From contig CAWKKR010000006.1 in assembly GCA_963850305.1 (NCBI GenBank), positions 64,001 to 128,000 on the forward strand: a stretch of 64,000 nt of DNA, written 5' to 3'. A model generated the notes under the pieces. The model saw nothing but the letters and a program-made list of their open reading frames with translations, did not search any database and was not told where the DNA came from. The position numbers and the translations under genes were made by a program. This document shows, piece by piece, positions 1-64,000 of this stretch. The DNA comes from an uncultured delta proteobacterium. GTDB taxonomy: Bacteria > Myxococcota_A > Polyangia > Polyangiales > Polyangiaceae. Position 1 is the stretch's first letter, and every line of letters begins with the position of its first letter.

Positions 1-814
1 CTACGACGTGCCCGGTGTCGGGCGGTTCCGCGTCAACGTGTATCGGCAACGCGGGACGCTGGCCGTGGTGATGCGGTTCATCCCAATTGCAATTCCGACC
101 CTGGAGGGACTCGGGGCGCCCCGGGCATGCGCGGACCTGGCGCTGAAGGACCGGGGGCTCGTGCTGTGTGTGGGAGCCGCGGGAAACGGCAAGAGCAGCA
201 CTCTCGCCGCAATGATCGGGCACATGAACCGGAATCTTTCGCGGCACGTCGTCACGATCGAAGATCCGATCGAATTCCTGCACATCGACGACCGGTCGAG
301 CATCAGCCAGCGTGAGATTGGCCCCGACACGAGGACATTCGCGAACGCACTCCGCGCCGCGCTCCGGCAGGATCCCGACGTGATCCAGGTCGGTGAAATT
401 CGCGACGCCGAGACCATGGAGATCGCGCTGGAGGCCGCCGAGACGGGGCACCTGGTGCTATCCACGCTGCACACTCCGGACGTGTATCGCACGATGAACC
501 GGATCATCTCCCTCAGCGGGGAAAGCGCCGAGGATCTCCGCGAACGTCTCGGAGACGCTCTTCAAGGCATCGTCGCCCAGCGACTGCTTCCCCGGGCGGA
601 CGGGCAGGGGATGGTGCTTGCCGCCGAGGTCCTCATGGCAACCGGCTCCGTCCGGGAGACCATCAAGCGTCCTGCCGGAAATCCTCCGCTGAAGGAGCTC
701 ATGGAAGGCGGCGCGCATCCGTACGGCATGCAAACCTTCGAATCCCACATCAAGGCACTCGTCCGAGACGGAGTGGTGGATCGCGAGACGGGGCGCGGCG
801 CCATCGGGTTCTGA
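1..814 (+). CDS. PilT/PilU-family type IV pilus retraction ATPase (5'-truncated by window edge)
   Basis: RVNVYRQRG, Walker [48 protein letters not shown]. Confidence 0.9.
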
Positions 815-875
815 ACGTCCGATCATGGACAATATCCAAGCCAACCTGCCGATCTGCTATGTGAGCGCGACCGTC

Positions 876-1841
876 ATGACCATCTCCCTTCGTCACGATT
901 GGACCCTCGGTGAAGCCCGGGCGCTGCACGACCTTCCGCTTTTCGAGCTTGTGGATAGCGCGCGAGCCGTCCATCTCCAGCATCACCGCAGGAGCGAAAT
1001 ACAGCTCTGCACGCTTCTCAGCGTGAAGACGGGTGGATGTCCGGAGGATTGCGGCTACTGCTCGCAGTCCGCCCATCATGAGACGGGTGTCAAAGGTGAG
1101 CCGCTACTCAAGGTCGAGGCGGTGCTCGCCGCCGCGCGCCGCGCGAAGGACGCCGGCGCAACGCGGTTCTGCATGGGCGCGGCGTGGCGCGAAGTAAAAG
1201 ACGGGCCGCAATTCGAGCGGGTGCTCGAGATGGTGCGCGGCGTGAAGAGCCTCGGGCTCGAGGCGTGCGTGACGCTCGGGATGCTCAAGGGCGATCAGGC
1301 CGCGCGTCTGAAGGAGGCAGGGCTCGATGCTTATAACCATAACCTCGACACCTCACGATCGCATTATCGCACGATCGTATCCACGCGCACCTACGACGAT
1401 CGCCTGGGCACGCTGAAGAGCGTTCGCGAAGCGGGCATCACCGTCTGCTCTGGCGGGATCATCGGAATGGGCGAGAGTGTCGACGACCGGTGCGCGCTCC
1501 TCGTCGAGCTCTCCTCGCTCGTTCCACATCCGGAGAGCGTGCCCGTCAATGCTCTGGTTCCGGTCGCCGGAACCCCGCTCGCGTCGATGGACCCGGTCGA
1601 CCCGATCGATTTCGTTCGCATGATCGCCACCGCGCGGATCCTCATGCCGACGTCCCGAGTTCGTTTGAGCGCGGGGCGAACGACGCTCTCGCGCGAAGCT
1701 CAGCTTCTTTGCCTTTACGCGGGAGCAAACAGCATCTTCTACGGCGATCGCCTCCTGACCACACCGAACCCGGGTCCCGATGGGGATTCCGAGTTGCTCC
1801 GCACAGCGGGGCTCACGGCGCAGTCCAGCGCGGCGGAGTAG
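876..1841 (+). CDS. bioB: Biotin synthase (radical SAM)
   Basis: [15 protein letters not shown] (CxxxCxxC), [42 protein letters not shown]; start 876 or 825. Confidence 0.95.
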
Positions 1842-3345
1842 GCGCTCCTCTGACGTTCGCCAGCGCGAGGTCCGTCCTGTCGAGGCGCACTACGCGCACC
1901 GTTCGTACGGCCCGGTCAGCCCGAAAGATGCGAACGAGCCGCACGCGCACGACGTGGCGGTCCGGGAATTCGGCGGCCGCGTCCGCCGGGAATCGATCGT
2001 CGCTCACGAGAAGGAGGCTTCGGGCGTTGGACCAGGTCTTTTGGGGGTACCATCCCTGAAAATCATCCCCGCCGGAAGTCAGGCAACCGACGTTCGTGCC
2101 GGCGCCGAGTCCTGCGTGGAGCTGCGCGCAGACGACCCAATGCGGCCCGACAACGACGCCCGGGTCCCCCTCTCGCGCGAGTTCGTCGAGTTCTTCTCTG
2201 ACGACCGGGAGCACGCGCTTCCACACGAACAGATCGTTGACCAAATCGTACCGCGCGACGTACCGCGAGCCGGCGACCCTGGGGAACAGGTTCGTAGCCA
2301 CGACGGCCCAGCCGAGCGCGGCGGCGATTAGGCCGGTTGCCACAGCGCCTCGATGGATCCACGCGCTCGGGGCAGGGACGCGCGCGACTCCGAGCGCAAG
2401 TCCGAGATAGGCAGGCCCGAGCCAGTGCGGTTCCGCGACACGCGACCACGAACAGAGGACGACTAGCGGAACTCCTGGTACGATGGTTGCGAACGTCAGC
2501 AGTCGATTGACGGGGTCGTCGAGGCGTCTCCAGAGTTCGCGGAACACGACGTACGCTCCGGCGAGGAACGCAGGAGTGACGTACAAAAGCTGGCCACCAA
2601 CCAACCCTCCCAAGTTGCGCAGGGAAAGGCCAGCGTGAATTTGCGTGGCGACGAGGCGGTGCGTGAGCATCGGCAATCCGTGCGCCCGCTCCCACGCGAT
2701 GATGGGTGCCACGAGGATCCCCGCGACTGCGAGCCCACACCACGGCCCGATGGTGCGAAGATGCGCGCGCCCCGCCCGACTCGCGAAGACGGCGACCAGC
2801 GTCACCGTGAGAAGGAAGCCGGTGGCTTTCGCCGTCATCGCGACGCCGGCAAGCAATCCGGCGGCGACCGCACCTGCAAGGGCCGCGCGCGTTCCGGGCT
2901 CGGACCTCAGCGCGAGCGCTGCGGCACCGAGGGCGGCAAGCCAGGTTGCCGCCAGCGGGAGATCGGGAGTGAGCCCGAAGAGGCCGATGGACATCTCGGG
3001 CACGAGCGCCAGGGCAAAGAACGTTCTGAGCGCGGTGTCGCGATTGCCCGAGATGCGCGCGGCGGCGAAGCCGACCCAGGGGAGCAGCGTCGCGGCGACG
3101 GCGGTGACGCGATGCGCGTTCAGCGGAGTGGGCGCGCCGCCATCGCCGATGAGCCGCGCGATCGAGCCGATCAAACCGGGATGATCGAGATAGGCGGGTT
3201 GTGGGTGAAGAGCGTACGCGGCGTACAGCGCTTCCGCGTCCCCGAATCCGACCAATCCGGCAAGATGCCATCGGGCAAAGAACAACCCGATCGACAGAGC
3301 GAATGCATGCGATAGGTCGTGGGAATCAGTCTTCACGTGAGCCAT
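1813..3345 (-). CDS. GT39/ArnT-PMT-like membrane glycosyltransferase
   Basis: GDAEALY...[22 protein letters not shown] motifs; many TM segments; start MAHVK at 3345 overlaps the lpxB stop. Confidence 0.75.
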
Positions 3346-4421
3346 GGTCCGAGCAGGCGCGCGACACGCTCGTGAGGGGCATCGGAGTTCGAGCCTTCTT
3401 CCAGCACGCCTCGGACCTCTGCGCAGACCGCGACGTTGGCCTCGTGATTTCTCAGGATCTGGGACGCGCCGGAAGCGACGGCTTCGGGCGTGAACGCCGC
3501 CTGAACGAGCTCCGGGAACGCACGTCGGTCGAGAACGAGGTTCGGCAACCCGATGTGCTTCACCCGGACTAGCCTGCGCGCCACTCCGTAGGTGAGGGGA
3601 TCCGTGCGATAGACGATGACCGGTGGGACGCCTGCCGCAGCACACTCGAGCGTTGCCGTCCCGCTCGCGACGAGCGCGACATGATGACCCGCCAGGGCTG
3701 CGCCGAGCTGGGCGTCGGTGAGGGCAAGTCCCCGCGCCCGAGCGGCGCACTGCATCCAGCCGGCCGTCGTCGCGTCGAGCAATCGAGCACGCACCACGGT
3801 CGACACGGCCCCGTGCGAACGGGCCAGGCGGCTCGCGACGTCGAGGAGTACGTCTAGATGCGCGCGTGCTTCGTGAGCGCGACTTCCAGGGAGAATGGCG
3901 ACGCGCAACGGCATGGTCGTGGGCGCGGGCAAGAAGGCGTGCGCCAGCGCCGGGTGGCCGACATAGTCCGCGGAGGCGCCCGCCGCGGCCCAGGCGACTC
4001 GCTCGAAAGGGAGTGTCACCGCGAGGCGTTCGCACGTCGCGCCGATGGTTCGCGCTCGCGCGGCGCGCCACGCCCAGACCTGCGGCGGCGCATACCAGAG
4101 CACCCGCGTCCCGGAGGACGAGAGCACGGCCGCGATGCGCGCGTTCACTTCCGAGAAGCCGACCAGCAGTGCGGCCGAAGGTCGTCGCTTCCGTGCGCAC
4201 GCGAGGACTCGAAGCGCGGCCGAGACGATCGCCGGCGCACGACGGATCGCAGGGGCGACGCCGATGGCGGCCACTGCGGAAAGATCGGCGACCAGCTCGG
4301 TCCCCGCGCCAGCCAGACGAGCGCCCCCCAGGCCGAAACTGGCCACGCCGAGAGACACAACGACCGGGGCGGCAAGGGAGTCACCGGACGCTTCCCCGGC
4401 GACGACGAGCAATGCCGTCAT
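3333..4421 (-). CDS. lpxB: Lipid-A-disaccharide synthase
   Basis: VAGEASGD, PPQVWAWR, LPFE, YVGHP, LPGSRAHE, SGTATLE, GLPNL. Confidence 0.9.
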   Translation of the reverse strand: MTALLVVAGEASGDSLAAPVVVSLGVASFGLGGARLAGAGTELVADLSAVAAIGVAPAIRRAPAIVSAALRVLACARKRRPSAALLVGFSEVNARIAAVLSSSGTRVLWYAPPQVWAWRAARARTIGATCERLAVTLPFERVAWAAAGASADYVGHPALAHAFLPAPTTMPLRVAILPGSRAHEARAHLDVLLDVASRLARSHGAVSTVVRARLLDATTAGWMQCAARARGLALTDAQLGAALAGHHVALVASGTATLECAAAGVPPVIVYRTDPLTYGVARRLVRVKHIGLPNLVLDRRAFPELVQAAFTPEAVASGASQILRNHEANVAVCAEVRGVLEEGSNSDAPHERVARLLGPWLT

Positions 4422-5362
4422 GCGCAAAGCAGCGAGCGACGACGCCGGAGGGCTGCGGCGAGCACCACGAGACCGGAGACGAGACCGCGCGGGCTTCCGG
4501 GGATGCGGCGCGCCGTGAAGGAACAGCCGTGGCTGTTGGTTGGGTCGTCCCCCACGCAATAGCGGGTGAAGCCGTGCACGGGGTTCGGGGCCGTGCAGGC
4601 GGGTGCCTCACGGTCGGGTGGATACACGCTGCAGATCCCCGCGACGTCGTCGGCGGAAAGGGTCCGAAAGCTGATGTCGCCCGGCGAATAGTTTGCGAAC
4701 ATGGTCGCGGCCTTGTCCAGGGAATGAGCGAGGCCGAGAAAATGCCCCGCCTCGTGCGTCACGATCGACTGCACATCGGACTGAACGTCAGTGTTCGATG
4801 TCGTGAGTTTGTTCGCGGGGGAAAATGAGTTCAACTCGACATCCGCGTCCAGAATCTCGCCGGTCTCGACCTCGAACGTGATGGTCGTCAACGCCAGCGT
4901 CGAGCCCGGGCTCTGATAAGGCCAGCTCGAATCGCGGAACATCCAGACATTCGCGTTCGGGCCTTGCTCGTTGAACTCGGGCACTCCGCAGATCACCGGC
5001 CCGTAAGATTGGTCCATGTCCCACATCTTGAACGACGGATGGAGCCCGCCACCGCAGTCGGCTCCTGCCCATTGTTCGAAGGCGAGCGCGACGATGTGGT
5101 CGAACGTTTGATAGCTGATGTGTTGCTTGGTCGATCCATCTTGTTGTACCCCGAACGAGAGACACTCGGGGGCCCAGAAGAGCGGCTGGCCTTCCGTGGC
5201 GCAGCCGTTCGCGTCGAGGTCACAGTTGGCAAGCGGGTTCGGTGCGTTGCACGTGGTCGTTCGGCACCAAGCGTTCGCGCGGCTTGCAGCGAAGAGCGAG
5301 GCTGTCACGGCTGCGAGTACAGTCCACCTCCTCGGGCTCGGAAACGATCGCGGGTCGCGCAA
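4418..5362 (-). CDS. Secreted matrixin (M10-like metzincin) with C-terminal sorting/anchor tail
   Basis: Signal peptide, HEAGHFLGLAHS Zn motif, Met-turn ATMF, C-terminal GC + hydrophobic stretch + RRRR (MYXO-CTERM-like); start approximate (TTG 5362). Confidence 0.8.
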   Translation of the reverse strand: MRDPRSFPSPRRWTVLAAVTASLFAASRANAWCRTTTCNAPNPLANCDLDANGCATEGQPLFWAPECLSFGVQQDGSTKQHISYQTFDHIVALAFEQWAGADCGGGLHPSFKMWDMDQSYGPVICGVPEFNEQGPNANVWMFRDSSWPYQSPGSTLALTTITFEVETGEILDADVELNSFSPANKLTTSNTDVQSDVQSIVTHEAGHFLGLAHSLDKAATMFANYSPGDISFRTLSADDVAGICSVYPPDREAPACTAPNPVHGFTRYCVGDDPTNSHGCSFTARRIPGSPRGLVSGLVVLAAALRRRRSLLCA

Positions 5363-5372
5363 AGCTGCTGCC

Positions 5373-5942
5373 CTATGGCGTGCCGCGCGTGAACGCGTCG
5401 AACACGAGGGTTTCGACTTCGCCAAGTGTGCGTTGATCGAGCAAGCGTACCGCGGCATTGGGACCGAAAACTTCCGCTGCCGCGGGGTTCGCGCGAACGC
5501 GCCGCACGCCCTTCGAGTCAGAGAAGACCGGGTAGTGCCCCTGCGACATCGCCGTCACGCAGAATACGTCCGGGTTGATGGCCTGAAGGAAAAGCACGGC
5601 CGTGGCGCCCCGCCGCAGAATCGCCTCGCCGGGAACGATCTGACCGATGTGGCCGACCACGCCGCCGAGCGAACGAACCATCAGCTCGGGTGACGCCGAC
5701 GCCCGGCCGTCGATTGAGTACTCCGTGCGGACACGGGCATACGTGACGACCCGCGAGCGTCCGCCTACGGACTCCCAAGTCGACGAAAGGTCCAGCGGTG
5801 TGGCAACGAGCGCGTGCTGACTCTGGGCGACCAGCTCGGAAAGCGTCAGGGCTCGAGCTATCATGGCCCGCGCGGGTTTGGCCAGCGCAGCCCACGACGC
5901 GGCCGCCAGGCCCCCGAACAGGAGCGCGCGTCTCGAAAGCAT
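5373..5942 (-). CDS. Hypothetical exported protein, probable Tat signal, cotranscribed with the matrixin
   Basis: SRRALL twin-arginine motif, hydrophobic core and ARA cleavage site; directly upstream of the matrixin. Confidence 0.65.
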   Translation of the reverse strand: MLSRRALLFGGLAAASWAALAKPARAMIARALTLSELVAQSQHALVATPLDLSSTWESVGGRSRVVTYARVRTEYSIDGRASASPELMVRSLGGVVGHIGQIVPGEAILRRGATAVLFLQAINPDVFCVTAMSQGHYPVFSDSKGVRRVRANPAAAEVFGPNAAVRLLDQRTLGEVETLVFDAFTRGTP

Positions 5943-6047
5943 GGGGCCAGGCTAGCACACTCGGCCGACGTACCGGCGGACTCTGCCCATCGGTTGGCAG
6001 GTTCTCGGGACTTCTCCTTCCCCGCTCGGCCCGCTGCGCTATAACGC

Positions 6048-8765
6048 GTGTCCGAGGGCGCGAGCCCGTTGCTGATGGCGCATCCGGCTCCTCACCAGGC
6101 ATCCGCTGACCGCCCCTTGCTCGAGCGGTTGTCGACACAGCTGGTTCCCGAGCTGCGACGCTATTTGAGCCAGCACCGGGCGGCCGTGGAAACTGTCATC
6201 CTGGGAAAGGCGCTCGAAGGGGGCGTTCCTGCCGGCCGTAGGTATTCGAAAATTTACGACGGGCTTCTGTCGTCCCTGTTCCACGCCGCCAAAACGGCCA
6301 TGAACCGGGGAGGGCACTGGACTCCGCTTTCGCTTGCGGCCGTGGGCAGTTACGGCCGATGTGCCCTGGCGCCGCACAGCGACCTCGACGTGCGCATTCT
6401 GTGTGAGCGAGATGCTGCGTCCGCTGCCCCGGCGGCTGAAGCGCTTCTTTACCCGCTCTGGGATGCTGGTCTGAATATTGGGCACCAGGTGGTGACAGCG
6501 GAGGACGTCATCGAGCTGGCTCGGCAGGATCTGCCGACGGCCACGTCGTTGCTCGACTTTCGCGCCATCACCGGCGACACCGACCTCGGGGCAAAACTCT
6601 TGGAACGCGCCTTCCAGGGTGTCTTCGGTCCTGGCGATCTCGCCATGTTCCTCGAGCGTCTGGACCTGAGCGCGAGCGAGCGGCACGGACGCTTCGGCGG
6701 ATCGGTGTTCCTGCTCGAGCCGGACGTGAAGAACGGAGAGGGCGGTCTCCGAGACATGGACATCGCCCACTGGTCCGCCCGCGCGCGGTGGCGCGTCGCA
6801 GATCTCGCCGATCTGGTCCGCATCGGTATCTTGGTGCCGCGTGAATGGGCGGAGATGGAGGCTGCGCGAAATCTACTATTCCGCGTCCGGAACTTGTTGC
6901 ACCTGGCTGCAGGTCGTCGCGCCGATCGTCTCAGCTTCGATCAACAGGAACGGCTCGCGGAGCAACTCGGGTACGGCTCGGGGGGGCCTGCGGTCGAGCG
7001 TTTCATGAGCGACTACTACCGACACGCTCGAGCGATCGCGCGGGGTCGCGAAATGATTCTGGCGCGGGCGAAGCCGCCGCCCCGGCGGCGGCCGCGCGAG
7101 ACGCCGATCGGTCGCGGTCTGAAACTCCAGCGCGACGCGGTGTCTCTCGTGAATCCCGAGGAGCTGTATCATGAACCAGCGCTCGCCCTTCGGCTCTACG
7201 ACGAGGCTGTTCGGCGTGATCTGCCGGTCTACGACTTCGCGCGCCAGGCGGTCGCGCGCGCCGTGTCGAGCCCGGAATTCGGCGAACGGTTGAGAAAAAG
7301 CGAGGAAGCATCCGAGCTTTTCACGAGACTCGCGTGCGTCGTCCAGCAAACGAAGCTCCGCCGCGGGTCGGTCCTTCACGACCTTCACGAGGTCGGACTC
7401 CTCGTCGCGATGGTGCCCGAGTTTCTCCCTGTCGTCGGACGTGTTCATCACGATATTTATCACGTGTACACGGTCGATGTGCACTCCGTCGCGGCCGTGG
7501 ATCAGCTGCGCGCTCTGTGTCGTGGCGACCTGGCTGCGGAGCATCCGCTCGCGTGTCGTCTCGCCGCGGAGCTCCCGCGGCCCCTGGTTCTGTTCTTTGC
7601 GACGCTACTTCACGACATCGGCAAAGACCTTGGTGGCAAGCATCATCCCGAGCGCGGCGCGGAGATGTGTCGCACGATCCTGGGACGACTCGGCGTGGCC
7701 GACGCGGATATCATCGAAGTGCAACACCACGTGCTGAAGCATCTTCGCATGTATCACGTGGCGACGCGCAGGGACATCGACGATCCCCGCACGCTCGAAG
7801 AGTTCTGCGGGGAGGTCAGGGGGCCCGAAGGGCTCCGAGAGCTTTACCTCCTGACCCTCGCGGACGTGACCACGACCAGTCCTGGCTCGATGACGAGCTG
7901 GAAGCGGCGAATGCTCGACGAACTCTACGTTGCCGCGGAGCGGTACCTGGCCGGTGCAGAGACGCGCGGGCCTGGTCGCTCCGAGGGGGTCAAAGCGGAG
8001 GTCCGCGCTTTGTGGCCTGGCGACCAGGACACTGGCTTCCTCGAGCACTTCTTGGACGCTCTTCCCGAGCGTTACCTCTACGCGAACGAGCCTGGTGCGA
8101 TCGTGGCGCAAGCTCTCTTCGCGCTCGACGCACAATCGCGTCCAGCCAGTGTCTGCGTTCTGTCCACCAGCGATCCGTACGTCGAGCTCTGCGTGGTGGC
8201 CGACGACCGTCCGGGGCTGCTCGCCATGATCACTGCAACGTTCAGTCACGCGAAGCTGAAGGTTTTCAGCGCGCAGATCTACTCGTGGATCGGGCAGGAC
8301 GGCCGGAGCCGGGCGCTCGATATGTTCTGGGTGCGAAGTGGCCAGGAGGCGGACCTTGCCGTGCGGCTGGTGCCGGCCCTCGAACGGGATCTCGAGTTGC
8401 TCATAGCGGGGAAGATCGACCCCGTCGAACTCGCCACTGGCGCGCAACCCCAGGCAAAGTGGAGCATGCGGCCGACGCCGCCCGTGGCCACGAAGGTCAA
8501 CGTCGATAACCGCTCGGCCACGAACCACACAATCATCGAGGTCATCACGCGGGATCGCCGGGGACTTCTGTTCTGGCTCGCAAGCACGATTCAGCGCGCG
8601 GGGCTCTCGATTTCGTTTGCCAAAATCAACACCGAGGGCGAGCGCGTGGCGGACGTGTTTTACGTATCCGAGGAGAGTGGTGGTAAGGTTCTCGACATCG
8701 AGCGCACCGACGACCTCACGCGGCGCATTCTCTCGATGATCGCCCGTCTCGACTCCGGAGTATGA
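6048..8765 (+). CDS. glnD: [Protein-PII] uridylyltransferase/uridylyl-removing enzyme
   Basis: AVGSYGR..HSDLD NTase, EPDVKNGEGGLRD, YHVYTVDVH, LLHDIGK HD domain, two C-terminal ACT domains (DRPGLL, DRRGLL). Confidence 0.93.
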   Translation: MSEGASPLLMAHPAPHQASADRPLLERLSTQLVPELRRYLSQHRAAVETVILGKALEGGVPAGRRYSKIYDGLLSSLFHAAKTAMNRGGHWTPLSLAAVGSYGRCALAPHSDLDVRILCERDAASAAPAAEALLYPLWDAGLNIGHQVVTAEDVIELARQDLPTATSLLDFRAITGDTDLGAKLLERAFQGVFGPGDLAMFLERLDLSASERHGRFGGSVFLLEPDVKNGEGGLRDMDIAHWSARARWRVADLADLVRIGILVPREWAEMEAARNLLFRVRNLLHLAAGRRADRLSFDQQERLAEQLGYGSGGPAVERFMSDYYRHARAIARGREMILARAKPPPRRRPRETPIGRGLKLQRDAVSLVNPEELYHEPALALRLYDEAVRRDLPVYDFARQAVARAVSSPEFGERLRKSEEASELFTRLACVVQQTKLRRGSVLHDLHEVGLLVAMVPEFLPVVGRVHHDIYHVYTVDVHSVAAVDQLRALCRGDLAAEHPLACRLAAELPRPLVLFFATLLHDIGKDLGGKHHPERGAEMCRTILGRLGVADADIIEVQHHVLKHLRMYHVATRRDIDDPRTLEEFCGEVRGPEGLRELYLLTLADVTTTSPGSMTSWKRRMLDELYVAAERYLAGAETRGPGRSEGVKAEVRALWPGDQDTGFLEHFLDALPERYLYANEPGAIVAQALFALDAQSRPASVCVLSTSDPYVELCVVADDRPGLLAMITATFSHAKLKVFSAQIYSWIGQDGRSRALDMFWVRSGQEADLAVRLVPALERDLELLIAGKIDPVELATGAQPQAKWSMRPTPPVATKVNVDNRSATNHTIIEVITRDRRGLLFWLASTIQRAGLSISFAKINTEGERVADVFYVSEESGGKVLDIERTDDLTRRILSMIARLDSGV

Positions 8766-9781
8766 AGATGACGCACCGTGTTTGGTCGCCGCGTGCCTGC
8801 GCAGTGATGGCCCTGATTCTGTCGGTTACGGCCGTAGCCTGTGGCGGCTCGACGCAACCCGCGCAGAGCTCCCCGAGCTCCAACAACCCTCCCGCCCTCG
8901 ATGACTCGCCCGCCGAGGCCACGGCGTCCGCGCCGAGCGCCGAGGTGAAGCAAGGGACGGAAGCCATCCAAGCGGGCGACTTTGCCAAGGCCAGGACGAT
9001 CCTCGAAGCGGCTGCTGCGCAGAATCCGAAAGATCCGCAGGCCGCGTTCTATCTCGGCGTGGCCATCGAGGGGCTTGGCGATGGGAAAGGGGCGGCCGAG
9101 CACTACCAGCAGGCGCTGATGCTGGACCCCAAGCTCACGGAAGCCAGCGCGAACCTTTCGGGTGTCCTGCTCGACAGCGGCGATCCTGCCGGCGCCCTCG
9201 CCGCTGCGAACGCCGGGCTCGCGAATGCGCCGAAGAGTCCATCGTTACTCCGCGATCGTGCCGTCGCGCTCGATGCGACGGACAGCAAGGCCGCGCCTGA
9301 CGCGTTCAAGGCCGCCGTCCAGGCGGCGCCGAACGACACGGAAATTCAATTCCTCTACGCCCAGACGCTGGCTCATTCGGGAGACGCACCTGGTGCCCTC
9401 GCCGTGCTGAAGCCAGTTACGAGTACCAACGATCTCGCGGTCCTAGCGTCGGCGGGACGTCTGTTCGGACAGCTCAAGGACTTCCAAGATTGCATCGCGA
9501 CCCTCGACAAGGCGATTGGTCAAAAGGACGTTGCGGAACTCCGAGTCGAGCGCGGTGTGTGCAAACACGGGAACAGGGACGAAAAAGGCGCCGACGAGGA
9601 CTTCGCGGCGGCCATCGCTTCCGACCCGAAGTATGCTCCCGCGCATTATTACCTCGGACAGTCCAAGCGCGCGTCGGGCGACAAGAGGGGAGCGAAGGCG
9701 GAGCTCGAAAAAGCAGCGGCACTCGATGCGACCGGCGGTGTCGGGGCTGCCGCCAAGAAAGCACTTGCCGAGTTGAAGTGA
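8762..9781 (+). CDS. TPR-repeat lipoprotein
   Basis: Lipobox AVAC, repeated TPR patterns (A..YLG..A..YQQAL.LDP); ATGA overlap with glnD. Confidence 0.8.
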   Translation: MKMTHRVWSPRACAVMALILSVTAVACGGSTQPAQSSPSSNNPPALDDSPAEATASAPSAEVKQGTEAIQAGDFAKARTILEAAAAQNPKDPQAAFYLGVAIEGLGDGKGAAEHYQQALMLDPKLTEASANLSGVLLDSGDPAGALAAANAGLANAPKSPSLLRDRAVALDATDSKAAPDAFKAAVQAAPNDTEIQFLYAQTLAHSGDAPGALAVLKPVTSTNDLAVLASAGRLFGQLKDFQDCIATLDKAIGQKDVAELRVERGVCKHGNRDEKGADEDFAAAIASDPKYAPAHYYLGQSKRASGDKRGAKAELEKAAALDATGGVGAAAKKALAELK

Positions 9782-9796
9782 TGCGCGAGAGCTCGT

Positions 9797-10677
9797 TCAG
9801 AGAAGAAGGTCGATGAGACGATCGAGTTCGTCCAAGCTCGAGTACCTGATTACGATCTCGCCCTTCCCGTCTCGATCGTGCACCTGGCACTTGGTGCCCA
9901 GGCGACGGGCGAATCGCGACTCGAGATCACGTACTGCCGGCGTCTTGCTCTTGGCCCCTGGGGTGGATGAGCTGTTACGGGCGCCCCCCTTTGCGGCGCG
10001 GACCAGTCCCTCCGTTTGCCGGACGCTCAGCCGCCCCGTTGCGACCTTGTCCGCGAGGGCTGAAAGGCTTGCTTCGTCAGGCGCGCCGAGAAGAGCACGG
10101 GCGTGCCCCTCACTGAGTTCGCCCGAGACGACCAAGCGACGAACGCGCTCCGGCAACTTGACGAGCCGGAGGGCATTGGCGATCGTCGATCGATCTTTCC
10201 CCATCCGATCTGCAAGGGACTCCTGTGTGTACCCGTGTTCGGCGACCAGCCGATGCAATGCTTCGGCGAACTCAATGGCGTTCAGATCTTCGCGCTGAAT
10301 GTTCTCGATGAGCGCCAGCTCGAAGGCATCCCTCGTCGACACATCGCGAACGACGACGAGCACCTCACGGAGTCCGGCGCGCTGCGCGGCGCGCCACCGC
10401 CGTTCCCCCGCGACGAGTTCATACGCCTCTCCCTGTTTCCGCACGACGAGGGGTTCGATGAGCCCGTGCTCGCGAATCGATTGCGCGAGTTCATCGAGGC
10501 GCTCTTTGTCGAAGTGCTGCCGAGGCTGCCCTTTCTGTGGAACGATCTTCTCGATCGGGCACTCGAATACGTTGCCGCGCCCGTAGGATTGTCCCGTGCT
10601 CGCGATCGGCTCTTTTCGCGTCGGCAAGAGCGCGTCCAGGCCGCGGCCGAGTCCGCGGGGAGGTTTACCGAGCGCGT

Positions 10678-10681
<4 letters not shown>
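9797..10681 (-). CDS. parB: Chromosome partitioning protein ParB
   Basis: GLGRGLDAL N-terminus, QPRQHF, VAGERRWRAA, ENIQREDLN, HTH region, GHARALL; GTG start overlaps parA stop. Confidence 0.93.
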
Positions 10682-11439
<758 letters not shown>

Positions 11440-11680
11440 TGCTCTCCTTCGGGCCTTCCCTCGTATCGACTCGTTCTGTCGCCGCCGTCAACGTTGCGGT
11501 CCGCGAGCCGTCCCTTATCGAAATTCAGCCGCATTCGGGCGTTTTGTTGGAGGTTTCTTTGGCATATCGTACTCTGTAGTCAGATGTAGGTGTTGCTCTT
11601 ACTAAAGCCTACCTATGAACGACTGAGCTTGTCCGGCTGCGGCAGCTCCCACGACATCCGTTGCCCGAAGGAGAACCCGA

Positions 11681-11869
11681 ATGGCACTTCCGAGAGCTTA
11701 CAGCACCTTCGCCGACTTCGAGCGCGAGGAGATACGCCCCGCCATGCGAATCGGATGGTCCATGGACGAGCTTCACGCCCCGCACGAGGCGGAGCTGGAA
11801 TTCGACCTCGACCCATTCGAGACCGCGCTCCAGGCGGCTGAAGCCGCTGACGACGACTCCGATGACTGA
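11681..11869 (+). CDS. Small acidic hypothetical protein (62 aa)
   Basis: AAGGAG Shine-Dalgarno 7 nt upstream of ATG, typical codon usage, downstream terminator-like hairpin. Confidence 0.6.
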   Translation: MALPRAYSTFADFEREEIRPAMRIGWSMDELHAPHEAELEFDLDPFETALQAAEAADDDSDD

Positions 11870-11950
11870 GCTTGATTGGCTTTGCTTGACCGGTTTTCAT
11901 CAACAGAGATGACGGAGGCCGGGGCCCCAGACCTCCCGGGGCCGACCGTC

Positions 11951-11993
11951 GCGCCCCCACGGACTGCCACCCGTGGGGGCGCAAACCTTTTTT
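11951..11993 (+). terminator. Putative intrinsic terminator
   Basis: 12-bp stem GCGCCCCCACGG/CCGTGGGGGCGC, 8-nt loop, followed by AAACCTTTTTT. Confidence 0.55.
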
Positions 11994-12060
11994 GCCTATC
12001 GCGGCCGGACGCGTCGAGATTGACCTTCCTTTCGCCGCATGGCACGGAGGCTTCCCTCCA

Positions 12061-13332
12061 ATGCAGGTCACGGTCCAGAAGCTGAGTCCAGTCCTCGTCG
12101 AACTCGATGTGAGCGTCGATGCCGATCGGGTGACGAGCGAGATATCGAAAGCGTACGCGACGCTCGCGAGGAGCGCCCGTGTGAAGGGCTTTCGACCAGG
12201 CAAGGCACCGAAGAAAGTTCTCGTTCACTACTTCGGGCCACGCATTGCTGCGGACGTCGCGCAACGTCTCGTCGACGACACCTTCTCCCGCGCGGTAACC
12301 GAGCAAAATATGCAGCCCGTGAATCAACCGGCGATCGAGCCGAGCGCGGTCGTGGAGAACCAGGCGTTCTCGTACAAGGCCAGGGTGGAAGTGTTACCGG
12401 ACATCGCGTCGGTCAATTACGATGGCTTCGAGGTGTCCCGGACCAAGGTGACGGTTACGGAAAAGCACTTGGATGACGAAATTGCCTCTCTCCGGCGCGA
12501 AAATTCGACGCTTGAGCCTTTGAAAGAAGAGCGCCCGTCCCGCGCGGGGGACGTGGTCACCGTCGATTATATCGTGGACGTCGGCGGCAGGGTCGTCACC
12601 GACGCTGGCGCCACCGATTTCCAGACCGAACTGGGGCATGGCGATCTTCTCACCGCAATCGATCAAGGACTGACCGGCAAGAAGGTCGGCGACCTGGTCC
12701 CGGTCGAGGTGGATTTGCCCGAGGCACATCCGCATCCGGCGCTTCGCGGAAAGCGCTCGACCTTCACCTTCACGGTGAAGGACGTGAAGGAGCGTGTATT
12801 GCCGAGCGTGGATGATGAGTTCGCCAAGGACCTGGGAGATTTCGAGACTCTCGATGCGCTGAAGAAGGACCTATCCTCTCAGGTCGAAAAGCGACTCAAG
12901 GAAGAGTCCGATAACGCGCTCGCCGAGGAACTCGTGCGAAAGCTCGTATCGATGAACCCCATCGAGGTGCCACCCTCGCTCGTGCAGCGTCAGATGCAGG
13001 TGGCCGAGCAAGAAGTCGTCCAGCTGGCGCGCCGCTCGGGGAGGCCTTCGGCGATCCCTGCCGAGCTCCGCGCCCGTATCCAGGCCGACAGCGAGATGAA
13101 GGTGCAAGCTGGCCTTCTCATGGCGGAAATCGCCAAAAGAGAAGGCATCAAGATTGGTGACCCGGAGATCGAGGAGGGACTCAAAGAGCTGGCGGAGCAA
13201 GGCGGAAAGAACCTCGCCAAACTGCGGGCGGAGTACCGCGACGCCCAAAAGCGCGAAATGCTCATCGGAATGATCCTCGAGAATAAGGTCCTCGACATCA
13301 TCGAATCCAAGTCCAAGATTACCGACGCATGA
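12061..13332 (+). CDS. tig: Trigger factor
   Basis: GFRPGKAP signature, FKBP-like middle domain, DDEFAKDLG; precedes clpP-clpX-lon. Confidence 0.95.
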
Positions 13333-13351
13333 ACCGGGAGCAGAGACCACG

Positions 13352-14002
13352 ATGAAGCGACCCGAAACCAGAGCAGAAGCCCTCGATGTCCTCGAGAGGA
13401 CCCGTGGCTCCGTCATCTATCCTCATGTCGTGGAGACGACGCATCGCGGGGAACGCACCTGGGACATCTTCAGCCGGCTGCTGAAGGACCGCATCGTGTT
13501 CCTCGGCAGCGCCGTGGACGATGACGTTGCAAACATCATCATCGCGCAGTTTCTATTCCTGGAGAGCGAGGATCCGGACAAGGACGTTCAGCTCTACATC
13601 AACTCGCCGGGTGGCGTCGTCACCGCGGGGCTCGCGATCTACGACACGATGCAGTACATCCGGTGCCCGGTGAGCACGTTGTGTCTCGGGCAGGCCGCGA
13701 GCATGGCGGCCGTTCTCCTCGGAGCGGGCAGGAAAGGGCAAAGATACGCCCTGCCGCATTCGCGCGTGATGATTCATCAACCGCTCGGCGGAGCTCGCGG
13801 TCAAGCGACGGACATCGAGATCCAAGCGCGCGAGATCCGTCATTGGAAGGACGTCATCACGCAGATCCTCGTGGACCACACCGGGAAGGCGCGAGACGTC
13901 GTGACGAAGGATATCGACAGGGACTTCTACATGGGTCCGGGCCAGGCGAAAGAGTACGGGCTCGTGGACGAGATCTTCGAGAATAAGAAGAAGAAGGACT
14001 AA
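13352..14002 (+). CDS. clpP: ATP-dependent Clp protease proteolytic subunit
   Basis: [24 protein letters not shown] (catalytic Ser), MIHQPLGG. Confidence 0.97.
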
Positions 14003-14275
14003 GGTACTCGCACACCGAGGACCCCGCGTTTCTCACCTCCAAGTCAATCGTCCCGCCCGGAATTGAACCGCGAACGAATCCTCCCCGCGTCGAGCCGGCC
14101 GTCGGGAAAGTGGAGGGTCGCCTAGACGAGGCGCGGGTCCGCGCTGCAGGAAGTGCGCGAAGGCCCCGTCGGTCGCTTGCTAGCCGCGGGCGGGCGACCT
14201 AGACTTGCTCAAGAATCGTCGGCTTTTCGTTATATTTGCTGGTCGAGGACAGGCTCTCGAGCGTAGGTCTAATAG

Positions 14276-15532
14276 ATGGTTGAACGGCGGCGTGACGAGT
14301 CCAACGGCAATCTGTGCTGCTCTTTCTGCGGGAAGTCGCAGAAGGAAGTAAAGAAGCTCATCGCGGGACCCACGGTCTACATCTGCGACGAGTGTATTGC
14401 CCTCTGCAACGACATCATCGCCGAAGAGGTCGAGAAGGACGAGCCCCACGGCGGCTCGGAGCCGATTCCGAAGCCAGAGGAAATCAAGGGGATCCTCGAC
14501 GAATACGTGGTTGGGCAAGAGCGGGCGAAGAAGATTCTCGCGGTCGCCGTCTACAATCACTATAAGCGCATAGACTCTCGCGTCGCGGCGGAGGACGTGG
14601 AGCTCTCGAAGAGCAACATCCTTCTGCTCGGTCCGACGGGCAGTGGGAAGACGCTTCTGGCGCAGACTCTCGCGCGAATCTTGAAGGTCCCGTTCGCCAT
14701 TGCGGATGCGACGACGCTCACGGAGGCTGGCTACGTCGGCGAAGACGTCGAAAATATCATCGTTCAGCTGCTACAGAACGCCGATCACGATGTGGAGCGG
14801 GCACAGCGGGGCATCGTCTACATCGACGAGATCGACAAGATCAGCCGGAAGAGCGACAACCCGTCCATCACGCGCGACGTCTCGGGCGAAGGCGTGCAGC
14901 AGGCGCTCCTCAAGATCATCGAGGGGACGATCGCGAACGTGCCTCCGAAGGGCGGGAGAAAGCACCCTCAACAGGATTTCCTGCAGGTCGACACGACCAA
15001 CATTCTCTTTATTTGCGGCGGTGCGTTCGTCGGGTTGGATGAAATCGTCGCTCGTCGGCTCGGACAGTCTCGCCTGGGCTTTGGCGCTGATATCAAGAGC
15101 AAGGACGAGCTGCGCCTCGGTGAATTGCTCGAAGCGGTGCAGCCCGAAGATTTACTGAAGTTCGGATTGATTCCGGAGTTCATAGGGCGCTTGCCGGTGC
15201 TCGCAACACTTCACGAGCTCACGGAAGAGGCGCTGATCGACATTCTCACGAAGCCGAGGAATAGCCTCGTGAAGCAGTTCCAGAAGCTCTTCGAGATGGA
15301 CGGCGTGAAATGCAAGTTCACCAAGGGGGCGCTACAGGCCGTCGCGCGCAAGGCGCTCGAGCGAGAGAGCGGCGCGCGCGGGCTCCGTGCCGTCCTCGAG
15401 GAAGCAATGCTCGACATCATGTACGAGGTCCCATCGAAGGCGAATATCAAGGAAATCGTCGTGAACGAGGAGGTCGTCGTCAAGGGCGACCTCCCGTTGA
15501 TCGTCTACGAAAAAGAAGCCGAGGTCAGCTGA
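14276..15532 (+). CDS. clpX: Clp protease ATP-binding subunit ClpX
   Basis: CSFCGK..ICDEC Zn finger, [36 protein letters not shown]. Confidence 0.97.
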
Positions 15533-15537
15533 CCACT

Positions 15538-18036
15538 ATGTTCTTCAAGAACGAAAACGAAAAGCCGGCAACGCCGGGCCCGCGCCGGACCCTGCCGGCG
15601 CTGCCGTTGCGGGATATCGTGGTCTTCCCGCACATGGTGTCGCAGCTCTTCGTCGGCCGCGAGAAGAGCATTGCCGCTCTCGACGAGGCGATGGCGCGCG
15701 ACAAGGAGATTTTCCTCGCTGCCCAGAAGAACGCGAAGACCAACGACCCGACTCCGGAGGACATCTATACGTTCGGGACGATCGGCGCGATCGTCCAGCT
15801 TCTACGATTGGCGGACGGGACCGTCAAAGTCCTAGTGGAGGGCCGGCATCGTGCGCGCGTGCGAAAGTTCACCGACAGCCGGGAGTTTTTCGTCGTCGAA
15901 GCCGAGGTCGTCAAGGACGACGTCGCGGACGACGTCGAAGTCGAGGCTCTGATAAGGAGCGTACAGAGCACGTTCGAGGTGTACGTAAAGCTGAACAAGA
16001 AGGTTCAGCCCGAAGTCCTCATGAGCGTCCAAAGCATCGATGACGCTTCGAAGCTGAGCGACACGATCGCGGCGAACCTGCCGACGATCAAGCTCGCGGA
16101 TCGACAGGCGTTACTCGAGATGAGCGACGCAAAGAAACGACTCGAACGCCTGTACGAGCTGATGCAGGCAGAAATCGAGATTCTTCAGGTAGAAAAGAAG
16201 ATCCGCTCCCGCGTCAAGAAGCAGATGGAGAAGACGCAGAAGGAGTACTACCTGAACGAGCAGATGCAGGCGATCCAGAAGGAGCTGGGTGGCGGCGAAC
16301 GCGATGAGTTCAAGAACGAACTCTCCGAGATCGAAGAGAAGCTCAAAGCAAAACATCTCAGTGAGGAAGCTCGCGGAAAGGTGGAGAAAGAGCTGAAAAA
16401 GCTCAAGATGATGCATCCTACGTCGGCCGAAGCGACGGTGGTCCGCAACTATATCGACTGGGTGCTAGCGCTTCCCTGGTTCGACAAGACGGACGAACGG
16501 TACGATATAGCGGAAGCCGAGAAGATCCTCGACGAGGATCACTACGGGTTGAAAAAGTGCAAGGAGCGCATCGTCGAGTATCTCGCCGTGCAGGCGCTCA
16601 CCAAGAAGCTGAAGGGCCCGATCTTATGTTTCGTAGGTCCGCCGGGCGTCGGCAAGACGAGCCTCGCGAAGAGCATTGCCCGCGCAACGGGACGCAAGTT
16701 TGTCCGCGTGTCGCTCGGTGGCGTTCGCGATGAAGCAGAGATTCGCGGACATCGGCGAACGTACATCGGCGCACTTCCGGGTAAGATCATCCAGAATCTG
16801 AAGAAGGTCGGCTCGAATAACCCGCTCTTCTTGCTCGATGAAATCGACAAGATGAGTACGGATTTCAGAGGGGACCCAGCTGCGGCACTCCTCGAAGTGC
16901 TGGACCCCGAGCAGAACCACAACTTCAACGATCACTATCTCGATCTCGACTACGACCTGTCGGACGTGATGTTCATCACGACCGCGAATACGCTCGGCGG
17001 AATCCCTCTGCCGTTGCAGGACCGCATGGAGATCATCCAGCTCAGCGGATATACGGAGTTCGAGAAGCTCAACATCGCCCTCAAGTATCTCGTGCCGCGC
17101 CAGAAGCAGGAATGCGGCCTAGAGGAAGTGGATTTCACGATGGGCGAGAACGCCCTTCGCACCGTGATCCATCACTACACGAAGGAATCCGGGGTTCGGT
17201 CGCTCGAAAGGGAAATTGCGAGCGTGTGCCGGAAGGTCGCCCTCAAGGTCGTGAAGGAGGGGAAGGAACAGCGCATCGAGGTCAAGGCGAAGGATGTCCC
17301 GACATACCTTGGTGTGCCGAAGCATCGTCTTGGAAAAACGGAAGAGCACGACGAAATCGGTCTCGTCCATGGACTAAGCGTCTCGGATTACGGTGGCGAC
17401 ATCCTCGACTGTGAGGTGACGGTCGTTCCCGGAAAAGGAAAACTCGTCATCACGGGGCTTCTGGAGAAGGGGATGGAGGAGAGCGGACAGGCCGCGACGA
17501 GTTACATTCGCTCTCGAGCGGGAGCGCTTCGGCTCGAATCTGATTTTTATCAGAAGAACGACGTCCACGTTCACTTTCCCGACTTTGTACGCAAAGACGG
17601 CCCCAGTGCTGGTGTGACCATGGCCACGGCGATTGCCAGCGCGCTCACCCGCGTTCCTGTCCGTCATGATCTGGCAATGACGGGCGAGATCACGCTTCGC
17701 GGCCGTGTCATGCCCATCGGTGGGTTGAAAGAGAAGCTGCTAGCCGCGCATCGAGGAGGCATCCGGACCGTTATCGTGCCCAAGGAGAACAGGAAGGATT
17801 TGCGTGAGATACCTCGCCGAGTCCTCCGAGCCCTCCGTGTCGTGCTCGTGGAGCACATGGACGACGTGCTCCGCGAAGCGTTGGTCCTGGAGAAGCCGGA
17901 AGATTACTTCGGGACCCGCCGCCTCGAACTCGAATATCGCGGGGGCGAACTATGGCAGGGCGACCGCGCGAGGGTACCCGGAGACGTTGGCCCGGGGTTA
18001 CCAGCGGGGACCCCGGCACATCAACCGGGCGCATGA
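15538..18036 (+). CDS. lon: Lon protease
   Basis: [39 protein letters not shown] (Ser), IGGLKEK (Lys). Confidence 0.96.
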
Positions 18037-18072
18037 GGGCCCATCCATCCTCACGGGCGGGGATTGATTCAA

Positions 18073-18312
18073 TCAAGCGCCTCTCGGCGTGCCCGGAGGA
18101 GCGCTGTGCTGGCGGGGGTCTCTCGGAAGCGCGGGTGATGCGGAGCGGACCTTCAGCACGAGCTGCCATTCGACCATTTCGTCGCATCCGAGGCAGCGAG
18201 GCAATGTTTGTCCCGTGAGCATCGTCATCGCGGTGCGGCAAGGGCAGGTCGATTGGTAAATACCGTGATCAGTGGCCGCCCTGCCGGTTCTAGTGATGGT
18301 TGCTTCCCCCAT
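18073..18312 (-). CDS. Small Cys-containing (zinc-ribbon-like) hypothetical protein
   Basis: TG..A...GIY...CxC...GQTLPRCxxC....W pattern; no clear RBS. Confidence 0.45.
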   Translation of the reverse strand: MGEATITRTGRAATDHGIYQSTCPCRTAMTMLTGQTLPRCLGCDEMVEWQLVLKVRSASPALPRDPRQHSAPPGTPRGA

Positions 18313-18526
18313 GACGGGACGGAGGCTAGCAGGGGCCTACTTCGCACCGAGTAACAAACTCGCAGCAAGCACGTGAAAAGTGGCGACGCCAATGGCGACG
18401 CCAATGCTTTTCCGGCCGCCCCGGACTTAAGATGGGCTTTCGTCCCGCCCAAATGCGATGCGGACGAAAATTGCTCGCGGAAGATCTTGATCGCCCCAGA
18501 CCCCATCGTACAGTCGGTAACTGATC

Positions 18527-18601
18527 GGGCGGGTAGCTCAGTGGTAGAGCGCTGGCCTTACAAGCCGGATGTCGCAGGTTCGAAACCTGTCCCGCCCACC
18601 A
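18527..18601 (+). tRNA. tRNA-Val (anticodon TAC)
   Basis: Acceptor GGGCGGG/CCCGCCC + ACCA, D-arm TAGCTCAGTGGTAGAGC, anticodon loop CT-TAC-AA, T-loop GTTCGAA. Confidence 0.97.
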
Positions 18602-18612
18602 GAGGAAACGCC

Positions 18613-19650
18613 TCAGTTGGTGGAAAGGCAATAGGCGGCGCTCACGGTCGCGGCAGCGCACTGGCCGTCGATGCAATAGAGCGACGCGCACTCGTTTGCA
18701 GCGCCGCAGCCGGCGAGGTCCGCTTTGCGCGGTGTGCAAGTCCCGAGAACGATCCCTGGCGATTGTGTTGCGCCGTTGCAGTAGAGCCCCGGGTCGGAGG
18801 GGCCCGTCGGATCCACGCAGTTCACGTCGGTGAAGCACGGGCCCCCGCTGGTACTGCGCGCGGCGCACGTCCAGGGGTTCGTGACGGAACTCGGCGGTAA
18901 ACAGGCGTAACCCGCGGGATTCGTGCACGACGCCAGAGCCGCCGCGCCGTTGCGCGTGTAGGTGTCCGTATTGATATTGAACGCCGGCGTGCAGCTTGCG
19001 CCGGGAGCCAAGGTGCCCGCAGTGATCCCTCGGAGACCGGTTGGCAATGCGGCCCACGCGGCGATCGTCGTATCGCAGGCGAGCGCATGCTGTTCGAAGT
19101 ATGCGAACGTCGCCTCCGCGTTTGCCGGGTCATAGCCCGAGATCGGGTTCTCGGTGACGCTGTCGAGGTAAAGCTTGTTCGCGCACGCGTCGAGCTGGTT
19201 CGCTTTACATTGTCCAAAAGTCTCGGTGGGTGAGGGGCAGCACTTCTGCTCACTCGCGCACTGAATCGTTGCGATGCGATCGCAAACAGATCCAGGTTGA
19301 ACCAGGTTGTTCGAGCCAGCGTCCGTGTTGTGGTCGAGGCTCGGGTCGCCGCCGTTGCCCGTTGTGTCACCGCCAGTCCCGACGCCCCCTGCACCCAGAT
19401 CACCCCCGGTCCCCGTACCCCCGGTCCCGATGAAACCGCCGGTTTCGACGCCGCCGCCGGTTGCGTTCGCGCCGCCGGCCTCGCCGGCGCCTCCCGCACC
19501 GCCGTTGTCCGTGCCACCCCCGCTTTCCTGGCCACCGCTCGAGGCTTGTCCGCCCGCTCCGTCACTGGCCGAAACCGTCTTTGGGCTGCAGGCGTTCGCC
19601 ATCGCCAGCACGCCAATGAGCCCACCCGCGGCCAAGGACGATCTCTTCAT
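18613..19650 (-). CDS. Lipoprotein with Gly-rich linker and Cys-rich domain (paralog 1)
   Basis: Lipobox-like ANAC, GG-rich linker, CDRIATIQCASEQKCC...; similar to the adjacent gene. Confidence 0.75.
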   Translation of the reverse strand: MKRSSLAAGGLIGVLAMANACSPKTVSASDGAGGQASSGGQESGGGTDNGGAGGAGEAGGANATGGGVETGGFIGTGGTGTGGDLGAGGVGTGGDTTGNGGDPSLDHNTDAGSNNLVQPGSVCDRIATIQCASEQKCCPSPTETFGQCKANQLDACANKLYLDSVTENPISGYDPANAEATFAYFEQHALACDTTIAAWAALPTGLRGITAGTLAPGASCTPAFNINTDTYTRNGAAALASCTNPAGYACLPPSSVTNPWTCAARSTSGGPCFTDVNCVDPTGPSDPGLYCNGATQSPGIVLGTCTPRKADLAGCGAANECASLYCIDGQCAAATVSAAYCLSTN

Positions 19651-19703
19651 GGGATTCGCAACTTACCTAGTGGCGCGTAGTCATCCGGGATGCACTCGAG
19701 GGC

Positions 19704-20663
19704 TCAATTCGCGAGGCAGAAGGCAGTCTGTTGGTTCAAGTCGGCGCAAGTCCCACCTTTGCAAAGAAATGTCGCACACTCGTTGCCGAGCGTGCAGGAC
19801 TGTCCGACGGCCTTCCGGGGCGTGCAGGCCGAATTGGTGAGCAGGAAGGTCGCTGGGGGGTTGGGGTTGACGCAATACAACCCGTCCACGCAGTTGTTGT
19901 CCGTGAAGCATGTGCCGCCGGCGGCCGCGCGTGGCTTGCACGCCCAGTTGATCGGAAGCACGTCGGGAACGCACGCGAGCGTTGCTTCGGTACAAGACGC
20001 GAGTCGGGTTGCGTCGTCCCCCGCGTCGTTCAGTTCGTCTATGCTGGCAGGGCCGCACTTCGAACTGGTGGTTCCCGGCGCCAAAGCGCGGAGCCCGGCT
20101 ATCGACGCGCCCCATGCGGTGACGGAGGTGTCACAGGCAGCGGCTTTCTGTTCGAATGTGTCGAAGATCGCCTGCGCTCCCGCGGAGCTGTAGCCGGATA
20201 TCGTGGTCAGAGACGTTATTTCGTCCAGGTAGTCGCTGACGCAGCCCTGCTTCATGGCAGCCTTGCACGTATCGAAGTCGCGCCCTGGATTGTTGCAGCA
20301 CGTCTGCTCCGCGGCGCACTGTATTGCCGCGACGCGATCGCAAACGTCGCCAGGCGGGGGCGAGTTCCGGGCCGGGTTCGTGCCACCATCGAACACGATT
20401 GGCGCACCGCCGCCGCCGCCGTTCCCGGGGTTGCTGCCTCCGCCGGTTCCGGTGTTGCCGGTGTTGCCGGTGCCTCCGTTCTCGGCCAGGGCGCCTCCGG
20501 CGCCAGTTCCCCCGTTCGGTTCGCTCCCGGCCTGCCCCGTCGTCCCCCCGACTGCTTGCGCGCCGCCGTTGCCCGTCGGTGCGTTGGCAGCACCGGGGCC
20601 ACAACCAGCTACTAGAAAGACCAGCCCGAACCCTGCGCTCAGTCTAAGGCTTGGAAGGATCAT
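19704..20663 (-). CDS. Lipoprotein with Gly-rich linker and Cys-rich domain (paralog 2)
   Basis: Lipobox VAGC, CDRVAAIQCAAEQTCC..., Cys spacing matches paralog 1. Confidence 0.75.
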   Translation of the reverse strand: MILPSLRLSAGFGLVFLVAGCGPGAANAPTGNGGAQAVGGTTGQAGSEPNGGTGAGGALAENGGTGNTGNTGTGGGSNPGNGGGGGAPIVFDGGTNPARNSPPPGDVCDRVAAIQCAAEQTCCNNPGRDFDTCKAAMKQGCVSDYLDEITSLTTISGYSSAGAQAIFDTFEQKAAACDTSVTAWGASIAGLRALAPGTTSSKCGPASIDELNDAGDDATRLASCTEATLACVPDVLPINWACKPRAAAGGTCFTDNNCVDGLYCVNPNPPATFLLTNSACTPRKAVGQSCTLGNECATFLCKGGTCADLNQQTAFCLAN

Positions 20664-20678
20664 GCGTTCGCGAGTGTA

Positions 20679-23116
20679 TCAGTAATGGCGTTCCAGCACG
20701 AACCATCCGAAGGCGCGGAGCATCGTCTTCGCGAGTGTGTCTTCGATGAGCGGCTCCAGGCGACGCCATCCGGCCTCGACCATGTCGCGCGCTTCCGTCG
20801 CACACGCCTCGACGGCGCCGCATTCCTCGAGCATGTCGATGACCCGGCGAACTTCTGCAGGATCCGTCGTTTTCGCGGCGAGAATTTCCCGCAATGTCCG
20901 CCGTTCCTCGAGGCCCAGACGTGACAGCGCCTTCGCCACTGGAAGTGTAATCTTCCCGTGAGAGACGTCCTCGCCCCGGCTCTTTAGATCGCCCTTGAAG
21001 CCTCGAAGGTTGAGCACGTCGTCCACGATCTGGAAGGCGAGACCCACTGCCTCGAAGAAGCCGCCCAAGGCCTCGACTTGTTGGTCGGTGCCGCCGCCGG
21101 CAATTGCGCCGATGCGGGCGAGGCACGCCGCCGGTGCCGCGGTCTTCAGACGATGCACCGTGAGCACCCGTCGCTCCAGGTCGAGCGCGTCTCCGGATTC
21201 CACGATCGTCGGCAAAATGTCTTCGAAGCCGTCCAGATCGATGGCTTGCCCGGCGTGACCCGTGCGGAGCGCCTCGAAATAGAGTTCGTACGTGCGCACG
21301 CGATCCCGGTCCGAGAGGCTCGCGGTGTTGATGAGGTGGATGCCGAGGAAGTACGCGGCGGTGCCGGAGTTGATCGCTTGGGGTTCTCCGTAGATCGTGT
21401 GCGCGGTCGGCCCGCCACGACGCACGACGGACTTGTCTTGCACGTCGTCCACGATGAGCGAGCCGACGTGCATCATTTCCGGCAGCGCGAGCCATCGCAC
21501 AAATCGACGTGAATCCCCTCCGACGATGTCGCAACACGTGAGGGCGGCGTAGGACCGCCAGCCTTTGCCGCCTCGATCGGTGATCTCGCGGATGGGCCTT
21601 ATCAGCGTGCGACCGAGCTGCTTGAGGTCCATCCCGTCCATGTAGTGGTCGCGGGTCGGTGTCCCGATGAGGTCGCGCGCTTGCTGATACGTCGGTTCGA
21701 GCGGAATGACCTCGCGGATGGATTTACGCACCACGCGGCCAACAGCCTGGAAGTAGCTGTCGAGATCGTCGAAGTGCGTGAAGCCGCTGCGCTCCACGAA
21801 CCCGGTGCCCTGGACGTCCTTGCCCTGCAGGCGACCCTCCACCTGTACGCGGCCCTCCCAGAAGGACGACTTGGACACGAGCGTGATGAACTCTTGATCC
21901 TCGAGCGTCGCTCTCACGTCGAGCTCGATGCCCGCCTGCGGGATCTCGCAGCGCCAGCGTACCGGGTAATCGAAGAACGTCTGGGTGCTCTGCCAGTGTT
22001 CGAGCGGTTCGAAGCTCAAGTCATGGTGCAGACTTCGGTTGCCCTGGGGATCGATCACGACAGCCCACGCGCCCGCTGACTCGTTCGTCTTCACTTTCAC
22101 GAGCGGATAAACGGTGACGTCAGTGCCGTCGTCGAGTTGCGCGGAGAGCCAGTTCCAGCCGATCGCGTCGTTCTCCTTCTTCGCGCGACGTGCCTCCTGC
22201 CGTTCGGCGAGGGCCAGCAGGTCCGTCGTCGTTTCGAGCACGTCATCCTCGTCGGAGTCCATCGCTCCGTCGGGCTTGTAGCCGAACTCGTGATCGTACC
22301 AACCTTGCCCCTGCGCGACGTTCAGCTTGGTCCCGCCGCTCGTGAGGGAGCCCGATACGCGACAGCGTGGGATGAAATAGTAAAACATTCGCTCGCTGTC
22401 GGAGCCGCGGACGACGCCGTCATCGCCGTGGCGCACGGGGCGCTTCTGCGGCTCGAACACCAGATCGCACCCTACGTTCGAGTCGGCGTCGATGAGATGT
22501 AGGCGATACGAACCGTCGTCCTGCTTCCTGAACGTAGCGCCGCCATAGTCGAGGTCGAGACGACGCTCGCCGACGAAGACGCGGCCCTTGATGAGTTTGT
22601 CCGGGCTGGGTACGTTGCCTCGGGCGAGCGTCTCGGCGAGGGCACGATTCAGTCGCGGATCTTCGAGCCGAAGCCGCGCCGAAGTCGCTTCAAGCCCTCC
22701 TCGGGCGCGCTTGGATCGACGCCCGAGACGTGGACGTACTTCTTTCGTTCGACGTCGAGGATGGCCCACGTGACCGAGTGCGCGTAGTCGAACGCGCCGG
22801 TGTCGTTGTTACGTCGCTTGGCTTGCCGGAAGAACGCGGCGAAGAGTGAGAGGTGGCGCCCCTCGGTCGTCACCACGTGGGTGTTCATGTACCACCACTC
22901 GAGCGTCGACGACGCGTGCGGCAGATCGTGAACGGCCAGATCGATCACGCCGGGGCCGGGCCAATCCACCGGATTCGTTCCCTCGACTTCAGTTGCGCGC
23001 CCGCGGCTGTGTCTGCCGCTGCGAGGCTCGCCGCCTTTTGTTTCCGTTGCAGTCTGCGGAGTGGTTCTCACGTCGTCAGTTACGGCAGAAACGAGGGCTA
23101 TTGGTCGTATCGTCAT
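20679..23116 (-). CDS. AttH/CrtC-like lipocalin-fold domain fused to a trans-polyprenyl diphosphate (GGPP-type) synthase; apparent frameshift near 22660
   Basis: N-half: EWWYMN, FYYFIPR, GQGWYDHEFG, GWNWLSAQLDDG, YPVRW, DQE, FWEG. C-half: GGKGWRS, SLIVDDVQD..RRG, GQAIDL, KT, FQIVDDVLN. One added G joins both ORFs (..GSKDPRLNRA..). Confidence 0.82.
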
Positions 23117-23465
23117 GGGCCGCGCCTCCAGCCGGAGGCATCTCCGTTACAAGGTTCGTGCCGTGTCGCGGTGCCATTTGCGGGACTCGAGCACGGCACG
23201 AAGATACACCACCGAGCCAGCGGAACCACGATCTGAGCCAATTTTATCGCGCATTCGAGGACTCGCCGCGGTAGGTCGAAATTTCCGAGATCACTGTCGC
23301 GTTATCTGGGCGCGAGTGTACCGGCGTTGCACAATGAAACGGCCAGAGGTGCGCAATGTTCGTTCAAGTGAACCGAGCCTCGCAGTTTTTCGATTTTAAT
23401 CGCAAAAGTCAGGGCATGTCGGTGAAATGGGCCATTATGGAGAGTCGTCACACATTGGAATACTC

Positions 23466-24248
23466 ATGAGTCGAACCAGCGCGAGGTTCTTGCTGTCATT
23501 GCTCTTCTGTCTGCTGCTCGTATCAGTCTCGCGAGCCGACGACGGTCTCACGGCGGATCAGATCGCGGCGCACATCGTTCAGGGGAACGGCTTCACATGG
23601 GAGGGCGCGGAGACGCGCCTCCGAATGACGCTCATCGATCGGAATGGTGGGACGAGCGAGCGCAGCATGACCGTGCTCGGTCGTCGAAAGGACGGGTTGC
23701 TGGAGAGCAAGGTTCGGTTCACGGCGCCTTCCGACGTTGCGGGGACGACGTTTCTGACTCTCGAAAAAGCCGGCGGCGGCAGCGAGCAGTATGTCTATTT
23801 GCCCGGGTTGCATCGCACGCGCCGCATAGTCGGGCGAGAGCGGGAAGGAAGCTTCATGGGCAGCGATTTCACCTACGGAGATCTCGAGCGAAAGTCCGAC
23901 AAGGGAGGGAAGCACGTCCGGCTGCCGGACGAGATGATCGGCAGCGATGCGACCTACGTCCTCGAAACGACGCCTGGGTCCGTCGAGCTCACGGGCTATT
24001 CGAAGGTACGAACCTGGATCCGGAAGAAGGACTTCGTTCCGATCCGGACGCGGTTCTTCGACACATCAGGTAAGCCGTCGAAGACGCTCTACGTCAAGCG
24101 GATCCGGGATTTCGAAGGCAAGCCGACGATCGTCGAGGCACGTATGCAGAGCGAGAGTGGTCACGCGACGGAGCTCGTGGTGGATTCGCTCGAACGAAAA
24201 GACGATCTACCCGATTCGGACTTCTCGCCTACCGGTCTCGACCGCTGA
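23466..24248 (+). CDS. Outer-membrane lipoprotein-sorting (LolA-like) protein
   Basis: Signal peptide; FTAPSDVAGTTFL, QYVYLPGLHRTRRI, SFMGSDFTYGDL motifs. Confidence 0.85.
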   Translation: MSRTSARFLLSLLFCLLLVSVSRADDGLTADQIAAHIVQGNGFTWEGAETRLRMTLIDRNGGTSERSMTVLGRRKDGLLESKVRFTAPSDVAGTTFLTLEKAGGGSEQYVYLPGLHRTRRIVGREREGSFMGSDFTYGDLERKSDKGGKHVRLPDEMIGSDATYVLETTPGSVELTGYSKVRTWIRKKDFVPIRTRFFDTSGKPSKTLYVKRIRDFEGKPTIVEARMQSESGHATELVVDSLERKDDLPDSDFSPTGLDR

Positions 24249-24250
24249 GA

Positions 24251-24805
24251 TCAAGTCCGCGGGGCAATCTTGGCGAGGGTGCGAAGTACGGCGGCCATCG
24301 GCTTCGAACCGAGGCGGAGAAAGAGTTCGATGAGACGCGACAGATCCTCGACGAACTTCGTGAAGCGATCGGCCCGGGCGCAAATCTCCGCCGCAGCCGC
24401 GGTTTGAGCCTTTACGGCCTCTAGCGTCGCCCGCGTGCGGCGCATCGCTTGCAGAACCGGCACGAACTCTCTGTGATGACGCTCCGCTACGATTCTCAAA
24501 AACCAGACCCAGGGGTCGTGGTTGGTGAGATATCGTCGGCCCTCGGCACTCTCCTGGGACTCGACGACGCCCCAATCGACGAGCTCGTCCACGTGCCGGC
24601 ACGCGTCGGCGACGGGGATTCCGAGCCTCTCCGCTACGCGAGATTCGTCGAGGGGCTCGAGAGCGATGTATATGAGAGCATGCGCGCGCCCGAGGTCTCT
24701 GGCCATCCCGAATGCTTGCGCGAGCCCTCCCCAGTTCTCCACGAAGGCATGCTCGCCCGCGGTTACCGGGTCGGCGCTCTGCGTCTCATCGACGTTTCGA
24801 GCCAT
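24251..24805 (-). CDS. GbsR/MarR-family transcriptional regulator
   Basis: FVENWGGLAQAFGMARDLGRAHALIY..EPL..VAERLG..ELVDWGVV winged-helix pattern. Confidence 0.75.
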   Translation of the reverse strand: MARNVDETQSADPVTAGEHAFVENWGGLAQAFGMARDLGRAHALIYIALEPLDESRVAERLGIPVADACRHVDELVDWGVVESQESAEGRRYLTNHDPWVWFLRIVAERHHREFVPVLQAMRRTRATLEAVKAQTAAAAEICARADRFTKFVEDLSRLIELFLRLGSKPMAAVLRTLAKIAPRT

Positions 24806-24836
24806 GCGCCCTTCTAACATCAAATCGCGGGGCAAG

Positions 24837-26414
24837 ATGCGCGAACGCCGGTGGGCCGTGGCTGTATTCTGGACCCTTTTGCTGTCAGCCCGGGCGGTGT
24901 TCGCGGATGACGTCGTGGTCGATCCGGAGCTCCAAGGGGTCAAAGCGAACGAGCCTGCCAAACCTTCGGACGTCGTGGTCACTGATCCCGAACTGGCGGG
25001 TTCCACGCCCGCGAAGAAGATCGACACGTCGGTCGCGCCGGCCGCCTCCGACACCATCTGGCGGGCGTCCATACACAGCCGATGGGGGGTCGACACACAC
25101 GGGTCGATGAGCACGGAGGACATCGTCGAAGGAACGACGGTCGCTTCGCTCGACGCCGTGGAGCGACGGTCGGATGCGCTGATGTTCTCGGTGGGAATGC
25201 GCGCGCGTCATTCGTACGCGCATGCGCGCGGAGGCGGGGATCGAAGCGAGCTCGTTTTCGAGCCGACGTCGGCGTTCGTCGATGTGACGCCCGCGGACGG
25301 TTACCACTTTCGAGCTGGTTACCAGAACATCGCGATGGGCCGTTTCGACGTGTTCAGCGCTACGAACTTTCTGGCGGTGTACGACCTCGAGAGCGGCCCC
25401 GTCACGATGCCGGAGGCATCCATCATTGCGCAGCCGGCGCTCCGATTCGACTTCGATCGCGTGCAGGGGTTTGCGCTGCAGGCGTACTATGTGCCATTTT
25501 TTCAGCCGGATCGCGTCGCGCTCTACGGTAGCGACTACGCGTTGCTCTCGCCGTCCGTGTTGAGCTACCTGACGCCGGCGACGTCAGGCGGCGCTGCGCC
25601 TCGGTCGTCTTCTGAATTCAATCGATCTCAGATCGCGAACGCGTCCACGGGGGTGCTCTCGGCACTCGGGCCTGCGCCGGATCTATCCCATCCCCAGGGT
25701 GCCCTGCGCGCGACACTTCACGGGTCGGCTGGCGAGCTTTCGGGCACCGTCGGGACGGCTCTCGAGAAACTGCCCGCGCTCGGCCCGGATCCGAACACCC
25801 TTGTCGACTATGGCCGGTACGAGGTCGCGACCCTCGACGGCGCTATTGGAGTGGGGCCGATTCAGTTCGGTGCGGAGGCGGCGTACATGGCAAACCGCAC
25901 CCTCGGCGCGATCCGGGTTTCGACCCCGCCCGTGACCAGTCCCGACCAACCCAGGACAGAAGCTGCCAGCGCCAAGACGAACGTCGTCCAGGGCGCTCTC
26001 CGCGCCGAACTCGTCGATGCGTCCGGTTGGGCCGCAGAGGTCGAGGGTTTCGTGCTCGAGACTCTCTCCGCGGCGCCGAATCTGCCGCCGACGCTCGGGA
26101 GCACGGCGACGCGCTACGAGTGGTTCACGCTTCAAGACGGGCGCTATTGGAGTGGAGTGGCGGGTGGCGTGCATTATGCTCCCGACGGGGCGCGGTTCCG
26201 TCTCGAACTCGGTGGCGTGTGGTTCACCGGGCCCACGTACGCGGTGTTGCCGCGCGTGGAATGGGAGGTGGTGCCGACGGTGTTCTTCGAACTCGGGGGG
26301 GCGTTCGTCGGTGGACCACGTCCTCAGACGCCGCTCGGTTCGTCCCTCGTTTCGTTGGGCGGACTCTTCACGGACGTCGATCAGGTGTACGCGGGTGTCC
26401 GATGGACGCCATGA
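24837..26414 (+). CDS. Probable outer-membrane beta-barrel protein (DUF1302-like)
   Basis: Signal peptide (..AVFA/DD), RAGYQNIAMGRFD, YYVPFFQPD, alternating beta-strands, aromatic C-terminus YAGVRWTP. Confidence 0.65.
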   Translation: MRERRWAVAVFWTLLLSARAVFADDVVVDPELQGVKANEPAKPSDVVVTDPELAGSTPAKKIDTSVAPAASDTIWRASIHSRWGVDTHGSMSTEDIVEGTTVASLDAVERRSDALMFSVGMRARHSYAHARGGGDRSELVFEPTSAFVDVTPADGYHFRAGYQNIAMGRFDVFSATNFLAVYDLESGPVTMPEASIIAQPALRFDFDRVQGFALQAYYVPFFQPDRVALYGSDYALLSPSVLSYLTPATSGGAAPRSSSEFNRSQIANASTGVLSALGPAPDLSHPQGALRATLHGSAGELSGTVGTALEKLPALGPDPNTLVDYGRYEVATLDGAIGVGPIQFGAEAAYMANRTLGAIRVSTPPVTSPDQPRTEAASAKTNVVQGALRAELVDASGWAAEVEGFVLETLSAAPNLPPTLGSTATRYEWFTLQDGRYWSGVAGGVHYAPDGARFRLELGGVWFTGPTYAVLPRVEWEVVPTVFFELGGAFVGGPRPQTPLGSSLVSLGGLFTDVDQVYAGVRWTP

Positions 26415-26423
26415 GTCGCGGTG

Positions 26424-28244
26424 CTATCGCGCGACCGGTTTGCCGAAGAATTTCGTGAGCAGGCTGCTGGGGCCGTACGCGACACGAACGAAATCCGCCT
26501 TGGGTTCCGTGTCGCTTTCGCCGAGATGGGGCGGCACGAACGGCGCATAGCCACTTCCGTGCCACTTTAGCCAAACGTACCTCGGATCCTCGAGCGGGCG
26601 ATGGAAGCGTGCGAGGATTTCGAGAGGTCGTCCGTCGGACGTGACTTTGGAGATGGTCACACGAAAGTCGTCGAGCTCGATTCGATCTCCGACGGCGAAC
26701 GGGCGTTTTCGTGTGTTGCGGAAGAGGCGTTCACTCGGGAGTACGAGGTATCCGCCGTCTTGACGGACGCGCAGGGTCGTTTCATCGACGCGAGTGACGT
26801 GGACGACGCCCGCGCTCGTGGCCAGCCAATGCTGAGCCCGGGCCAGCGGCGCGCCGAGTGCAGCCCGCGTCACGGGGATATACGCGGCGAAGGGATCCGC
26901 AGCGGGGTTCAGGTAGATGACGATGCGGTGCTCGATGTCCGGGGTCGACGGAATGGTCTCGTCGGCGCGGGCGATCGCGGCGCGCACGGCGGCGATTCCC
27001 GTCGAGCGAAAGGGCAAGAGGAGTGGCCGGAGCACCAGATGGACGACGACCACCGCGAAGGCCGCGACCGGTGCAACGCGACCGCGCAGACCGTCGAACG
27101 ACGGCCCATCCACGAACCGTACGAAGAACTGAGCCGTCAGTGCGCTAGCGCCCACGGCGATCCACGGCAGCAGCCGATCTGCGGGGAAGCTGCCGCACGC
27201 AGGAAGAGTTCCGAGGGTCGCGCCGAGGAGCCAGAATCGAGCCGTCCGCTCGGTTCGAAAGAGGGGCCAGAACAAGATTCCGACGCCGCCTATCACCGCG
27301 ACCGCAACCGCGGCGACGATATATTGAAGTCCAGGTAGCAACACGGAGTAAGCGTTCCAGCCTTCGGACCAGGGGCCGCCGAGTTGCGCGAACCAGAGCG
27401 CCGCGAAGCGCTCGGGAAGCGCACGAAGGAAGTCGCCCGGGTCCCGCAGAGGATCGAAGTAGAGGCCCGATCCCGCGATGCCGAAGCCAAGTCCCCGATA
27501 AGTGGCCCCCCAGATGAGTACGGTGCCGGCAAATGGCCAGAGCCGTGCCAGCCGTCGGGTGAGAGGTCCCTCCTCGAGAAAGACTTCACTTGCGAAGAGG
27601 TAGGCCGTGATGGCCAAGGCGCCCTCGCTCGCGAGCAGCGCCGCGGCGAAGGCCAGGGGGGCGAACCACGCCGCGGCGCGGCGTCCCGCACGTCCTTCGC
27701 GGTACCAGACCAGCGCCCAGATCGAGAGCCCACAAGCGATGATCTCGTGCCGGTTCGCAATCCACGTCACCGGCGTTCCACGTGCGTCGTCGAGCGCGTA
27801 GATGGCGAGCGCGAGCACGGCGAGCCACCCTCGTCCGTGGATCGCCAGGAAGAGGCGGCGGACAGCGAAGAGCGCAACGACCGCCCAGGCCAGCGTGTGA
27901 AGGTGCATCCACACGGCGTTTCCTGGCAAAATTAGATGATCGAACCAGTGCGTCGCTGAAGCCAGCGGCCGAAAAAAAACGAAGCGCACGTTCGGGTCGA
28001 TCCACCAGGGAAGGATGCCCTCGTTGACCAGCACGTGGTTCGTTGCAGGACTCGCGAAACGAAATAAATCGAGCGGCGAGCGGCTCAGACCCGGCAGCGG
28101 ATTCGAGGAAAGCTCGAGTTCATGAAAGTAATCGTCGGCTCCGAGACCCGAGAAGAGCGATGGTGAGGCCAGCAACGTACCGAGAAAGATGAGCCAGAGG
28201 TCCGCCCGAGGGCGGGACAGCACGCGACGGATCGATTCGTACAT
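26424..28244 (-). CDS. Polytopic membrane protein, GT-C/TMTC-like (paralog A)
   Basis: GLGADDY, PWW.DP..FFRPL..THW.D, MHLH, YALDDARG.PVTWIANR, SGLYFDP, FPADRLL; about 10 TM segments plus soluble C-terminal domain. Confidence 0.65.
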   Translation of the reverse strand: MYESIRRVLSRPRADLWLIFLGTLLASPSLFSGLGADDYFHELELSSNPLPGLSRSPLDLFRFASPATNHVLVNEGILPWWIDPNVRFVFFRPLASATHWFDHLILPGNAVWMHLHTLAWAVVALFAVRRLFLAIHGRGWLAVLALAIYALDDARGTPVTWIANRHEIIACGLSIWALVWYREGRAGRRAAAWFAPLAFAAALLASEGALAITAYLFASEVFLEEGPLTRRLARLWPFAGTVLIWGATYRGLGFGIAGSGLYFDPLRDPGDFLRALPERFAALWFAQLGGPWSEGWNAYSVLLPGLQYIVAAVAVAVIGGVGILFWPLFRTERTARFWLLGATLGTLPACGSFPADRLLPWIAVGASALTAQFFVRFVDGPSFDGLRGRVAPVAAFAVVVVHLVLRPLLLPFRSTGIAAVRAAIARADETIPSTPDIEHRIVIYLNPAADPFAAYIPVTRAALGAPLARAQHWLATSAGVVHVTRVDETTLRVRQDGGYLVLPSERLFRNTRKRPFAVGDRIELDDFRVTISKVTSDGRPLEILARFHRPLEDPRYVWLKWHGSGYAPFVPPHLGESDTEPKADFVRVAYGPSSLLTKFFGKPVAR

Positions 28245-28287
28245 GCCGGAACATCCGAGTTAGTCTCCATGCCGGCCTTCTCTGTCA

Positions 28288-30129
28288 ATGACGTCGATGC
28301 CCAGCGGGGGCTTCATCATGCGACTCCTGAACGACCTTGCTCGCCACCTCGGGGCCCTCGCATCGCGGCTTGGAACGCGCTTCGCTCGGTGCGTCGTGAT
28401 CGGGGTGGCTACGCTTTTTGCGGCAACGTCCGTGGGTCGCCATCGCGTTCTGGACGACTACGTCCTCGCCCTCATCGCGCGCGGGAAGGGTGCCCCTGTC
28501 GGACTCCCGCGCGGCGCGTTCGATCTGTTCACGTTCACGACGGGTGATCCCGCTGGCAATCGTCGGCTCATGGACGTCGGGCTGATGCTGCCGTGGTGGA
28601 CCGATCCGCACCTCCGGATTTCGTTCTTTCGTCCGCTCACGTCCTTCACGCATTGGCTCGACGAAAGACTCTGGCCCTCGAGCGCGGCGCTGATGCACCT
28701 GCATTCGTTGTTCTGGTTCGGCGCCCTGCTCGTGGCAGCCTCTGCAGTGTACGTCCGGCTGGAAGCATCGCCAGCGCTCGCGGGCCTGGCGTTATTCCTT
28801 TACGCATTCGATGACACGCACGGCCCGGCCGTGGCATGGCTCGCCAATCGCAACGCCTTGATCGCGGCGACCTTTGCTTGCTGGTGCCTCGTCGCGCACG
28901 ACCACTGGCGGCGCGGCCGGCGTCCGCTGTGGGCGGGTCCGGCCGTTCTCGCCTTCACGGTTGGACTTCTGGCGGGCGAGCTCGCGATCGGTGCGCTCGC
29001 GTATCTCGTCGCGTACGCGGCACTCGTGGATCGCGACCGTCCCATCCGTCGAGCCTTGAGCATCGTGCCGTACCTAGCCACGATCGTGACGTGGCGCATT
29101 CTGTGGTCTCGAGGTGGGTTCGGTGCGAGAGGTTCGGGCGCTTACCTCGATCCACTCACCGACCCACTCGGCTTTTTGCTGGTCCTGCCCGGAAAGCTTC
29201 TGGTGTTGCTCCAGGGGCAGTTCTCGGGGCCGCCCTCGGACCTCGCGTTTCTGTCGCCGCCCTCGGTCCAGCCAGCTCTGATCGGGCTGAGCGTCGTCAC
29301 GGCCCTCGTGCTTCTCGTCGTGTTCGTCCCGCTGGTTCGACGCGACGTGACGAGCCGGTTCTGGGCGCTTGGTATGGCGCTCTCATTGGTCCCGCTCGGC
29401 GCAACGTTTCCGAGCGATCGTCTGCTCGTGTTCGTTGGACTCGGCGCGATGGCACTTCTGGCTCGGCTCTTCACGGTGTGGATCGCTCGAGCGGGCAGCC
29501 GCGGGCGACTCGATTTCGCGACGGTCGTCGTCGCGTTGCTCGCGCTCCGGCACGTCGTCTTGGCGCCGCTTTTGTTGCCCGTGCGGGCCGCGCAGATGGA
29601 GCTGTTCGGCGTCGCCCACGATCGCGGTGCGGAGGGGATCCCGTCTGGAGCGTCGATCAGGGAGAAGACCGTGGTCGTCCTCGCCGCCCCGACGCTGCTA
29701 TTCGCGAACTACATCCAGGCCGAACGCGCGCTCACCGGTGTCCCGCGCCCCGCGCACCTCTACGTACTCGCGAGCGCGAGCTCGCAGATCGACGTGGAGC
29801 GGACGGGCCCAGAGACTTTGACGCTCCGTCCCGAGCACGGCTTTCTGTACACGCCGCTCGAGCGGCACTATCGCGGCACGGCGCCGTTTCACGTCGGGGA
29901 CCGCGTGGCTCTCTCGACGATGAGCGCGACCATCGGCGCTCTCGGCTCGGATCGCCGTCCGAGCGCCGTCGTCTTCTCGTTTCCCGAGCCTGCCGAAACC
30001 TATGTCTTCGTGAAGTGGCGGGGCGACCGCTTCGTGCCTTTCGCGTTGCCGCCGGTGGGTGGGCACGCGACGCTGCCCGAGGAGGACTTCGGCAAGATTC
30101 TGGTCGAGACTGCCATGGACGCGATTTGA
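28288..30129 (+). CDS. Polytopic membrane protein, GT-C/TMTC-like (paralog B)
   Basis: LDDY, PWWTDP..FFRPL..THWLD, YAFDDTHG..WLANR, SGAYLDP, FPSDRLL; start 28288 or 28318. Confidence 0.65.
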   Translation: MTSMPSGGFIMRLLNDLARHLGALASRLGTRFARCVVIGVATLFAATSVGRHRVLDDYVLALIARGKGAPVGLPRGAFDLFTFTTGDPAGNRRLMDVGLMLPWWTDPHLRISFFRPLTSFTHWLDERLWPSSAALMHLHSLFWFGALLVAASAVYVRLEASPALAGLALFLYAFDDTHGPAVAWLANRNALIAATFACWCLVAHDHWRRGRRPLWAGPAVLAFTVGLLAGELAIGALAYLVAYAALVDRDRPIRRALSIVPYLATIVTWRILWSRGGFGARGSGAYLDPLTDPLGFLLVLPGKLLVLLQGQFSGPPSDLAFLSPPSVQPALIGLSVVTALVLLVVFVPLVRRDVTSRFWALGMALSLVPLGATFPSDRLLVFVGLGAMALLARLFTVWIARAGSRGRLDFATVVVALLALRHVVLAPLLLPVRAAQMELFGVAHDRGAEGIPSGASIREKTVVVLAAPTLLFANYIQAERALTGVPRPAHLYVLASASSQIDVERTGPETLTLRPEHGFLYTPLERHYRGTAPFHVGDRVALSTMSATIGALGSDRRPSAVVFSFPEPAETYVFVKWRGDRFVPFALPPVGGHATLPEEDFGKILVETAMDAI

Positions 30130-30159
30130 GCCAAGCTTTCCGCGCTCGAGAAAGCTACG

Positions 30160-31041
30160 ATGAGCGCGGAAATGAGCTCGCGGATCTGCGTTGTTTGCCA
30201 GGGTGTGACGGACGGCGACAAAGTCGAAGAAACCAACATTCGCTCCAACGTCCGCGCCTTTCGGGATGAGACGTTCGCGTTCTGGCGATGTGCTCACTGC
30301 AAAAGCATCCACGCCCGCGACGACGTCGACCTCGCGCACTACTACGCGAAGTATCCGTTTCATGACCTGCCTGCGGACTGGCGGATCAAGACCATGTACG
30401 CGGGGCAGCTCGCGCGGCTGGAGCGGGCAGGGGTCACGCGGTCGAGCCGCGTGCTCGATTACGGCTGCGGCGGCGGACAGTTCGTCCGGTTTTTGAAGTC
30501 GCGCGGCTTCGACGACGTGCGCGGCTTCGACGAGTACAGCGAGGAATTCGGTGACCGGAGCGTCCTCGACGATCGCTATGACTGCATCGTCTCGCAGGAT
30601 GTGGTGGAGCACGTGCCGTCCCCCGCGGGCCTGTTCGCGGAATTCGAGCGGCTGACGAAGGTCGGATCGATCATCGCAATGGGGACGCCCAACGCGGCGG
30701 CCATCGATCTCGCCCGTCCGGACGCCTTCGTTCACACGATCCATGCGCCGTACCATCGGCACATTCTTTCGAAGACCGCCCTCGTCGCTGCCGGCGAACG
30801 GCAGGGTTGGTCGCTCGCGCGATTCTATCCGACGATGTATTCCAACACGCGCGTCCCGTTTCTGAATGAGGCCTTTTACCTCTATTACACGCGCATAGCG
30901 GACGGGACGCTCGACGCGCTCATGGAACCGGTACGCGTGGGGGCCCTCTTGCTCCGCGCGCCCCTCACACTTTTCTACGGGCTGTTCGGGTCATTCCTGT
31001 CGCGCAATACGGACGTGATGGCCGTGTTCCGTAGAACCTAG
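30160..31041 (+). CDS. Class I SAM-dependent methyltransferase with N-terminal Cys4 ribbon (paralog 1)
   Basis: CVVC..WRCAHC, VLDYGCGGG motif I, DVVEHV, GTPN. Confidence 0.85.
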   Translation: MSAEMSSRICVVCQGVTDGDKVEETNIRSNVRAFRDETFAFWRCAHCKSIHARDDVDLAHYYAKYPFHDLPADWRIKTMYAGQLARLERAGVTRSSRVLDYGCGGGQFVRFLKSRGFDDVRGFDEYSEEFGDRSVLDDRYDCIVSQDVVEHVPSPAGLFAEFERLTKVGSIIAMGTPNAAAIDLARPDAFVHTIHAPYHRHILSKTALVAAGERQGWSLARFYPTMYSNTRVPFLNEAFYLYYTRIADGTLDALMEPVRVGALLLRAPLTLFYGLFGSFLSRNTDVMAVFRRT

Positions 31042-31070
31042 GACGACCCAGGATCAGCCGCGATCGTTCC

Positions 31071-32873
31071 ATGCTCGACAAGGTTCGTTCCGCCCTCGAA
31101 CGCTTCGCTGCATGGAAATATGCGGCCACGGTCGTGGTCGTTTTTGGGGGGGCGCTCGTTGCGCCATCGATCGGCTCTGGCCTCGCCGCGGACGACTGGT
31201 TTCACCGGCTGGTGCTCACGGGCTCGAACGCCGTCGGCGGCGTTCATCATCGACCGCTCGATCTCTTCGTATTCTCCGACGGAAATCCGGCGGTCGGGCG
31301 AGCGCAGCAGGAGTCGGGGCTCATCGGCTGGTGGGCGGATCCCGGCGCGGCGCTCGCCTATTTTCGCCCACTCTCTGCCGCGACGCACTGGCTGGACTAT
31401 CGGCTCTGGCCGAACGCCCCGTGGGCGATGCACGTGCACAGCCTGGTCTGGTTCGTGCTCGGCCTCGTCGCCCTGTCGCGCGTTTATCGACGATTCGCGG
31501 AACCGGCGTGGGTCGCGATCCTCGCCCTGCTTCTCTACGCTGTCGACGATGCGCATGGCTTCGTCGTTTCGTGGATCGCCAACCGGAATGCGCTCATCAC
31601 GCTGGCGCTCGGGTTGCCCGTGCTGGTGCTCCACGATCGTGGCCGCCGGCAGGGAGCAGCGTCGTCGCGATGGTTCGCGACGGCGCTCTTTTTCGTCGCT
31701 CTGTTCGCGGGCGAGTCTGCGGTCGCGGTCGGCGGGTATCTCGTCGCGTACGCAGCATTCCTGGAACCCGGACCGTGGAAACGTCGCGCGGCGTCTCTCC
31801 TGCCTTACATGGTCGCGTTCGTCGTCTGGCGTGTAATATACGCGGGGTTGGGATACGGCACCCATGGGTCCGGGCTTGCCATCGATCCCATACACGAACC
31901 TGTCGCGTTCATCCACGCGCTCGCCGTTCGGCTGCCGATACTGCTCGTCGCTCAGTTTGCGCTTCCACCGTCGGATCTCTGGGAAGTCTTCCAGACGATC
32001 GCGCCGTGGCTGCCAACTGTCGTCTACGTCGGGGCGCTCGTTCTCTTGGCGAGCATTGCGTGGACACTCGCGCCGCTGATGCGCCGCGAGCCTGCGGTTC
32101 GCTTCTGGGCACTCGGGACCTTGCTGGCGGCTCTGCCGGCGTGCTCGCAGGTGCCCTCCGATCGGCTCCTTCTGTACACGGGCGTGGGAGCGCAGGCACT
32201 AGTTGCGCGGTTCCTTGCGGCCGTGCTCCGCCGAGAACCGTGGACGAAGTCGAGCACTCTTGCCAGCGTGGGTACGGGCGCTGTCGCTGCCCTGTTCGTG
32301 GTCTTGCATCTCGTGATCGCGCCCCTCTGGTTGCCGCTGCGTTCCCGCGGGCCCGCGGATGTGGATTCGATGCTGTCGCTCGCGGACCGAACTTTGCCGC
32401 GCGATCCGGCAGTGGCGCGAAAGACCGTCGTCCTGGTGAATCCGCCGGCGGACGCGTTTGCGGGTTACGTCATGATGAAGCGCGCCGCGACCGGTGTCGT
32501 GCGTCCGGGTAGGTTGCGCTGGCTTGCGACGGGGGCGAGCGACATGGTCGTCGAGCGGCTTGACACGAGATCGTTGCGCGTCGAGCTGAAGGATGGATTT
32601 CTCTCCCTCGCATCGGAAAGGATGCAGCGAAGTTCAGGAAACCCGATGCTCGTCGGTTACACGGTGTCGTTGTCCGGTATGACCGTCCGCGTGACCAAGG
32701 TCACCGCGGACCTCAGACCGAAGGAGATCATCGCCACGTTCGATGCGCCCCTCGAAGATCCTGGTCTCGTCTTCTTGAAATGGACGGCGAAGGGCTACGC
32801 TCCGTTTGCGATCCCGGCGATTGGCGCCCACGTCGAATTGCCGGCGCTCGATTTCACGACGCTCCGGATGTGA
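31071..32873 (+). CDS. Polytopic membrane protein, GT-C/TMTC-like (paralog C)
   Basis: GLAADDW, GWWADP..YFRPL..THWLD, YAVDDAHG..WIANR, GSGLAIDP, PSDRLL. Confidence 0.65.
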   Translation: MLDKVRSALERFAAWKYAATVVVVFGGALVAPSIGSGLAADDWFHRLVLTGSNAVGGVHHRPLDLFVFSDGNPAVGRAQQESGLIGWWADPGAALAYFRPLSAATHWLDYRLWPNAPWAMHVHSLVWFVLGLVALSRVYRRFAEPAWVAILALLLYAVDDAHGFVVSWIANRNALITLALGLPVLVLHDRGRRQGAASSRWFATALFFVALFAGESAVAVGGYLVAYAAFLEPGPWKRRAASLLPYMVAFVVWRVIYAGLGYGTHGSGLAIDPIHEPVAFIHALAVRLPILLVAQFALPPSDLWEVFQTIAPWLPTVVYVGALVLLASIAWTLAPLMRREPAVRFWALGTLLAALPACSQVPSDRLLLYTGVGAQALVARFLAAVLRREPWTKSSTLASVGTGAVAALFVVLHLVIAPLWLPLRSRGPADVDSMLSLADRTLPRDPAVARKTVVLVNPPADAFAGYVMMKRAATGVVRPGRLRWLATGASDMVVERLDTRSLRVELKDGFLSLASERMQRSSGNPMLVGYTVSLSGMTVRVTKVTADLRPKEIIATFDAPLEDPGLVFLKWTAKGYAPFAIPAIGAHVELPALDFTTLRM

Positions 32874-32883
32874 CCGCGTCGTG

Positions 32884-35446
32884 TCACTCGTACAGGACGG
32901 CGCTGGTGACGTCGGTGCGCGCGGCCCGGTACGCGGGGATCCCTCCTGCGAGCGCGGACGTTGCGAGGACGAGGCCTGAAATCCGGCCGGCGCTCGCCCA
33001 GGGGAAGACGTAATAGAGGTGCCACCCGGTGTCCGAGAGCAGCACGGTCTTCAAGAAAACGAGACATTGCACCACCCCGAGACCCACGCCGGCCACCATT
33101 CCGCAAAACCCGAGGAAACCTGCCTCGACCACTATCGACAACGCTACTTGTCGTGACGTGGCCCCGATCGCCCGTAGCATGCCGATCTCCCGCGCCCTGT
33201 CGAGGACGGCTGCAATCATCGTGCCCGCGATGCCCATCAGCGCGATGAAGAGCGTCACGATCTCGACGGATCGCGAGTAGGAAAACGTTTCGGTGAGCGA
33301 ATCGGAAAGGCTACTCTTGATGCTCTCGGTTTTCGTGACGAAGACCGCGTCACCTCCTCCGAGGGTGGCGCGAATTCCGTCGGCGACGGTGTCTACGTTG
33401 GCCCCCGGAGCGAGGTAGACGTTCACCGCGTCCACCGCCTGGTCAGCCCAGTATTTCAAAAATTCGCTTCGATCGATGAACGCCGCCCCTCGCTCGGACG
33501 TGTAATCCACGATCACGGCGCGAATGTCGAAGGTGACGCGCCCCTGCGGTGTCGCCAGCGACACCGTGTCGCCGGCGTGGAGCCCAAGGCGTCGCGCGGC
33601 GCTCTCGCCGAGCAAGAGCCGCGGCGCGGAGCTGAGATCGCCTTTGTGCAATGGGGCGCCATCCACGACGGGCCAGCGCTTACCGCGCAGGCCGGCCTCC
33701 CCGATGAACTCGTTGGTATCGGTTGCAACGAGCTTGATCGACTTGCCCATGACATCCTGATCGACGAGCCGGAACCGCTGGACCGCCGCCACGCCAGGTA
33801 CCCGGGCGATCTCGTCCGGGGCTTCGGGGCTCAGGAGGACGTGACGCCGATCGAGAATGGGTGAACCGGCCGTGACGCTCAGGTCGGAGACGCTCATTTG
33901 ATCGAACCAGTCGCCGATGGACCGCTCGAACGACGAGATCCAGCCGCCGACCGAGACGCTCATGCTTACCGCGACCATCAGCGCCAGCACGTTCACGGTG
34001 CTCCGTCCCAGGGTGCGTTCCACGTAGTCGAGGCCAAGCCTGCCCGGAAGCCCGAGTACGCGCTCGACCGTACCAACGATGGCCCATCTGACGAACACGA
34101 CGATCGCGGGAGTCGCGAATGCGGCCCCCACGACGGCCGACGTGAGCGCAATGGCCCCACCCATGATGGACGTTCCGAGAACCGGCAACCAGGACCCGGC
34201 GAGAAACACGACGCCGACTCCGAGAAGACGCAGGTAAGGTACCTGCGATCGTTCGAATCGAGGACGCGCCGCGCAGCACGATGGCTGGGTCGAGAGAGGC
34301 TCCACGACGCGCCGGCCAGATGGCGGCGACGACCGCCGTGCAGAGTCCCGCGACGGCTCCTTTCGCGGCGAGGGCCAGCGTCAGGTGCGGTTCGACGGGC
34401 GCAACGGACACGAAGAGACGGTTCAGGGCGTCCAGCATCCGCGCCGTGGAAAAGTGAGCGAGAGTTCGGGCAAGGACGAGCCCCAACCCCACGCCCGGGA
34501 TCGCCAGCAGGCACGCCTCCAGACAGAACAAGAGTACCGTGCGATTTCGCGTGATCCCGAGTGCGCGGAGGACGCCTATTTCGCGCCGCCGTTGAACGAT
34601 GGCGATGCCGACGGCGTTGTAAACGAGAAACGCCCCCACGAGCAGCGAGATGTACCCGGACAGCTTCAGTGCCGAGCGAAGGGGCAAGGTGAGTGCGCGA
34701 AGGCGCGCCCCGAGCCGGTCCGGCTTCTCGACGGTGAATCCACCGCCGATCTTCTGCTGGATGCGATCCGCGAGTGCCCCGAGATCGGTACCGGGATCGG
34801 CCGCGACGTCGATGCGGTCCACGAACGTGCCCCGCGCGAACGACTCCTCCGCGGCGTCTATGAACATGACGGCAACCTGTCCTCCGAACGACGCTGCAGG
34901 CCCCGTGTCTTCGAGAACGCCGCGCACGTGAAACTCCTTGGGTCCGTTGGCCGTGAGCAAGCGAAGCCGGCTGCCCTTGGAGAGACCGTGCCGAGAGGCA
35001 AACCGCGCCGACACGAGCAACGCGGTCGGATCGTTGACGAAGGCGAGAGGGTCTTCGATCGCTCGGGTGTCGCCCTCCTTGACGTTGAACGGCAAGAAGT
35101 GGAGGTCCCCGAGGAAGTCGACCCCGAGAACCAGGAGGGACTCGCCGAAGTCGGGGGCCTGGGTGGTCACCTCGAGGCTGGCGGCCGCGTGGGCGACGCC
35201 GGGCACGTCCGCAATCGTGGCGACCAGATCCGCCGGAACCCCGACGCCCGCGCTCTGAACCGTCAGATCGGCGCGACCGGAGACTCGTGCGACGATCTCC
35301 GCGAACGCGGCCATCATGCTTTGCGCCGTCGCTTCGGTGGCCACGAACAGGGCGACGCCGAGACCGATACCGATGACGACGAGTACGGAGCGCAGGGGCG
35401 CCCGCGTCCAGTGACGAAGGCTGATCTCACGAAGTAGGGCGAACAT
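32884..35446 (-). CDS. FtsX/MacB-type double-domain ABC permease (AttF/AttG-like); apparent frameshift near 34256
   Basis: RSVLVVIGIGLGVAL, RRREIGVLRALG, RAREIGMLRAIGAT, PAYRAAR; deleting one T joins both ORFs (..ASSIERSQVP..). Confidence 0.85.
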
Positions 35447-35936
35447 CGCGGCGGTGGATGAGGGCCGAGAGAACGACGAACGGCGCCACCAGAGCGCCTT
35501 CGATCGCGGAGAGACTGGTCTTCAATTCGATGAACGAAAAGCGGGGCAGGGCCGTCGCGCCGGAGAGAGCCAGCGCGGCCAGCACCGGGCCCGCGAAGAA
35601 CGGCATCGAGACCAGGCCGAGGACCATCGCACGGCCAAGCAGACCGCGCCGCTGGAGCGCCAGGATGCCGAGGACATCGGTCGCGACGTCAGGTGGAATG
35701 ATGCGACCGCGTGCCACGTCGAGCTTGGCTTGGAGGGCGGCGCCGAGGCAAGTGCCGAACGCGACGCCGAAGGCCGTCGCCAGGACGTCCGGAAAAACGC
35801 CGGGCGCCTTCCAGACGGGAAACGCAACGAGCCCGCGCGTGGCGAGCCATCCGAGCCCGCCATTTATCAGGCCGTTGACGACCCCCGAACCGATGGCGCT
35901 GTCGACGAAGAGATAACGACGGTGCTCAGGGGACAT
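35427..35936 (-). CDS. Hypothetical membrane protein (about 4 TM)
   Basis: Hydrophobic segments; overlaps both neighbouring genes in the operon. Confidence 0.6.
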   Translation of the reverse strand: MSPEHRRYLFVDSAIGSGVVNGLINGGLGWLATRGLVAFPVWKAPGVFPDVLATAFGVAFGTCLGAALQAKLDVARGRIIPPDVATDVLGILALQRRGLLGRAMVLGLVSMPFFAGPVLAALALSGATALPRFSFIELKTSLSAIEGALVAPFVVLSALIHRRDVRPTS

Positions 35937-36837
35937 CGCGGTGCGACCTTCCCGCCGCATCCGAAGTGCGGAACATGTACTGGATATCCGTGTGTCGATC
36001 GAAGAAATAGCCGAACAGCGCGAGAAATAGAGTCTGCGGGGTGAACAGCCGCAGCGGCGTACGTATGGGCTCCGTGATGAGATCGAAGCAGTCGTCGTTG
36101 CAGCGGACGTAGTGAAGGACGAATCGCGGATTCATCGTGGGCACGAGCGTGTTGTTGAACATCGTCGAATAAAATCGCTCCGTCTTCCACCCGAGCGCTT
36201 CCGCGGCGGTCTGGAGCGCGACCGCCGAGAAAATATGGCGGTGATACGGCTGGTGCAGCGTGTGGATGAAGTCGTTCGCGCGGCTGAGATCGATCGCCGC
36301 GGCGTCCGGCGTCCCGAGCGATACCAGCCCGCCTGGTTCGACCATTCGATCGAACGTACGGAGCAGCTCCAGAGGCTCCGCGACGTGCTCGATGACATCT
36401 TGCGAGATGATGCAGTCGTACCGCTGTTCGAGCACGCTCGGATCCCGGAATGCTGCAGCGTACTCGTCGTAGCCCGTCGCGTTTTCGTACCCCTTCGAGC
36501 GGAGATAAAGGACCAGGCTGCCCGAGCCCGAGCCGTAGTCCAGTATGCGGTGTTCCGGCAACAGCCCGGCCTTCTTCAGACGCCGAAGCATGCTGCCGTA
36601 GACTACATCGAGCTTCCAATCGAGATTCGCGGCGAAGATCGGATAGCACGCGTAGTAGTGCGGAAGATCGACGTCGTCGGTCGCGTGGATCGAACTGCAC
36701 GCCGGACAGCGCCAGAGCCCGAACGGCTCTTCACGAAAGCGCCGGACGTTGGAGCACACTTCCGCGCGCTCGCAATCCGACGTCGACGCGACGCGCGCGC
36801 CGCAGATGTTGCACACGAACTTCGCGGGGTCCGTCAC
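35926..36837 (-). CDS. Class I SAM-dependent methyltransferase (paralog 2)
   Basis: CNIC..WRCPAC, ILDYGSGSG, YDCIISQDVIEHV; closely similar to 30160..31041. Confidence 0.85.
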   Translation of the reverse strand: MTDPAKFVCNICGARVASTSDCERAEVCSNVRRFREEPFGLWRCPACSSIHATDDVDLPHYYACYPIFAANLDWKLDVVYGSMLRRLKKAGLLPEHRILDYGSGSGSLVLYLRSKGYENATGYDEYAAAFRDPSVLEQRYDCIISQDVIEHVAEPLELLRTFDRMVEPGGLVSLGTPDAAAIDLSRANDFIHTLHQPYHRHIFSAVALQTAAEALGWKTERFYSTMFNNTLVPTMNPRFVLHYVRCNDDCFDLITEPIRTPLRLFTPQTLFLALFGYFFDRHTDIQYMFRTSDAAGRSHRDVP

Positions 36838-37514
36838 GAGGACATTGCCTCATCGCGAACGAGGGCTCCGTCGGCCATCGTCAACGTGCGGTCGCCCTTC
36901 CTCGCAACGGCGGGATCATGCGTGACGAGAACCACCGTCCGGTGCGCATCGACGGCCCCGCGGAGAAGTTCGAGGATCGACGCGCCGGTCGTCGAGTCCA
37001 GGTTTCCGGTGGGCTCGTCCGCCAGGAGCAGCGGAGGATCCATCATGAGTGCACGCGCGATCGCCACGCGCTGCATCTCTCCGCCGGACAGCTCGTCCGG
37101 GCGGTGCGTTCCCCGCGCCGTGAGCCCCACGCGCTCCAGCAATTCGCTCGCTCTGGCCCTGGTCGCCGTGCCCGGGCGCCCGGCAAGGCGCGCGGGGAGT
37201 GCGATGTTTTCGAGCGCCGTAAGCGTCGGAAGCAAGTTGAAGAACTGAAACACGAACCCGATGCGATCCCGTCGCGTGTACGTGCGCTCGTCATCGGACA
37301 TCTTGCCGAGGTCGCGCCCCTCGAGCAACACGGCGCCCGAGGTCGGGCGATCGAGCGCGCCCATCAGATTGAGGAGCGTGCTCTTCCCCGAGCCGCTCGC
37401 GCCGACGATGGTGACCAGGGTACCCGGCAGGACGTCGACCGAAACGTCGCGGACGGCGGCCACGGCCTTCCCGCCCGAGCCATATGCGCGGGACACGCTC
37501 TTCAAGCTGATCAT
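36834..37514 (-). CDS. LolD/AttE-like ABC transporter ATP-binding protein
   Basis: GASGSGKST, GFVFQFFNLL, LSGGEMQRVAIARAL, ADEPTGNLD, VTHD. Confidence 0.92.
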   Translation of the reverse strand: MISLKSVSRAYGSGGKAVAAVRDVSVDVLPGTLVTIVGASGSGKSTLLNLMGALDRPTSGAVLLEGRDLGKMSDDERTYTRRDRIGFVFQFFNLLPTLTALENIALPARLAGRPGTATRARASELLERVGLTARGTHRPDELSGGEMQRVAIARALMMDPPLLLADEPTGNLDSTTGASILELLRGAVDAHRTVVLVTHDPAVARKGDRTLTMADGALVRDEAMSS

Positions 37515-37793
37515 GAGTTTGGGGCGACGTCCGGAACAGGCATGCCGGTGGTGGGCGGGTTCCGCCAAGACTTTCGCATCGGCAGGGCTGGTTGAGGCGA
37601 AAAACGTTTCGTAAAAGCGGACGATGGCACGTCGCCTGTCACGCTGCGAGGCCCTTCGTTAGGCGGCGCTTGGCGCGCTTTCCACCGTTCCTCGCCGGTC
37701 GCTCGAACACCAGCAGATCGAGCGGCGTAATGGACGCGGGCGGGACACTGCCGCCGCTCGTCCACGACCGGCGTCGCGGCTTTCAGATCACCG

Positions 37794-39038
37794 TCAGACG
37801 TCGGTTGCGTGCAGATCGTCGACGCGGCGAAGCTCGGGGAAGAGCCAGGCCCAGATGGCCACCACGATGCAGGTGCCGATGCCGCCGATCACGACCGACG
37901 GTACGGTGCCCCAGAGCGCTGCCGTGACCCCCGACTCGAACTCGCCGAGCTCGTTGGACGCGCCGATGAACACCACGTTGACCGCGCTGACGCGCCCTCG
38001 CATCTCCGGAGGCGTCTTGATCTGAACGACCGTGTGCCGCACGACGACACTGACCAGATCCGCGGCCCCGAGAACCACGAGCGCGGCGAGCGACAGCCCG
38101 AAGCTCCTCGACACCCCGAACAGGATGGTCGATAGCCCGAACAGGCCCACACACGCGAACAAGATGAGCCCCGCCCGGCGCCGCATCGGACGATAGGCGA
38201 GAAACACCGCCGTCAGTGCGGCGCCGACGGCGGGAGCGCTTCGGAGTGCGCCGAGGCCGGAGGGGCCCACGTGCAGGATGTCGCGCGCGTAGACCGGGAG
38301 CAGCGCCGTCGCGCCGCCGAGGAGGACGGCGAAGAGATCCAGCGAGATGGAGCCGAGCACGACCTTCTTTCTCCAGACGTACTCCACCCCGGCAAGCACG
38401 GAGCGAAGCGTCCGGTCGCTCTTCGCTGCCCGCGCGGGGATGGCGCGGATCGCCCCGTACGCCAGGAACGCGGCGCCGAACAGGAGCGCGGCCGTGGCGT
38501 ATGCGAGCTTCGCGCCGCCCCAGGCGTAGGTGAGTCCGCCGACGGCCGGGCCCACGATGATCGCGACTTGGAATGCCGAAGAGCCCCAGGCGATGGCGTT
38601 GCCCAGGTGCTCGATCGGTACGAGGTCTGGCATCAGCGCTTGCCCCGCCGGCCCGGCGAGGCCACGCGCACACCCGAAGAGAATCAGGACACCGTAGATC
38701 GGCTTCACCGCGAGCGGCGCGACGACGAACGCCGCGAGCAGCGCTCCCGCGGTGACGACATAGGCCGCCTGGCACGCGGCAAGAATCACCCGTCGATCGA
38801 GTCGATCCGCGAGGTGACCGGCAGGCAACGCGAGCGCGAACGCCGGCACGAACTGCGCGAGCCCCACGTATCCGAGGTCGAGCGGGCGTCGCGTGACGTC
38901 GTAGACGTGCCAGCCCACGGCGACCGACAGAATCTGGGTGCCGACGACGCCGGCAAACCGTGCGGCCTGATAAAGTCGGAAATCGCGATAGCGAAGGGCC
39001 GCGCTCGGCGATGAACGCGTCACATCTGGGCCGTCCAT
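37794..39038 (-). CDS. MFS transporter (DHA3/EntS-like)
   Basis: ALRYRDFRLY, GHLADRLDRR motif A, SLDLFAVLLGGATALLPVYARDIL, MRGRVSA. Confidence 0.9.
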   Translation of the reverse strand: MDGPDVTRSSPSAALRYRDFRLYQAARFAGVVGTQILSVAVGWHVYDVTRRPLDLGYVGLAQFVPAFALALPAGHLADRLDRRVILAACQAAYVVTAGALLAAFVVAPLAVKPIYGVLILFGCARGLAGPAGQALMPDLVPIEHLGNAIAWGSSAFQVAIIVGPAVGGLTYAWGGAKLAYATAALLFGAAFLAYGAIRAIPARAAKSDRTLRSVLAGVEYVWRKKVVLGSISLDLFAVLLGGATALLPVYARDILHVGPSGLGALRSAPAVGAALTAVFLAYRPMRRRAGLILFACVGLFGLSTILFGVSRSFGLSLAALVVLGAADLVSVVVRHTVVQIKTPPEMRGRVSAVNVVFIGASNELGEFESGVTAALWGTVPSVVIGGIGTCIVVAIWAWLFPELRRVDDLHATDV

Positions 39039-39049
39039 GAGCGCGCGCT

Positions 39050-39586
39050 CTACTAACAAAGGGGGGCCTTGCCCCCCGCGGCTTGCTTCGCAACCGCTCC
39101 CCCCGCCGCCTTCGGCGTGCTCGCTGCGCTCGTTTCGTAATGGGGGCCTTGCCCCCGCGGCTCGCTTCGCGACCGCTCCCCCGCCGCCTTCGGCGTGCTC
39201 GCTGCGCTCGTTTCGTAATGGGGGCCTTGCCCCCGCGGCTCGCTTCGCGACCGCTCCCCCGCCGCCTTCGGCGTGCTCGCTGCGCTCGTTTCGTAATGGG
39301 GGCCTTGCCCCCGCGGCTCGCTTCGCGACCGCTCCCCCGCCGCCTTCGGCGTGCTCGCTGCGCTCGTTTCGTAATGGGGGCCTTGCCCCCGCGGCTCGCT
39401 TCGCGACCGCTCCCCCGCCGCCTTCGGCGTGCTCGCTGCGCTCGTTTCGTAATGGGGGCCTTGCCCCCGCGGCTCGCTTCGCGACCGCTCCCCCGCCGCC
39501 TTCGGCGTGCTCGCTGCGCTCGCGTAGTTCCGCACCTCTTTGATCCCTCGGGGACGACGCTGCTCGTCGATGCGGAACTATTAACA
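39050..39586. repeat. 138-bp structured element with 6 tandem copies of a 78-bp internal unit
   Basis: Units start at about 39061, 39142, 39220, 39298, 39376 and 39454; bounded by CTACTAACA/CTATTAACA 528 bp apart (138+5x78). Confidence 0.92.
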
Positions 39587-39627
39587 CGGGCCGCGTCGGC
39601 GCGCGGCCCCCGGTGAACGAGGTTACT

Positions 39628-40692
39628 TCAGCGGCAGAGCGCGTGCTTCTTCAGGAGTCGGTAGAGATGACCACGCGCGATCCCCGCCTGACGGGCGGCG
39701 AGCGTCATGTTCCCCTGGGAGCGTTCGAGCACTTGCCGGAGGTATTCTGCCTCCCATTCGCCGAGGAGCGCGTCCTTTGCTTCCTTGAACGTCTTCCATT
39801 CGGCCTTCAGCCGATGCGTGCCGGACCTCGCCGACGGGTTTTCGACGCGGAGGATGTCCAGGCCCAGACAATCAGTGGCCGGATCGACGCACATCGCTCT
39901 CTGAATGACGCTGGCAAGCTCGCGCAGATTGCCGGGCCATTCGTACCGCGTGAGAACCTCGAGCGCGTCACCTGCGATCATCGGCGCGGGTCGGCCCTGC
40001 GCGCGTGCGAAATCCGCGATGACGTCGCGGACCAGCAGCGCGATGTCATCGGCGCGCTCACGCAGCGGCGGCATCTCGATGCGCGTCGCGAACAGTCGCT
40101 CCGACGCTTCCAGCCTCGACGTGCCGGACGCCGTCGTCGGCTGAAGCTCCAGCGATGTGGACGCAATGATGCGGACATCGCCGGATACGCTGCTAGGAAA
40201 GGGGGGCCTTGGCCCCCCGCGGCTCGCTTCGCGACCGCTCCCCCCGCCGCCTTCGGCGTGCTCGCTCCGCTCGCGTAGTTCCCCACCGCTTTCATCCCTC
40301 GGGGACGACGCGCGCGTCGATGCGGACCTGCTGACGAGCTCGAGGCGCCGCCCGACGATTCTCGACAGCAGGGGCTCGCTCTTCGTGAGCAACTCGCCGA
40401 TCTCGTCGAGAAAGAGCGTGCCGCCCGTCGCCTGGCGCTTCTTCTCCAGGACCTCGAGCTCGCGCGCCGCCGGCTCTATACTGCCGAGCTCGCACACGAC
40501 GAACGGGCCACCGGCGCGCGCCGACGCTCGATGGATCGCCGCAGCGAGCTCCGCCTTGCCGGTTCCGGGCTCGCCGGAGATGAGCACCGCCGTATCGAGT
40601 TCTGCGGCCTTGTCGCGTTGCGCGCGCAGTTGCTCCGCGCGCCAGCTCGTTCCACGGAAAATGAGGGTGTCGTTGTCGCTGTTTGCTTCCAT
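39628..40692 (-). CDS. NtrC/sigma54-type AAA+ activator-like protein with Fis HTH, lacking GAFTGA, carrying an in-frame 46-aa insertion
   Basis: GEPGTGKA, GGTLFLDEIGEL, MPPLRERADDI, WPGNLREL, GNMTLAARQAGIARGHLYRLLKKH. Confidence 0.8.
   Translation of the reverse strand: MEANSDNDTLIFRGTSWRAEQLRAQRDKAAELDTAVLISGEPGTGKAELAAAIHRASARAGGPFVVCELGSIEPAARELEVLEKKRQATGGTLFLDEIGELLTKSEPLLSRIVGRRLELVSRSASTRASSPRDESGGELRERSEHAEGGGGSGREASRGGPRPPFPSSVSGDVRIIASTSLELQPTTASGTSRLEASERLFATRIEMPPLRERADDIALLVRDVIADFARAQGRPAPMIAGDALEVLTRYEWPGNLRELASVIQRAMCVDPATDCLGLDILRVENPSARSGTHRLKAEWKTFKEAKDALLGEWEAEYLRQVLERSQGNMTLAARQAGIARGHLYRLLKKHALCR
40190..40332. mobile_element. Monomeric copy of the 138-bp palindromic element (MITE/REP-like), intragenic and in frame
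   Basis: Closely similar to the 39050 element; flanked by CTGCT direct repeats at 40190-40194 and 40328-40332. Confidence 0.75.
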
Positions 40693-40969
40693 TGGCCTTC
40701 CACGAGAGGGCTCACCAGCGGCGAGCGGGGACGGAGGCGTTCACCGGTGGCCCATGGCCGACTGGCTTCACGCTTCCCGGACGGAGCGAAGTCTACGAAA
40801 AGGGAAGTCGAGCTTCAGCGATGATCGTTCGCGAGGGCGATCGGCAATCTCCGCGGAAGCGTGAAGCCTCGGCGCATCCCTATTTAGCGGGTCGCCAGGA
40901 ACTGTCCAGTCGATGAGAATGCTTTTTCGACCGACGCGAGCCGACGGACCGAACGGAGTCGGGCGTTCG

Positions 40970-42577
40970 TCACGGTGGCGTCGTGGCCCGACGCATCAAT
41001 TCGTCGAACACGCGGTCGCGGGCGACGGTACCCGTGTTGACCAGCGCTCGAGCCTCGGCGAGCGAGGCGTCGATGATTTCGGCGAAGGCCTCGGCGGGCT
41101 GCGCGCCGACCAGGCGCCGTCCATTGATGAAGAAATGCGGCGTTCCCGCCGCGCCGAACGCTTGCGCGACGCGCATGTCGGCGTCGATCACCGGCGCGTC
41201 CAGGTCGCCCGCGATCGCGGTTCGGACAGTCGGCCAATCGAGGTGCAATCCGACCGCGATCCGCTCGAGGTCCGATTCTCCGAGTCTGGGCTCGCTCGCG
41301 TAGATCAGGTCGACGGCCCTCCAGAACCCAGCGTCGCCCAGCTTCTTTCGGGCTTCGATCGCGAGAGTGGCGGCCGGGCGCGAGCGATCGTGAAACGGGA
41401 GAGGAAGGTGCTTGAACACGACGCGAAGGTCCGCGCCGTACTTCTGCTCCAGCGCCGCGAGCGTCGGCTGGACGCGCTTGCAGAACGGGCACTGGAAGTC
41501 CGAAAACTCGATGACGGTCACCAGTGCGTCCCGGGGCCCGAGCACCGGCGAGTCCCCGACGGGCACGTTCCAGACGGTCGTGTCCGGGGCGTCGGCTGCT
41601 TCGGGCGCCTGATAGTTCCGTTTCGTTCGCGCCGAGTAAACGTCGGCGGGCTTCATGCCGTTCGCAACCAGGAGCCGGCCTTCCGCAAGCTCGCGCTCGA
41701 TCGGTCCAGTGAACTCGATGGCAGGCACCGCCCCCGAGATCGGAATGCCGTTGATCAGAAATCCCGGGGTCCCGTCGATGCCCAGACGGTTCGCGAGCGT
41801 GACGTCCGCATCCACTCGCGCGACGACTTCCGGCGACTGCGCGCGGGCTTCGAGGGCAGCCGGCGCGACGCCATAGGCCGCCGCGACTCGCTCCAGGTCC
41901 TCGGCGTCGAGGTGCGACTGATCGCCGAAGAGAGCGCCGACGAACCCGAAGAACGCAGACGGTCCCGCGAGGTCCATCACCGCTCGAGCGGCTCGCGCCG
42001 CGGGCGCCGCGTGAGGATGAAAGGGAAGCGGATCGTGCTTGAAGACGATGCGGAGCTGTTCGGGGCCGTAGTGCGCCTGCAGTGTGGCGAGCGTCGGCTG
42101 CACGCGCGCGCAAAAGGGGCACTCGAGATCCGAGAACTCCACGATCGTCACCGGAGCCGTCGCGTCGCCCCACGTCGCATCGTCGGCGAGGATCGGCACG
42201 GGCGAATCGGGTGCGCTCGTCGCCGCTCCGACGGGCTGCGGCGCGACGGCGACGGTTGCCGGCGACCGCGCCGGGGCCACCGCTTGCGATGCCGGAGCTC
42301 CTGCCGCGCGCGCTCGTGGCGCGACGCATCCCGTCGTCGACCCGCAGAGGATCAGCGCAAGCGTGCCCGAGCGGGACGCGCGGACCCACGCTGCGGGCTC
42401 CCTTCGCGGGGAGCCCGACGGCTGGCGCCGGAGCAAGGGGTCCTTCCGTGACCGTCGGAAATCCGATAAGCCCTGGCTGCCGGGCGACTCGCGGGTCGCG
42501 GACACGAAGAGAAACACCGTGCGAATACCTTCCTTCCCGGGGGCGCAGCCGGGCAGCCTAGTCGCCTCGTACTTCAA
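40970..42577 (-). CDS. Tandem DsbA/thioredoxin-domain protein (true start probably downstream of 42577)
   Basis: EFSDLECPFC..KHDPLPFH..GTPGFLING and EFSDFQCPFC..KHLPLPFH..GTPHFFING. Confidence 0.85.
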   Translation of the reverse strand: MKYEATRLPGCAPGKEGIRTVFLFVSATRESPGSQGLSDFRRSRKDPLLRRQPSGSPRREPAAWVRASRSGTLALILCGSTTGCVAPRARAAGAPASQAVAPARSPATVAVAPQPVGAATSAPDSPVPILADDATWGDATAPVTIVEFSDLECPFCARVQPTLATLQAHYGPEQLRIVFKHDPLPFHPHAAPAARAARAVMDLAGPSAFFGFVGALFGDQSHLDAEDLERVAAAYGVAPAALEARAQSPEVVARVDADVTLANRLGIDGTPGFLINGIPISGAVPAIEFTGPIERELAEGRLLVANGMKPADVYSARTKRNYQAPEAADAPDTTVWNVPVGDSPVLGPRDALVTVIEFSDFQCPFCKRVQPTLAALEQKYGADLRVVFKHLPLPFHDRSRPAATLAIEARKKLGDAGFWRAVDLIYASEPRLGESDLERIAVGLHLDWPTVRTAIAGDLDAPVIDADMRVAQAFGAAGTPHFFINGRRLVGAQPAEAFAEIIDASLAEARALVNTGTVARDRVFDELMRRATTPP

Positions 42578-42677
42578 TCGGGGGGCAAAGACGCTTGCGC
42601 GTCTCTAGCAGATGCCGGCCCTTCTCGGGCCTCACCCGTTGTCGGCTCGACTCGAGTGGGAGTCGCGGTAGCCGGTA

Positions 42678-43130
42678 ATGCGCGCGATGTATCCGCGAAT
42701 CGCCTCCTGCTGGCTCGCCGGCTGGCTCGTCGCGTGTGGCGGCGGCTCTTCCGCGCCGGACCCGGACGCACCGACGTTCACCAACGTCTGGACGGAAGTG
42801 ATCCTCGCCAACCACTGCCAGTCGAGTGAATGTCATGGATCCGGGGCAGGGGGCCTCGTCATGACATCCCAGACGACGGCTTATTCGAATCTCGTCGGCA
42901 TCCAGGCTGCCGGGATGTGCCCGGAGGGTGGCGACGATCTGAGCTGCTCGTGCGGTGCGAGCGGCGAGACCCGCGTAGTCGCGGACCACCCCGAGCAGAG
43001 CTTGATCGTGGAAAAAATCAGCGGTGACCCCTCGTGCGGGACGCACATGCCGCCCACGGGCGCGCCGGTGACCGCCGAGCAGATCACGCTCGTCACGAAC
43101 TGGATCAGCGCCGGCGCAAAAAACGACTGA
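42678..43130 (+). CDS. Small lipoprotein, cytochrome c-like with CX4CH motif
   Basis: Lipobox LVAC, CQSSECH, distal MP, C-terminal WISAGAKND. Confidence 0.7.
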   Translation: MRAMYPRIASCWLAGWLVACGGGSSAPDPDAPTFTNVWTEVILANHCQSSECHGSGAGGLVMTSQTTAYSNLVGIQAAGMCPEGGDDLSCSCGASGETRVVADHPEQSLIVEKISGDPSCGTHMPPTGAPVTAEQITLVTNWISAGAKND

Positions 43131-43212
43131 GCGTCGCGCCGCGACGGTTCGGACGAACGATTGTGCTCGGGGCGGGTTGACTCGCACGCGTTTCGTGTAG
43201 ACTCGCGCGCCC

Positions 43213-44121
43213 GTGCAACGCCTTTCGCAAACTGGTCTCCTCACCGCCGCGCTCCTCGTCGGGGCGTGTTCCCGGCAACCTCGCGCTCTCACTGCGTCGT
43301 CCGCGGGCGAGACCACGTACGCCCTTGGTTACGTCGATTCACTCGGCGCCACCCGCACCGAAGAGCAGGCTCTCGAGTCCCAGGTGGACACCGGCACGAC
43401 CGCCCTCCAGACGTATCCCGCCGCGCTCTCCACTCCGAGCTGGCGCGACGTGCTCGTCGTTTACGACGCGGCCGACGCCGCGGGCCGGTCGAGCGACTAC
43501 GTGGACGAAGTCGAGCGCGACAAGGCCGTTGCTCAGTTCTACGTCGAGGAGAAAGACGAGCTCGATCGCCGCGTGGGCGGCGCGGCGCAATATGCCGCCA
43601 AGCAGAAGAAGGACTGCGACGTCGAGCTCAGTGGCCCGATCAGCTACGCGCTCGGCAAGGCGTTCGACGATCGCATCCGGGACCGCGTGCGCAAGCACAG
43701 CGACGCGTTCCTCTACATCGCGGACCACGAAGACGCGCTCGGCAAGAAGAACCGCAGCAAGCTGGAGGACCAGGCCGACGCGATCTCGCAGACCAGCTAC
43801 TCGGTGTACATCGCCGCCCCGGAGCTACACGAGCGCCTCGTCCGTCAAGCGAACGAAGCGTCGGACGTCGACCACACCCTCGCCCTCGTCGCCGATGACG
43901 CGCATCGCGTGGGGACGGACGACAAAGAGCCGCAGCCGATCCGCGCCCGCGCTGAGGCACGCGAGCAACAAGCGATTGCTGCGCGCCAGCGTCTCGCAGG
44001 CGAGGCCGCCGAGACGAAGAAACTCGCGGACGCCATGGCCGACCGCATCAAGCAGATGCACGACAAGTACGAGGCCGCATACAAGGCCCTGCGCCAGGAC
44101 GTTCAAGCCCGCGCCAAGTGA
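43213..44121 (+). CDS. Alpha-helical/coiled-coil lipoprotein
   Basis: Lipobox VGAC, charged helical sequence, typical codon usage. Confidence 0.65.
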   Translation: MQRLSQTGLLTAALLVGACSRQPRALTASSAGETTYALGYVDSLGATRTEEQALESQVDTGTTALQTYPAALSTPSWRDVLVVYDAADAAGRSSDYVDEVERDKAVAQFYVEEKDELDRRVGGAAQYAAKQKKDCDVELSGPISYALGKAFDDRIRDRVRKHSDAFLYIADHEDALGKKNRSKLEDQADAISQTSYSVYIAAPELHERLVRQANEASDVDHTLALVADDAHRVGTDDKEPQPIRARAEAREQQAIAARQRLAGEAAETKKLADAMADRIKQMHDKYEAAYKALRQDVQARAK

Positions 44122-44211
44122 GCGGAGCCAGCCCGCGCTGCCCCCCATCGTCCGTCCTCGCTCGCTCGCGCTCGCTGCGGGCGGCCGGTTCCCCGCCAAA
44201 TCGCGGCGCGC

Positions 44212-44388
44212 CGCCGCGCCGCTCAGGGGGGAACTCCGATCGGCAGCAAAGCGACGGGCGGATCGGCGTGGAGTGAATCACGGCGTGACTTGAAACGCCG
44301 CGCCGCTCAGGGGGAACTCCGATCGGAGACAGAGCGACGGCAAGATCGGCGTGGAGTGAATCACGGCGTGACTTGAAACGCCGCGCCG
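44212..44388. repeat. About 83-bp direct repeat (2 units plus a partial) that duplicates the 3' end of the adjacent gene
   Basis: Units 44212-44295 and 44296-44378 are identical except for one G-run and a 17-nt central segment. Confidence 0.85.
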
Positions 44389-46137
44389 GAGGCGCCCGTG
44401 GAGCCGTTGGGCGCGGGGTTGGTCCCGGGCGCGCCGAGCAGCGAGCCGCCCGGACCCGCGGCGCCGCCCGATCCGAGCGTCGGGGACGGCGGATTCACGG
44501 ATGTCGGGGCCGTGCCATGGAACACGACGGCATACGACGGACCGCCCGTGCCGCCGGAGCCCGCGCCGGCGTTGCCGCCGTTGCCTCCGCTCCCGCCATT
44601 GCCCCCGCGCCCGATCCCCATGCCTGCACTCCCGTCGCCGCCGCCGGCACCCAACTTGCCGTTACCTCCCGCGCCCGCGCGGCCGCCTTTGCCGCCGTCG
44701 CCGCCCTTGGCGGTGGTGATGGCGACGTTGTTCAGCGTGAGCCCGCTGTCCCAGACGAGGATGCCGACGGAGGCGCCGCCGCCCTTGCCGGCAGAGCCGA
44801 GCGTACCGCCGCAGCCGCCCATGCCGCCCGCGCCGCCGCTGGCGCCGACACAGCCGCTCTGACCGGCGCTCGCGCCGCCCCCGCCGCCACCCTGTCCGGC
44901 GTGCCCGCTCGTGCCGGCGTTGCCATCCGCGGGCACGAAGCCACTCGCCGTGAACGTGCCGGCGCTCGCCGCCGCGCCGCCGACAGAGCCGGCCGCGCCG
45001 GACGCGCCGTCCGTGCCGGCACCGCCGGGGTCTCCGACGTTCGAGGAGCCTGAGCCGCCATTCACGCTGTCCGGGATCGGTCGTGTCGGTGCTGGGTGAG
45101 CCCGAGACTCCGTCGGAGCCACTCGAGTTCCGGTTCGCCGTGCCGCCGTTGCCGCCGAGCGACCCGCACGCACTGTTGGCGCTCCAAGAGCCACCGTTGA
45201 GGAACGACGGCGCGTTGGTGCAGTTGGCCGCGGCGCCGCTCTGCGCGCCGGTGACGTCGGCGCCGTCGGCGCCGGCAGTGCCGTCTTGGCCATCGGCGCC
45301 CTTGGCGGCGTTGCCGGCGGTGACGACGGAGTCCTGGAGCGTGACGTTGGTGGAGGCATTGATGATCGCGGCGATGCTCGACGCGCCGGCGACCCTGGCG
45401 TCATTGACGAGGAAGTCCACGTCCTGGAAGGTGAGGGGTGCGGTCACCTGGTCGAGCGTGAGCGCCGCGCCCGACGCGGGCGCAACCAGGGCGTGGTGCG
45501 GGTTCGTCTTCCACGAGCCGTCTCGATCACATTCGAAGCCGCCGAACAGATGGACGCCCGCAGCCGCAACGTCGGTCGCGCCGAGGGTGACGGGGGCCGT
45601 GTAGTCTCCACTCGTCGCGCAGACGATGACGCGGGTGAGGCCAATCTGCCGCGCGATGGCAATGCCGGCGTCGATGGTGGGCGCGGGGTTCGCCATGGTG
45701 CCCGTGCCGGTGGGTTGCCCGTTCGCAACGAAGACGGCGTAGTCGTCCGAGACGAGACAGGGTTCGACGTCCGGAGTGCTCGTGGGGTCGCACCGGGGGC
45801 CCGTGTCCCGACCGGCATCGCTCGCGCCGCCGTTACTGGCGCCCGAACTTCCGCCGTTGCCTGACGCTCCTGCGCCGCCGGCTCCGCTGCTGCCGCCGGT
45901 GTCCGCGCCGCTCGCCCCGCTGTTGCCGCCTGTGGCGCCCGTCCCCGAGCCGCCCGCGCCGCCGTTATTGGCCGTGCCGCCGCTGGAACCCGTCCCGGCG
46001 TCCTGGCCGCCGGTGGAGGGCATGGCGCCCTCGGCGCAGGTGAGTGTCTCCGAGCAGGTCGAGGAGGTCGCGCCGCAGGCCGATCCGAGGACGCCGGAAC
46101 CCACCGCAACAAAGGTTAACCAACCAACAATTCTCAT
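44361..46137 (-). CDS. Gly-rich (PGRS-like) secreted lipoprotein; apparent frameshift near 45075
   Basis: Lipobox GSAC, AVFVA..GTGT..P..TI..GI motif, LFGGF.C..W, then GGxGG repeats continuing in a second frame. Confidence 0.7.
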
Positions 46138-46485
46138 GGCTCGAAGCCCCCTGACGCTCGTTGAAGACGAACCCGACTCGCTGTGCAGACGCGGCTCCTA
46201 TAACCCGGTTCGCGGCGCTGACCAAACCGCGTGACGGACGTGTGGACATGACTCTCGGGCCGAAACTGGCTCTGCCGGCTGTGACGTCGCGCTCGGGTTC
46301 TGGTGCTCGGTCCGTCCGTATCGTGTCGATCGCTGGCGAGCGCGGGTTGCGGAAAAAGCGCGCGCTCGCCCCCTTGAGGAGCCAGGGCTTGAAAACGCTA
46401 GTACCGATCGGTACCGGAAATGAGATAGGCTCATCTCGCCCAAGCGACCCGCTGGGCGTTGCTCAATTTGGAAGGTGAACGCTTC

Positions 46486-47952
46486 ATGACTTCGGCCAGG
46501 TTTCCGGGGAGTGGCCCCGCGCTGTCGGCATGTTTGATGGGCCTTTTGGTGGCCGCTGGGTGCAGCAGTTCAAAGAAGGCCACCAAGATCATCGTCGACT
46601 CTGGCCCGGCGGGACCAAGCGCCAACGATGACTGGACGATGTACGGCTATGACGAGGGGTCGACCTATTTCAACAAGGCGGAGACGCTGATCTCCACCAC
46701 GACTGCCCCGAAGCTGGACAAGGCGTGGGTCTACGATACCGGCGTCGGCGTCACCGCCACTCCGGTGATTTCGGGGGGCCGCGTCTACGTCGACGCCAAC
46801 GGGGGTGGGGTCATCGCGCTCGATCTCGCGACGGGCACAGAGATATGGAGCACGCAGTCGTTTTATGACGCCTCGAGCCCGGCTCCGAGCGGAAGCTCTT
46901 CGCTCGCGCTCGATAATGGCGTGCTGTACCTGCACGACTTGGGGGGCACCGTTCGAGCCCTGGATGCAAGCGACGGTCATCAGCTCTGGGCCTACAAGAC
47001 CGACACGGATCCGAGCCTCGTCGGTTTCTCGTCGCCCATCGTCACCTCCAAGTACGTCATCATCGGCGGCTCCACGCTCGAGGAACTGGGGACGGGTCCC
47101 TACAAGTTTCGCGGCTTCGTGGAGGCGCTCAACAAGGACGGCACGCTCGCCTGGAAGAAGTACACCGTGGACGGCGGGGCCCACGGTGCCACCCTCTGGT
47201 CGAGCGTTGCGGTCGATGAGTCGCTCGGCATGGTCATAGCCGGGACCGGGAATAACCATGGCCCGCCCGCGACGGACACGTCCGACGCGTTCCTCGCCAT
47301 GCCGCTCGACGGCGATCCCGCGGACGGGGGGACGCTTCTGTGGAAGCAGCAGATCTTCGCGGGGGATACGTGGGCGCTCGCGTCGCTCGCCTCTCCAGAC
47401 GACGACTTCGGGGCAAATCCCGTCATGTTCGACTACGCCTCGGAGGGAGGGATCCGGAAGCTCGTGGCCGGTGGCAACAAGGGAGCCGACTTCTGGGTGC
47501 TCGACCGGACGCAGGGCACCGTTATCCAGAAGCGGCACCTCGACGGCACCGGTTCGGCGTCGCAAGGGGGCGTTTTCGTCGCAGTGGCGTGGGACGGCAA
47601 GCGTCTTCTCACGGCCTGCAACGGAGCGAGCATCACCGCAGGCGGCGAGAGCCTGACGTCGACGGTCCTCTACGCGCTCGATCCTCTGACGCTCGACATC
47701 GTCTGGCAGCGGCAGGTCGTCGGGCCCGTCTACAGCCCGATTTCCGTCGCGAACGGGGTTGGCTTCTTCGGACAGGACACAACGCTGCAGGCGTTCGACA
47801 CCGCCACGGGCGCGGTGCTCAAGGAGTATCCGACCGACGGGACGATTGCGACGGCGCCGGCCGTTTCAAACGGCTACGTCGTTTTCGGGAGCGGCATGAG
47901 CTGGAATAAAGCGACGGCAGGAACCAAGTACTACGCCTTGAAGGTGCCATGA
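46486..47952 (+). CDS. PQQ-type beta-propeller lipoprotein (polyvinyl-alcohol-dehydrogenase-like)
   Basis: Lipobox AAGC, DWTMYG, repeated ALD..TG..W docking motifs, WSSVAVD..GTGN, DDDFGANP. Confidence 0.75.
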   Translation: MTSARFPGSGPALSACLMGLLVAAGCSSSKKATKIIVDSGPAGPSANDDWTMYGYDEGSTYFNKAETLISTTTAPKLDKAWVYDTGVGVTATPVISGGRVYVDANGGGVIALDLATGTEIWSTQSFYDASSPAPSGSSSLALDNGVLYLHDLGGTVRALDASDGHQLWAYKTDTDPSLVGFSSPIVTSKYVIIGGSTLEELGTGPYKFRGFVEALNKDGTLAWKKYTVDGGAHGATLWSSVAVDESLGMVIAGTGNNHGPPATDTSDAFLAMPLDGDPADGGTLLWKQQIFAGDTWALASLASPDDDFGANPVMFDYASEGGIRKLVAGGNKGADFWVLDRTQGTVIQKRHLDGTGSASQGGVFVAVAWDGKRLLTACNGASITAGGESLTSTVLYALDPLTLDIVWQRQVVGPVYSPISVANGVGFFGQDTTLQAFDTATGAVLKEYPTDGTIATAPAVSNGYVVFGSGMSWNKATAGTKYYALKVP

Positions 47953-48401
47953 GCCGCTGGCGCGGTTTCGGTTCCCTGCTGGCTGTTCTGGCGACCGTCG
48001 GGTGCGGATCGAGCGGCTCGGGGAAGCCAGCCACGCTCGACCCGACCTTCACGAACGTCGTCGCGAACGTCATCACGGTCAAAAATTGCGGTGGGCCGCT
48101 GTGTCACACTGCCATCGGGACGATGTCCGCCGGCGGCATGATCCTCGGGACCAAGGCGCAGCTCTATGCGCAGCTGGTGAACGTCCATGCTGACGGCACG
48201 CTGTGCGGCACCACCGCGGACGGCGGTCCCACTTCGTACATCCGCGTCGTCCCTGGAAACCCCGACGAGAGTTTGCTGTATCTGAAGCTGAATCAAGAGC
48301 CCCCGTGCGGTAACGCGATGCCGGGAAGCGGCACGCCACTGAGCCAGGATCTCATCACGCTCGTGCACGACTGGATCGCCGCGGGTGCTCAGAACGACTG
48401 A
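47949..48401 (+). CDS. Small lipoprotein, cytochrome c-like with CX4CH motif (paralog of 42678..43130)
   Basis: Lipobox TVGC, PTFTNV, CGGPLCH, VVPGNPDESLLY.KL, MP, WIAAGAQND; ATGA overlap with the propeller gene. Confidence 0.72.
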   Translation: MSRWRGFGSLLAVLATVGCGSSGSGKPATLDPTFTNVVANVITVKNCGGPLCHTAIGTMSAGGMILGTKAQLYAQLVNVHADGTLCGTTADGGPTSYIRVVPGNPDESLLYLKLNQEPPCGNAMPGSGTPLSQDLITLVHDWIAAGAQND

Positions 48402-48936
48402 TTGGCGTGCGGGGTTCGCCGCCCTGGCGATCTTCGTCGGCACCGCGGGTTGTCGCGCGCGACCGCCGCCTCTGGATTCGTTCGAGGTGAAGCTCGATGC
48501 GACGCCCAAGAAAGGCGCCCCGTCGACGCCGCCGGATCCCGTGCTGCGTCCGTGGCGCGTCTGGATCGTCCAGCAATACCCCCTGCAGAAGAAAACCCCG
48601 CACTGGGAGACCTTCGCCGCGCGCGACGGCCGCCTGCTCGACCTCGCCCCGGACGGCAACTGGCGCTGCCTCGTGACCCCCGTGAGGCTCCTGGGAAAAA
48701 TCAACGACCACCAGCGCGTGGGGACGTGGATCGCGACGCGCGCCGTGCGGTGTTCCTCCGACGGATGGCGCACGAGCGCCGAAGCGCGCGTCCGGGCCGC
48801 CTTCGACCCGGACGGCGTGCCCGGTCCTCTGGACCCGAGCGCGCCGCTCTTCCTGAACGACGTCGTGAACGGCGAACCGCGCCTCACCATCGTGGTGCTC
48901 GAGGGCGCGAAGCCCGCGCGACAGCCCGAGGACTGA
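48385..48936 (+). CDS. Hypothetical lipoprotein
   Basis: Hydrophobic leader with TAGC; contiguous with the upstream operon; start uncertain. Confidence 0.55.
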   Translation: MLRTTDWRAGFAALAIFVGTAGCRARPPPLDSFEVKLDATPKKGAPSTPPDPVLRPWRVWIVQQYPLQKKTPHWETFAARDGRLLDLAPDGNWRCLVTPVRLLGKINDHQRVGTWIATRAVRCSSDGWRTSAEARVRAAFDPDGVPGPLDPSAPLFLNDVVNGEPRLTIVVLEGAKPARQPED

Positions 48937-49009
48937 GGTTTGCCTAGAATCCGGAGTTAAGTTTGGCCGGTAAACCTTTGTAATGACGGGGCTAGTGACT
49001 GCGAGGCTG

Positions 49010-49282
49010 TCACTGCTCGAGGCGGGCGAAGAGGGCGTCGAACTGGTCCCGGTTCTCGAGCGCGTAGCGCACGGCCGCGTCGGCAGCTTCGACCCGTAGC
49101 TCACCGTCCGCGGACGCTGTTGCGCCGACGGGGAACCGCTCCACCGAGACTGCGTCGTACCCGGTCATGCGGCAAACGAAGATGCCGCCCGTGTCTTCGA
49201 GAGCCGGATCTTCCACCACGACGCGGACGATGACCGCACTGCCGTCGATTTCCGGCTCGCCCGCGACGAAAGTAGAGCGCAT
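49010..49282 (-). CDS. Hypothetical protein (90 aa)
   Basis: ATG start, globular-looking composition, no recognisable motif. Confidence 0.4.
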   Translation of the reverse strand: MRSTFVAGEPEIDGSAVIVRVVVEDPALEDTGGIFVCRMTGYDAVSVERFPVGATASADGELRVEAADAAVRYALENRDQFDALFARLEQ

Positions 49283-49435
49283 CGGACGAGCTTAGTCGAT
49301 CAGCGAAGCCGGGGCGAAGGGCGAAGGCGAAGGGCCACTGTCAATCGGTGACCGGTCGAGCGCGGGTCCGGTTGGCGATGCGGGGGTCGGTTCCGGGCGC
49401 GGGAGCGGGTTCGGGGGGGCCTTGCGCTCTGTGCG

Positions 49436-49690
49436 CCCGAGCTCGTCCAAGCTCGATCCGGCTCTCGTCGAGCCATCCCGAGCTCGTCCAAGCTCGAATC
49501 CGGCTCTCGTCGAGCCATCCCGAGCTCAATCGAGCGCTCTGCCACCCAGATGAGCCGTCGCGATGCTCAATCGAGCGTCGCACGACTCGATTCGAGCCGC
49601 GCCGAGCTCAATCGAGCGACGCATTACCTCGATTCGAGCAATGCTGAGCTCACCGAAGCACCGTCTCGCCTCGGTTCGAGCCGGCGGGGG
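49436..49690. repeat. Degenerate 21-bp-period tandem repeat (about 12 units, with a 41/42-bp near-exact dimer)
   Basis: CCCGAGCTCGTCCAAGCTCGA(A)TCCGGCTCTCGTCGAGCCAT twice, then GAGCTCAATCGAGCG / CTCGATTCGAGC variants at about 21-bp spacing. Confidence 0.7.
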
Positions 49691-49879
49691 CACAGACGAG
49701 CTTTTTTTCGCTCGCGACGAGCCGCGCGATGCAGGCGTGAGCCCGTGGACGCGCTCGACGAGCAAACCGAGCACACGCATGCGCTGTCGTGGATGTCCCG
49801 CACCCGCGATGCGCTGTCGATGCACGGAACCGCTGAACAAAAACAACTCCTTTCGTGTTGGTATAGATTAGCTGCTGCG

Positions 49880-51367
49880 ATGTCCTTGGAGGGCCTTACC
49901 GAACCCGTCGACCCGCTCGTCGCGCGGGCGCGACAGCGCATCGGCAGTGTGCTCAAGGAGAAGTGGCGCCTCGACGTGCTGCTCGGCGTCGGCGGCATGG
50001 CGGCCGTCTACGCGGCCACGCACCGCAACGGCAGTCGCGTCGCCATCAAGATCCTCCACCCGGAGCTGAGCGTCAGCGCCGACGTTCGCACGCGCTTCAT
50101 GCGCGAGGGATATGCCGCCAACGCCGTCGGTCACGACGGAGTCGTGCGCGTCTCCGACGACGACGTTGCAGAGGACGGAGCCGCATTCCTCGTCATGGAG
50201 CTCCTCGACGGTGAAACGCTTCAAGGCCGCTCGGAGCGACTCGGCGGGACGCTCTCCGAGGACGAAGTGCTCTCCGTCGCCGACCAGCTCCTCGACGTGC
50301 TCGTGGCCGCACATGCGAAGGGTATCGTTCACAGGGATCTCAAGCCCGAGAATATCTTCGTCACCCGCGATGGCCGGGTGAGGGTTCTCGACTTCGGCAT
50401 CGCGCGCCTCCGGGAGATGTCGGGCGCCAGCCACGCGACACGCACCGGTTACTCGATGGGCACGCCGGCATTCATGGCGCCCGAGCAGGCCCGTGCCTTG
50501 TGGGATCAAGTCGACGGACGGTCCGACATCTGGGCGGTGGGTGCCACGATGTTCGCGCTTCTTTCGGGCACGGAGGTTCATTCGGGGCGAACCCCCAACG
50601 AGGTTCTCATCGTGGCAGCGACGCAGCCCGCGCCGCCGCTCGCGTCGGTTTTACCGACGGTGAGCCCCGCAGTCGCGCGCGTCGTGGACAAGGCCGTCGC
50701 GTTCGAGCGCGAGCATAGGTGGCAAGATGCCGCGACGATGCAAGAAGCCGTGCGGTCCGCGTATCACGATTGGCACGGCACCCCGTTCCCCACGGCTTCG
50801 TCGCTCACGGTCCCGCCGACGGTCGTGAATCGGACCTTGGCTTCGGCGGCGGTGAGCGCCGTCTCACCCGGGGCACCGACGACGAACCGCGCGGTTTCGA
50901 CTTCTCATATCGGTGCGTCGCTCGCGTCTCTTGCTGCGCGCTTCTCACGCCGGAGCCCGATCGCCCTTGGCGTCGGTGGCGCCGTGGTCGTCGCTGCAAT
51001 CGTTGTTGGCGTGGTTGTCATGTCCAGCGGGAGCAAGGCCCCGGCGTCACCGGCAGCGGGGGCGACCACGATGGCCGCCGCGAGACTCGAGCCATCAGCC
51101 CCGAGAGCCGTGTCGAACTCGCAGGCAGCGCCGCCCGCGCCGTCGGTAGCTCCCAAACCGACCGCTGCGCCCGTTCTCGCGGTGACCGACCTGCCGGAGA
51201 CAGCTCCGGCGGTCACAACCGCGAAGCCGGCACCAAAGCCTCGAGTCCTGGTTCCCGCGCCTGCGACTCCGATGGCGACAACGGCGAAGAAAAAACCCGA
51301 CTGTAGCCCGCCGTACGTACTCGACCCCGTGACTGGGACGAAAAAATGGAAGCCAGCATGTTTCTAG
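49880..51367 (+). CDS. Membrane-anchored Hanks-type Ser/Thr protein kinase
   Basis: GVGGMAAVY, VAIK, HRDLKPEN, DFG, GTPAFMAPEQ, DIWAVG; TM segment, Pro/Ala linker, C-terminal CSPPYVLDPVTGTKKWKPACF. Confidence 0.93.
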   Translation: MSLEGLTEPVDPLVARARQRIGSVLKEKWRLDVLLGVGGMAAVYAATHRNGSRVAIKILHPELSVSADVRTRFMREGYAANAVGHDGVVRVSDDDVAEDGAAFLVMELLDGETLQGRSERLGGTLSEDEVLSVADQLLDVLVAAHAKGIVHRDLKPENIFVTRDGRVRVLDFGIARLREMSGASHATRTGYSMGTPAFMAPEQARALWDQVDGRSDIWAVGATMFALLSGTEVHSGRTPNEVLIVAATQPAPPLASVLPTVSPAVARVVDKAVAFEREHRWQDAATMQEAVRSAYHDWHGTPFPTASSLTVPPTVVNRTLASAAVSAVSPGAPTTNRAVSTSHIGASLASLAARFSRRSPIALGVGGAVVVAAIVVGVVVMSSGSKAPASPAAGATTMAAARLEPSAPRAVSNSQAAPPAPSVAPKPTAAPVLAVTDLPETAPAVTTAKPAPKPRVLVPAPATPMATTAKKKPDCSPPYVLDPVTGTKKWKPACF

Positions 51368-52239
51368 CAGCGCGAACCCGAACGGCGCTTCTCGCCGCCA
51401 CTGCGGTGATCGCGGCCAGATCCGCCGTCGCTGCCGAACCGGCACCGACGAAGGCGGAATGCATCGCTGCGAGCGAGTCTGGCCAGGACTTGCGCCACGC
51501 GGGGAAGCTCAACGATGCCCGCACGCAGTTCGCGGTCTGTGTGGCAGCGAGTTGCCCGGGACCGATCCGCGATGACTGTGCGCAACGCCTGCACGAGATC
51601 GGAAAGGCGATGCCCTCGTTCGTGTTCGACGTGAAGGACGCGGCGGGCAACGACGTGCCCGGTGTAGCGATCACGATGGACGGGGAGTCCGTTGCGGGCG
51701 CGGGCAACGCGGCCGGCACCGCGATCGAGGTCGACCCTGGCGAGCACACGTTCACCTTCGAAGCGGCGGGGCTGCCGAAGGTCGAGAAGCGACTCGTCAT
51801 CGCCGAGGGCGTGAAGCAACGGCGCGAGGTCGTCATCATGGCCCGCGACGAGACGGCGCAGACGGCGAACACGACATCATCGAGAACAGACGAAGCGCCC
51901 GAGCCATCGGCTCCCCTGCCGACTCTCGCCTGGGTGGCGTTCGGCGTCGGCGGTGCGGGGTTGCTGCTCGGCATGACTGCCGGTCTCGTCGCGGGAGCGA
52001 AGCACTCATCGCTCTCGAACGTCTGCAACGATACCGCCGGCACCTGCCCACCGGCGTACAGCGACGACCTCGACTCCTTCCACACGTGGCGAACGGTTTC
52101 GACCGTTGGTTACGTTGTCGGTTTGCTCGGCGTTGCGGGCGGCGCGACGCTCTGGCTGACGGCGCCGAAGGCGTCCAGCACCACGACGGCGCGCGTGTGG
52201 GTTGGCCCGGGGTCGGCGGGGATCGCGGGGAGGTTCTGA
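51346..52239 (+). CDS. Secreted PEGA-like domain protein
   Basis: Signal peptide, Cys-containing helical N-domain, ITMDG..IEVDPGEHTF, Gly-rich hydrophobic C-domain ending GRF. Confidence 0.75.
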   Translation: MEASMFLAARTRTALLAATAVIAARSAVAAEPAPTKAECIAASESGQDLRHAGKLNDARTQFAVCVAASCPGPIRDDCAQRLHEIGKAMPSFVFDVKDAAGNDVPGVAITMDGESVAGAGNAAGTAIEVDPGEHTFTFEAAGLPKVEKRLVIAEGVKQRREVVIMARDETAQTANTTSSRTDEAPEPSAPLPTLAWVAFGVGGAGLLLGMTAGLVAGAKHSSLSNVCNDTAGTCPPAYSDDLDSFHTWRTVSTVGYVVGLLGVAGGATLWLTAPKASSTTTARVWVGPGSAGIAGRF

Positions 52240-52674
52240 ATGCGGGTGTGGTTGCCCGTCGTACTGACGGTGCCCTTCGCGCTCGCGGGATGCCCGGCGG
52301 TGCTCTCTGATTGGAGCATCGCTCCCGATACCGGCGCGTTCGATGCCTCGATTGACGCCACGGGTCCCGCTGCCGGGGGCAGTTCCGGATCCGGCAGCGG
52401 AGACAGTGGCGGCTTATCGGGACCGAGTGGGGGCTCATCGTCGAGCAGCGTGGGCGGTGCAATTGGCTCGTTGGGCGGCCTGAACGGATTCGGGTGGCGG
52501 GCTCCACTTGTCGTCGGGGGCTCGGCAAGCGCTGGTGGCACGGCAACTGTCGACATGGACGGAGGCGAGGTCGTTTGTGGCGCCTCGCGGTGTCCCTCGT
52601 GCCTTGGAACAGCTTGCTGCACGACAGCCGGTTCGTGCGGCTGCCAGGCGTTCTTCATAGAGCCGTGCTCCTGA
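52240..52674 (+). CDS. Gly/Ser-rich lipoprotein with C-terminal 8-Cys module (cassette 1)
   Basis: MRVWLPVVLTVPFALAGC-PAVLSDW; C..CPSC..CC....CGC.......C. Confidence 0.7.
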   Translation: MRVWLPVVLTVPFALAGCPAVLSDWSIAPDTGAFDASIDATGPAAGGSSGSGSGDSGGLSGPSGGSSSSSVGGAIGSLGGLNGFGWRAPLVVGGSASAGGTATVDMDGGEVVCGASRCPSCLGTACCTTAGSCGCQAFFIEPCS

Positions 52675-52849
52675 ACCCGTCGATCCCGGCACGAACGGCT
52701 TTGAGACGAAACAACGTTATTGGAACTGACGAGCGACGACGATGAGCTACGCGGACTTGAAAACAGAAAGGGACGCCCGCGATTGCTCGCGCAGCTCGCG
52801 TCGATCGAATCCGAAGCACAAGCACGCAAGGGCGATGAAAGCGGCTTCT

Positions 52850-52918
52850 CCGACGGCGTCCAGCACCATGACGGCGCGGCTTGGCCCCGCGTTCGCGGGG
52901 ATCGCGGGAAGGTTCTGA
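52850..52918 (+). pseudogene. Duplicated 3' remnant of the PEGA gene preceding cassette 2
   Basis: Encodes PTASSTMTARLGPAFAGIAGRF*, matching PKASSTTTARVWVGPGSAGIAGRF* at 52165-52239. Confidence 0.75.
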
Positions 52919-53278
52919 ATGCGCACGTGGCTGCCCGTCGTGCTCACGGTGTCCTTCGCGCTCACGGGGTGCCCGGCGCTGCTCAGCGATTGGAAGATCA
53001 GCGGCAGCGGCGCAGGCGATGCCTCGGTTGACGCCAGCACGGGCGGGGTGTCGGAGGGCTCGATCGGAAGTGGCGGAGCGAGTGGGAGCGGCGGAGCCTC
53101 GAGTACGGGCGGCGCGGTCGGGACGGGCGGCGGGAATACCGGCGACAGCGGCGGCGCGTCCACGTGTTCCGACGACAAGACGACCACGGGCTGTCCGGCA
53201 TGCGGCCTGGCGACGAGCGCGTGTTGCAAAGCAGCGGGCGCGTGCGGGTGTGCGTCTGCGGGTGCCCCGTGCTTTTAG
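52919..53278 (+). CDS. Gly-rich lipoprotein with C-terminal 8-Cys module (cassette 2)
   Basis: MRTWLPVVLTVSFALTGC-PALLSDWKI; same Cys pattern as cassette 1. Confidence 0.7.
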   Translation: MRTWLPVVLTVSFALTGCPALLSDWKISGSGAGDASVDASTGGVSEGSIGSGGASGSGGASSTGGAVGTGGGNTGDSGGASTCSDDKTTTGCPACGLATSACCKAAGACGCASAGAPCF

Positions 53279-53328
53279 CAACCGGCCACGCAAATAGACG
53301 CCGGGCCCTAAATGTGGAGGGCTATTGA

Positions 53329-54540
53329 ATGCGCGCGTGGCTACCAATCGTTTTCATTCTGTCGGCTGCGCTCACGGGGTGCCCGGCGCTGCTCAGCGAT
53401 TGGAAGATCAGCGGTGGCGGTGCGGGCGATGCCGGTCGTGAGGCTGCCGGGGGCGGCTCGGGCGACGGTGGCAGCGGCGGCTCGACCAGCTCCGGTCCTT
53501 GCGCCGACGGCAAGACGACGACGGATTGCACGAACCAGTGCAGTATCGCAGGACCGATCCAGTGCTGCTCTGGCGTCGGCAAGTGCGGCTGCACCTGGGC
53601 GCCGGGCGCGTTCTGCAGCGGCACAACGGCGAGCGGTGGAACCGACGGCGGTGCGGCACCTCCGAGCTGCCAGGGCCTCCCTGCCACGTGCGGCCCCGCC
53701 GGGAACGAGTCGTGCTGCACGAGCCCGCTGGTGACGGGCGGAACATTCTACCGGAGCTACGACGGCGTCACGTCGGGCTACACGAGCCAGGCGTACCCCG
53801 CGACGGTGAGCGACTTCCGGCTCGACAAGTACGAGATCACGGTCGGCAGATTCCGGAAGTTCGTCGCGGCGTACTCTCAGAACATGATCCCGGCCGGCGC
53901 GGGCAAGAACCCGAACAACCCGAGCGACCCGGGGTGGGACACGACGTGGACCGCGAGCTTGCCCGCGGACGCGACGGCGCTGTCGACCGCGGTGCAGTGC
54001 AGCTCGACGTATCAGACATGGACAGGAGGGAACGACAACCAGCCGATGAACTGCATCGACTGGTACCAAGCGTTTGCGTTCTGCATCTGGGACGGCGGGC
54101 GATTGCCGACCGAGGCGGAGTGGAACTACGCGGCGGCGGGAGGCAGCGAGCAGCGCGTATACCCGTGGGGTTCGACCGCTCCGGGGGCGACCGCGAACTT
54201 CGCCGTGTTTGACTGCGACTACAACGGAATCAGCACAGGGACGCGCTGCACGGGAGTGTCGAACATCGCTCCCGTGGGCTCCGCGAGTGCGGGCAATGGG
54301 AAGTACGGCCAGGCGGACCTTGCCGGGAACGTCTGGGAGTGGACGCGGGACGCCTACGCCCCGTACTCTCCTTCATGCGCAAACTGTGCTGACACCACAG
54401 AGCCCGGAGTCCCGGTCCTCCGCGGCGGGGCCTTCATGGACCCAGGGAATTACCTGCTTTCGTCGTACCGCTATTACGTCCTCGCGTCGGACATGGCCCA
54501 CTACTTGTACGGTGCCCGGTGCGCCAGGAGCGCGCCGTGA
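53329..54540 (+). CDS. Lipoprotein with 8-Cys module and FGE-sulfatase/SUMF1-like (CLec-fold) domain (cassette 3)
   Basis: Same leader; FRLDKYEITVGRF, PMNCIDW, RLPTEAEW, YPWG, DLAGNVWEW, RGG, GARCAR. Confidence 0.85.
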   Translation: MRAWLPIVFILSAALTGCPALLSDWKISGGGAGDAGREAAGGGSGDGGSGGSTSSGPCADGKTTTDCTNQCSIAGPIQCCSGVGKCGCTWAPGAFCSGTTASGGTDGGAAPPSCQGLPATCGPAGNESCCTSPLVTGGTFYRSYDGVTSGYTSQAYPATVSDFRLDKYEITVGRFRKFVAAYSQNMIPAGAGKNPNNPSDPGWDTTWTASLPADATALSTAVQCSSTYQTWTGGNDNQPMNCIDWYQAFAFCIWDGGRLPTEAEWNYAAAGGSEQRVYPWGSTAPGATANFAVFDCDYNGISTGTRCTGVSNIAPVGSASAGNGKYGQADLAGNVWEWTRDAYAPYSPSCANCADTTEPGVPVLRGGAFMDPGNYLLSSYRYYVLASDMAHYLYGARCARSAP

Positions 54541-54643
54541 ACGTTGCGCTCACTCTATCGCGGCCCCGGCCTCCGAGGTTTCCGTTGACCATGGCGCTCG
54601 GCGGGCGTGTACTTCCGGATCAACGCAGGGGTTTTCCGTGCAG

Positions 54644-55639
54644 ATGATTGTCCGGCGCATCGTCGTGCCAGGGGTTCTCCTGGCCGCTCTCTCGTTCACC
54701 GGCAACGTTGCCGCCCAGGCCGCAACGAGCAGCGCGGAGGCCGAGGCCCTCTTCGATGCGGGCCGTGCCGCCCTCGATCGGAAAGATTATGCCACCGCCT
54801 GCGAGCGGTTCGCCGGGTCGAACAAGCTGGAGCCCGCGGTCGGGACCGTGTTGAACCTCGCCTACTGCAATGAAATGCAGGGCAAGCTCGCCGCGGCGTG
54901 GGCGAACTATCGTGAGGCGCTCTACAAGCTGCCCCCGGGAGACTCGAGGGCCGCCACGGCCCAGACCCGGCTCGATGCGCTCCAGTCGAGGCTCGCCTAC
55001 CTGACACTGCGGGCCGTCGGGCTGACGAAGGAGTCCACCGTGCTGCTCGATGGCGTGACGATCCCGGTCGAGGCCCTCGGTGTCCCGGTGCCGATCGATC
55101 CGGGTCCGCACGAGGTGATCGTTCGCTCCCCAGGTCGGCAGACGGAGACCTTCGACACGACCGTGAAGGACGCCGAGAAGGCCGAGCTTGCCGTATCACC
55201 CGGGGACTCGAACCAAGCCGCTTCCTCGGCACCGATTCCGCAAGCTCCTGCTGCAACTCCCCCAAAGCCACTGGAGCAGCCAACGCCGCCGCCCGTCGAA
55301 CACGATCAAGGCAGCTCGTCCACCCTTGGCTACGTCCTCGGAGGCGTCGGCCTCGCTTCTCTGGCCACGAGCCTGGTCACAGGGCTCATGGCCCTCGGCA
55401 AGAACTCGAGCGTGAATGACCACTGCCAGGCTGCCCCCTCTGGACCAGCACGGCTCTGCGATTCCGAGGGACTGTCCGCGGCGTCCGCCGGCAAGACGCT
55501 GGCCCTCGTATCCGACGTCACCCTGGGCGTCGGAGTCGTGGGACTCGGGCTCGGGACGTACCTCGTCCTCACCGCAGGGGGCAGCACGAGCCATGAAGGG
55601 CCGACGCAGGGCTCCGTGAGCTTCACGGGGACGTTCTGA
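54644..55639 (+). CDS. TPR + PEGA-like secreted protein
   Basis: AEALFDAGR..ACERF..S..LEP..G..LNLA.C, VPIDPGPHEV, C-terminal Gly-rich hydrophobic segments ending GTF. Confidence 0.78.
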   Translation: MIVRRIVVPGVLLAALSFTGNVAAQAATSSAEAEALFDAGRAALDRKDYATACERFAGSNKLEPAVGTVLNLAYCNEMQGKLAAAWANYREALYKLPPGDSRAATAQTRLDALQSRLAYLTLRAVGLTKESTVLLDGVTIPVEALGVPVPIDPGPHEVIVRSPGRQTETFDTTVKDAEKAELAVSPGDSNQAASSAPIPQAPAATPPKPLEQPTPPPVEHDQGSSSTLGYVLGGVGLASLATSLVTGLMALGKNSSVNDHCQAAPSGPARLCDSEGLSAASAGKTLALVSDVTLGVGVVGLGLGTYLVLTAGGSTSHEGPTQGSVSFTGTF

Positions 55640-56052
55640 TGTTCAAGCTCGCGGCAACGACCTGCATCGCTGCCGTCGCTCTCACGACCGCCTGCACGGC
55701 GTTCGTGGACTTCAGCAACCTGGAAGCGAGGGGCTCGGACGCTGGAACCGGGGGGGCTGGAGCGGGCGGCGTGATCGGATCCGGCGGGACGATCGGTTCG
55801 GGAGGATCGAGCGGATCCGGTGGCGTGATCGGATCCGGCTGGAGGATCGGTTCGGGAGGTGCATTCGGATCGGGGGGTGCTCTCGGGACCGGTGGAGCGG
55901 CCGGAGCGGGAGGTGCACTCGGCGCGGGGGGAGCCGCTCCGACGTGCGTCGCATCCGCGTGTCCCGGGTGCATCCCCGTGGGTCCGTTCGGGTGCTGCAA
56001 GGACGCCGGCACGTGCGGCTGCACCTGGGCTCCGGGCGCGATCTGCTACTAG
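55639..56052 (+). CDS. Gly-rich lipoprotein with 8-Cys module (cassette 4)
   Basis: Lipobox TTAC, GG(V/T)IGS repeats, CCKDAGTCGCTWAPGAIC nearly identical to cassette 3; TGATG coupling to the PEGA gene. Confidence 0.72.
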   Translation: MFKLAATTCIAAVALTTACTAFVDFSNLEARGSDAGTGGAGAGGVIGSGGTIGSGGSSGSGGVIGSGWRIGSGGAFGSGGALGTGGAAGAGGALGAGGAAPTCVASACPGCIPVGPFGCCKDAGTCGCTWAPGAICY

Positions 56053-56070
56053 GAAAGGGGGGCCTGCCCC
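56046..56070. repeat. Truncated left end of the 138-bp element
   Basis: CTACTAGGAAAGGGGGGCCTGCCCC versus CTGCTAGGAAAGGGGGGCCTTGGCCCC (40190) and CTACTAACAAAGGGGGGCCTTGCCCC (39050). Confidence 0.6.
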
Positions 56071-56529
56071 GTTGACGCCACGAGCGTCTACTGCACGGAA
56101 TCCGGCAGCGGCGCGGTGATGAAGGTTCCGCTCGGTGGCGGCGCCCATTACGCTAAGCTCCGGGCAGTACTCGTACGCAATCGCCGTGCATGCCAGCAGC
56201 GTTTGCTGGACCGTTCCCGGCGGCAGCGGGGCGGCTGTGCGGCTTGGAATCTGCCAGAACGGGGTGTGTCGGTAGGTAGGGTGTCGTTGGCCGCGGTCGC
56301 ATGCGTTGGTTATTGGGGCGGAGGCACGAGTTCAAGAGCTTCGGCGAGATGAAGGCGGCCGTGCTTGACGTCTGCAGTGGCCAGGCCGGCAAGGACATCC
56401 TCCTCATCGGCGGTAAGTACGCGAAGCCGACCAACATCGACGAGTTCCGCTCTGCGCACGAAACATTCGTTGCGGGCGCTCACACGACTAAATGACGCGG
56501 CGGACGTCAGCCCGTTACCACAGGCAGTC

Positions 56530-56800
56530 CACGCGCCGACGTATTCCGGGAGGTCGACGTCGTCTCGCAAGCTCGCGCCGAGAGCGAGCCGGGCCACGCC
56601 TGGGATCGCCAGGGCCCGCGTGAGCCCGTCGCGCAACGAGAGGCCGAGGCGCGTTTCGGCGCGAACGATTCCGCGAAGCGGACCGCGGAGTCTTGCTTTT
56701 TTCATGAAGGGCTGGAGGCGCGACTCGTACCGGGCGAACGCGACTGTATGTGTCGGACCGGCCGCGAGCTCGTCGGCGAGGACATAAGCGGCGATGATCG
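56530..56800 (-). pseudogene. C-terminal fragment of an FAD-dependent monooxygenase-like gene
   Basis: LAIIAAYVLADELA..AFARYESRLQPF..LRD..DLPEY with no N-terminal part. Confidence 0.55.
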
Positions 56801-56870
56801 CGAGCGTTCTTTTGCTACTCTGGTCAGCGTGACCAGAGTCGAAACATCGGGCGCCCGGAGGCGTCCGGGG

Positions 56871-57150
56871 ATGGGCGTGAAGCGGAGGCACGCCGACACG
56901 TGGATCTTCGGAGGACGCCAAGGCGCGCCTCAGCGAGGTCGTGCGCCGAGCTCGGAGCGACGGGCCGCAGCACGTTACCGTGAACGGGCGCGCGGGAGTG
57001 GTCATCGTTGCAGAGGAGGAGTTCCGCCGCCTGAAAGGCGAGGTCACCGGTGCCGCCCTCATCGAAGCCATGCGCGCGTCGCCGTCGCGCAGAATCGAGA
57101 TTGCGCCTCCGCGTCGGCGCATGCCCGTTCGTGGCGTCGATCTTCCGTGA
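56871..57150 (+). CDS. Phd/YefM-family antitoxin; apparent frameshift near 56905
   Basis: W..EDAKARLSEVVRRARSDGPQHVTVNGR..VVIV..EEF; ATG 56871 is out of frame by 1 nt. Confidence 0.75.
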
Positions 57151-57309
57151 CCTGGCGTCGTGCCGTATCGACTCCGGACCGGACGCCAGGGCCCGCACCA
57201 TCTCGGCGCGTCGGACGCGGGCAGCGGTGGAAGCACGCGCGATGAGTCCTTTGCGCCGTCCCGTTCTCGAGCGGATGTCTCGACGCGCTGGGGCGCTCTA
57301 CGACACTAG

Positions 57310-57633
57310 GTGAACATCATGGATCGAAGGGTCAGAGACATCGGGAGACATGAAGATGAGATCGACCTGACGCGCGCGCGCGTCGTCGGTCGAGGATTGA
57401 CGGCAGGCAAAGCTTCGCCGCGCTTGCCCCTGCGCGGCGTACGCGAGGGGATGCACCGCACGCAGGCCGACGTGGCAGCCGCCGCGGGCATCGATCAGGC
57501 CGAGGTCAGCCGCATCGAACGCCGGGAAGACGTGAGGCTCTCGACCTTGCGCAAGTATGCCGCAGCCCTCGGCGCAGAGTGCGAAGTCGTATTCGTCTTC
57601 CCGGAGACGAAGCACCGCATCACGATCGCCTGA
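57310..57633 (+). CDS. XRE-family HTH protein (HigA-like antitoxin)
   Basis: LRGVRE..TQADVA..GIDQAEVSRIERREDVRLSTLRKYAAALG..EVVFVFP. Confidence 0.8.
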   Translation: MNIMDRRVRDIGRHEDEIDLTRARVVGRGLTAGKASPRLPLRGVREGMHRTQADVAAAAGIDQAEVSRIERREDVRLSTLRKYAAALGAECEVVFVFPETKHRITIA

Positions 57634-57760
57634 AGCGCGCTCGCGCCGTCGCAAGAGGAGCGCCGTCTCCCGGGTCGCCTGCTGGAGACCCGAAGCCCGC
57701 GCCGGAGCCCGACTCGGCCTCTGGCAGAATGCGTTCGAGCACGCTCCAGCGCGATGCACC

Positions 57761-58732
57761 TCACGTCACTCGGACAAGCAACGCCTTCGTCGCCACGGCG
57801 CCCCCGGGGCGGTGGGGATGGTCGGCGGGGGGCGGGAGGTTGCGGACTTCGGCGAGGGTGCGGGCGGCGCTGGCGGCGGCGCTGGCGATGAGGGAACGGA
57901 AGTGCGCGAGCGTCGTTTTGCGGTGGTTGGTGACGGCGAGGAGGTGGCCGCGGGGGGCGAGCGCGCGCAGGCAGTGCTCCGCGAGGGTCGCGTAGTCGCG
58001 CTCGACGCTGAAGGTGGCTCGGCCGCGCGTGCCGAAGCTCGGCGGATCGAGGACGATGACGTCGAAGGGGGCGTCGCGACGCGCGAGGCGCGCCGCGAAG
58101 GGGACGGCGTCCGCGCGGACGAGGCGATGGGCGGGGCCCCACACGCCGTTCAGGACGAGGTTGTCGCGGCCGCGGTCGAGCGCGCGCTGCGATAAATCGA
58201 CGCTCACGGTCTCGCGCGCGCCGCCGAGCGCCGCGGCGACGGTGAACGTGCAAGTGTACGCGAAGAGGTTGAGCAGGCGCGCGCCGCCGGACAGCGCGCG
58301 CACGAGGACGCGGTTGTCGCGCTGGTCCGTGAAGAGGCCCGTCGAGAGACCGTCGTCGAGGAACACGCGGACGCGCAGGTCTCGCTCCGACACGATGAGC
58401 TCCGCCGGCGCCGGCTCGCCGCAAACGGGGACGGTGGCGGCGAGGGCCGTGCGCGGGGCGCGTCGCAGGTCCGCGCGCGGACGGATCTTGACGTACGCGC
58501 CGCGAAAGCCGTGCTCGACGAGCACGCGCGAAAGGTCGTCCGCCGCGGCGATGGCCGCCGGGTCCGTCAGCGAGAGCGTCGCGAAGTCGCCGTAGCGATC
58601 GACGACGATGCCGGGGCAATCGTCGGCTTCATCGTCGATGACGCGAAGGGCGTCCGTGTCGCGCGCGACGTCGCGCCGCCGCTCGATCGCCGGTGCGAGT
58701 GCGGCGCGGAGACGATCGGGGAGCGCGCGCAT
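57761..58732 (-). CDS. RlmI/RlmK-like class I SAM rRNA methyltransferase
   Basis: PGIVVDRYG, GLSTGLFTDQRDNR, LNLFAYTCTF, VDLS, FDVIVLDPPSF. Confidence 0.85.
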   Translation of the reverse strand: MRALPDRLRAALAPAIERRRDVARDTDALRVIDDEADDCPGIVVDRYGDFATLSLTDPAAIAAADDLSRVLVEHGFRGAYVKIRPRADLRRAPRTALAATVPVCGEPAPAELIVSERDLRVRVFLDDGLSTGLFTDQRDNRVLVRALSGGARLLNLFAYTCTFTVAAALGGARETVSVDLSQRALDRGRDNLVLNGVWGPAHRLVRADAVPFAARLARRDAPFDVIVLDPPSFGTRGRATFSVERDYATLAEHCLRALAPRGHLLAVTNHRKTTLAHFRSLIASAAASAARTLAEVRNLPPPADHPHRPGGAVATKALLVRVT

Positions 58733-58733
58733 C

Positions 58734-60587
58734 TCACTTCGGCGGCCGTCGCTTGGGATCTCGCGGGGGGCGCTTCGGGTGCCGTCCAGGATGCGGCGGG
58801 GTGTGGCGCGGGCTGCTGCGCGGAGAGGCGGGGCGCGGCCCCTCGTGGCGCGGCGCCGGGTGCGCGTCGGCGTGCGGACGAACATGCGACGGGGCGTGGC
58901 GCGGTCCGTCTTGGCGAGCGTCCGTGTGCGCCTGGGTGCGCGGACGAACGTGCGGCGGCGCCTGACGTTCGATGACGACACGAGGGTCGCGCGGGTCGGG
59001 CTTCGTCGCGGCCTTCGCGAAAGCGTCGGCATCCTTCGCGGCGACATCGACGAAGGAGAACGTCTTCTCGACCTGGATCGCGCCGACGGAGTTGCCGGCG
59101 ATGCCGCCGCGCCGGCACACCATCGCGAGGAGCCGGCGTGTGTCGGCGCCGTGCTGGCCGCCCCAGGAGACGCGAAACGTCACGAAATCCCCCCTGGGAG
59201 GCGGGCGCGGCGCGCCGCCTCGCGGACCGGGCTCGGACCGCGTCGCGCGCGTCGGGCGCGGAGAAACGGGGCGGATCTGGCGCGGCTCGACGCGACTCGT
59301 GAACCTCGCGAGCAAGCGTGCGAGCGCGAGCGCCGGGTCGCCGTGCTCGACGATCCGCGCGGCCAGCGCCGTCGCGCGGGCGTCGGGGGCACCTTCGCCT
59401 TCGCCCGTGAGAGCTTCGAAGGCGCGATCGTCGGCGGCGCGCCGGATCTCTTCCGCCGAGGGGATGGGTTCCAGGCGATGAGGGACGCCGGCGCGTTGCA
59501 GGATCCGTGTCGCCTGTCCGAGGTGCGCCGGCGCGACGAGGAGGGAGCTCGTGCCGCGACGGCCGGCGCGCCCGGTGCGCCCGCTGCGGTGCGTGTACGC
59601 ATCCGCGTTCGTCGGTGTATCCACGTGGATGACGCGCCCGATGTCCTGGACGTCGATGCCGCGCGCCGCGACGTCCGTCGCGACGAGGGCCTGGAGATCG
59701 CCGCGCTTGAACGCGGCGAGGGCGCGATTGCGCGCGTTCTGGTCCATCTCTCCGGAGAGCGAGCTCACCGCGAACCCTGCCTCGGCGAGCTCGCCCGCGA
59801 TGTCCGCGACGTCCGCGCGGGTGCGCGCGAAGACGAGCGTCGGCGCGTCGGGGCTCGCGAGGAGCAGGTTGACGATGGCGTCGAGCTTCGCGCGCGGCTC
59901 GACGAGGTGAATCACGTGATCGATGTCGGCGTTCGCAGTGCCGAGCCGCGTGCCCTCGACATGCGCCGCCTCTTGCTGGACTCGGTCTGCGAGGGCGCGA
60001 ACGTCGCGGGGGAAAGTCGCAGAAACCAAATGCGTCCGATGCTCTTCCGGAAGAAGCTCGAGGATCGACTCGAGCTCCTCGCGGAACCCGAGGTCGAGCA
60101 TGCGGTCCGCCTCGTCGAGGACGATGGCGCCGACCTCGGACGTGTCGATGGAGCCGCGGTTCAGGTGGTCGAGCAGGCGCCCCGGCGTGCCCACCACGAT
60201 GGCCGGTCCGGCTGCGAGCGCGCGGTGTTCGTCCCGGTAGCTCCCGCCGCCGGTGGTCGCCGCGAGTCGCGTCCGCGCGTCGGCATAGAGCCACGACAGC
60301 TCTTCCTCGACCTGGCGTGCGAGCTCGCGCGTCGGCGCGACGACGAGGGCGCGCGGCCGCGCAATGCCCTTCAGCGCGGGGGACGGGGACAGCGCGAGCA
60401 CCCGGATGGCAAACCCGATGGCCACGGTCTTCCCGGAACCGGTCTGCGACGTGATGCGCAGGTCACGGCCCTCGAGCTCCGGTTCGAGCACGGCGGCCTG
60501 GACGGCCGTGAGCTCGGCGTAGCCCTTGCGCGCGAGCGCCGCCGAGAGCTGCGGCCCGAGAACGCCCGCAAAGTCGGCTGGGGTCAT
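58734..60587 (-). CDS. DEAD-box RNA helicase with DbpA-type RNA-binding domain (DeaD/CsdA-like)
   Basis: QTGSGKT, PTRELA, GTPGRLLDHL, LDEADRML, SAT, ATDVAARGID, YTHRSGRTGRAG. Confidence 0.93.
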   Translation of the reverse strand: MTPADFAGVLGPQLSAALARKGYAELTAVQAAVLEPELEGRDLRITSQTGSGKTVAIGFAIRVLALSPSPALKGIARPRALVVAPTRELARQVEEELSWLYADARTRLAATTGGGSYRDEHRALAAGPAIVVGTPGRLLDHLNRGSIDTSEVGAIVLDEADRMLDLGFREELESILELLPEEHRTHLVSATFPRDVRALADRVQQEAAHVEGTRLGTANADIDHVIHLVEPRAKLDAIVNLLLASPDAPTLVFARTRADVADIAGELAEAGFAVSSLSGEMDQNARNRALAAFKRGDLQALVATDVAARGIDVQDIGRVIHVDTPTNADAYTHRSGRTGRAGRRGTSSLLVAPAHLGQATRILQRAGVPHRLEPIPSAEEIRRAADDRAFEALTGEGEGAPDARATALAARIVEHGDPALALARLLARFTSRVEPRQIRPVSPRPTRATRSEPGPRGGAPRPPPRGDFVTFRVSWGGQHGADTRRLLAMVCRRGGIAGNSVGAIQVEKTFSFVDVAAKDADAFAKAATKPDPRDPRVVIERQAPPHVRPRTQAHTDARQDGPRHAPSHVRPHADAHPAPRHEGPRPASPRSSPRHTPPHPGRHPKRPPRDPKRRPPK

Positions 60588-60832
60588 GGTGGCGCTCCCT
60601 ACCATCCTTTCCCGAGAATCACGAGTGCTCGCTCCGCCGGACAGGGAGCGGAGCCTATCGGGCGCGCTCGCGTCGTCGCAACGAACTGAAGGCGGTTCAC
60701 CGTCGAGGGCCACGCTCATGCGGTCGGCCTGCCAACGGATTGCAACGAGAGTTGCGATTTCTCGCGTGGGCTGCTTGCGCAAGGCCCCCCGGGACACTAT
60801 TCGCCCCTCACGCGGGAGAAATTCATGGGTTG

Positions 60833-63440
60833 ATGGAGAAAGGGCAGCAAAAGGAATCATCTGGCTTGCCCGATGCGCGCGCGCGCGATCGCGGGCTTCA
60901 CCTGCTTTACCTGTGGATTCGTGGCCTGCCGATACGGAGTCCCTGGGTCGTGATCACGGTCGTTCTTTGCACTCTCGTGCCGGCGACCCTTGCGGCGTTG
61001 CACCTCCGGCTCCACACGAGCTTCGTCGAGCTCCTGCCCGACTCGCAGCCGAGCGTCGTCGAGCTTCACCGTGTGAGTGGAAGGCTCGCCGGAGCGTCGA
61101 CGCTGGTGGTCGTCGCAGAAGGCAGCGGGCCGGCCTCGCTCCGCCGCTTCGCGGACGAGCTGTCGCCCGAGATCCGCGGGCTGGGGCCGAAATTCGTGAC
61201 CGGCGTGGACGAGGGAAGCCGGGACGCACGGCGGTTCATCGAGGCCCATCGCGCCCTCTACGCGGACACCAAGGACCTGCAGCAACTGCGAAACGACGTG
61301 GTCGCCCGCTACGACTACGAAGTCGGCAAGCGTACGGGTCTCGATCTCGGTCTCTCCGGCGGAGCGCCGCCGCCGGTGACGGCCGAGAGCATTCGCAAGC
61401 GCTTCGAGGGCAAGGCCGCGGAGGCCGACAAGAGCGGGGACGACGGATACTACATCGGCGAGAACGGGCATCTCGCGGCCATCGTCGTGCGGACGCCGTT
61501 CGAGGCGTTCGACCCGCGCGCGTTCGAGCTCGAACATCGCATCACGGCCCTGGTGAATCGGCTCGACGTGAAGTCCTGGGATCCGTCGCTGTCCGTTCAC
61601 TACGTGGGCAATCTCGTCACGAGCGCCGAGGAGCATCGCGCCGTGACGGCAGAATCTCGCGCACGTGGGCGTCTCGGGCGTCCTGCTCATTCTCGGGGTG
61701 GTGTTCGCGTTCTTCCTGCGGTTCCGCGTGCTCGTCGCCATGCTCCTCACGATCGGAACCGGCTGCTTGTGGTCGTTCGGTGTCGCGCGGTTCACGGTCG
61801 GATACCTGAACTCCGCCTCGGGATTTCTCGTCAGCATCATCGCCGGTAACGGCATCAACTTCGGCATCCTGCTCATGGCGCGCTATCTGGAAGCGCGTCG
61901 CACCGAGGGGCGGGACGCCGCCGAGTCCGTGCGCGTCGCGATGCGGGGGACCGCCGCCGGGACCCTCACCGTGGCCGTCACGTCGAGCGTCGCGTACGGG
62001 TCGCTTGCGCTGACCGACTTTCGCGGGTTCCGTCACTTCGGGATCATCGGTGGCGTCGGCATGTTGCTCTGCTGGGTCGCGAGTTACACGCTCCTGCCGG
62101 CGCTCCTCGTGGTGATCGAGCGCGTCGCGCCGCTCCGCACGGAATCGGGTACCTGGCGGAGTCGTGTGCGCGGGCTCTTTGGCCGACCCTTTGCGTTCCT
62201 GGCCGCGCGTTATTCGGGCGCGGTGCTGGCGGTCGCGGGGGTGTCGCTGGCGCTGTCGCTCGTGCTGACGGTGCGCTACTTCGCGCGCGATCCGCTCGAA
62301 TACGACATGAAGAAGGTGCGCAACGACGCTTCGAGCCAGACGTCGGCTCAGAAGCTCACCGAACGCGTCGCTCCCATCGTGGGGCGGCTCACGCGGGAGG
62401 GGCGAGCAATCCTCGTCGACCGTGTGGATCAGGTGGCGCCACTCGAAGCCACGCTCGAACGCCGGAGAGACGAAGCTCCCGCGGACAAGAAGCCATTCGA
62501 TCGAGTCGTGAGCGCGTTCGACCTGTTGCCGAAGGATCAACCGGAGAAGCTCCCGCTGCTCGCGACGATCGAGGATCGCGCGCGCCGTGCGCACGGGATG
62601 GGCGCCATATCGGACGACGATTGGCGGCAGATCGAGCGCGAGTTGCCCGCCGAGCCGCGGGCCCTCGGCATCGCCGATCTGCCGGAGGATATTGCGTGGC
62701 CGTTCGAGGAGTCGGACGGTACTCGCGGGCGTGTCGTCTATCTCGTGCCGACGAAGGGGGCGAGCCTGGACGACGTTCATTATCTGATGCGATGGGCCGA
62801 CAGCTTCCGCAAAGTGAAGCTCCCGAACGGCGACGTCATCCGTGGCACCGGAGATCCCGTCATCTTCTCCGACATGCTGAAGAGCGTGGGGAAAGACGGC
62901 CCCAAGGCGATGCTCGAGGCCGTCCTCGGGACGATTGCAGTGGTGCTCTTTGCGTTCCGCGGGCGGCGCTCGGGGCTTCTCGCGCTCGCGAGCATCGGCC
63001 TCGGTTTGACGTGGCTCATCGGGTTTCTGAGCTTGAGCGGGACGCACATCAATTTCCTGAACTTCGTGGCGCTGCCCATCACCGTGGGCGTGGGTGCCGA
63101 CTACGCGGTGAACATCCTCAAGCGCTTCGAGCTCGAGGGATCGGGCGCCCTTCGGCGAGTGCTCACGGAGACCGGCGGAGCCGTGGTGCTCTGTTCGATG
63201 ACGACGCTCCTCGGATACGCGGCGCTGACGCTGTCGATCAACGGCGCCGTCCGGAGCTTCGGGATGGCCGGCGCGGTGGGCGAGATCACGACCCTGACGG
63301 CGGCCGTGCTCGTGCTTCCGGCATGGTTGTTCGCCACGAAGGGCCGTGCCCGCCCAAAGCCGCGCGAAGCGCCGACGGAAGAGGGTTGGCTCGACGCCGT
63401 TCGCCATCGTGGCGCCTATCGGAGGAGCACGCTGCCATGA
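60833..63440 (+). CDS. MMPL/RND-family lipid transporter; apparent frameshift near 61654
   Basis: TSFVELLP, GNGINFGI..RYLE, FRGFRHFG, GVGADYAVN, TTLLGY; two TM blocks; deleting one A joins both ORFs (..TADLAHVG..). Confidence 0.85.
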
Positions 63441-64000
63441 CCTTCGCTTCCGCGGTGCAGCCGAGCGCCGAAGCCGAGATGCTGGCCGCTCTCACGCCAG
63501 CCCTGGCGGCCACGAGCCTGCTCTTGCTGGCGTTCATCGCGTACACCGTGAGGTCGCTGTCGCTCGGCCGTTTTCACGACCCGGAGATGGATCATCGCGG
63601 GGTGGGCGGTCTCACCAGCGCCGGCCTCCGGCACTTCTTTGCGTGGATGATGAGGCCGCTCTGGCGCGGGCTCGCGCTCGCGGGCGTACCGCCGAACGCC
63701 ATCACGACGCTCTCCTTCTCGCTGGCGGTGGGGGCCGGGGTCGCCGCGGCGGTAGGCAGGTTCGCGCTTGCGGGCTGGGTCTTCATTGCAGCGGGCACTC
63801 TGGACTTCCTCGACGGCCGCGTTGCGCGCGAGACCGGCAAGGCAACGCGCGGCGGCGCGCTCCTCGACTCGGTGCTGGATCGCTATTGCGAGTCCGCCCT
63901 GCTCGTCGGGCTCGCCTGGTACTACCGGAGCACGTGGGTGCTGGTGCCGGCGCTGCTCGCGCTGACGGGGTCGCTCTTCGTGCCCTACGTTCGTGCCCGC
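63437..64000 (+). CDS. CDP-alcohol phosphatidyltransferase family protein (3'-truncated by window edge)
   Basis: PNAIT, DFLDGRVAR...G..LDSVLDRY signature; ATGA overlap with the MMPL stop. Confidence 0.9.
   Translation, partial: MTFASAVQPSAEAEMLAALTPALAATSLLLLAFIAYTVRSLSLGRFHDPEMDHRGVGGLTSAGLRHFFAWMMRPLWRGLALAGVPPNAITTLSFSLAVGAGVAAAVGRFALAGWVFIAAGTLDFLDGRVARETGKATRGGALLDSVLDRYCESALLVGLAWYYRSTWVLVPALLALTGSLFVPYVRAR

Follow-up and report, generated by a model that had tools for sequence, protein, structure and literature searches.

The minus strand of the window (the whole 64,000-nucleotide stretch analysed) carries, at 20679..23116, a gene that joins an AttH/CrtC hydratase-fold domain to a trans-prenyl diphosphate synthase and, read through a 1-nt break, encodes 812 aa. 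Both halves are known enzyme types, and their fusion is a real and conserved architecture that is apparently uncharacterised; judged by sequence, bacteria, an archaeon and protists all have proteins of this two-part kind. On balance, the enzyme seems to synthesize GGPP and then to turn it, by hydration, into a tertiary alcohol destined for glycosylation and export, a reading that draws on sequence motifs, predicted structures and analogy with characterised hydratases. A bifunctional isoprenoid enzyme had been proposed in an earlier note on this DNA, and the predicted folds of both halves and the occurrence of the fusion in relatives support the proposal. A cytoplasmic single two-domain enzyme is the best explanation; neither a signal peptide nor a membrane helix was found in the fusion protein, despite the JGI name of its homologs, 'geranylgeranyl pyrophosphate synthase/predicted secreted hydrolase'.

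Two overlapping minus-strand ORFs make up the gene, one of 155 aa (22649-23116) and one of 696 aa (20679-22769). The 5' part (22661..23116, minus strand) encodes a disordered tail, the start of the first barrel with HDLPH and EWWY (22900-22889), and the first half of a helical insert; the remainder of the AttH double barrel lies at 21783..22660 and the trans-IDS domain at 20682..21764, both on the same strand. Pfam matches CrtC profile positions 2-61 in the first ORF and CrtC 92-167, Lipocalin_9 and polyprenyl_synt in the second, and the frame of high GC3 shifts near 22700. The break is a 1-nt frameshift at 22659..22663 (minus strand), where the window reads AAG AT and relatives read AAG GAT or AAA GAT/GAC. 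The missing base is one G of a GG pair, at 22661, the window having TCG AAG AT CCG and two same-genus relatives TCG AAG GAT CCG; the continuous homolog sequence across the break is GLGSKDPRLNRAL. In same-genus genomes the gene is stop-free through the break in all six cases, five of them full length and one ending at a contig edge. Frameshifts also affect other genes of the assembly. When 156 ORFs of relatives were aligned to this genome, in that direction, 8 of 37 orthologs changed frame, and with two copies of the fusion gene and one opposite-strand shadow excluded the count is 5 of 34 others, one of them less clean. The ABC permease gene of the fusion's own cluster is split too, and the genome's second trans-IDS gene, to judge by its sequence a long-chain type, ends early. 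Because the relatives read through and other genes of this assembly are frameshifted too, the break at 22661 is most likely an assembly or sequencing error, leaving a slim chance that the gene is a true pseudogene in this genome. A programmed frameshift was rejected because the site has no slippery run, and two separate genes were rejected because homologs are continuous through the junction. The single frame of about 810 aa, reached in the earlier note by a 1-nt repair, agrees with the 812-aa read-through and with the uninterrupted relatives, and the motifs listed there (EWWY, WYDHEF, GWNW, FWEG, FARM and SARM) all lie where expected.

The AlphaFold2 model of an intact homolog, P0002 (85% identical), has a pLDDT of 90 and a pTM of 0.87 and consists of a 38-residue disordered tail, a double barrel at 45-445 and a helical synthase at 446-809. 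Its synthase part superposes on the archaeal GGPPS 1wy0 (Z 37.2, rmsd 2.3, 326 aligned), and its barrel on AttH 2ich (Z 36.0) and on kievitone hydratase 7a0q (Z 32.9, rmsd 2.8 A, 298 aligned). The duplicated lipocalin-like barrels (PF07143 plus PF17186) place the N-terminal part in the AttH-like/CrtC superfamily, and the Pfam domains and structure matches agree on the fold assigned earlier. The barrel of the fused family has a conserved helical insert of about 40 aa (about 128-175) that is missing from stand-alone Niastella relatives. Several synthase superpositions draw in model residues 143-151, suggesting that the insert packs on the synthase in the predicted structure.

The C-terminal half has the FARM with its RR, the KT, GQ and SARM motifs and the helical IDS fold of a trans-isoprenyl diphosphate synthase. 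The minus-strand positions are 21470-21435 for the FARM (HVGSLIVDDVQD), 21356-21348 for a YF cap, 21257-21246 for HAGQ, 21149-21141 for KT and 21023-21009 for the SARM, DDVLN. The clade signal is split, the FARM-to-GQ segment pointing to type III enzymes and the whole domain to archaeal ones. For the segment, the top matches are human GGPPS and then the PT domains of fungal chimeric terpene synthases, and type III GGPPS reaches E 5e-15 versus 9e-9 for the archaeal enzymes. For the whole domain, the best matches by sequence (IdsA_Meth, E 2e-40) and by structure (1wy0, as above) are archaeal, the top 50 structure matches include neither a yeast nor a human enzyme, and no NCBIfam cut-off is reached by the domain. 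In the alignment to human GGPPS, AAYFLG falls on YVYFLG and HAGQ on HQGQ, identifying Y586-F587 and H618 as the cap. These three residues are retained in 78, 80 and 83, respectively, of 88 diverse homologs, the set that spans both domains among 141 new or top-ranked representatives analysed, of 150 listed, from a 50%-identity search. In yeast, Y107, F108 and H139 halt elongation at C20, according to the available portions of PMC9729869 and PMC10762340. Since the type III Tyr-Phe/His cap is kept, a C20 product is fairly likely, and a modest chance goes to C25; sesterterpene synthase PT domains (C25) with the same motifs are listed among the segment matches. The description of this domain as type III-like in the earlier note fits its chain-length residues, with a cap as in human GGPPS, and does not fit the scaffold, which best matches archaeal GGPPS. 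Two of the arguments made there for a eukaryotic-type enzyme prove weak. The DDxxN motif is not diagnostic because DDxxD replaces it in 30 of the 88 diverse homologs, and the small residues before the FARM (G549 and S550, at -5/-4 and without insertion) are not diagnostic of type III because long-chain synthases share them in alignments.

Beyond the break, the barrel contains the minus-strand motifs FYYF (22385-22374), WYDHEF with the presumed catalytic Asp (22301-22284), GWNW (22160-22149), DQEF (21899-21888) and FWEG (21863-21852). In alignments made via homolog P0121, WYDHEF lines up with WYDRQW of 7a0q and WLDREW of 2ich, and WNW pairs with WTW/WDW of kievitone hydratase/AttH. The acidic aromatic-x-Asp motif and the Trp pair of AttH-like hydratases are present, and the Asp presumably matches D268 of CrtC. 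None of 105 close homologs varies at D271; an acid (D or E) stands at this position in 84 of the 88 diverse homologs, which have W71 in 77, W318 in 69, W320 in 69 and E406 in 87 cases. Some long forms, P0251 (WYNHQF) and P0254 among them, have lost the acid but retain GT domains. The positions of CrtC His239/Trp241/Tyr266, mapped by spacing only, read F241/Y243/W269, and Phe/Tyr/Trp stand there, again by spacing, in 104-105 of 105 homologs, which would bring the site closer to kievitone hydratase than to CrtC. According to the available parts of PMC4717167 and PMC12402844, D268 of CrtC donates the proton to the double bond, and the resulting cation is stabilised by W110, W283 and W285; the second of these sources gives C12-C20 terpenes as CrtC substrates (geranylgeraniol 4%, geranyllinalool 25%). 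A tertiary alcohol is the product of kievitone hydratase (PMC5805349, available part) and of the archaeal AttH enzyme Hgs (bioRxiv 2025.10.20.683597, available part). In so much of these four sources as is available, all characterised AttH relatives compared hydrate an isoprenoid C=C to a tertiary alcohol, and a charged diphosphate substrate is without precedent among them.

It is unlikely that the barrel protonates GGPP and that the chain or an alcohol, instead of water, then traps the cation, which would make the barrel a non-canonical class II terpene cyclase or an ether-former, comparable to the fungal fusions of prenyltransferase and cyclase. Tocopherol cyclase has the same general fold as the barrel, the CrtC His-Trp-Tyr set differs in the fusion barrel (by spacing), and in the FARM region the fungal chimeric PT domains already mentioned come next to human GGPPS among the matches, all of which favour such chemistry. 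The available part of PMC4717167 also compares the chemistry of CrtC to that of squalene-hopene cyclase. Against a cyclase, all four characterised relatives compared are hydratases in the available text, kievitone hydratase shares the W-Y-D motif, and the recurring neighbours of the fusion include no cluster of P450s or other tailoring oxidases.

The protein search gave 1356 matches among 7995 candidates scored. The three Pfam domains occur together in 118 of the 119 non-self matches listed, and the N-terminal, central and FARM motifs stand on one chain in 104 of the 119, so that the intact homologs sought as a check on the fused architecture are at hand; these counts of homologs, and those of loci below, include kin and are not independent. 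Clustered at 50% identity, the proteins that have both domains form 88 clusters or more. The fusion is carried by 12 of 41 related genomes and by 11 of 120 genomes sampled across the phylum (~9%). The bacterial source labels are Myxococcota, Bacteroidota, a cyanobacterium, Chryseobacterium and Legionella quateirensis, and Streptomyces cinnamoneus and plasmids of Tolypothrix and Streptomyces canus are also among the labels; the archaeal label is the haloarchaeon Halocatena halophila, and the eukaryotic ones are the diatom Synedropsis, Willaertia magna and Trypanosoma rangeli. The T. rangeli homolog (RNF03316.1, labelled 'putative polyprenyl synthase') is intact, with 33% identity over 761 columns and its motifs kept. 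In a FastTree tree, from which one row was left out, the window protein falls in a well-supported clade with Polyangiaceae, Polyangiales and Sandaracinaceae records. A search for shorter forms returned mostly fragments and a stand-alone Niastella group of ~350 aa at 34% identity. The longer forms are 13 proteins that have a sulfotransferase (10 of 13) and/or a GT1 domain (11 of 13) ahead of the same core.

These longer forms bear on an unlikely alternative, in which making GGPP (or C25) is all that the synthase does and the barrel serves, without catalysis, as a lipid-binding or hand-off module, a role first suggested for the AttH protein NE1406. The fused GT1 and sulfotransferase domains require a hydroxyl acceptor, and the presumed catalytic acid and flanking Trp persist to ~32% identity, Trypanosoma included; both points argue for a catalytic barrel. 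The existence of related, barrel-free synthases in Streptomyces argues the other way. So does the association of NE1406-type proteins with LolD-like ABC transporters, together with the role in lipid transport proposed for these proteins in the available part of PMC2954199, the window cluster having such an ABC system. As for plain GGPP supply, it is favoured by a Bacteroidota copy that lies inside an apparent mevalonate operon, where HMG-CoA reductase alone is Pfam-confirmed, and by the intact homolog in Trypanosoma rangeli, for which GGPP is required for protein prenylation. Loci were compared in a set of 92, made up of 80 named ones, the window and 11 taken from relatives with flanks of 1.5 kb, and containing two duplicate or near-duplicate pairs; HMG-CoA synthase or reductase adjoins the fusion in 8 of them, which counts for the favoured reading of synthesis and hydration. 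Plain supply is opposed by two other trans-IDS genes in this genome, one within the mevalonate operon, which make the fusion synthase an extra.

No match to PF00494 (phytoene/squalene synthase) was found in this genome, which is 94.8% complete, nor was a close CrtI ortholog, the one match being at 25%. The squalene synthase and epoxidase-cyclase of the relatives' sterol genes are without a match here as well, and a squalene-cyclase search gave a weak off-target match only. PF00494 is absent in 8 of the 23 carriers examined, namely this genome and 7 of 22 others (4 of 12 related and 4 of 11 phylum-level carriers, all eight at least 93% complete). CrtI has no match in the 92 fusion loci, and PF00494-like genes lie near the fusion in only 2 of the 92, 6-8 kb away in one case. 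That the gene is a CrtE-CrtC fusion for carotenoid synthesis is very improbable indeed on these results, even though Pfam calls the barrel CrtC, CrtE and CrtC share one pathway, and some PF00494 gene is present in 15 of the 23 carriers; with PF00494 lacking in the eight carriers named, the fusion is taken not to be a carotenoid enzyme. A carotenoid or sterol role in this genome was rejected as the pathway genes are absent, and an archaeal-type ether lipid pathway was rejected as GGGP synthase (PcrB family) is above the cut-off in 0 of 41 genomes. The product, given as unknown in the earlier note, is consequently less open, with carotenoids and sterols unlikely in this genome and the glycosyltransferase partners pointing to a glycosylated alcohol.

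The commonest neighbour of the fusion is an unannotated membrane protein of ~600 aa with a GT-C fold, found in 23 of the 92 loci, in Polyangiaceae, Sandaracinaceae, Kofleriaceae and Nannocystaceae. The model of the window copy at 26424-28244 has a pLDDT of 92; GT-C or GT-C-like folds fill its 28 top Foldseek ranks and every one of the 50 rows of a follow-up structure comparison, with Z 17.9-16.4 to AglB, STT3, ArnT, ALG12 and Pmt. The family has no Pfam or NCBIfam match, and its D37-D38, an acidic motif after TM1, is invariant. Among relatives, it occurs in 12 of 12 carriers versus 11 of 29 non-carriers; at phylum level, counted at E<=1e-100 over the best 10 candidates per genome, it occurs in 5 of 11 carriers (adjacent in three) versus 16 of 109 non-carriers, implying that the link between GT-C and fusion is real and not obligatory. 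Glycosyltransferases unrelated in fold to GT-C recur too: soluble GT1 or GT28-like genes lie near the fusion in 5 of 92 loci, two of which have an FkbM methyltransferase directly downstream, and 65 of 92 loci, many of them short, have no glycosyltransferase nearby. In Tolypothrix PCC 7601 the gene (HG267_RS38970) encodes a four-domain protein (sulfotransferase, GT1, AttH and synthase), lies among remnants of IS elements and is flanked by an ABC exporter membrane-fusion gene and by devC plus an ATPase, with cysC 11 kb off; DevBCA is a glycolipid exporter. No phosphatase cluster is among the recurring neighbours. A neighbour of ~205 aa occurs in 20 of 92 loci; only two of the 20 members match DUF2378, and weakly, and a PDB search gave no match. 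A UbiA-family partner was rejected. It is present in 10 of 12 carriers versus 2 of 29 non-carriers among relatives, yet in 0 of 11 versus 3 of 109 at phylum level, so that UbiA tracks the lineage and its GT-C genes rather than the fusion.

GT-C enzymes use polyprenyl-phosphate sugars, and the product could accordingly be a short prenyl phosphate resembling dolichol, a lipid carrier dedicated to the GT-C family as sugar donor and not as acceptor. The GT-C fold of the partners, the 1-20 family matches per carrier genome and one fusion cluster that adds UbiA-family and geranylgeranyl-reductase-family genes are consistent with such a carrier. It is nevertheless quite improbable, as the GT-C family also occurs in the 16 of 109 non-carriers, the genome has an ordinary cis-prenyltransferase, and the fused or adjacent nucleotide-sugar GT1 and the sulfotransferase suggest an acceptor or end product. 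Among possible products, the linear prenyl glycosides known from sponges were dropped, no link having been found.

In the window, a cluster of genes that would suit glycosylation and export lies beside the fusion, at higher coordinates. A divergent LolA-like lipid/lipoprotein carrier (23427..24248, plus strand) adjoins the fusion in 14 of 92 loci, all within the window's own clade. Next come a MarR-type regulator (24251..25123, minus), whose true start is likely near 24800, and an unannotated exported protein (24522..26414, plus), which from its sequence may be an outer-membrane barrel and of which 7 of the 92 loci have a homolog next to the fusion. Three GT-C-fold paralogs lie at 26424..28244 (minus; the ~600-aa protein with the invariant DD after TM1), 28288..30129 (plus) and 31071..32873 (plus). 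Between the second and third is a SAM methyltransferase (30160..31041, plus), homologs of which lie close to the fusion in 7 of the 92 loci. The cluster also contains a double MacB/FtsX ABC permease (32884..35446, minus), which is likewise split, here into two overlapping ORFs, a second SAM methyltransferase (35926..36837, minus) and an ABC transporter ATPase (36834..37568, minus).

In the favoured mechanism of synthesis followed by hydration, the synthase domain would convert FPP and IPP to GGPP, a C20 chain if the cap acts as expected. The AttH barrel would then protonate a trisubstituted isoprenoid double bond and add water to give a tertiary alcohol; the bond is most plausibly the omega-terminal one, as in the analogous reactions of CrtC and kievitone hydratase. 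The new hydroxyl could serve the partner glycosyltransferases as sugar acceptor. In this lineage, the GT-C paralogs may add sugars periplasmically after ABC export, with LolA-like transfer; in other lineages, soluble GT1/GT28 enzymes, sometimes with a sulfotransferase, would take this role, and some may add methyl groups. Several findings weigh against this mechanism: the lost acid in some long forms, the apparent replacement of the CrtC His-Trp-Tyr set, the many loci with no glycosyltransferase nearby, the GT-C family in fewer than half of the phylum-level carriers, the failure of UbiA as a partner at that level, the missing phosphatase cluster among recurring neighbours, and a diphosphate substrate without precedent among the AttH enzymes compared. 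A bolder and decidedly tentative extension is a hitherto unrecognised isoprenoid glycolipid assembly line shared across domains of life, in which the GGPPS channels its product into a barrel that acts on the diphosphate itself, either hydrating it or cyclising it as the first class II terpene cyclase of lipocalin fold, some members forming four-enzyme proteins (sulfotransferase-GT1-AttH-synthase) and the myxobacteria pairing theirs with GT-C. If this were true, it would mean a new class of envelope lipid for myxobacteria that have no sterols or carotenoids, and an overlooked enzyme in trypanosomes. From the fusion itself one would predict diterpenoid lipids of a family not yet described, hydroxylated, glycosylated and in some cases sulfated, a prediction open to direct test in a culturable cyanobacterium; the fusion also offers a first clue to the function of the unannotated myxobacterial GT-C family.

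No study of the fusion was found in full-text searches that covered the main text of openly available papers and used no trypanosome terms. A 'polyprenyl synthase' of T. cruzi was reportedly once studied, and prior work on a eukaryotic member is possible. In the available text of a 2025 survey of bacterial diterpene synthases (PMC12009305), 'lipocalin' and 'CrtC' occur nowhere. Among known systems, kievitone hydratase of Nectria haematococca (7a0q) shares the double-barrel AttH fold and the W-Y-D and W-x-W motifs with the fusion barrel at 19% identity. The likeness drawn is to the cofactor-free hydration of an isoprenoid C=C by this enzyme and by the AttH-like hydroxy-GDGT synthase Hgs, the latter compared by description and not by alignment; both, however, are stand-alone proteins that act on flavonoids or tetraethers and have no fused synthase. 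The NE1406 AttH (2ich) is the closest barrel structure and has a similar ABC-transporter neighbourhood, but is a stand-alone protein of only putative function. CrtC of Rubrivivax gelatinosus (PF07143) is matched above the Pfam cut-off with the Asp and Trp pair conserved by spacing, while its His239/Trp241/Tyr266 appear, also by spacing, to be replaced in the fusion barrel; it belongs to a carotenoid pathway, unlike this genome, and is not fused to CrtE. The type III GGPPS of yeast (Bts1) and human (GGPS1) have in common with the fusion synthase the DDxxD FARM without insertion, the small -5/-4 residues and the Tyr-Phe/His cap, and differ from it in the whole-domain matches, which are archaeal for the fusion synthase. 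The fungal chimeras PvCPS and fusicoccadiene synthase likewise join a C-terminal GGPP-type synthase to a domain of carbocation chemistry; their partner is a helical class I/II cyclase, whereas here it is a beta double barrel and the link is short and predicted to be rigid.

Two Cys-rich proteins (window 18613-19650 and 19704-20663) are encoded on the same strand as the fusion and directly downstream of it, with a 16-bp gap. Both have Gly/Thr-rich linkers and lipoprotein-like N-termini. Matches to EB/Dickkopf are weak, and three same-genus loci have a neighbour similar to them. A protein of ~205 aa with a weak DUF2378 match, possibly a ligand-binding sensor, is found near the fusion in 20 of the 92 loci compared (L037:12523-13146 and 19 others). 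In one relative, the fusion and a GT28-like gene are followed by a PEP-synthase-like phosphotransferase, whose PPDK_N and PEP-utilizer domains lie in two ORFs (L106:12957-15825).

A Tolypothrix plasmid carries a four-domain sulfotransferase-GT1-AttH-synthase gene (L126:9742-14271), located within exporter genes broken up by IS remnants and with cysC nearby. Family members P0381, P0413, P0254, P0378 and P0431 comprise eukaryote-labelled proteins (Trypanosoma rangeli, Willaertia, Synedropsis) and PX-domain forms, the latter with both active sites decayed. Related synthases in which the N-domain is unrecognised or absent (L128:9419-12924, L129 and L130) adjoin flavin monooxygenases in Nitrosomonas stercoris and Streptomyces plasmids.

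The double MacB/FtsX permease occupies two ORFs overlapping by ~625 nt (window 32884-35446), a split that is probably another indel error. The second trans-IDS gene of the genome (L002:1453-2367), which looks like one of the long-chain type, is cut short, probably by an assembly indel. The MFS transporter ORF (37794-39587) opens with a ~29-aa unit repeated several times in tandem (39053-39535), which suggests that the true start is preceded by tandemly repeated DNA.

A UbiA-family subfamily marked by NNDYID ... QVMRDAD (G000:C1:35196-36086 in the window's genome, also at L134 and L022) is confined, among the genomes searched, to the window's taxonomic order. Its gene is adjoined by a GT-C paralog in seven of 12 loci, and one cluster has the order fusion, HMG-CoA synthase, UbiA, geranylgeranyl-reductase-like and GT-C. 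The window itself encodes three unannotated GT-C-fold paralogs of ~600 aa (26424-28244, 28288-30129 and 31071-32873), and most related carriers of the fusion have 5-20 matches to this family per genome. Elsewhere in the window's genome, a single run (G000:C1:245590-254873) combines a GT-C paralog, a long HMG-CoA synthase and three further membrane proteins of ~640 aa, one with a weak PMT_2 match. Neither Pfam nor NCBIfam has a model for the GT-C-fold family, and its motifs appear reminiscent of the TMTC O-mannosyltransferases.

Follow-up and report, generated by a model that had tools for sequence, protein, structure and literature searches.

How does a hairpin-rich repeat come to lie in frame inside a regulator gene, and what moves it? 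The question is raised by a 138-bp segment in a 64,000-nucleotide stretch of DNA from an uncultured delta proteobacterium (the whole stretch is called the window here), where it interrupts the gene of an NtrC-like AAA+ regulator (Table 1). An initial annotation, made from the window alone, had read the segment as a mobile element flanked by CTGCT direct repeats and adding a 46-residue peptide to its host. These local observations could all be reproduced: CTGCT starts at positions 40190 and 40328, 138 bp apart, the minus-strand translation of 40192-40329 is the peptide given in that annotation, and in-silico removal of the segment gives ..RRLELVSSVSGDVRIIAST.. in the host protein, with the same spacing as in the best homologue. 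Moreover, the segment is absent from all 14 homologues aligned (the best 14 of 120 listed, 40-53% identical), which provides, at the protein level, counterparts of the empty sites that the annotation had suggested looking for in orthologs. In our reading, to which we assign a probability of roughly 0.85 on the basis of sequence comparison, the segment is a gene-less element with the ends of an IS110 element resident in this genome, and would have been put in at an AG core by the trans-acting, RNA-guided recombinase of that IS110.

Table 1. Features of the regulator gene, the inserted segment and the other family copies in the window
Feature	Position	Strand	Remarks
Host gene, NtrC-like AAA+ / Fis-HTH regulator	39628..40692	-	354 aa; Sigma54_activat, AAA_lid_14 and HTH_8 matches
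Inserted monomer plus one copy of the 2-nt core	40192..40329	-	138 bp, 46 open codons, host residues 122-167
Target left arm plus AG core, host-derived	40328..40334	-	TCAGCAG (minus strand); differs at one base from TCAGTAG, the target guide of the IS110
Left end	40290..40327	-	Shares homology with the opening ~45 nt of the IS110 left end; has a CATC motif, then a small hairpin, CCCCGA and ATGAA
Three GC-rich hairpins	40201..40261	.	At 40201-40218, 40219-40238 and 40246-40261; the part tandemly amplified in other family copies
Right end plus AG core	40190..40197	-	CCTAGCAG (minus strand); differs at one base from the right end of the IS110 and likewise from the donor guide CCTAGTAG
Second family copy	39050..39582	-	Contains six hairpin units that repeat about every 78 bp; located between the regulator gene and an MFS gene
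Right-end remnant	56046..56070	-	Breaks off after about 25 bp; contains the TAG that stops the called upstream ORF

In the AAA+ core, the insert separates a helix from the strand that comes next. In an AlphaFold2 model of the regulator, based on a 15-row alignment, pLDDT is near 90 in the AAA+ core on both sides of the insert and below 50 over residues 132-170; the 46 added residues are predicted to form a disordered loop with the AAA+ fold kept. Alternatively, the host gene could be dead or dying, its frame kept by chance and its protein not made or inactive. We lean against this possibility but take it seriously, as about 16% of random combinations of family locus and frame (34/210) would read through, the regulator has no GAFTGA loop and deviates at the sensor I and arginine-finger positions, and no close orthologue was found at E 1e-30 among 40 family genomes. 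Against it stand an intact reading frame, 86% of conserved columns kept compared with 77-99% in the homologues, a normal GC3 of 0.79-0.84 and the high confidence of the modelled core on either side; four homologues also lack the GAFTGA loop, and the regulator belongs to a subgroup without it. These intact features do not prove function, because a recent insertion would not yet show decay. The doubt concerns the host and not the mobiliser. Since a genus-wide DNA search with the regulator locus gave matches only to the MFS gene and the repeat, an empty site of the regulator gene is not available at the DNA level. Sequencing runs gave no reads of this organism, and no RNA data set containing it was listed (best share 0.09); four runs yielded short pieces with no contig spanning the insertion site, which counts neither for nor against the insertion.

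The repeat family

Using BLASTN with four genomic variants, we found 121 loci in the 6.26-Mb genome, of which 36 have both ends, 26 the target-side end only, 17 the other end only and 22 neither, with the remaining 20 belonging to a sibling family. The genome-wide search proposed by the annotation thus turned up further copies, so the 138-bp segment is no chance sequence, and the element family amounts to about 80 loci. A loose search for ends gave 98 right ends, 32 of which were dropped as low-scoring, and locus 70 was left out on account of a mis-set end. Full-length copies are also present in the congeners G002, G004 and G006; some match was seen in 22 of the 61 genomes searched, and outside the genus these matches were mostly short and weak. 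No Rfam family reached its gathering score for the element, and a search of 72,556 plasmids with the element sequence gave no match. In the window, the annotated flanks of the copy at 39 kb (CTACTAACA at 39050 and CTATTAACA at 39578, 528 bp apart) and the third end at 56046 were confirmed. The six-unit array of the 39-kb copy is open in the frame of the MFS gene that follows it (597-aa ORF). Two 79-nt direct repeats at 44227-44388, 91% alike and 83 bp apart, are unrelated to the family.

The small element carries no ORF of its own. Hairpins are indeed its core, but the term palindromic element describes it only in part: the monomer is a cluster of three short hairpins and not one palindrome, and folding of the whole monomer gives z = -1.6 and -1.9. 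One hairpin stem pair covaries across loci (C-G 66, T-A 37, T-G 5, C-A 1). In one hairpin loop (within 40201-40261, minus strand) only the middle base varies, the loop reading G-N-A on the transposase strand with counts of 71, 18, 11 and 11 for the four bases. Loops of the G-N-A type resemble very stable single-stranded DNA mini-hairpins. The hairpin unit is amplified up to about ten times, most commonly with a period of 70 bp (71 of 152 internal periods). The annotation had pointed out that both the monomer and the amplified unit are multiples of three, which does not extend to the family as a rule, as this is true of only 4/15 monomers, 33/152 periods and 17/35 complete loci, the last being a mild enrichment (p 0.044).

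Family copies occur solo, in tandem and joined to an insertion sequence through one shared core, and monomers arranged head to tail have one pentamer in common. Many right ends retain only CTAG or ACTAG. Identity to the nearest neighbour is 85-96%, except for two copies inside the insertion sequence. The copy in the regulator gene is about 90% identical to its nearest relative and has one mismatch to each guide (see below); given this divergence of ~10% and the guide mismatches, it may no longer be mobile. The 20 loci of the sibling family (e.g. C11:64630-64712, C7:689363-689423 and C7:943928-944001) have the same hairpin core with other ends. In some of them one end has the form seen at the right end in other IS110 relatives, and a matching transposase is absent from the genome; the sibling family is possibly the orphaned partner of another IS110.

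A resident IS110 element and its guides

Seven family loci ran on into identical downstream DNA, which is a 1496-bp IS110 element present in eight copies that are 99.6-100% identical and lie outside the window. It codes, on the opposite strand, for a 410-aa DEDD transposase with matches to PF01548 and PF02371 and a score of 283 bits for NF033542 (cut-off 140); one copy has a frameshift in the last codons. These eight copies are the sole PF01548 matches in the genome. Seven of them abut a family copy via one shared pentamer, and two hold a monomer in their left end, at DNA spelling the target guide. These two monomers (C5:149210-149344 and C8:718266-718400) are identical to each other.

Read in transposase orientation, the IS and the small element both start, immediately after AG, with five bases that are followed by CATC, a small hairpin, CCCCGA and either ATGAA or ATCAA; TTCCTAGTAG is the terminus of both. 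The small element carries the IS right end together with a copy of the opening ~45 nt of the left end, and copies in congeners are identical to the IS110 left end at up to 38 of the 45 starting nucleotides. Furthermore, a metagenomic IS (L075) whose transposase is 95% identical carries the same small element directly after its right end. IS110 had been one of three candidates named in the annotation, and a search for a transposase bounded by the same ends leads to it; a non-autonomous, multi-copy element that is inserted in frame, has a sequence-specific target and would depend on a transposase acting in trans is supported. The analogy to HUH transposases and REPs did not hold, as the genome, which is 94.8% complete, has no match to the Y1/HUH transposase family PF01797.

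The IS110 left end holds two guides, one of which reads the left arm of the target and the other the element's own right end. Among IS110 relatives for which a guide and its DNA partner could be parsed (loci lacking a parsed flank or guide being excluded), 38 loci show agreement of the target guide with the five bases to the left of the core at 175 of 190 positions (shuffle mean 109), and 50 loci show agreement of the donor guide with the right end of the IS at 229 of 250 positions (shuffle mean 157); none of 10000 shuffles reached either value. The same was true when only unique pairs were counted (80/95 for the target guide and 109/125 for the donor guide; no shuffle of 10000). The relatives are not independent of each other, but their guides vary together with the DNA, and do so in a wide variety of ways. 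In the consensus fold of 29 left ends neither guide is paired, and 16 of 34 pairs show compensatory changes. A candidate right guide segment was rejected after it proved to be a stem in this fold, and no target consensus was seen in the right flank. Two target bases outside the motif used for detection also follow the guide (G in 28/53, A in 31/53).

AG is all that target and end have in common throughout the IS110 relatives, and the CTRCT-like duplicated target of the initial annotation is not borne out. The guides in this genome are TCAGTAG and CCTAGTAG, which have AGTAG in common by coincidence. Because both contain AGTAG, the CTGCT direct repeat consists of the target and the element's own end and is not a duplication. 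A classical MITE, with terminal inverted repeats, a 5-bp target duplication and a DDE transposase of the IS4/IS5 type, would also leave 5-bp direct repeats that are identical on both sides even where they depart from the consensus, and the genome holds 12 matches to the DDE family PF01609 (on C1 at three places, C4, C5 at two, C8 and C9 at four). We give this explanation almost no credence, since the element ends are not inverted repeats of each other and match IS110, by which it is largely refuted in a comparison that covered the IS110 ends; moreover, the pentamer is a fixed sequence explained by the two guides, and of the 11 complete loci whose target pentamer deviates, 8 do not have this deviation at the other end. 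The PF01609 matches are clustered on C9 and C1. Three complete loci, including the copy in the regulator gene, have the same deviation from the consensus in both pentamers; these count against the IS110 reading, as a 2-nt core does not explain them. They could result from branch migration across the five bases in common, or from conversion at a later time.

Further points count against the IS110 reading, among them the missing right-target consensus, the many shortened right ends and the want of a DNA-level empty site. The enrichment of complete loci for lengths divisible by three is not predicted for intergenic copies, and the IS110 burst is younger than most small copies. An earlier IS110 relative with the same guides may have spread the small copies, and such relatives appear from sequence searches to be widespread. 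In the congeners G004 and G006 no close transposase was found at E 1e-60, though full elements are present in these fragmented assemblies, where IS110 hits were 34% identical or there was no match; in G002, likewise a fragmented assembly, there was no PF01548 match despite full elements. In the IS110 relatives L087, L052, L112 and L120, different small hairpin modules flank the transposase up- or downstream, the module of L087 being about 85 bp long with the same right-end motif at its end. Hitchhiker elements may be common in this IS110 clade.

The age difference also bears on the idea that the repeats are a resident REP-like family, spread by other means such as a lost HUH/RAYT transposase, and that IS110 merely targets them. 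IS110 elements are known to target REPs (PMC12288879), and besides being older than the IS copies, the repeats are abutted by seven of the eight and are enriched between convergent genes (32/73 intergenic loci compared with 854/4853 gene pairs). We nevertheless consider this idea improbable: IS-derived sequence is found at both repeat ends, monomers lie within the IS guide DNA, solo copies are found where the DNA matches the target guide of the IS, and a Y1 transposase match is missing from the genome. In the IS110 reading, by analogy with ISPpu9/MITEPpu9 and IS621, the small element would leave its site as a minicircle, formed when its two AG cores recombine, and would re-insert at guide-matching sites, which include the junctions of other copies, the IS end and the DNA encoding the guide.

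Insertion sites and in-frame copies

For the analysis of insertion sites we built a dicodon gene caller, which yielded 5419 genes (85% coding) and recovered the ORFs of the window. At 14 of 51 target-side ends the core forms the last two bases of a called TAG stop codon. Among free sites, the corresponding figure is 113 of 2857 for CTACT (p 1.5e-8) and 6 of 57 for CTACTGA (p 0.028). The count of ends excludes those that abut an IS and the two copies lying within the IS. Many copies lie directly behind genes because the target often ends in a TAG stop codon. In addition, 8 of 49 opposite ends supply the stop codon of a gene on the other strand. Copies inside called genes are rare, with 4 of 77 loci compared with 2152 of 2857 free CTACT sites (75%). 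In-silico excision flagged eight further loci as genic, but these lacked a coding signal on one side and were left out of the count, as was locus 64, a member of the sibling family near a C terminus. In congeners, 1 of 48 usable loci was genic, in a sample of 60 regions chosen from the hits listed and thus not a census, from which 14 of 62 loci had been dropped as too near a contig or stretch end.

In all four in-gene loci the host frame runs along the transposase strand and is the same relative to the core, giving ..EGGGG.. in the protein. Besides the regulator, the cleanest in-frame case in the genome is C8:723188-723484, in which three 81-bp units add 99 codons to a 773-aa protein with several hydrophobic stretches; the insert is absent from 5/5 congener orthologues, to which the host is 55-61% identical, as close as the more distant of them are to each other. 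At C8:1743610-1743983, four 78-bp units form a 123-codon insert behind a likely signal peptide, which is absent from six homologues of about 41% identity in a loose alignment. A 69-bp remnant of 23 codons at C8:1884673-1884741, in a likely membrane protein, corresponds to a gap in two homologues of 35% identity, which lends it weak support. The congener case (L204:1580-1713, on contig C54 of G006) lies three codons behind the start codon of a likely membrane protein, a start that has a ribosome-binding motif; it is absent from 2/2 orthologues, and its right end is 3 nt shorter than the consensus, which keeps the frame. A search with the 46-aa peptide gave two hits among longer proteins without Pfam domains, which look like open frames across the repeat and were not counted as insertions.

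Both in-gene arrays have periods that are multiples of three (81 and 78), compared with 2 of 34 other arrays (p about 0.01). Under neutral survival we estimate 0.15-0.48 in-frame copies per intergenic copy, whereas 4 per 73 (0.055) were observed, so that in-frame copies fall 3- to 9-fold short of the neutral expectation. This points to selection that filters rare genic insertions, rather than to an element built for genes; the excess of complete loci with lengths divisible by three points slightly the other way. An element adapted to coding insertion in the manner of Rickettsia palindromic elements (RPEs), its length and stop-free strand selected to colonise genes, seems unlikely to us. It would fit with frames t1 and t2 of the transposase strand being open in 24 and 20 of the 35 complete loci, of which almost half have a suitable length, with five in-frame cases on the same strand in two species, and with in-gene arrays that expanded without losing the frame. 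However, stop-poor frames are expected in very GC-rich DNA, few monomers and periods are multiples of three, in-frame copies fall several-fold below neutral survival, and the genic share (4/77 and 1/48) compares with nearly half of the copies for RPEs (PMC10969869). Accordingly, the idea of a family built to create peptide insertions is not supported by these counts. Under the IS110 reading, genic insertions would mostly be purged, and the survivors would be copies at tolerant positions whose length is a multiple of three and whose transposase strand offers an open frame; the in-frame inserts are likely rare tolerated accidents.

Relation to known systems

REP/BIME repeats with their RAYT (Y1 HUH) transposases are GC-rich hairpins that form tandem arrays and are enriched between convergent genes. 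The present family resembles them in all of these respects, but its ends are derived from IS110 and its genome is without a Y1 transposase match. RPEs are structured repeats of about 150 bp that lie in frame in unrelated genes and add a recurring peptide (PMC10969869). The likeness extends to in-frame insertion with a recurring peptide, at four loci here and one in G006. The families differ in the genic share given above and in that a specific likely mobiliser and its guide could be identified here.

In the IS621 bridge system, a DEDD recombinase acts with a structured left-end RNA whose target and donor guides covary with the DNA (PMC11208160), and a dinucleotide core and scarless excision have been described for the IS621/IS110 family (PMC11208160; PMC13626964). 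As in IS621, the left target and left donor guides covary with the DNA and are unpaired here; in contrast, the core is AG here and CT in IS621, and the present IS110 has a non-autonomous partner whereas our literature search gave none for IS621.

MITEPpu9 (ssr9) is a gene-less module made of copies of the left box (41-43 nt) and a short right box of ISPpu9, an IS110-family element of Pseudomonas putida KT2440 (PMC12288879; PMC8450116). Circles containing only ssr9 form and need the transposase (PMC12288879). Like the present family, MITEPpu9 has an AG core and is found solo, in tandem and directly after the transposase with one AG shared (PMC12288879; PMC8450116), and the left end in the regulator gene is equivalent in position to its A' box. 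With a resident IS110, homologous ends and the same dinucleotide core, the present family is by its sequence of the MITEPpu9 kind. The comparison, which is one of architecture, suggests a kind that has been described once, of which the high-copy variant is new. The two differ in copy number (about 80 loci and several species of the genus here, 8 reported for MITEPpu9) and in their targets, a TCAGTAG-like site that is often a TAG stop here and REPs for ISPpu9 (PMC12288879). Only in the present family is the hairpin unit amplified up to about ten times and are copies found inside the IS guide DNA, and its in-frame genic copies contrast with three solo ssr9 copies described as intergenic (PMC12288879). 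The annotation's suggestion of an undescribed family therefore stands for the sequence, as far as searched, and not for the kind, which had already been described as MITEPpu9 (PMC12288879). Our literature search, which most subscription papers lay outside, found no IS110 partner of this kind besides MITEPpu9, no IS110-linked in-frame insert and no myxobacterial case.

It is conceivable, but in our view a long shot, that IS110 hitchhikers are a programmable and reversible source of protein-loop insertions, with the bridge RNA choosing the codon and the element supplying a ready-made disordered peptide, which would grow by 26-27 residues per unit, and with scarless excision toggling the host protein between two forms. 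If true, some RPE-like coding repeats would thereby gain the mobiliser that they have so far lacked. Coding repeats that lie in frame have been on record since the Rickettsia elements, for which the accessible part of PMC10969869 names no enzyme. Since the in-frame insert is tied by its sequence to one recombinase, guide and core, the event can be rebuilt in the laboratory. Moreover, the about 80 natural variants show what a bridge recombinase may require of the ends of foreign cargo, and a guide ending in TAG steers such cargo behind stop codons. Overall, the family would represent a second and much larger case of the MITEPpu9 kind, in which the peptide insertions look like a tolerated by-product.
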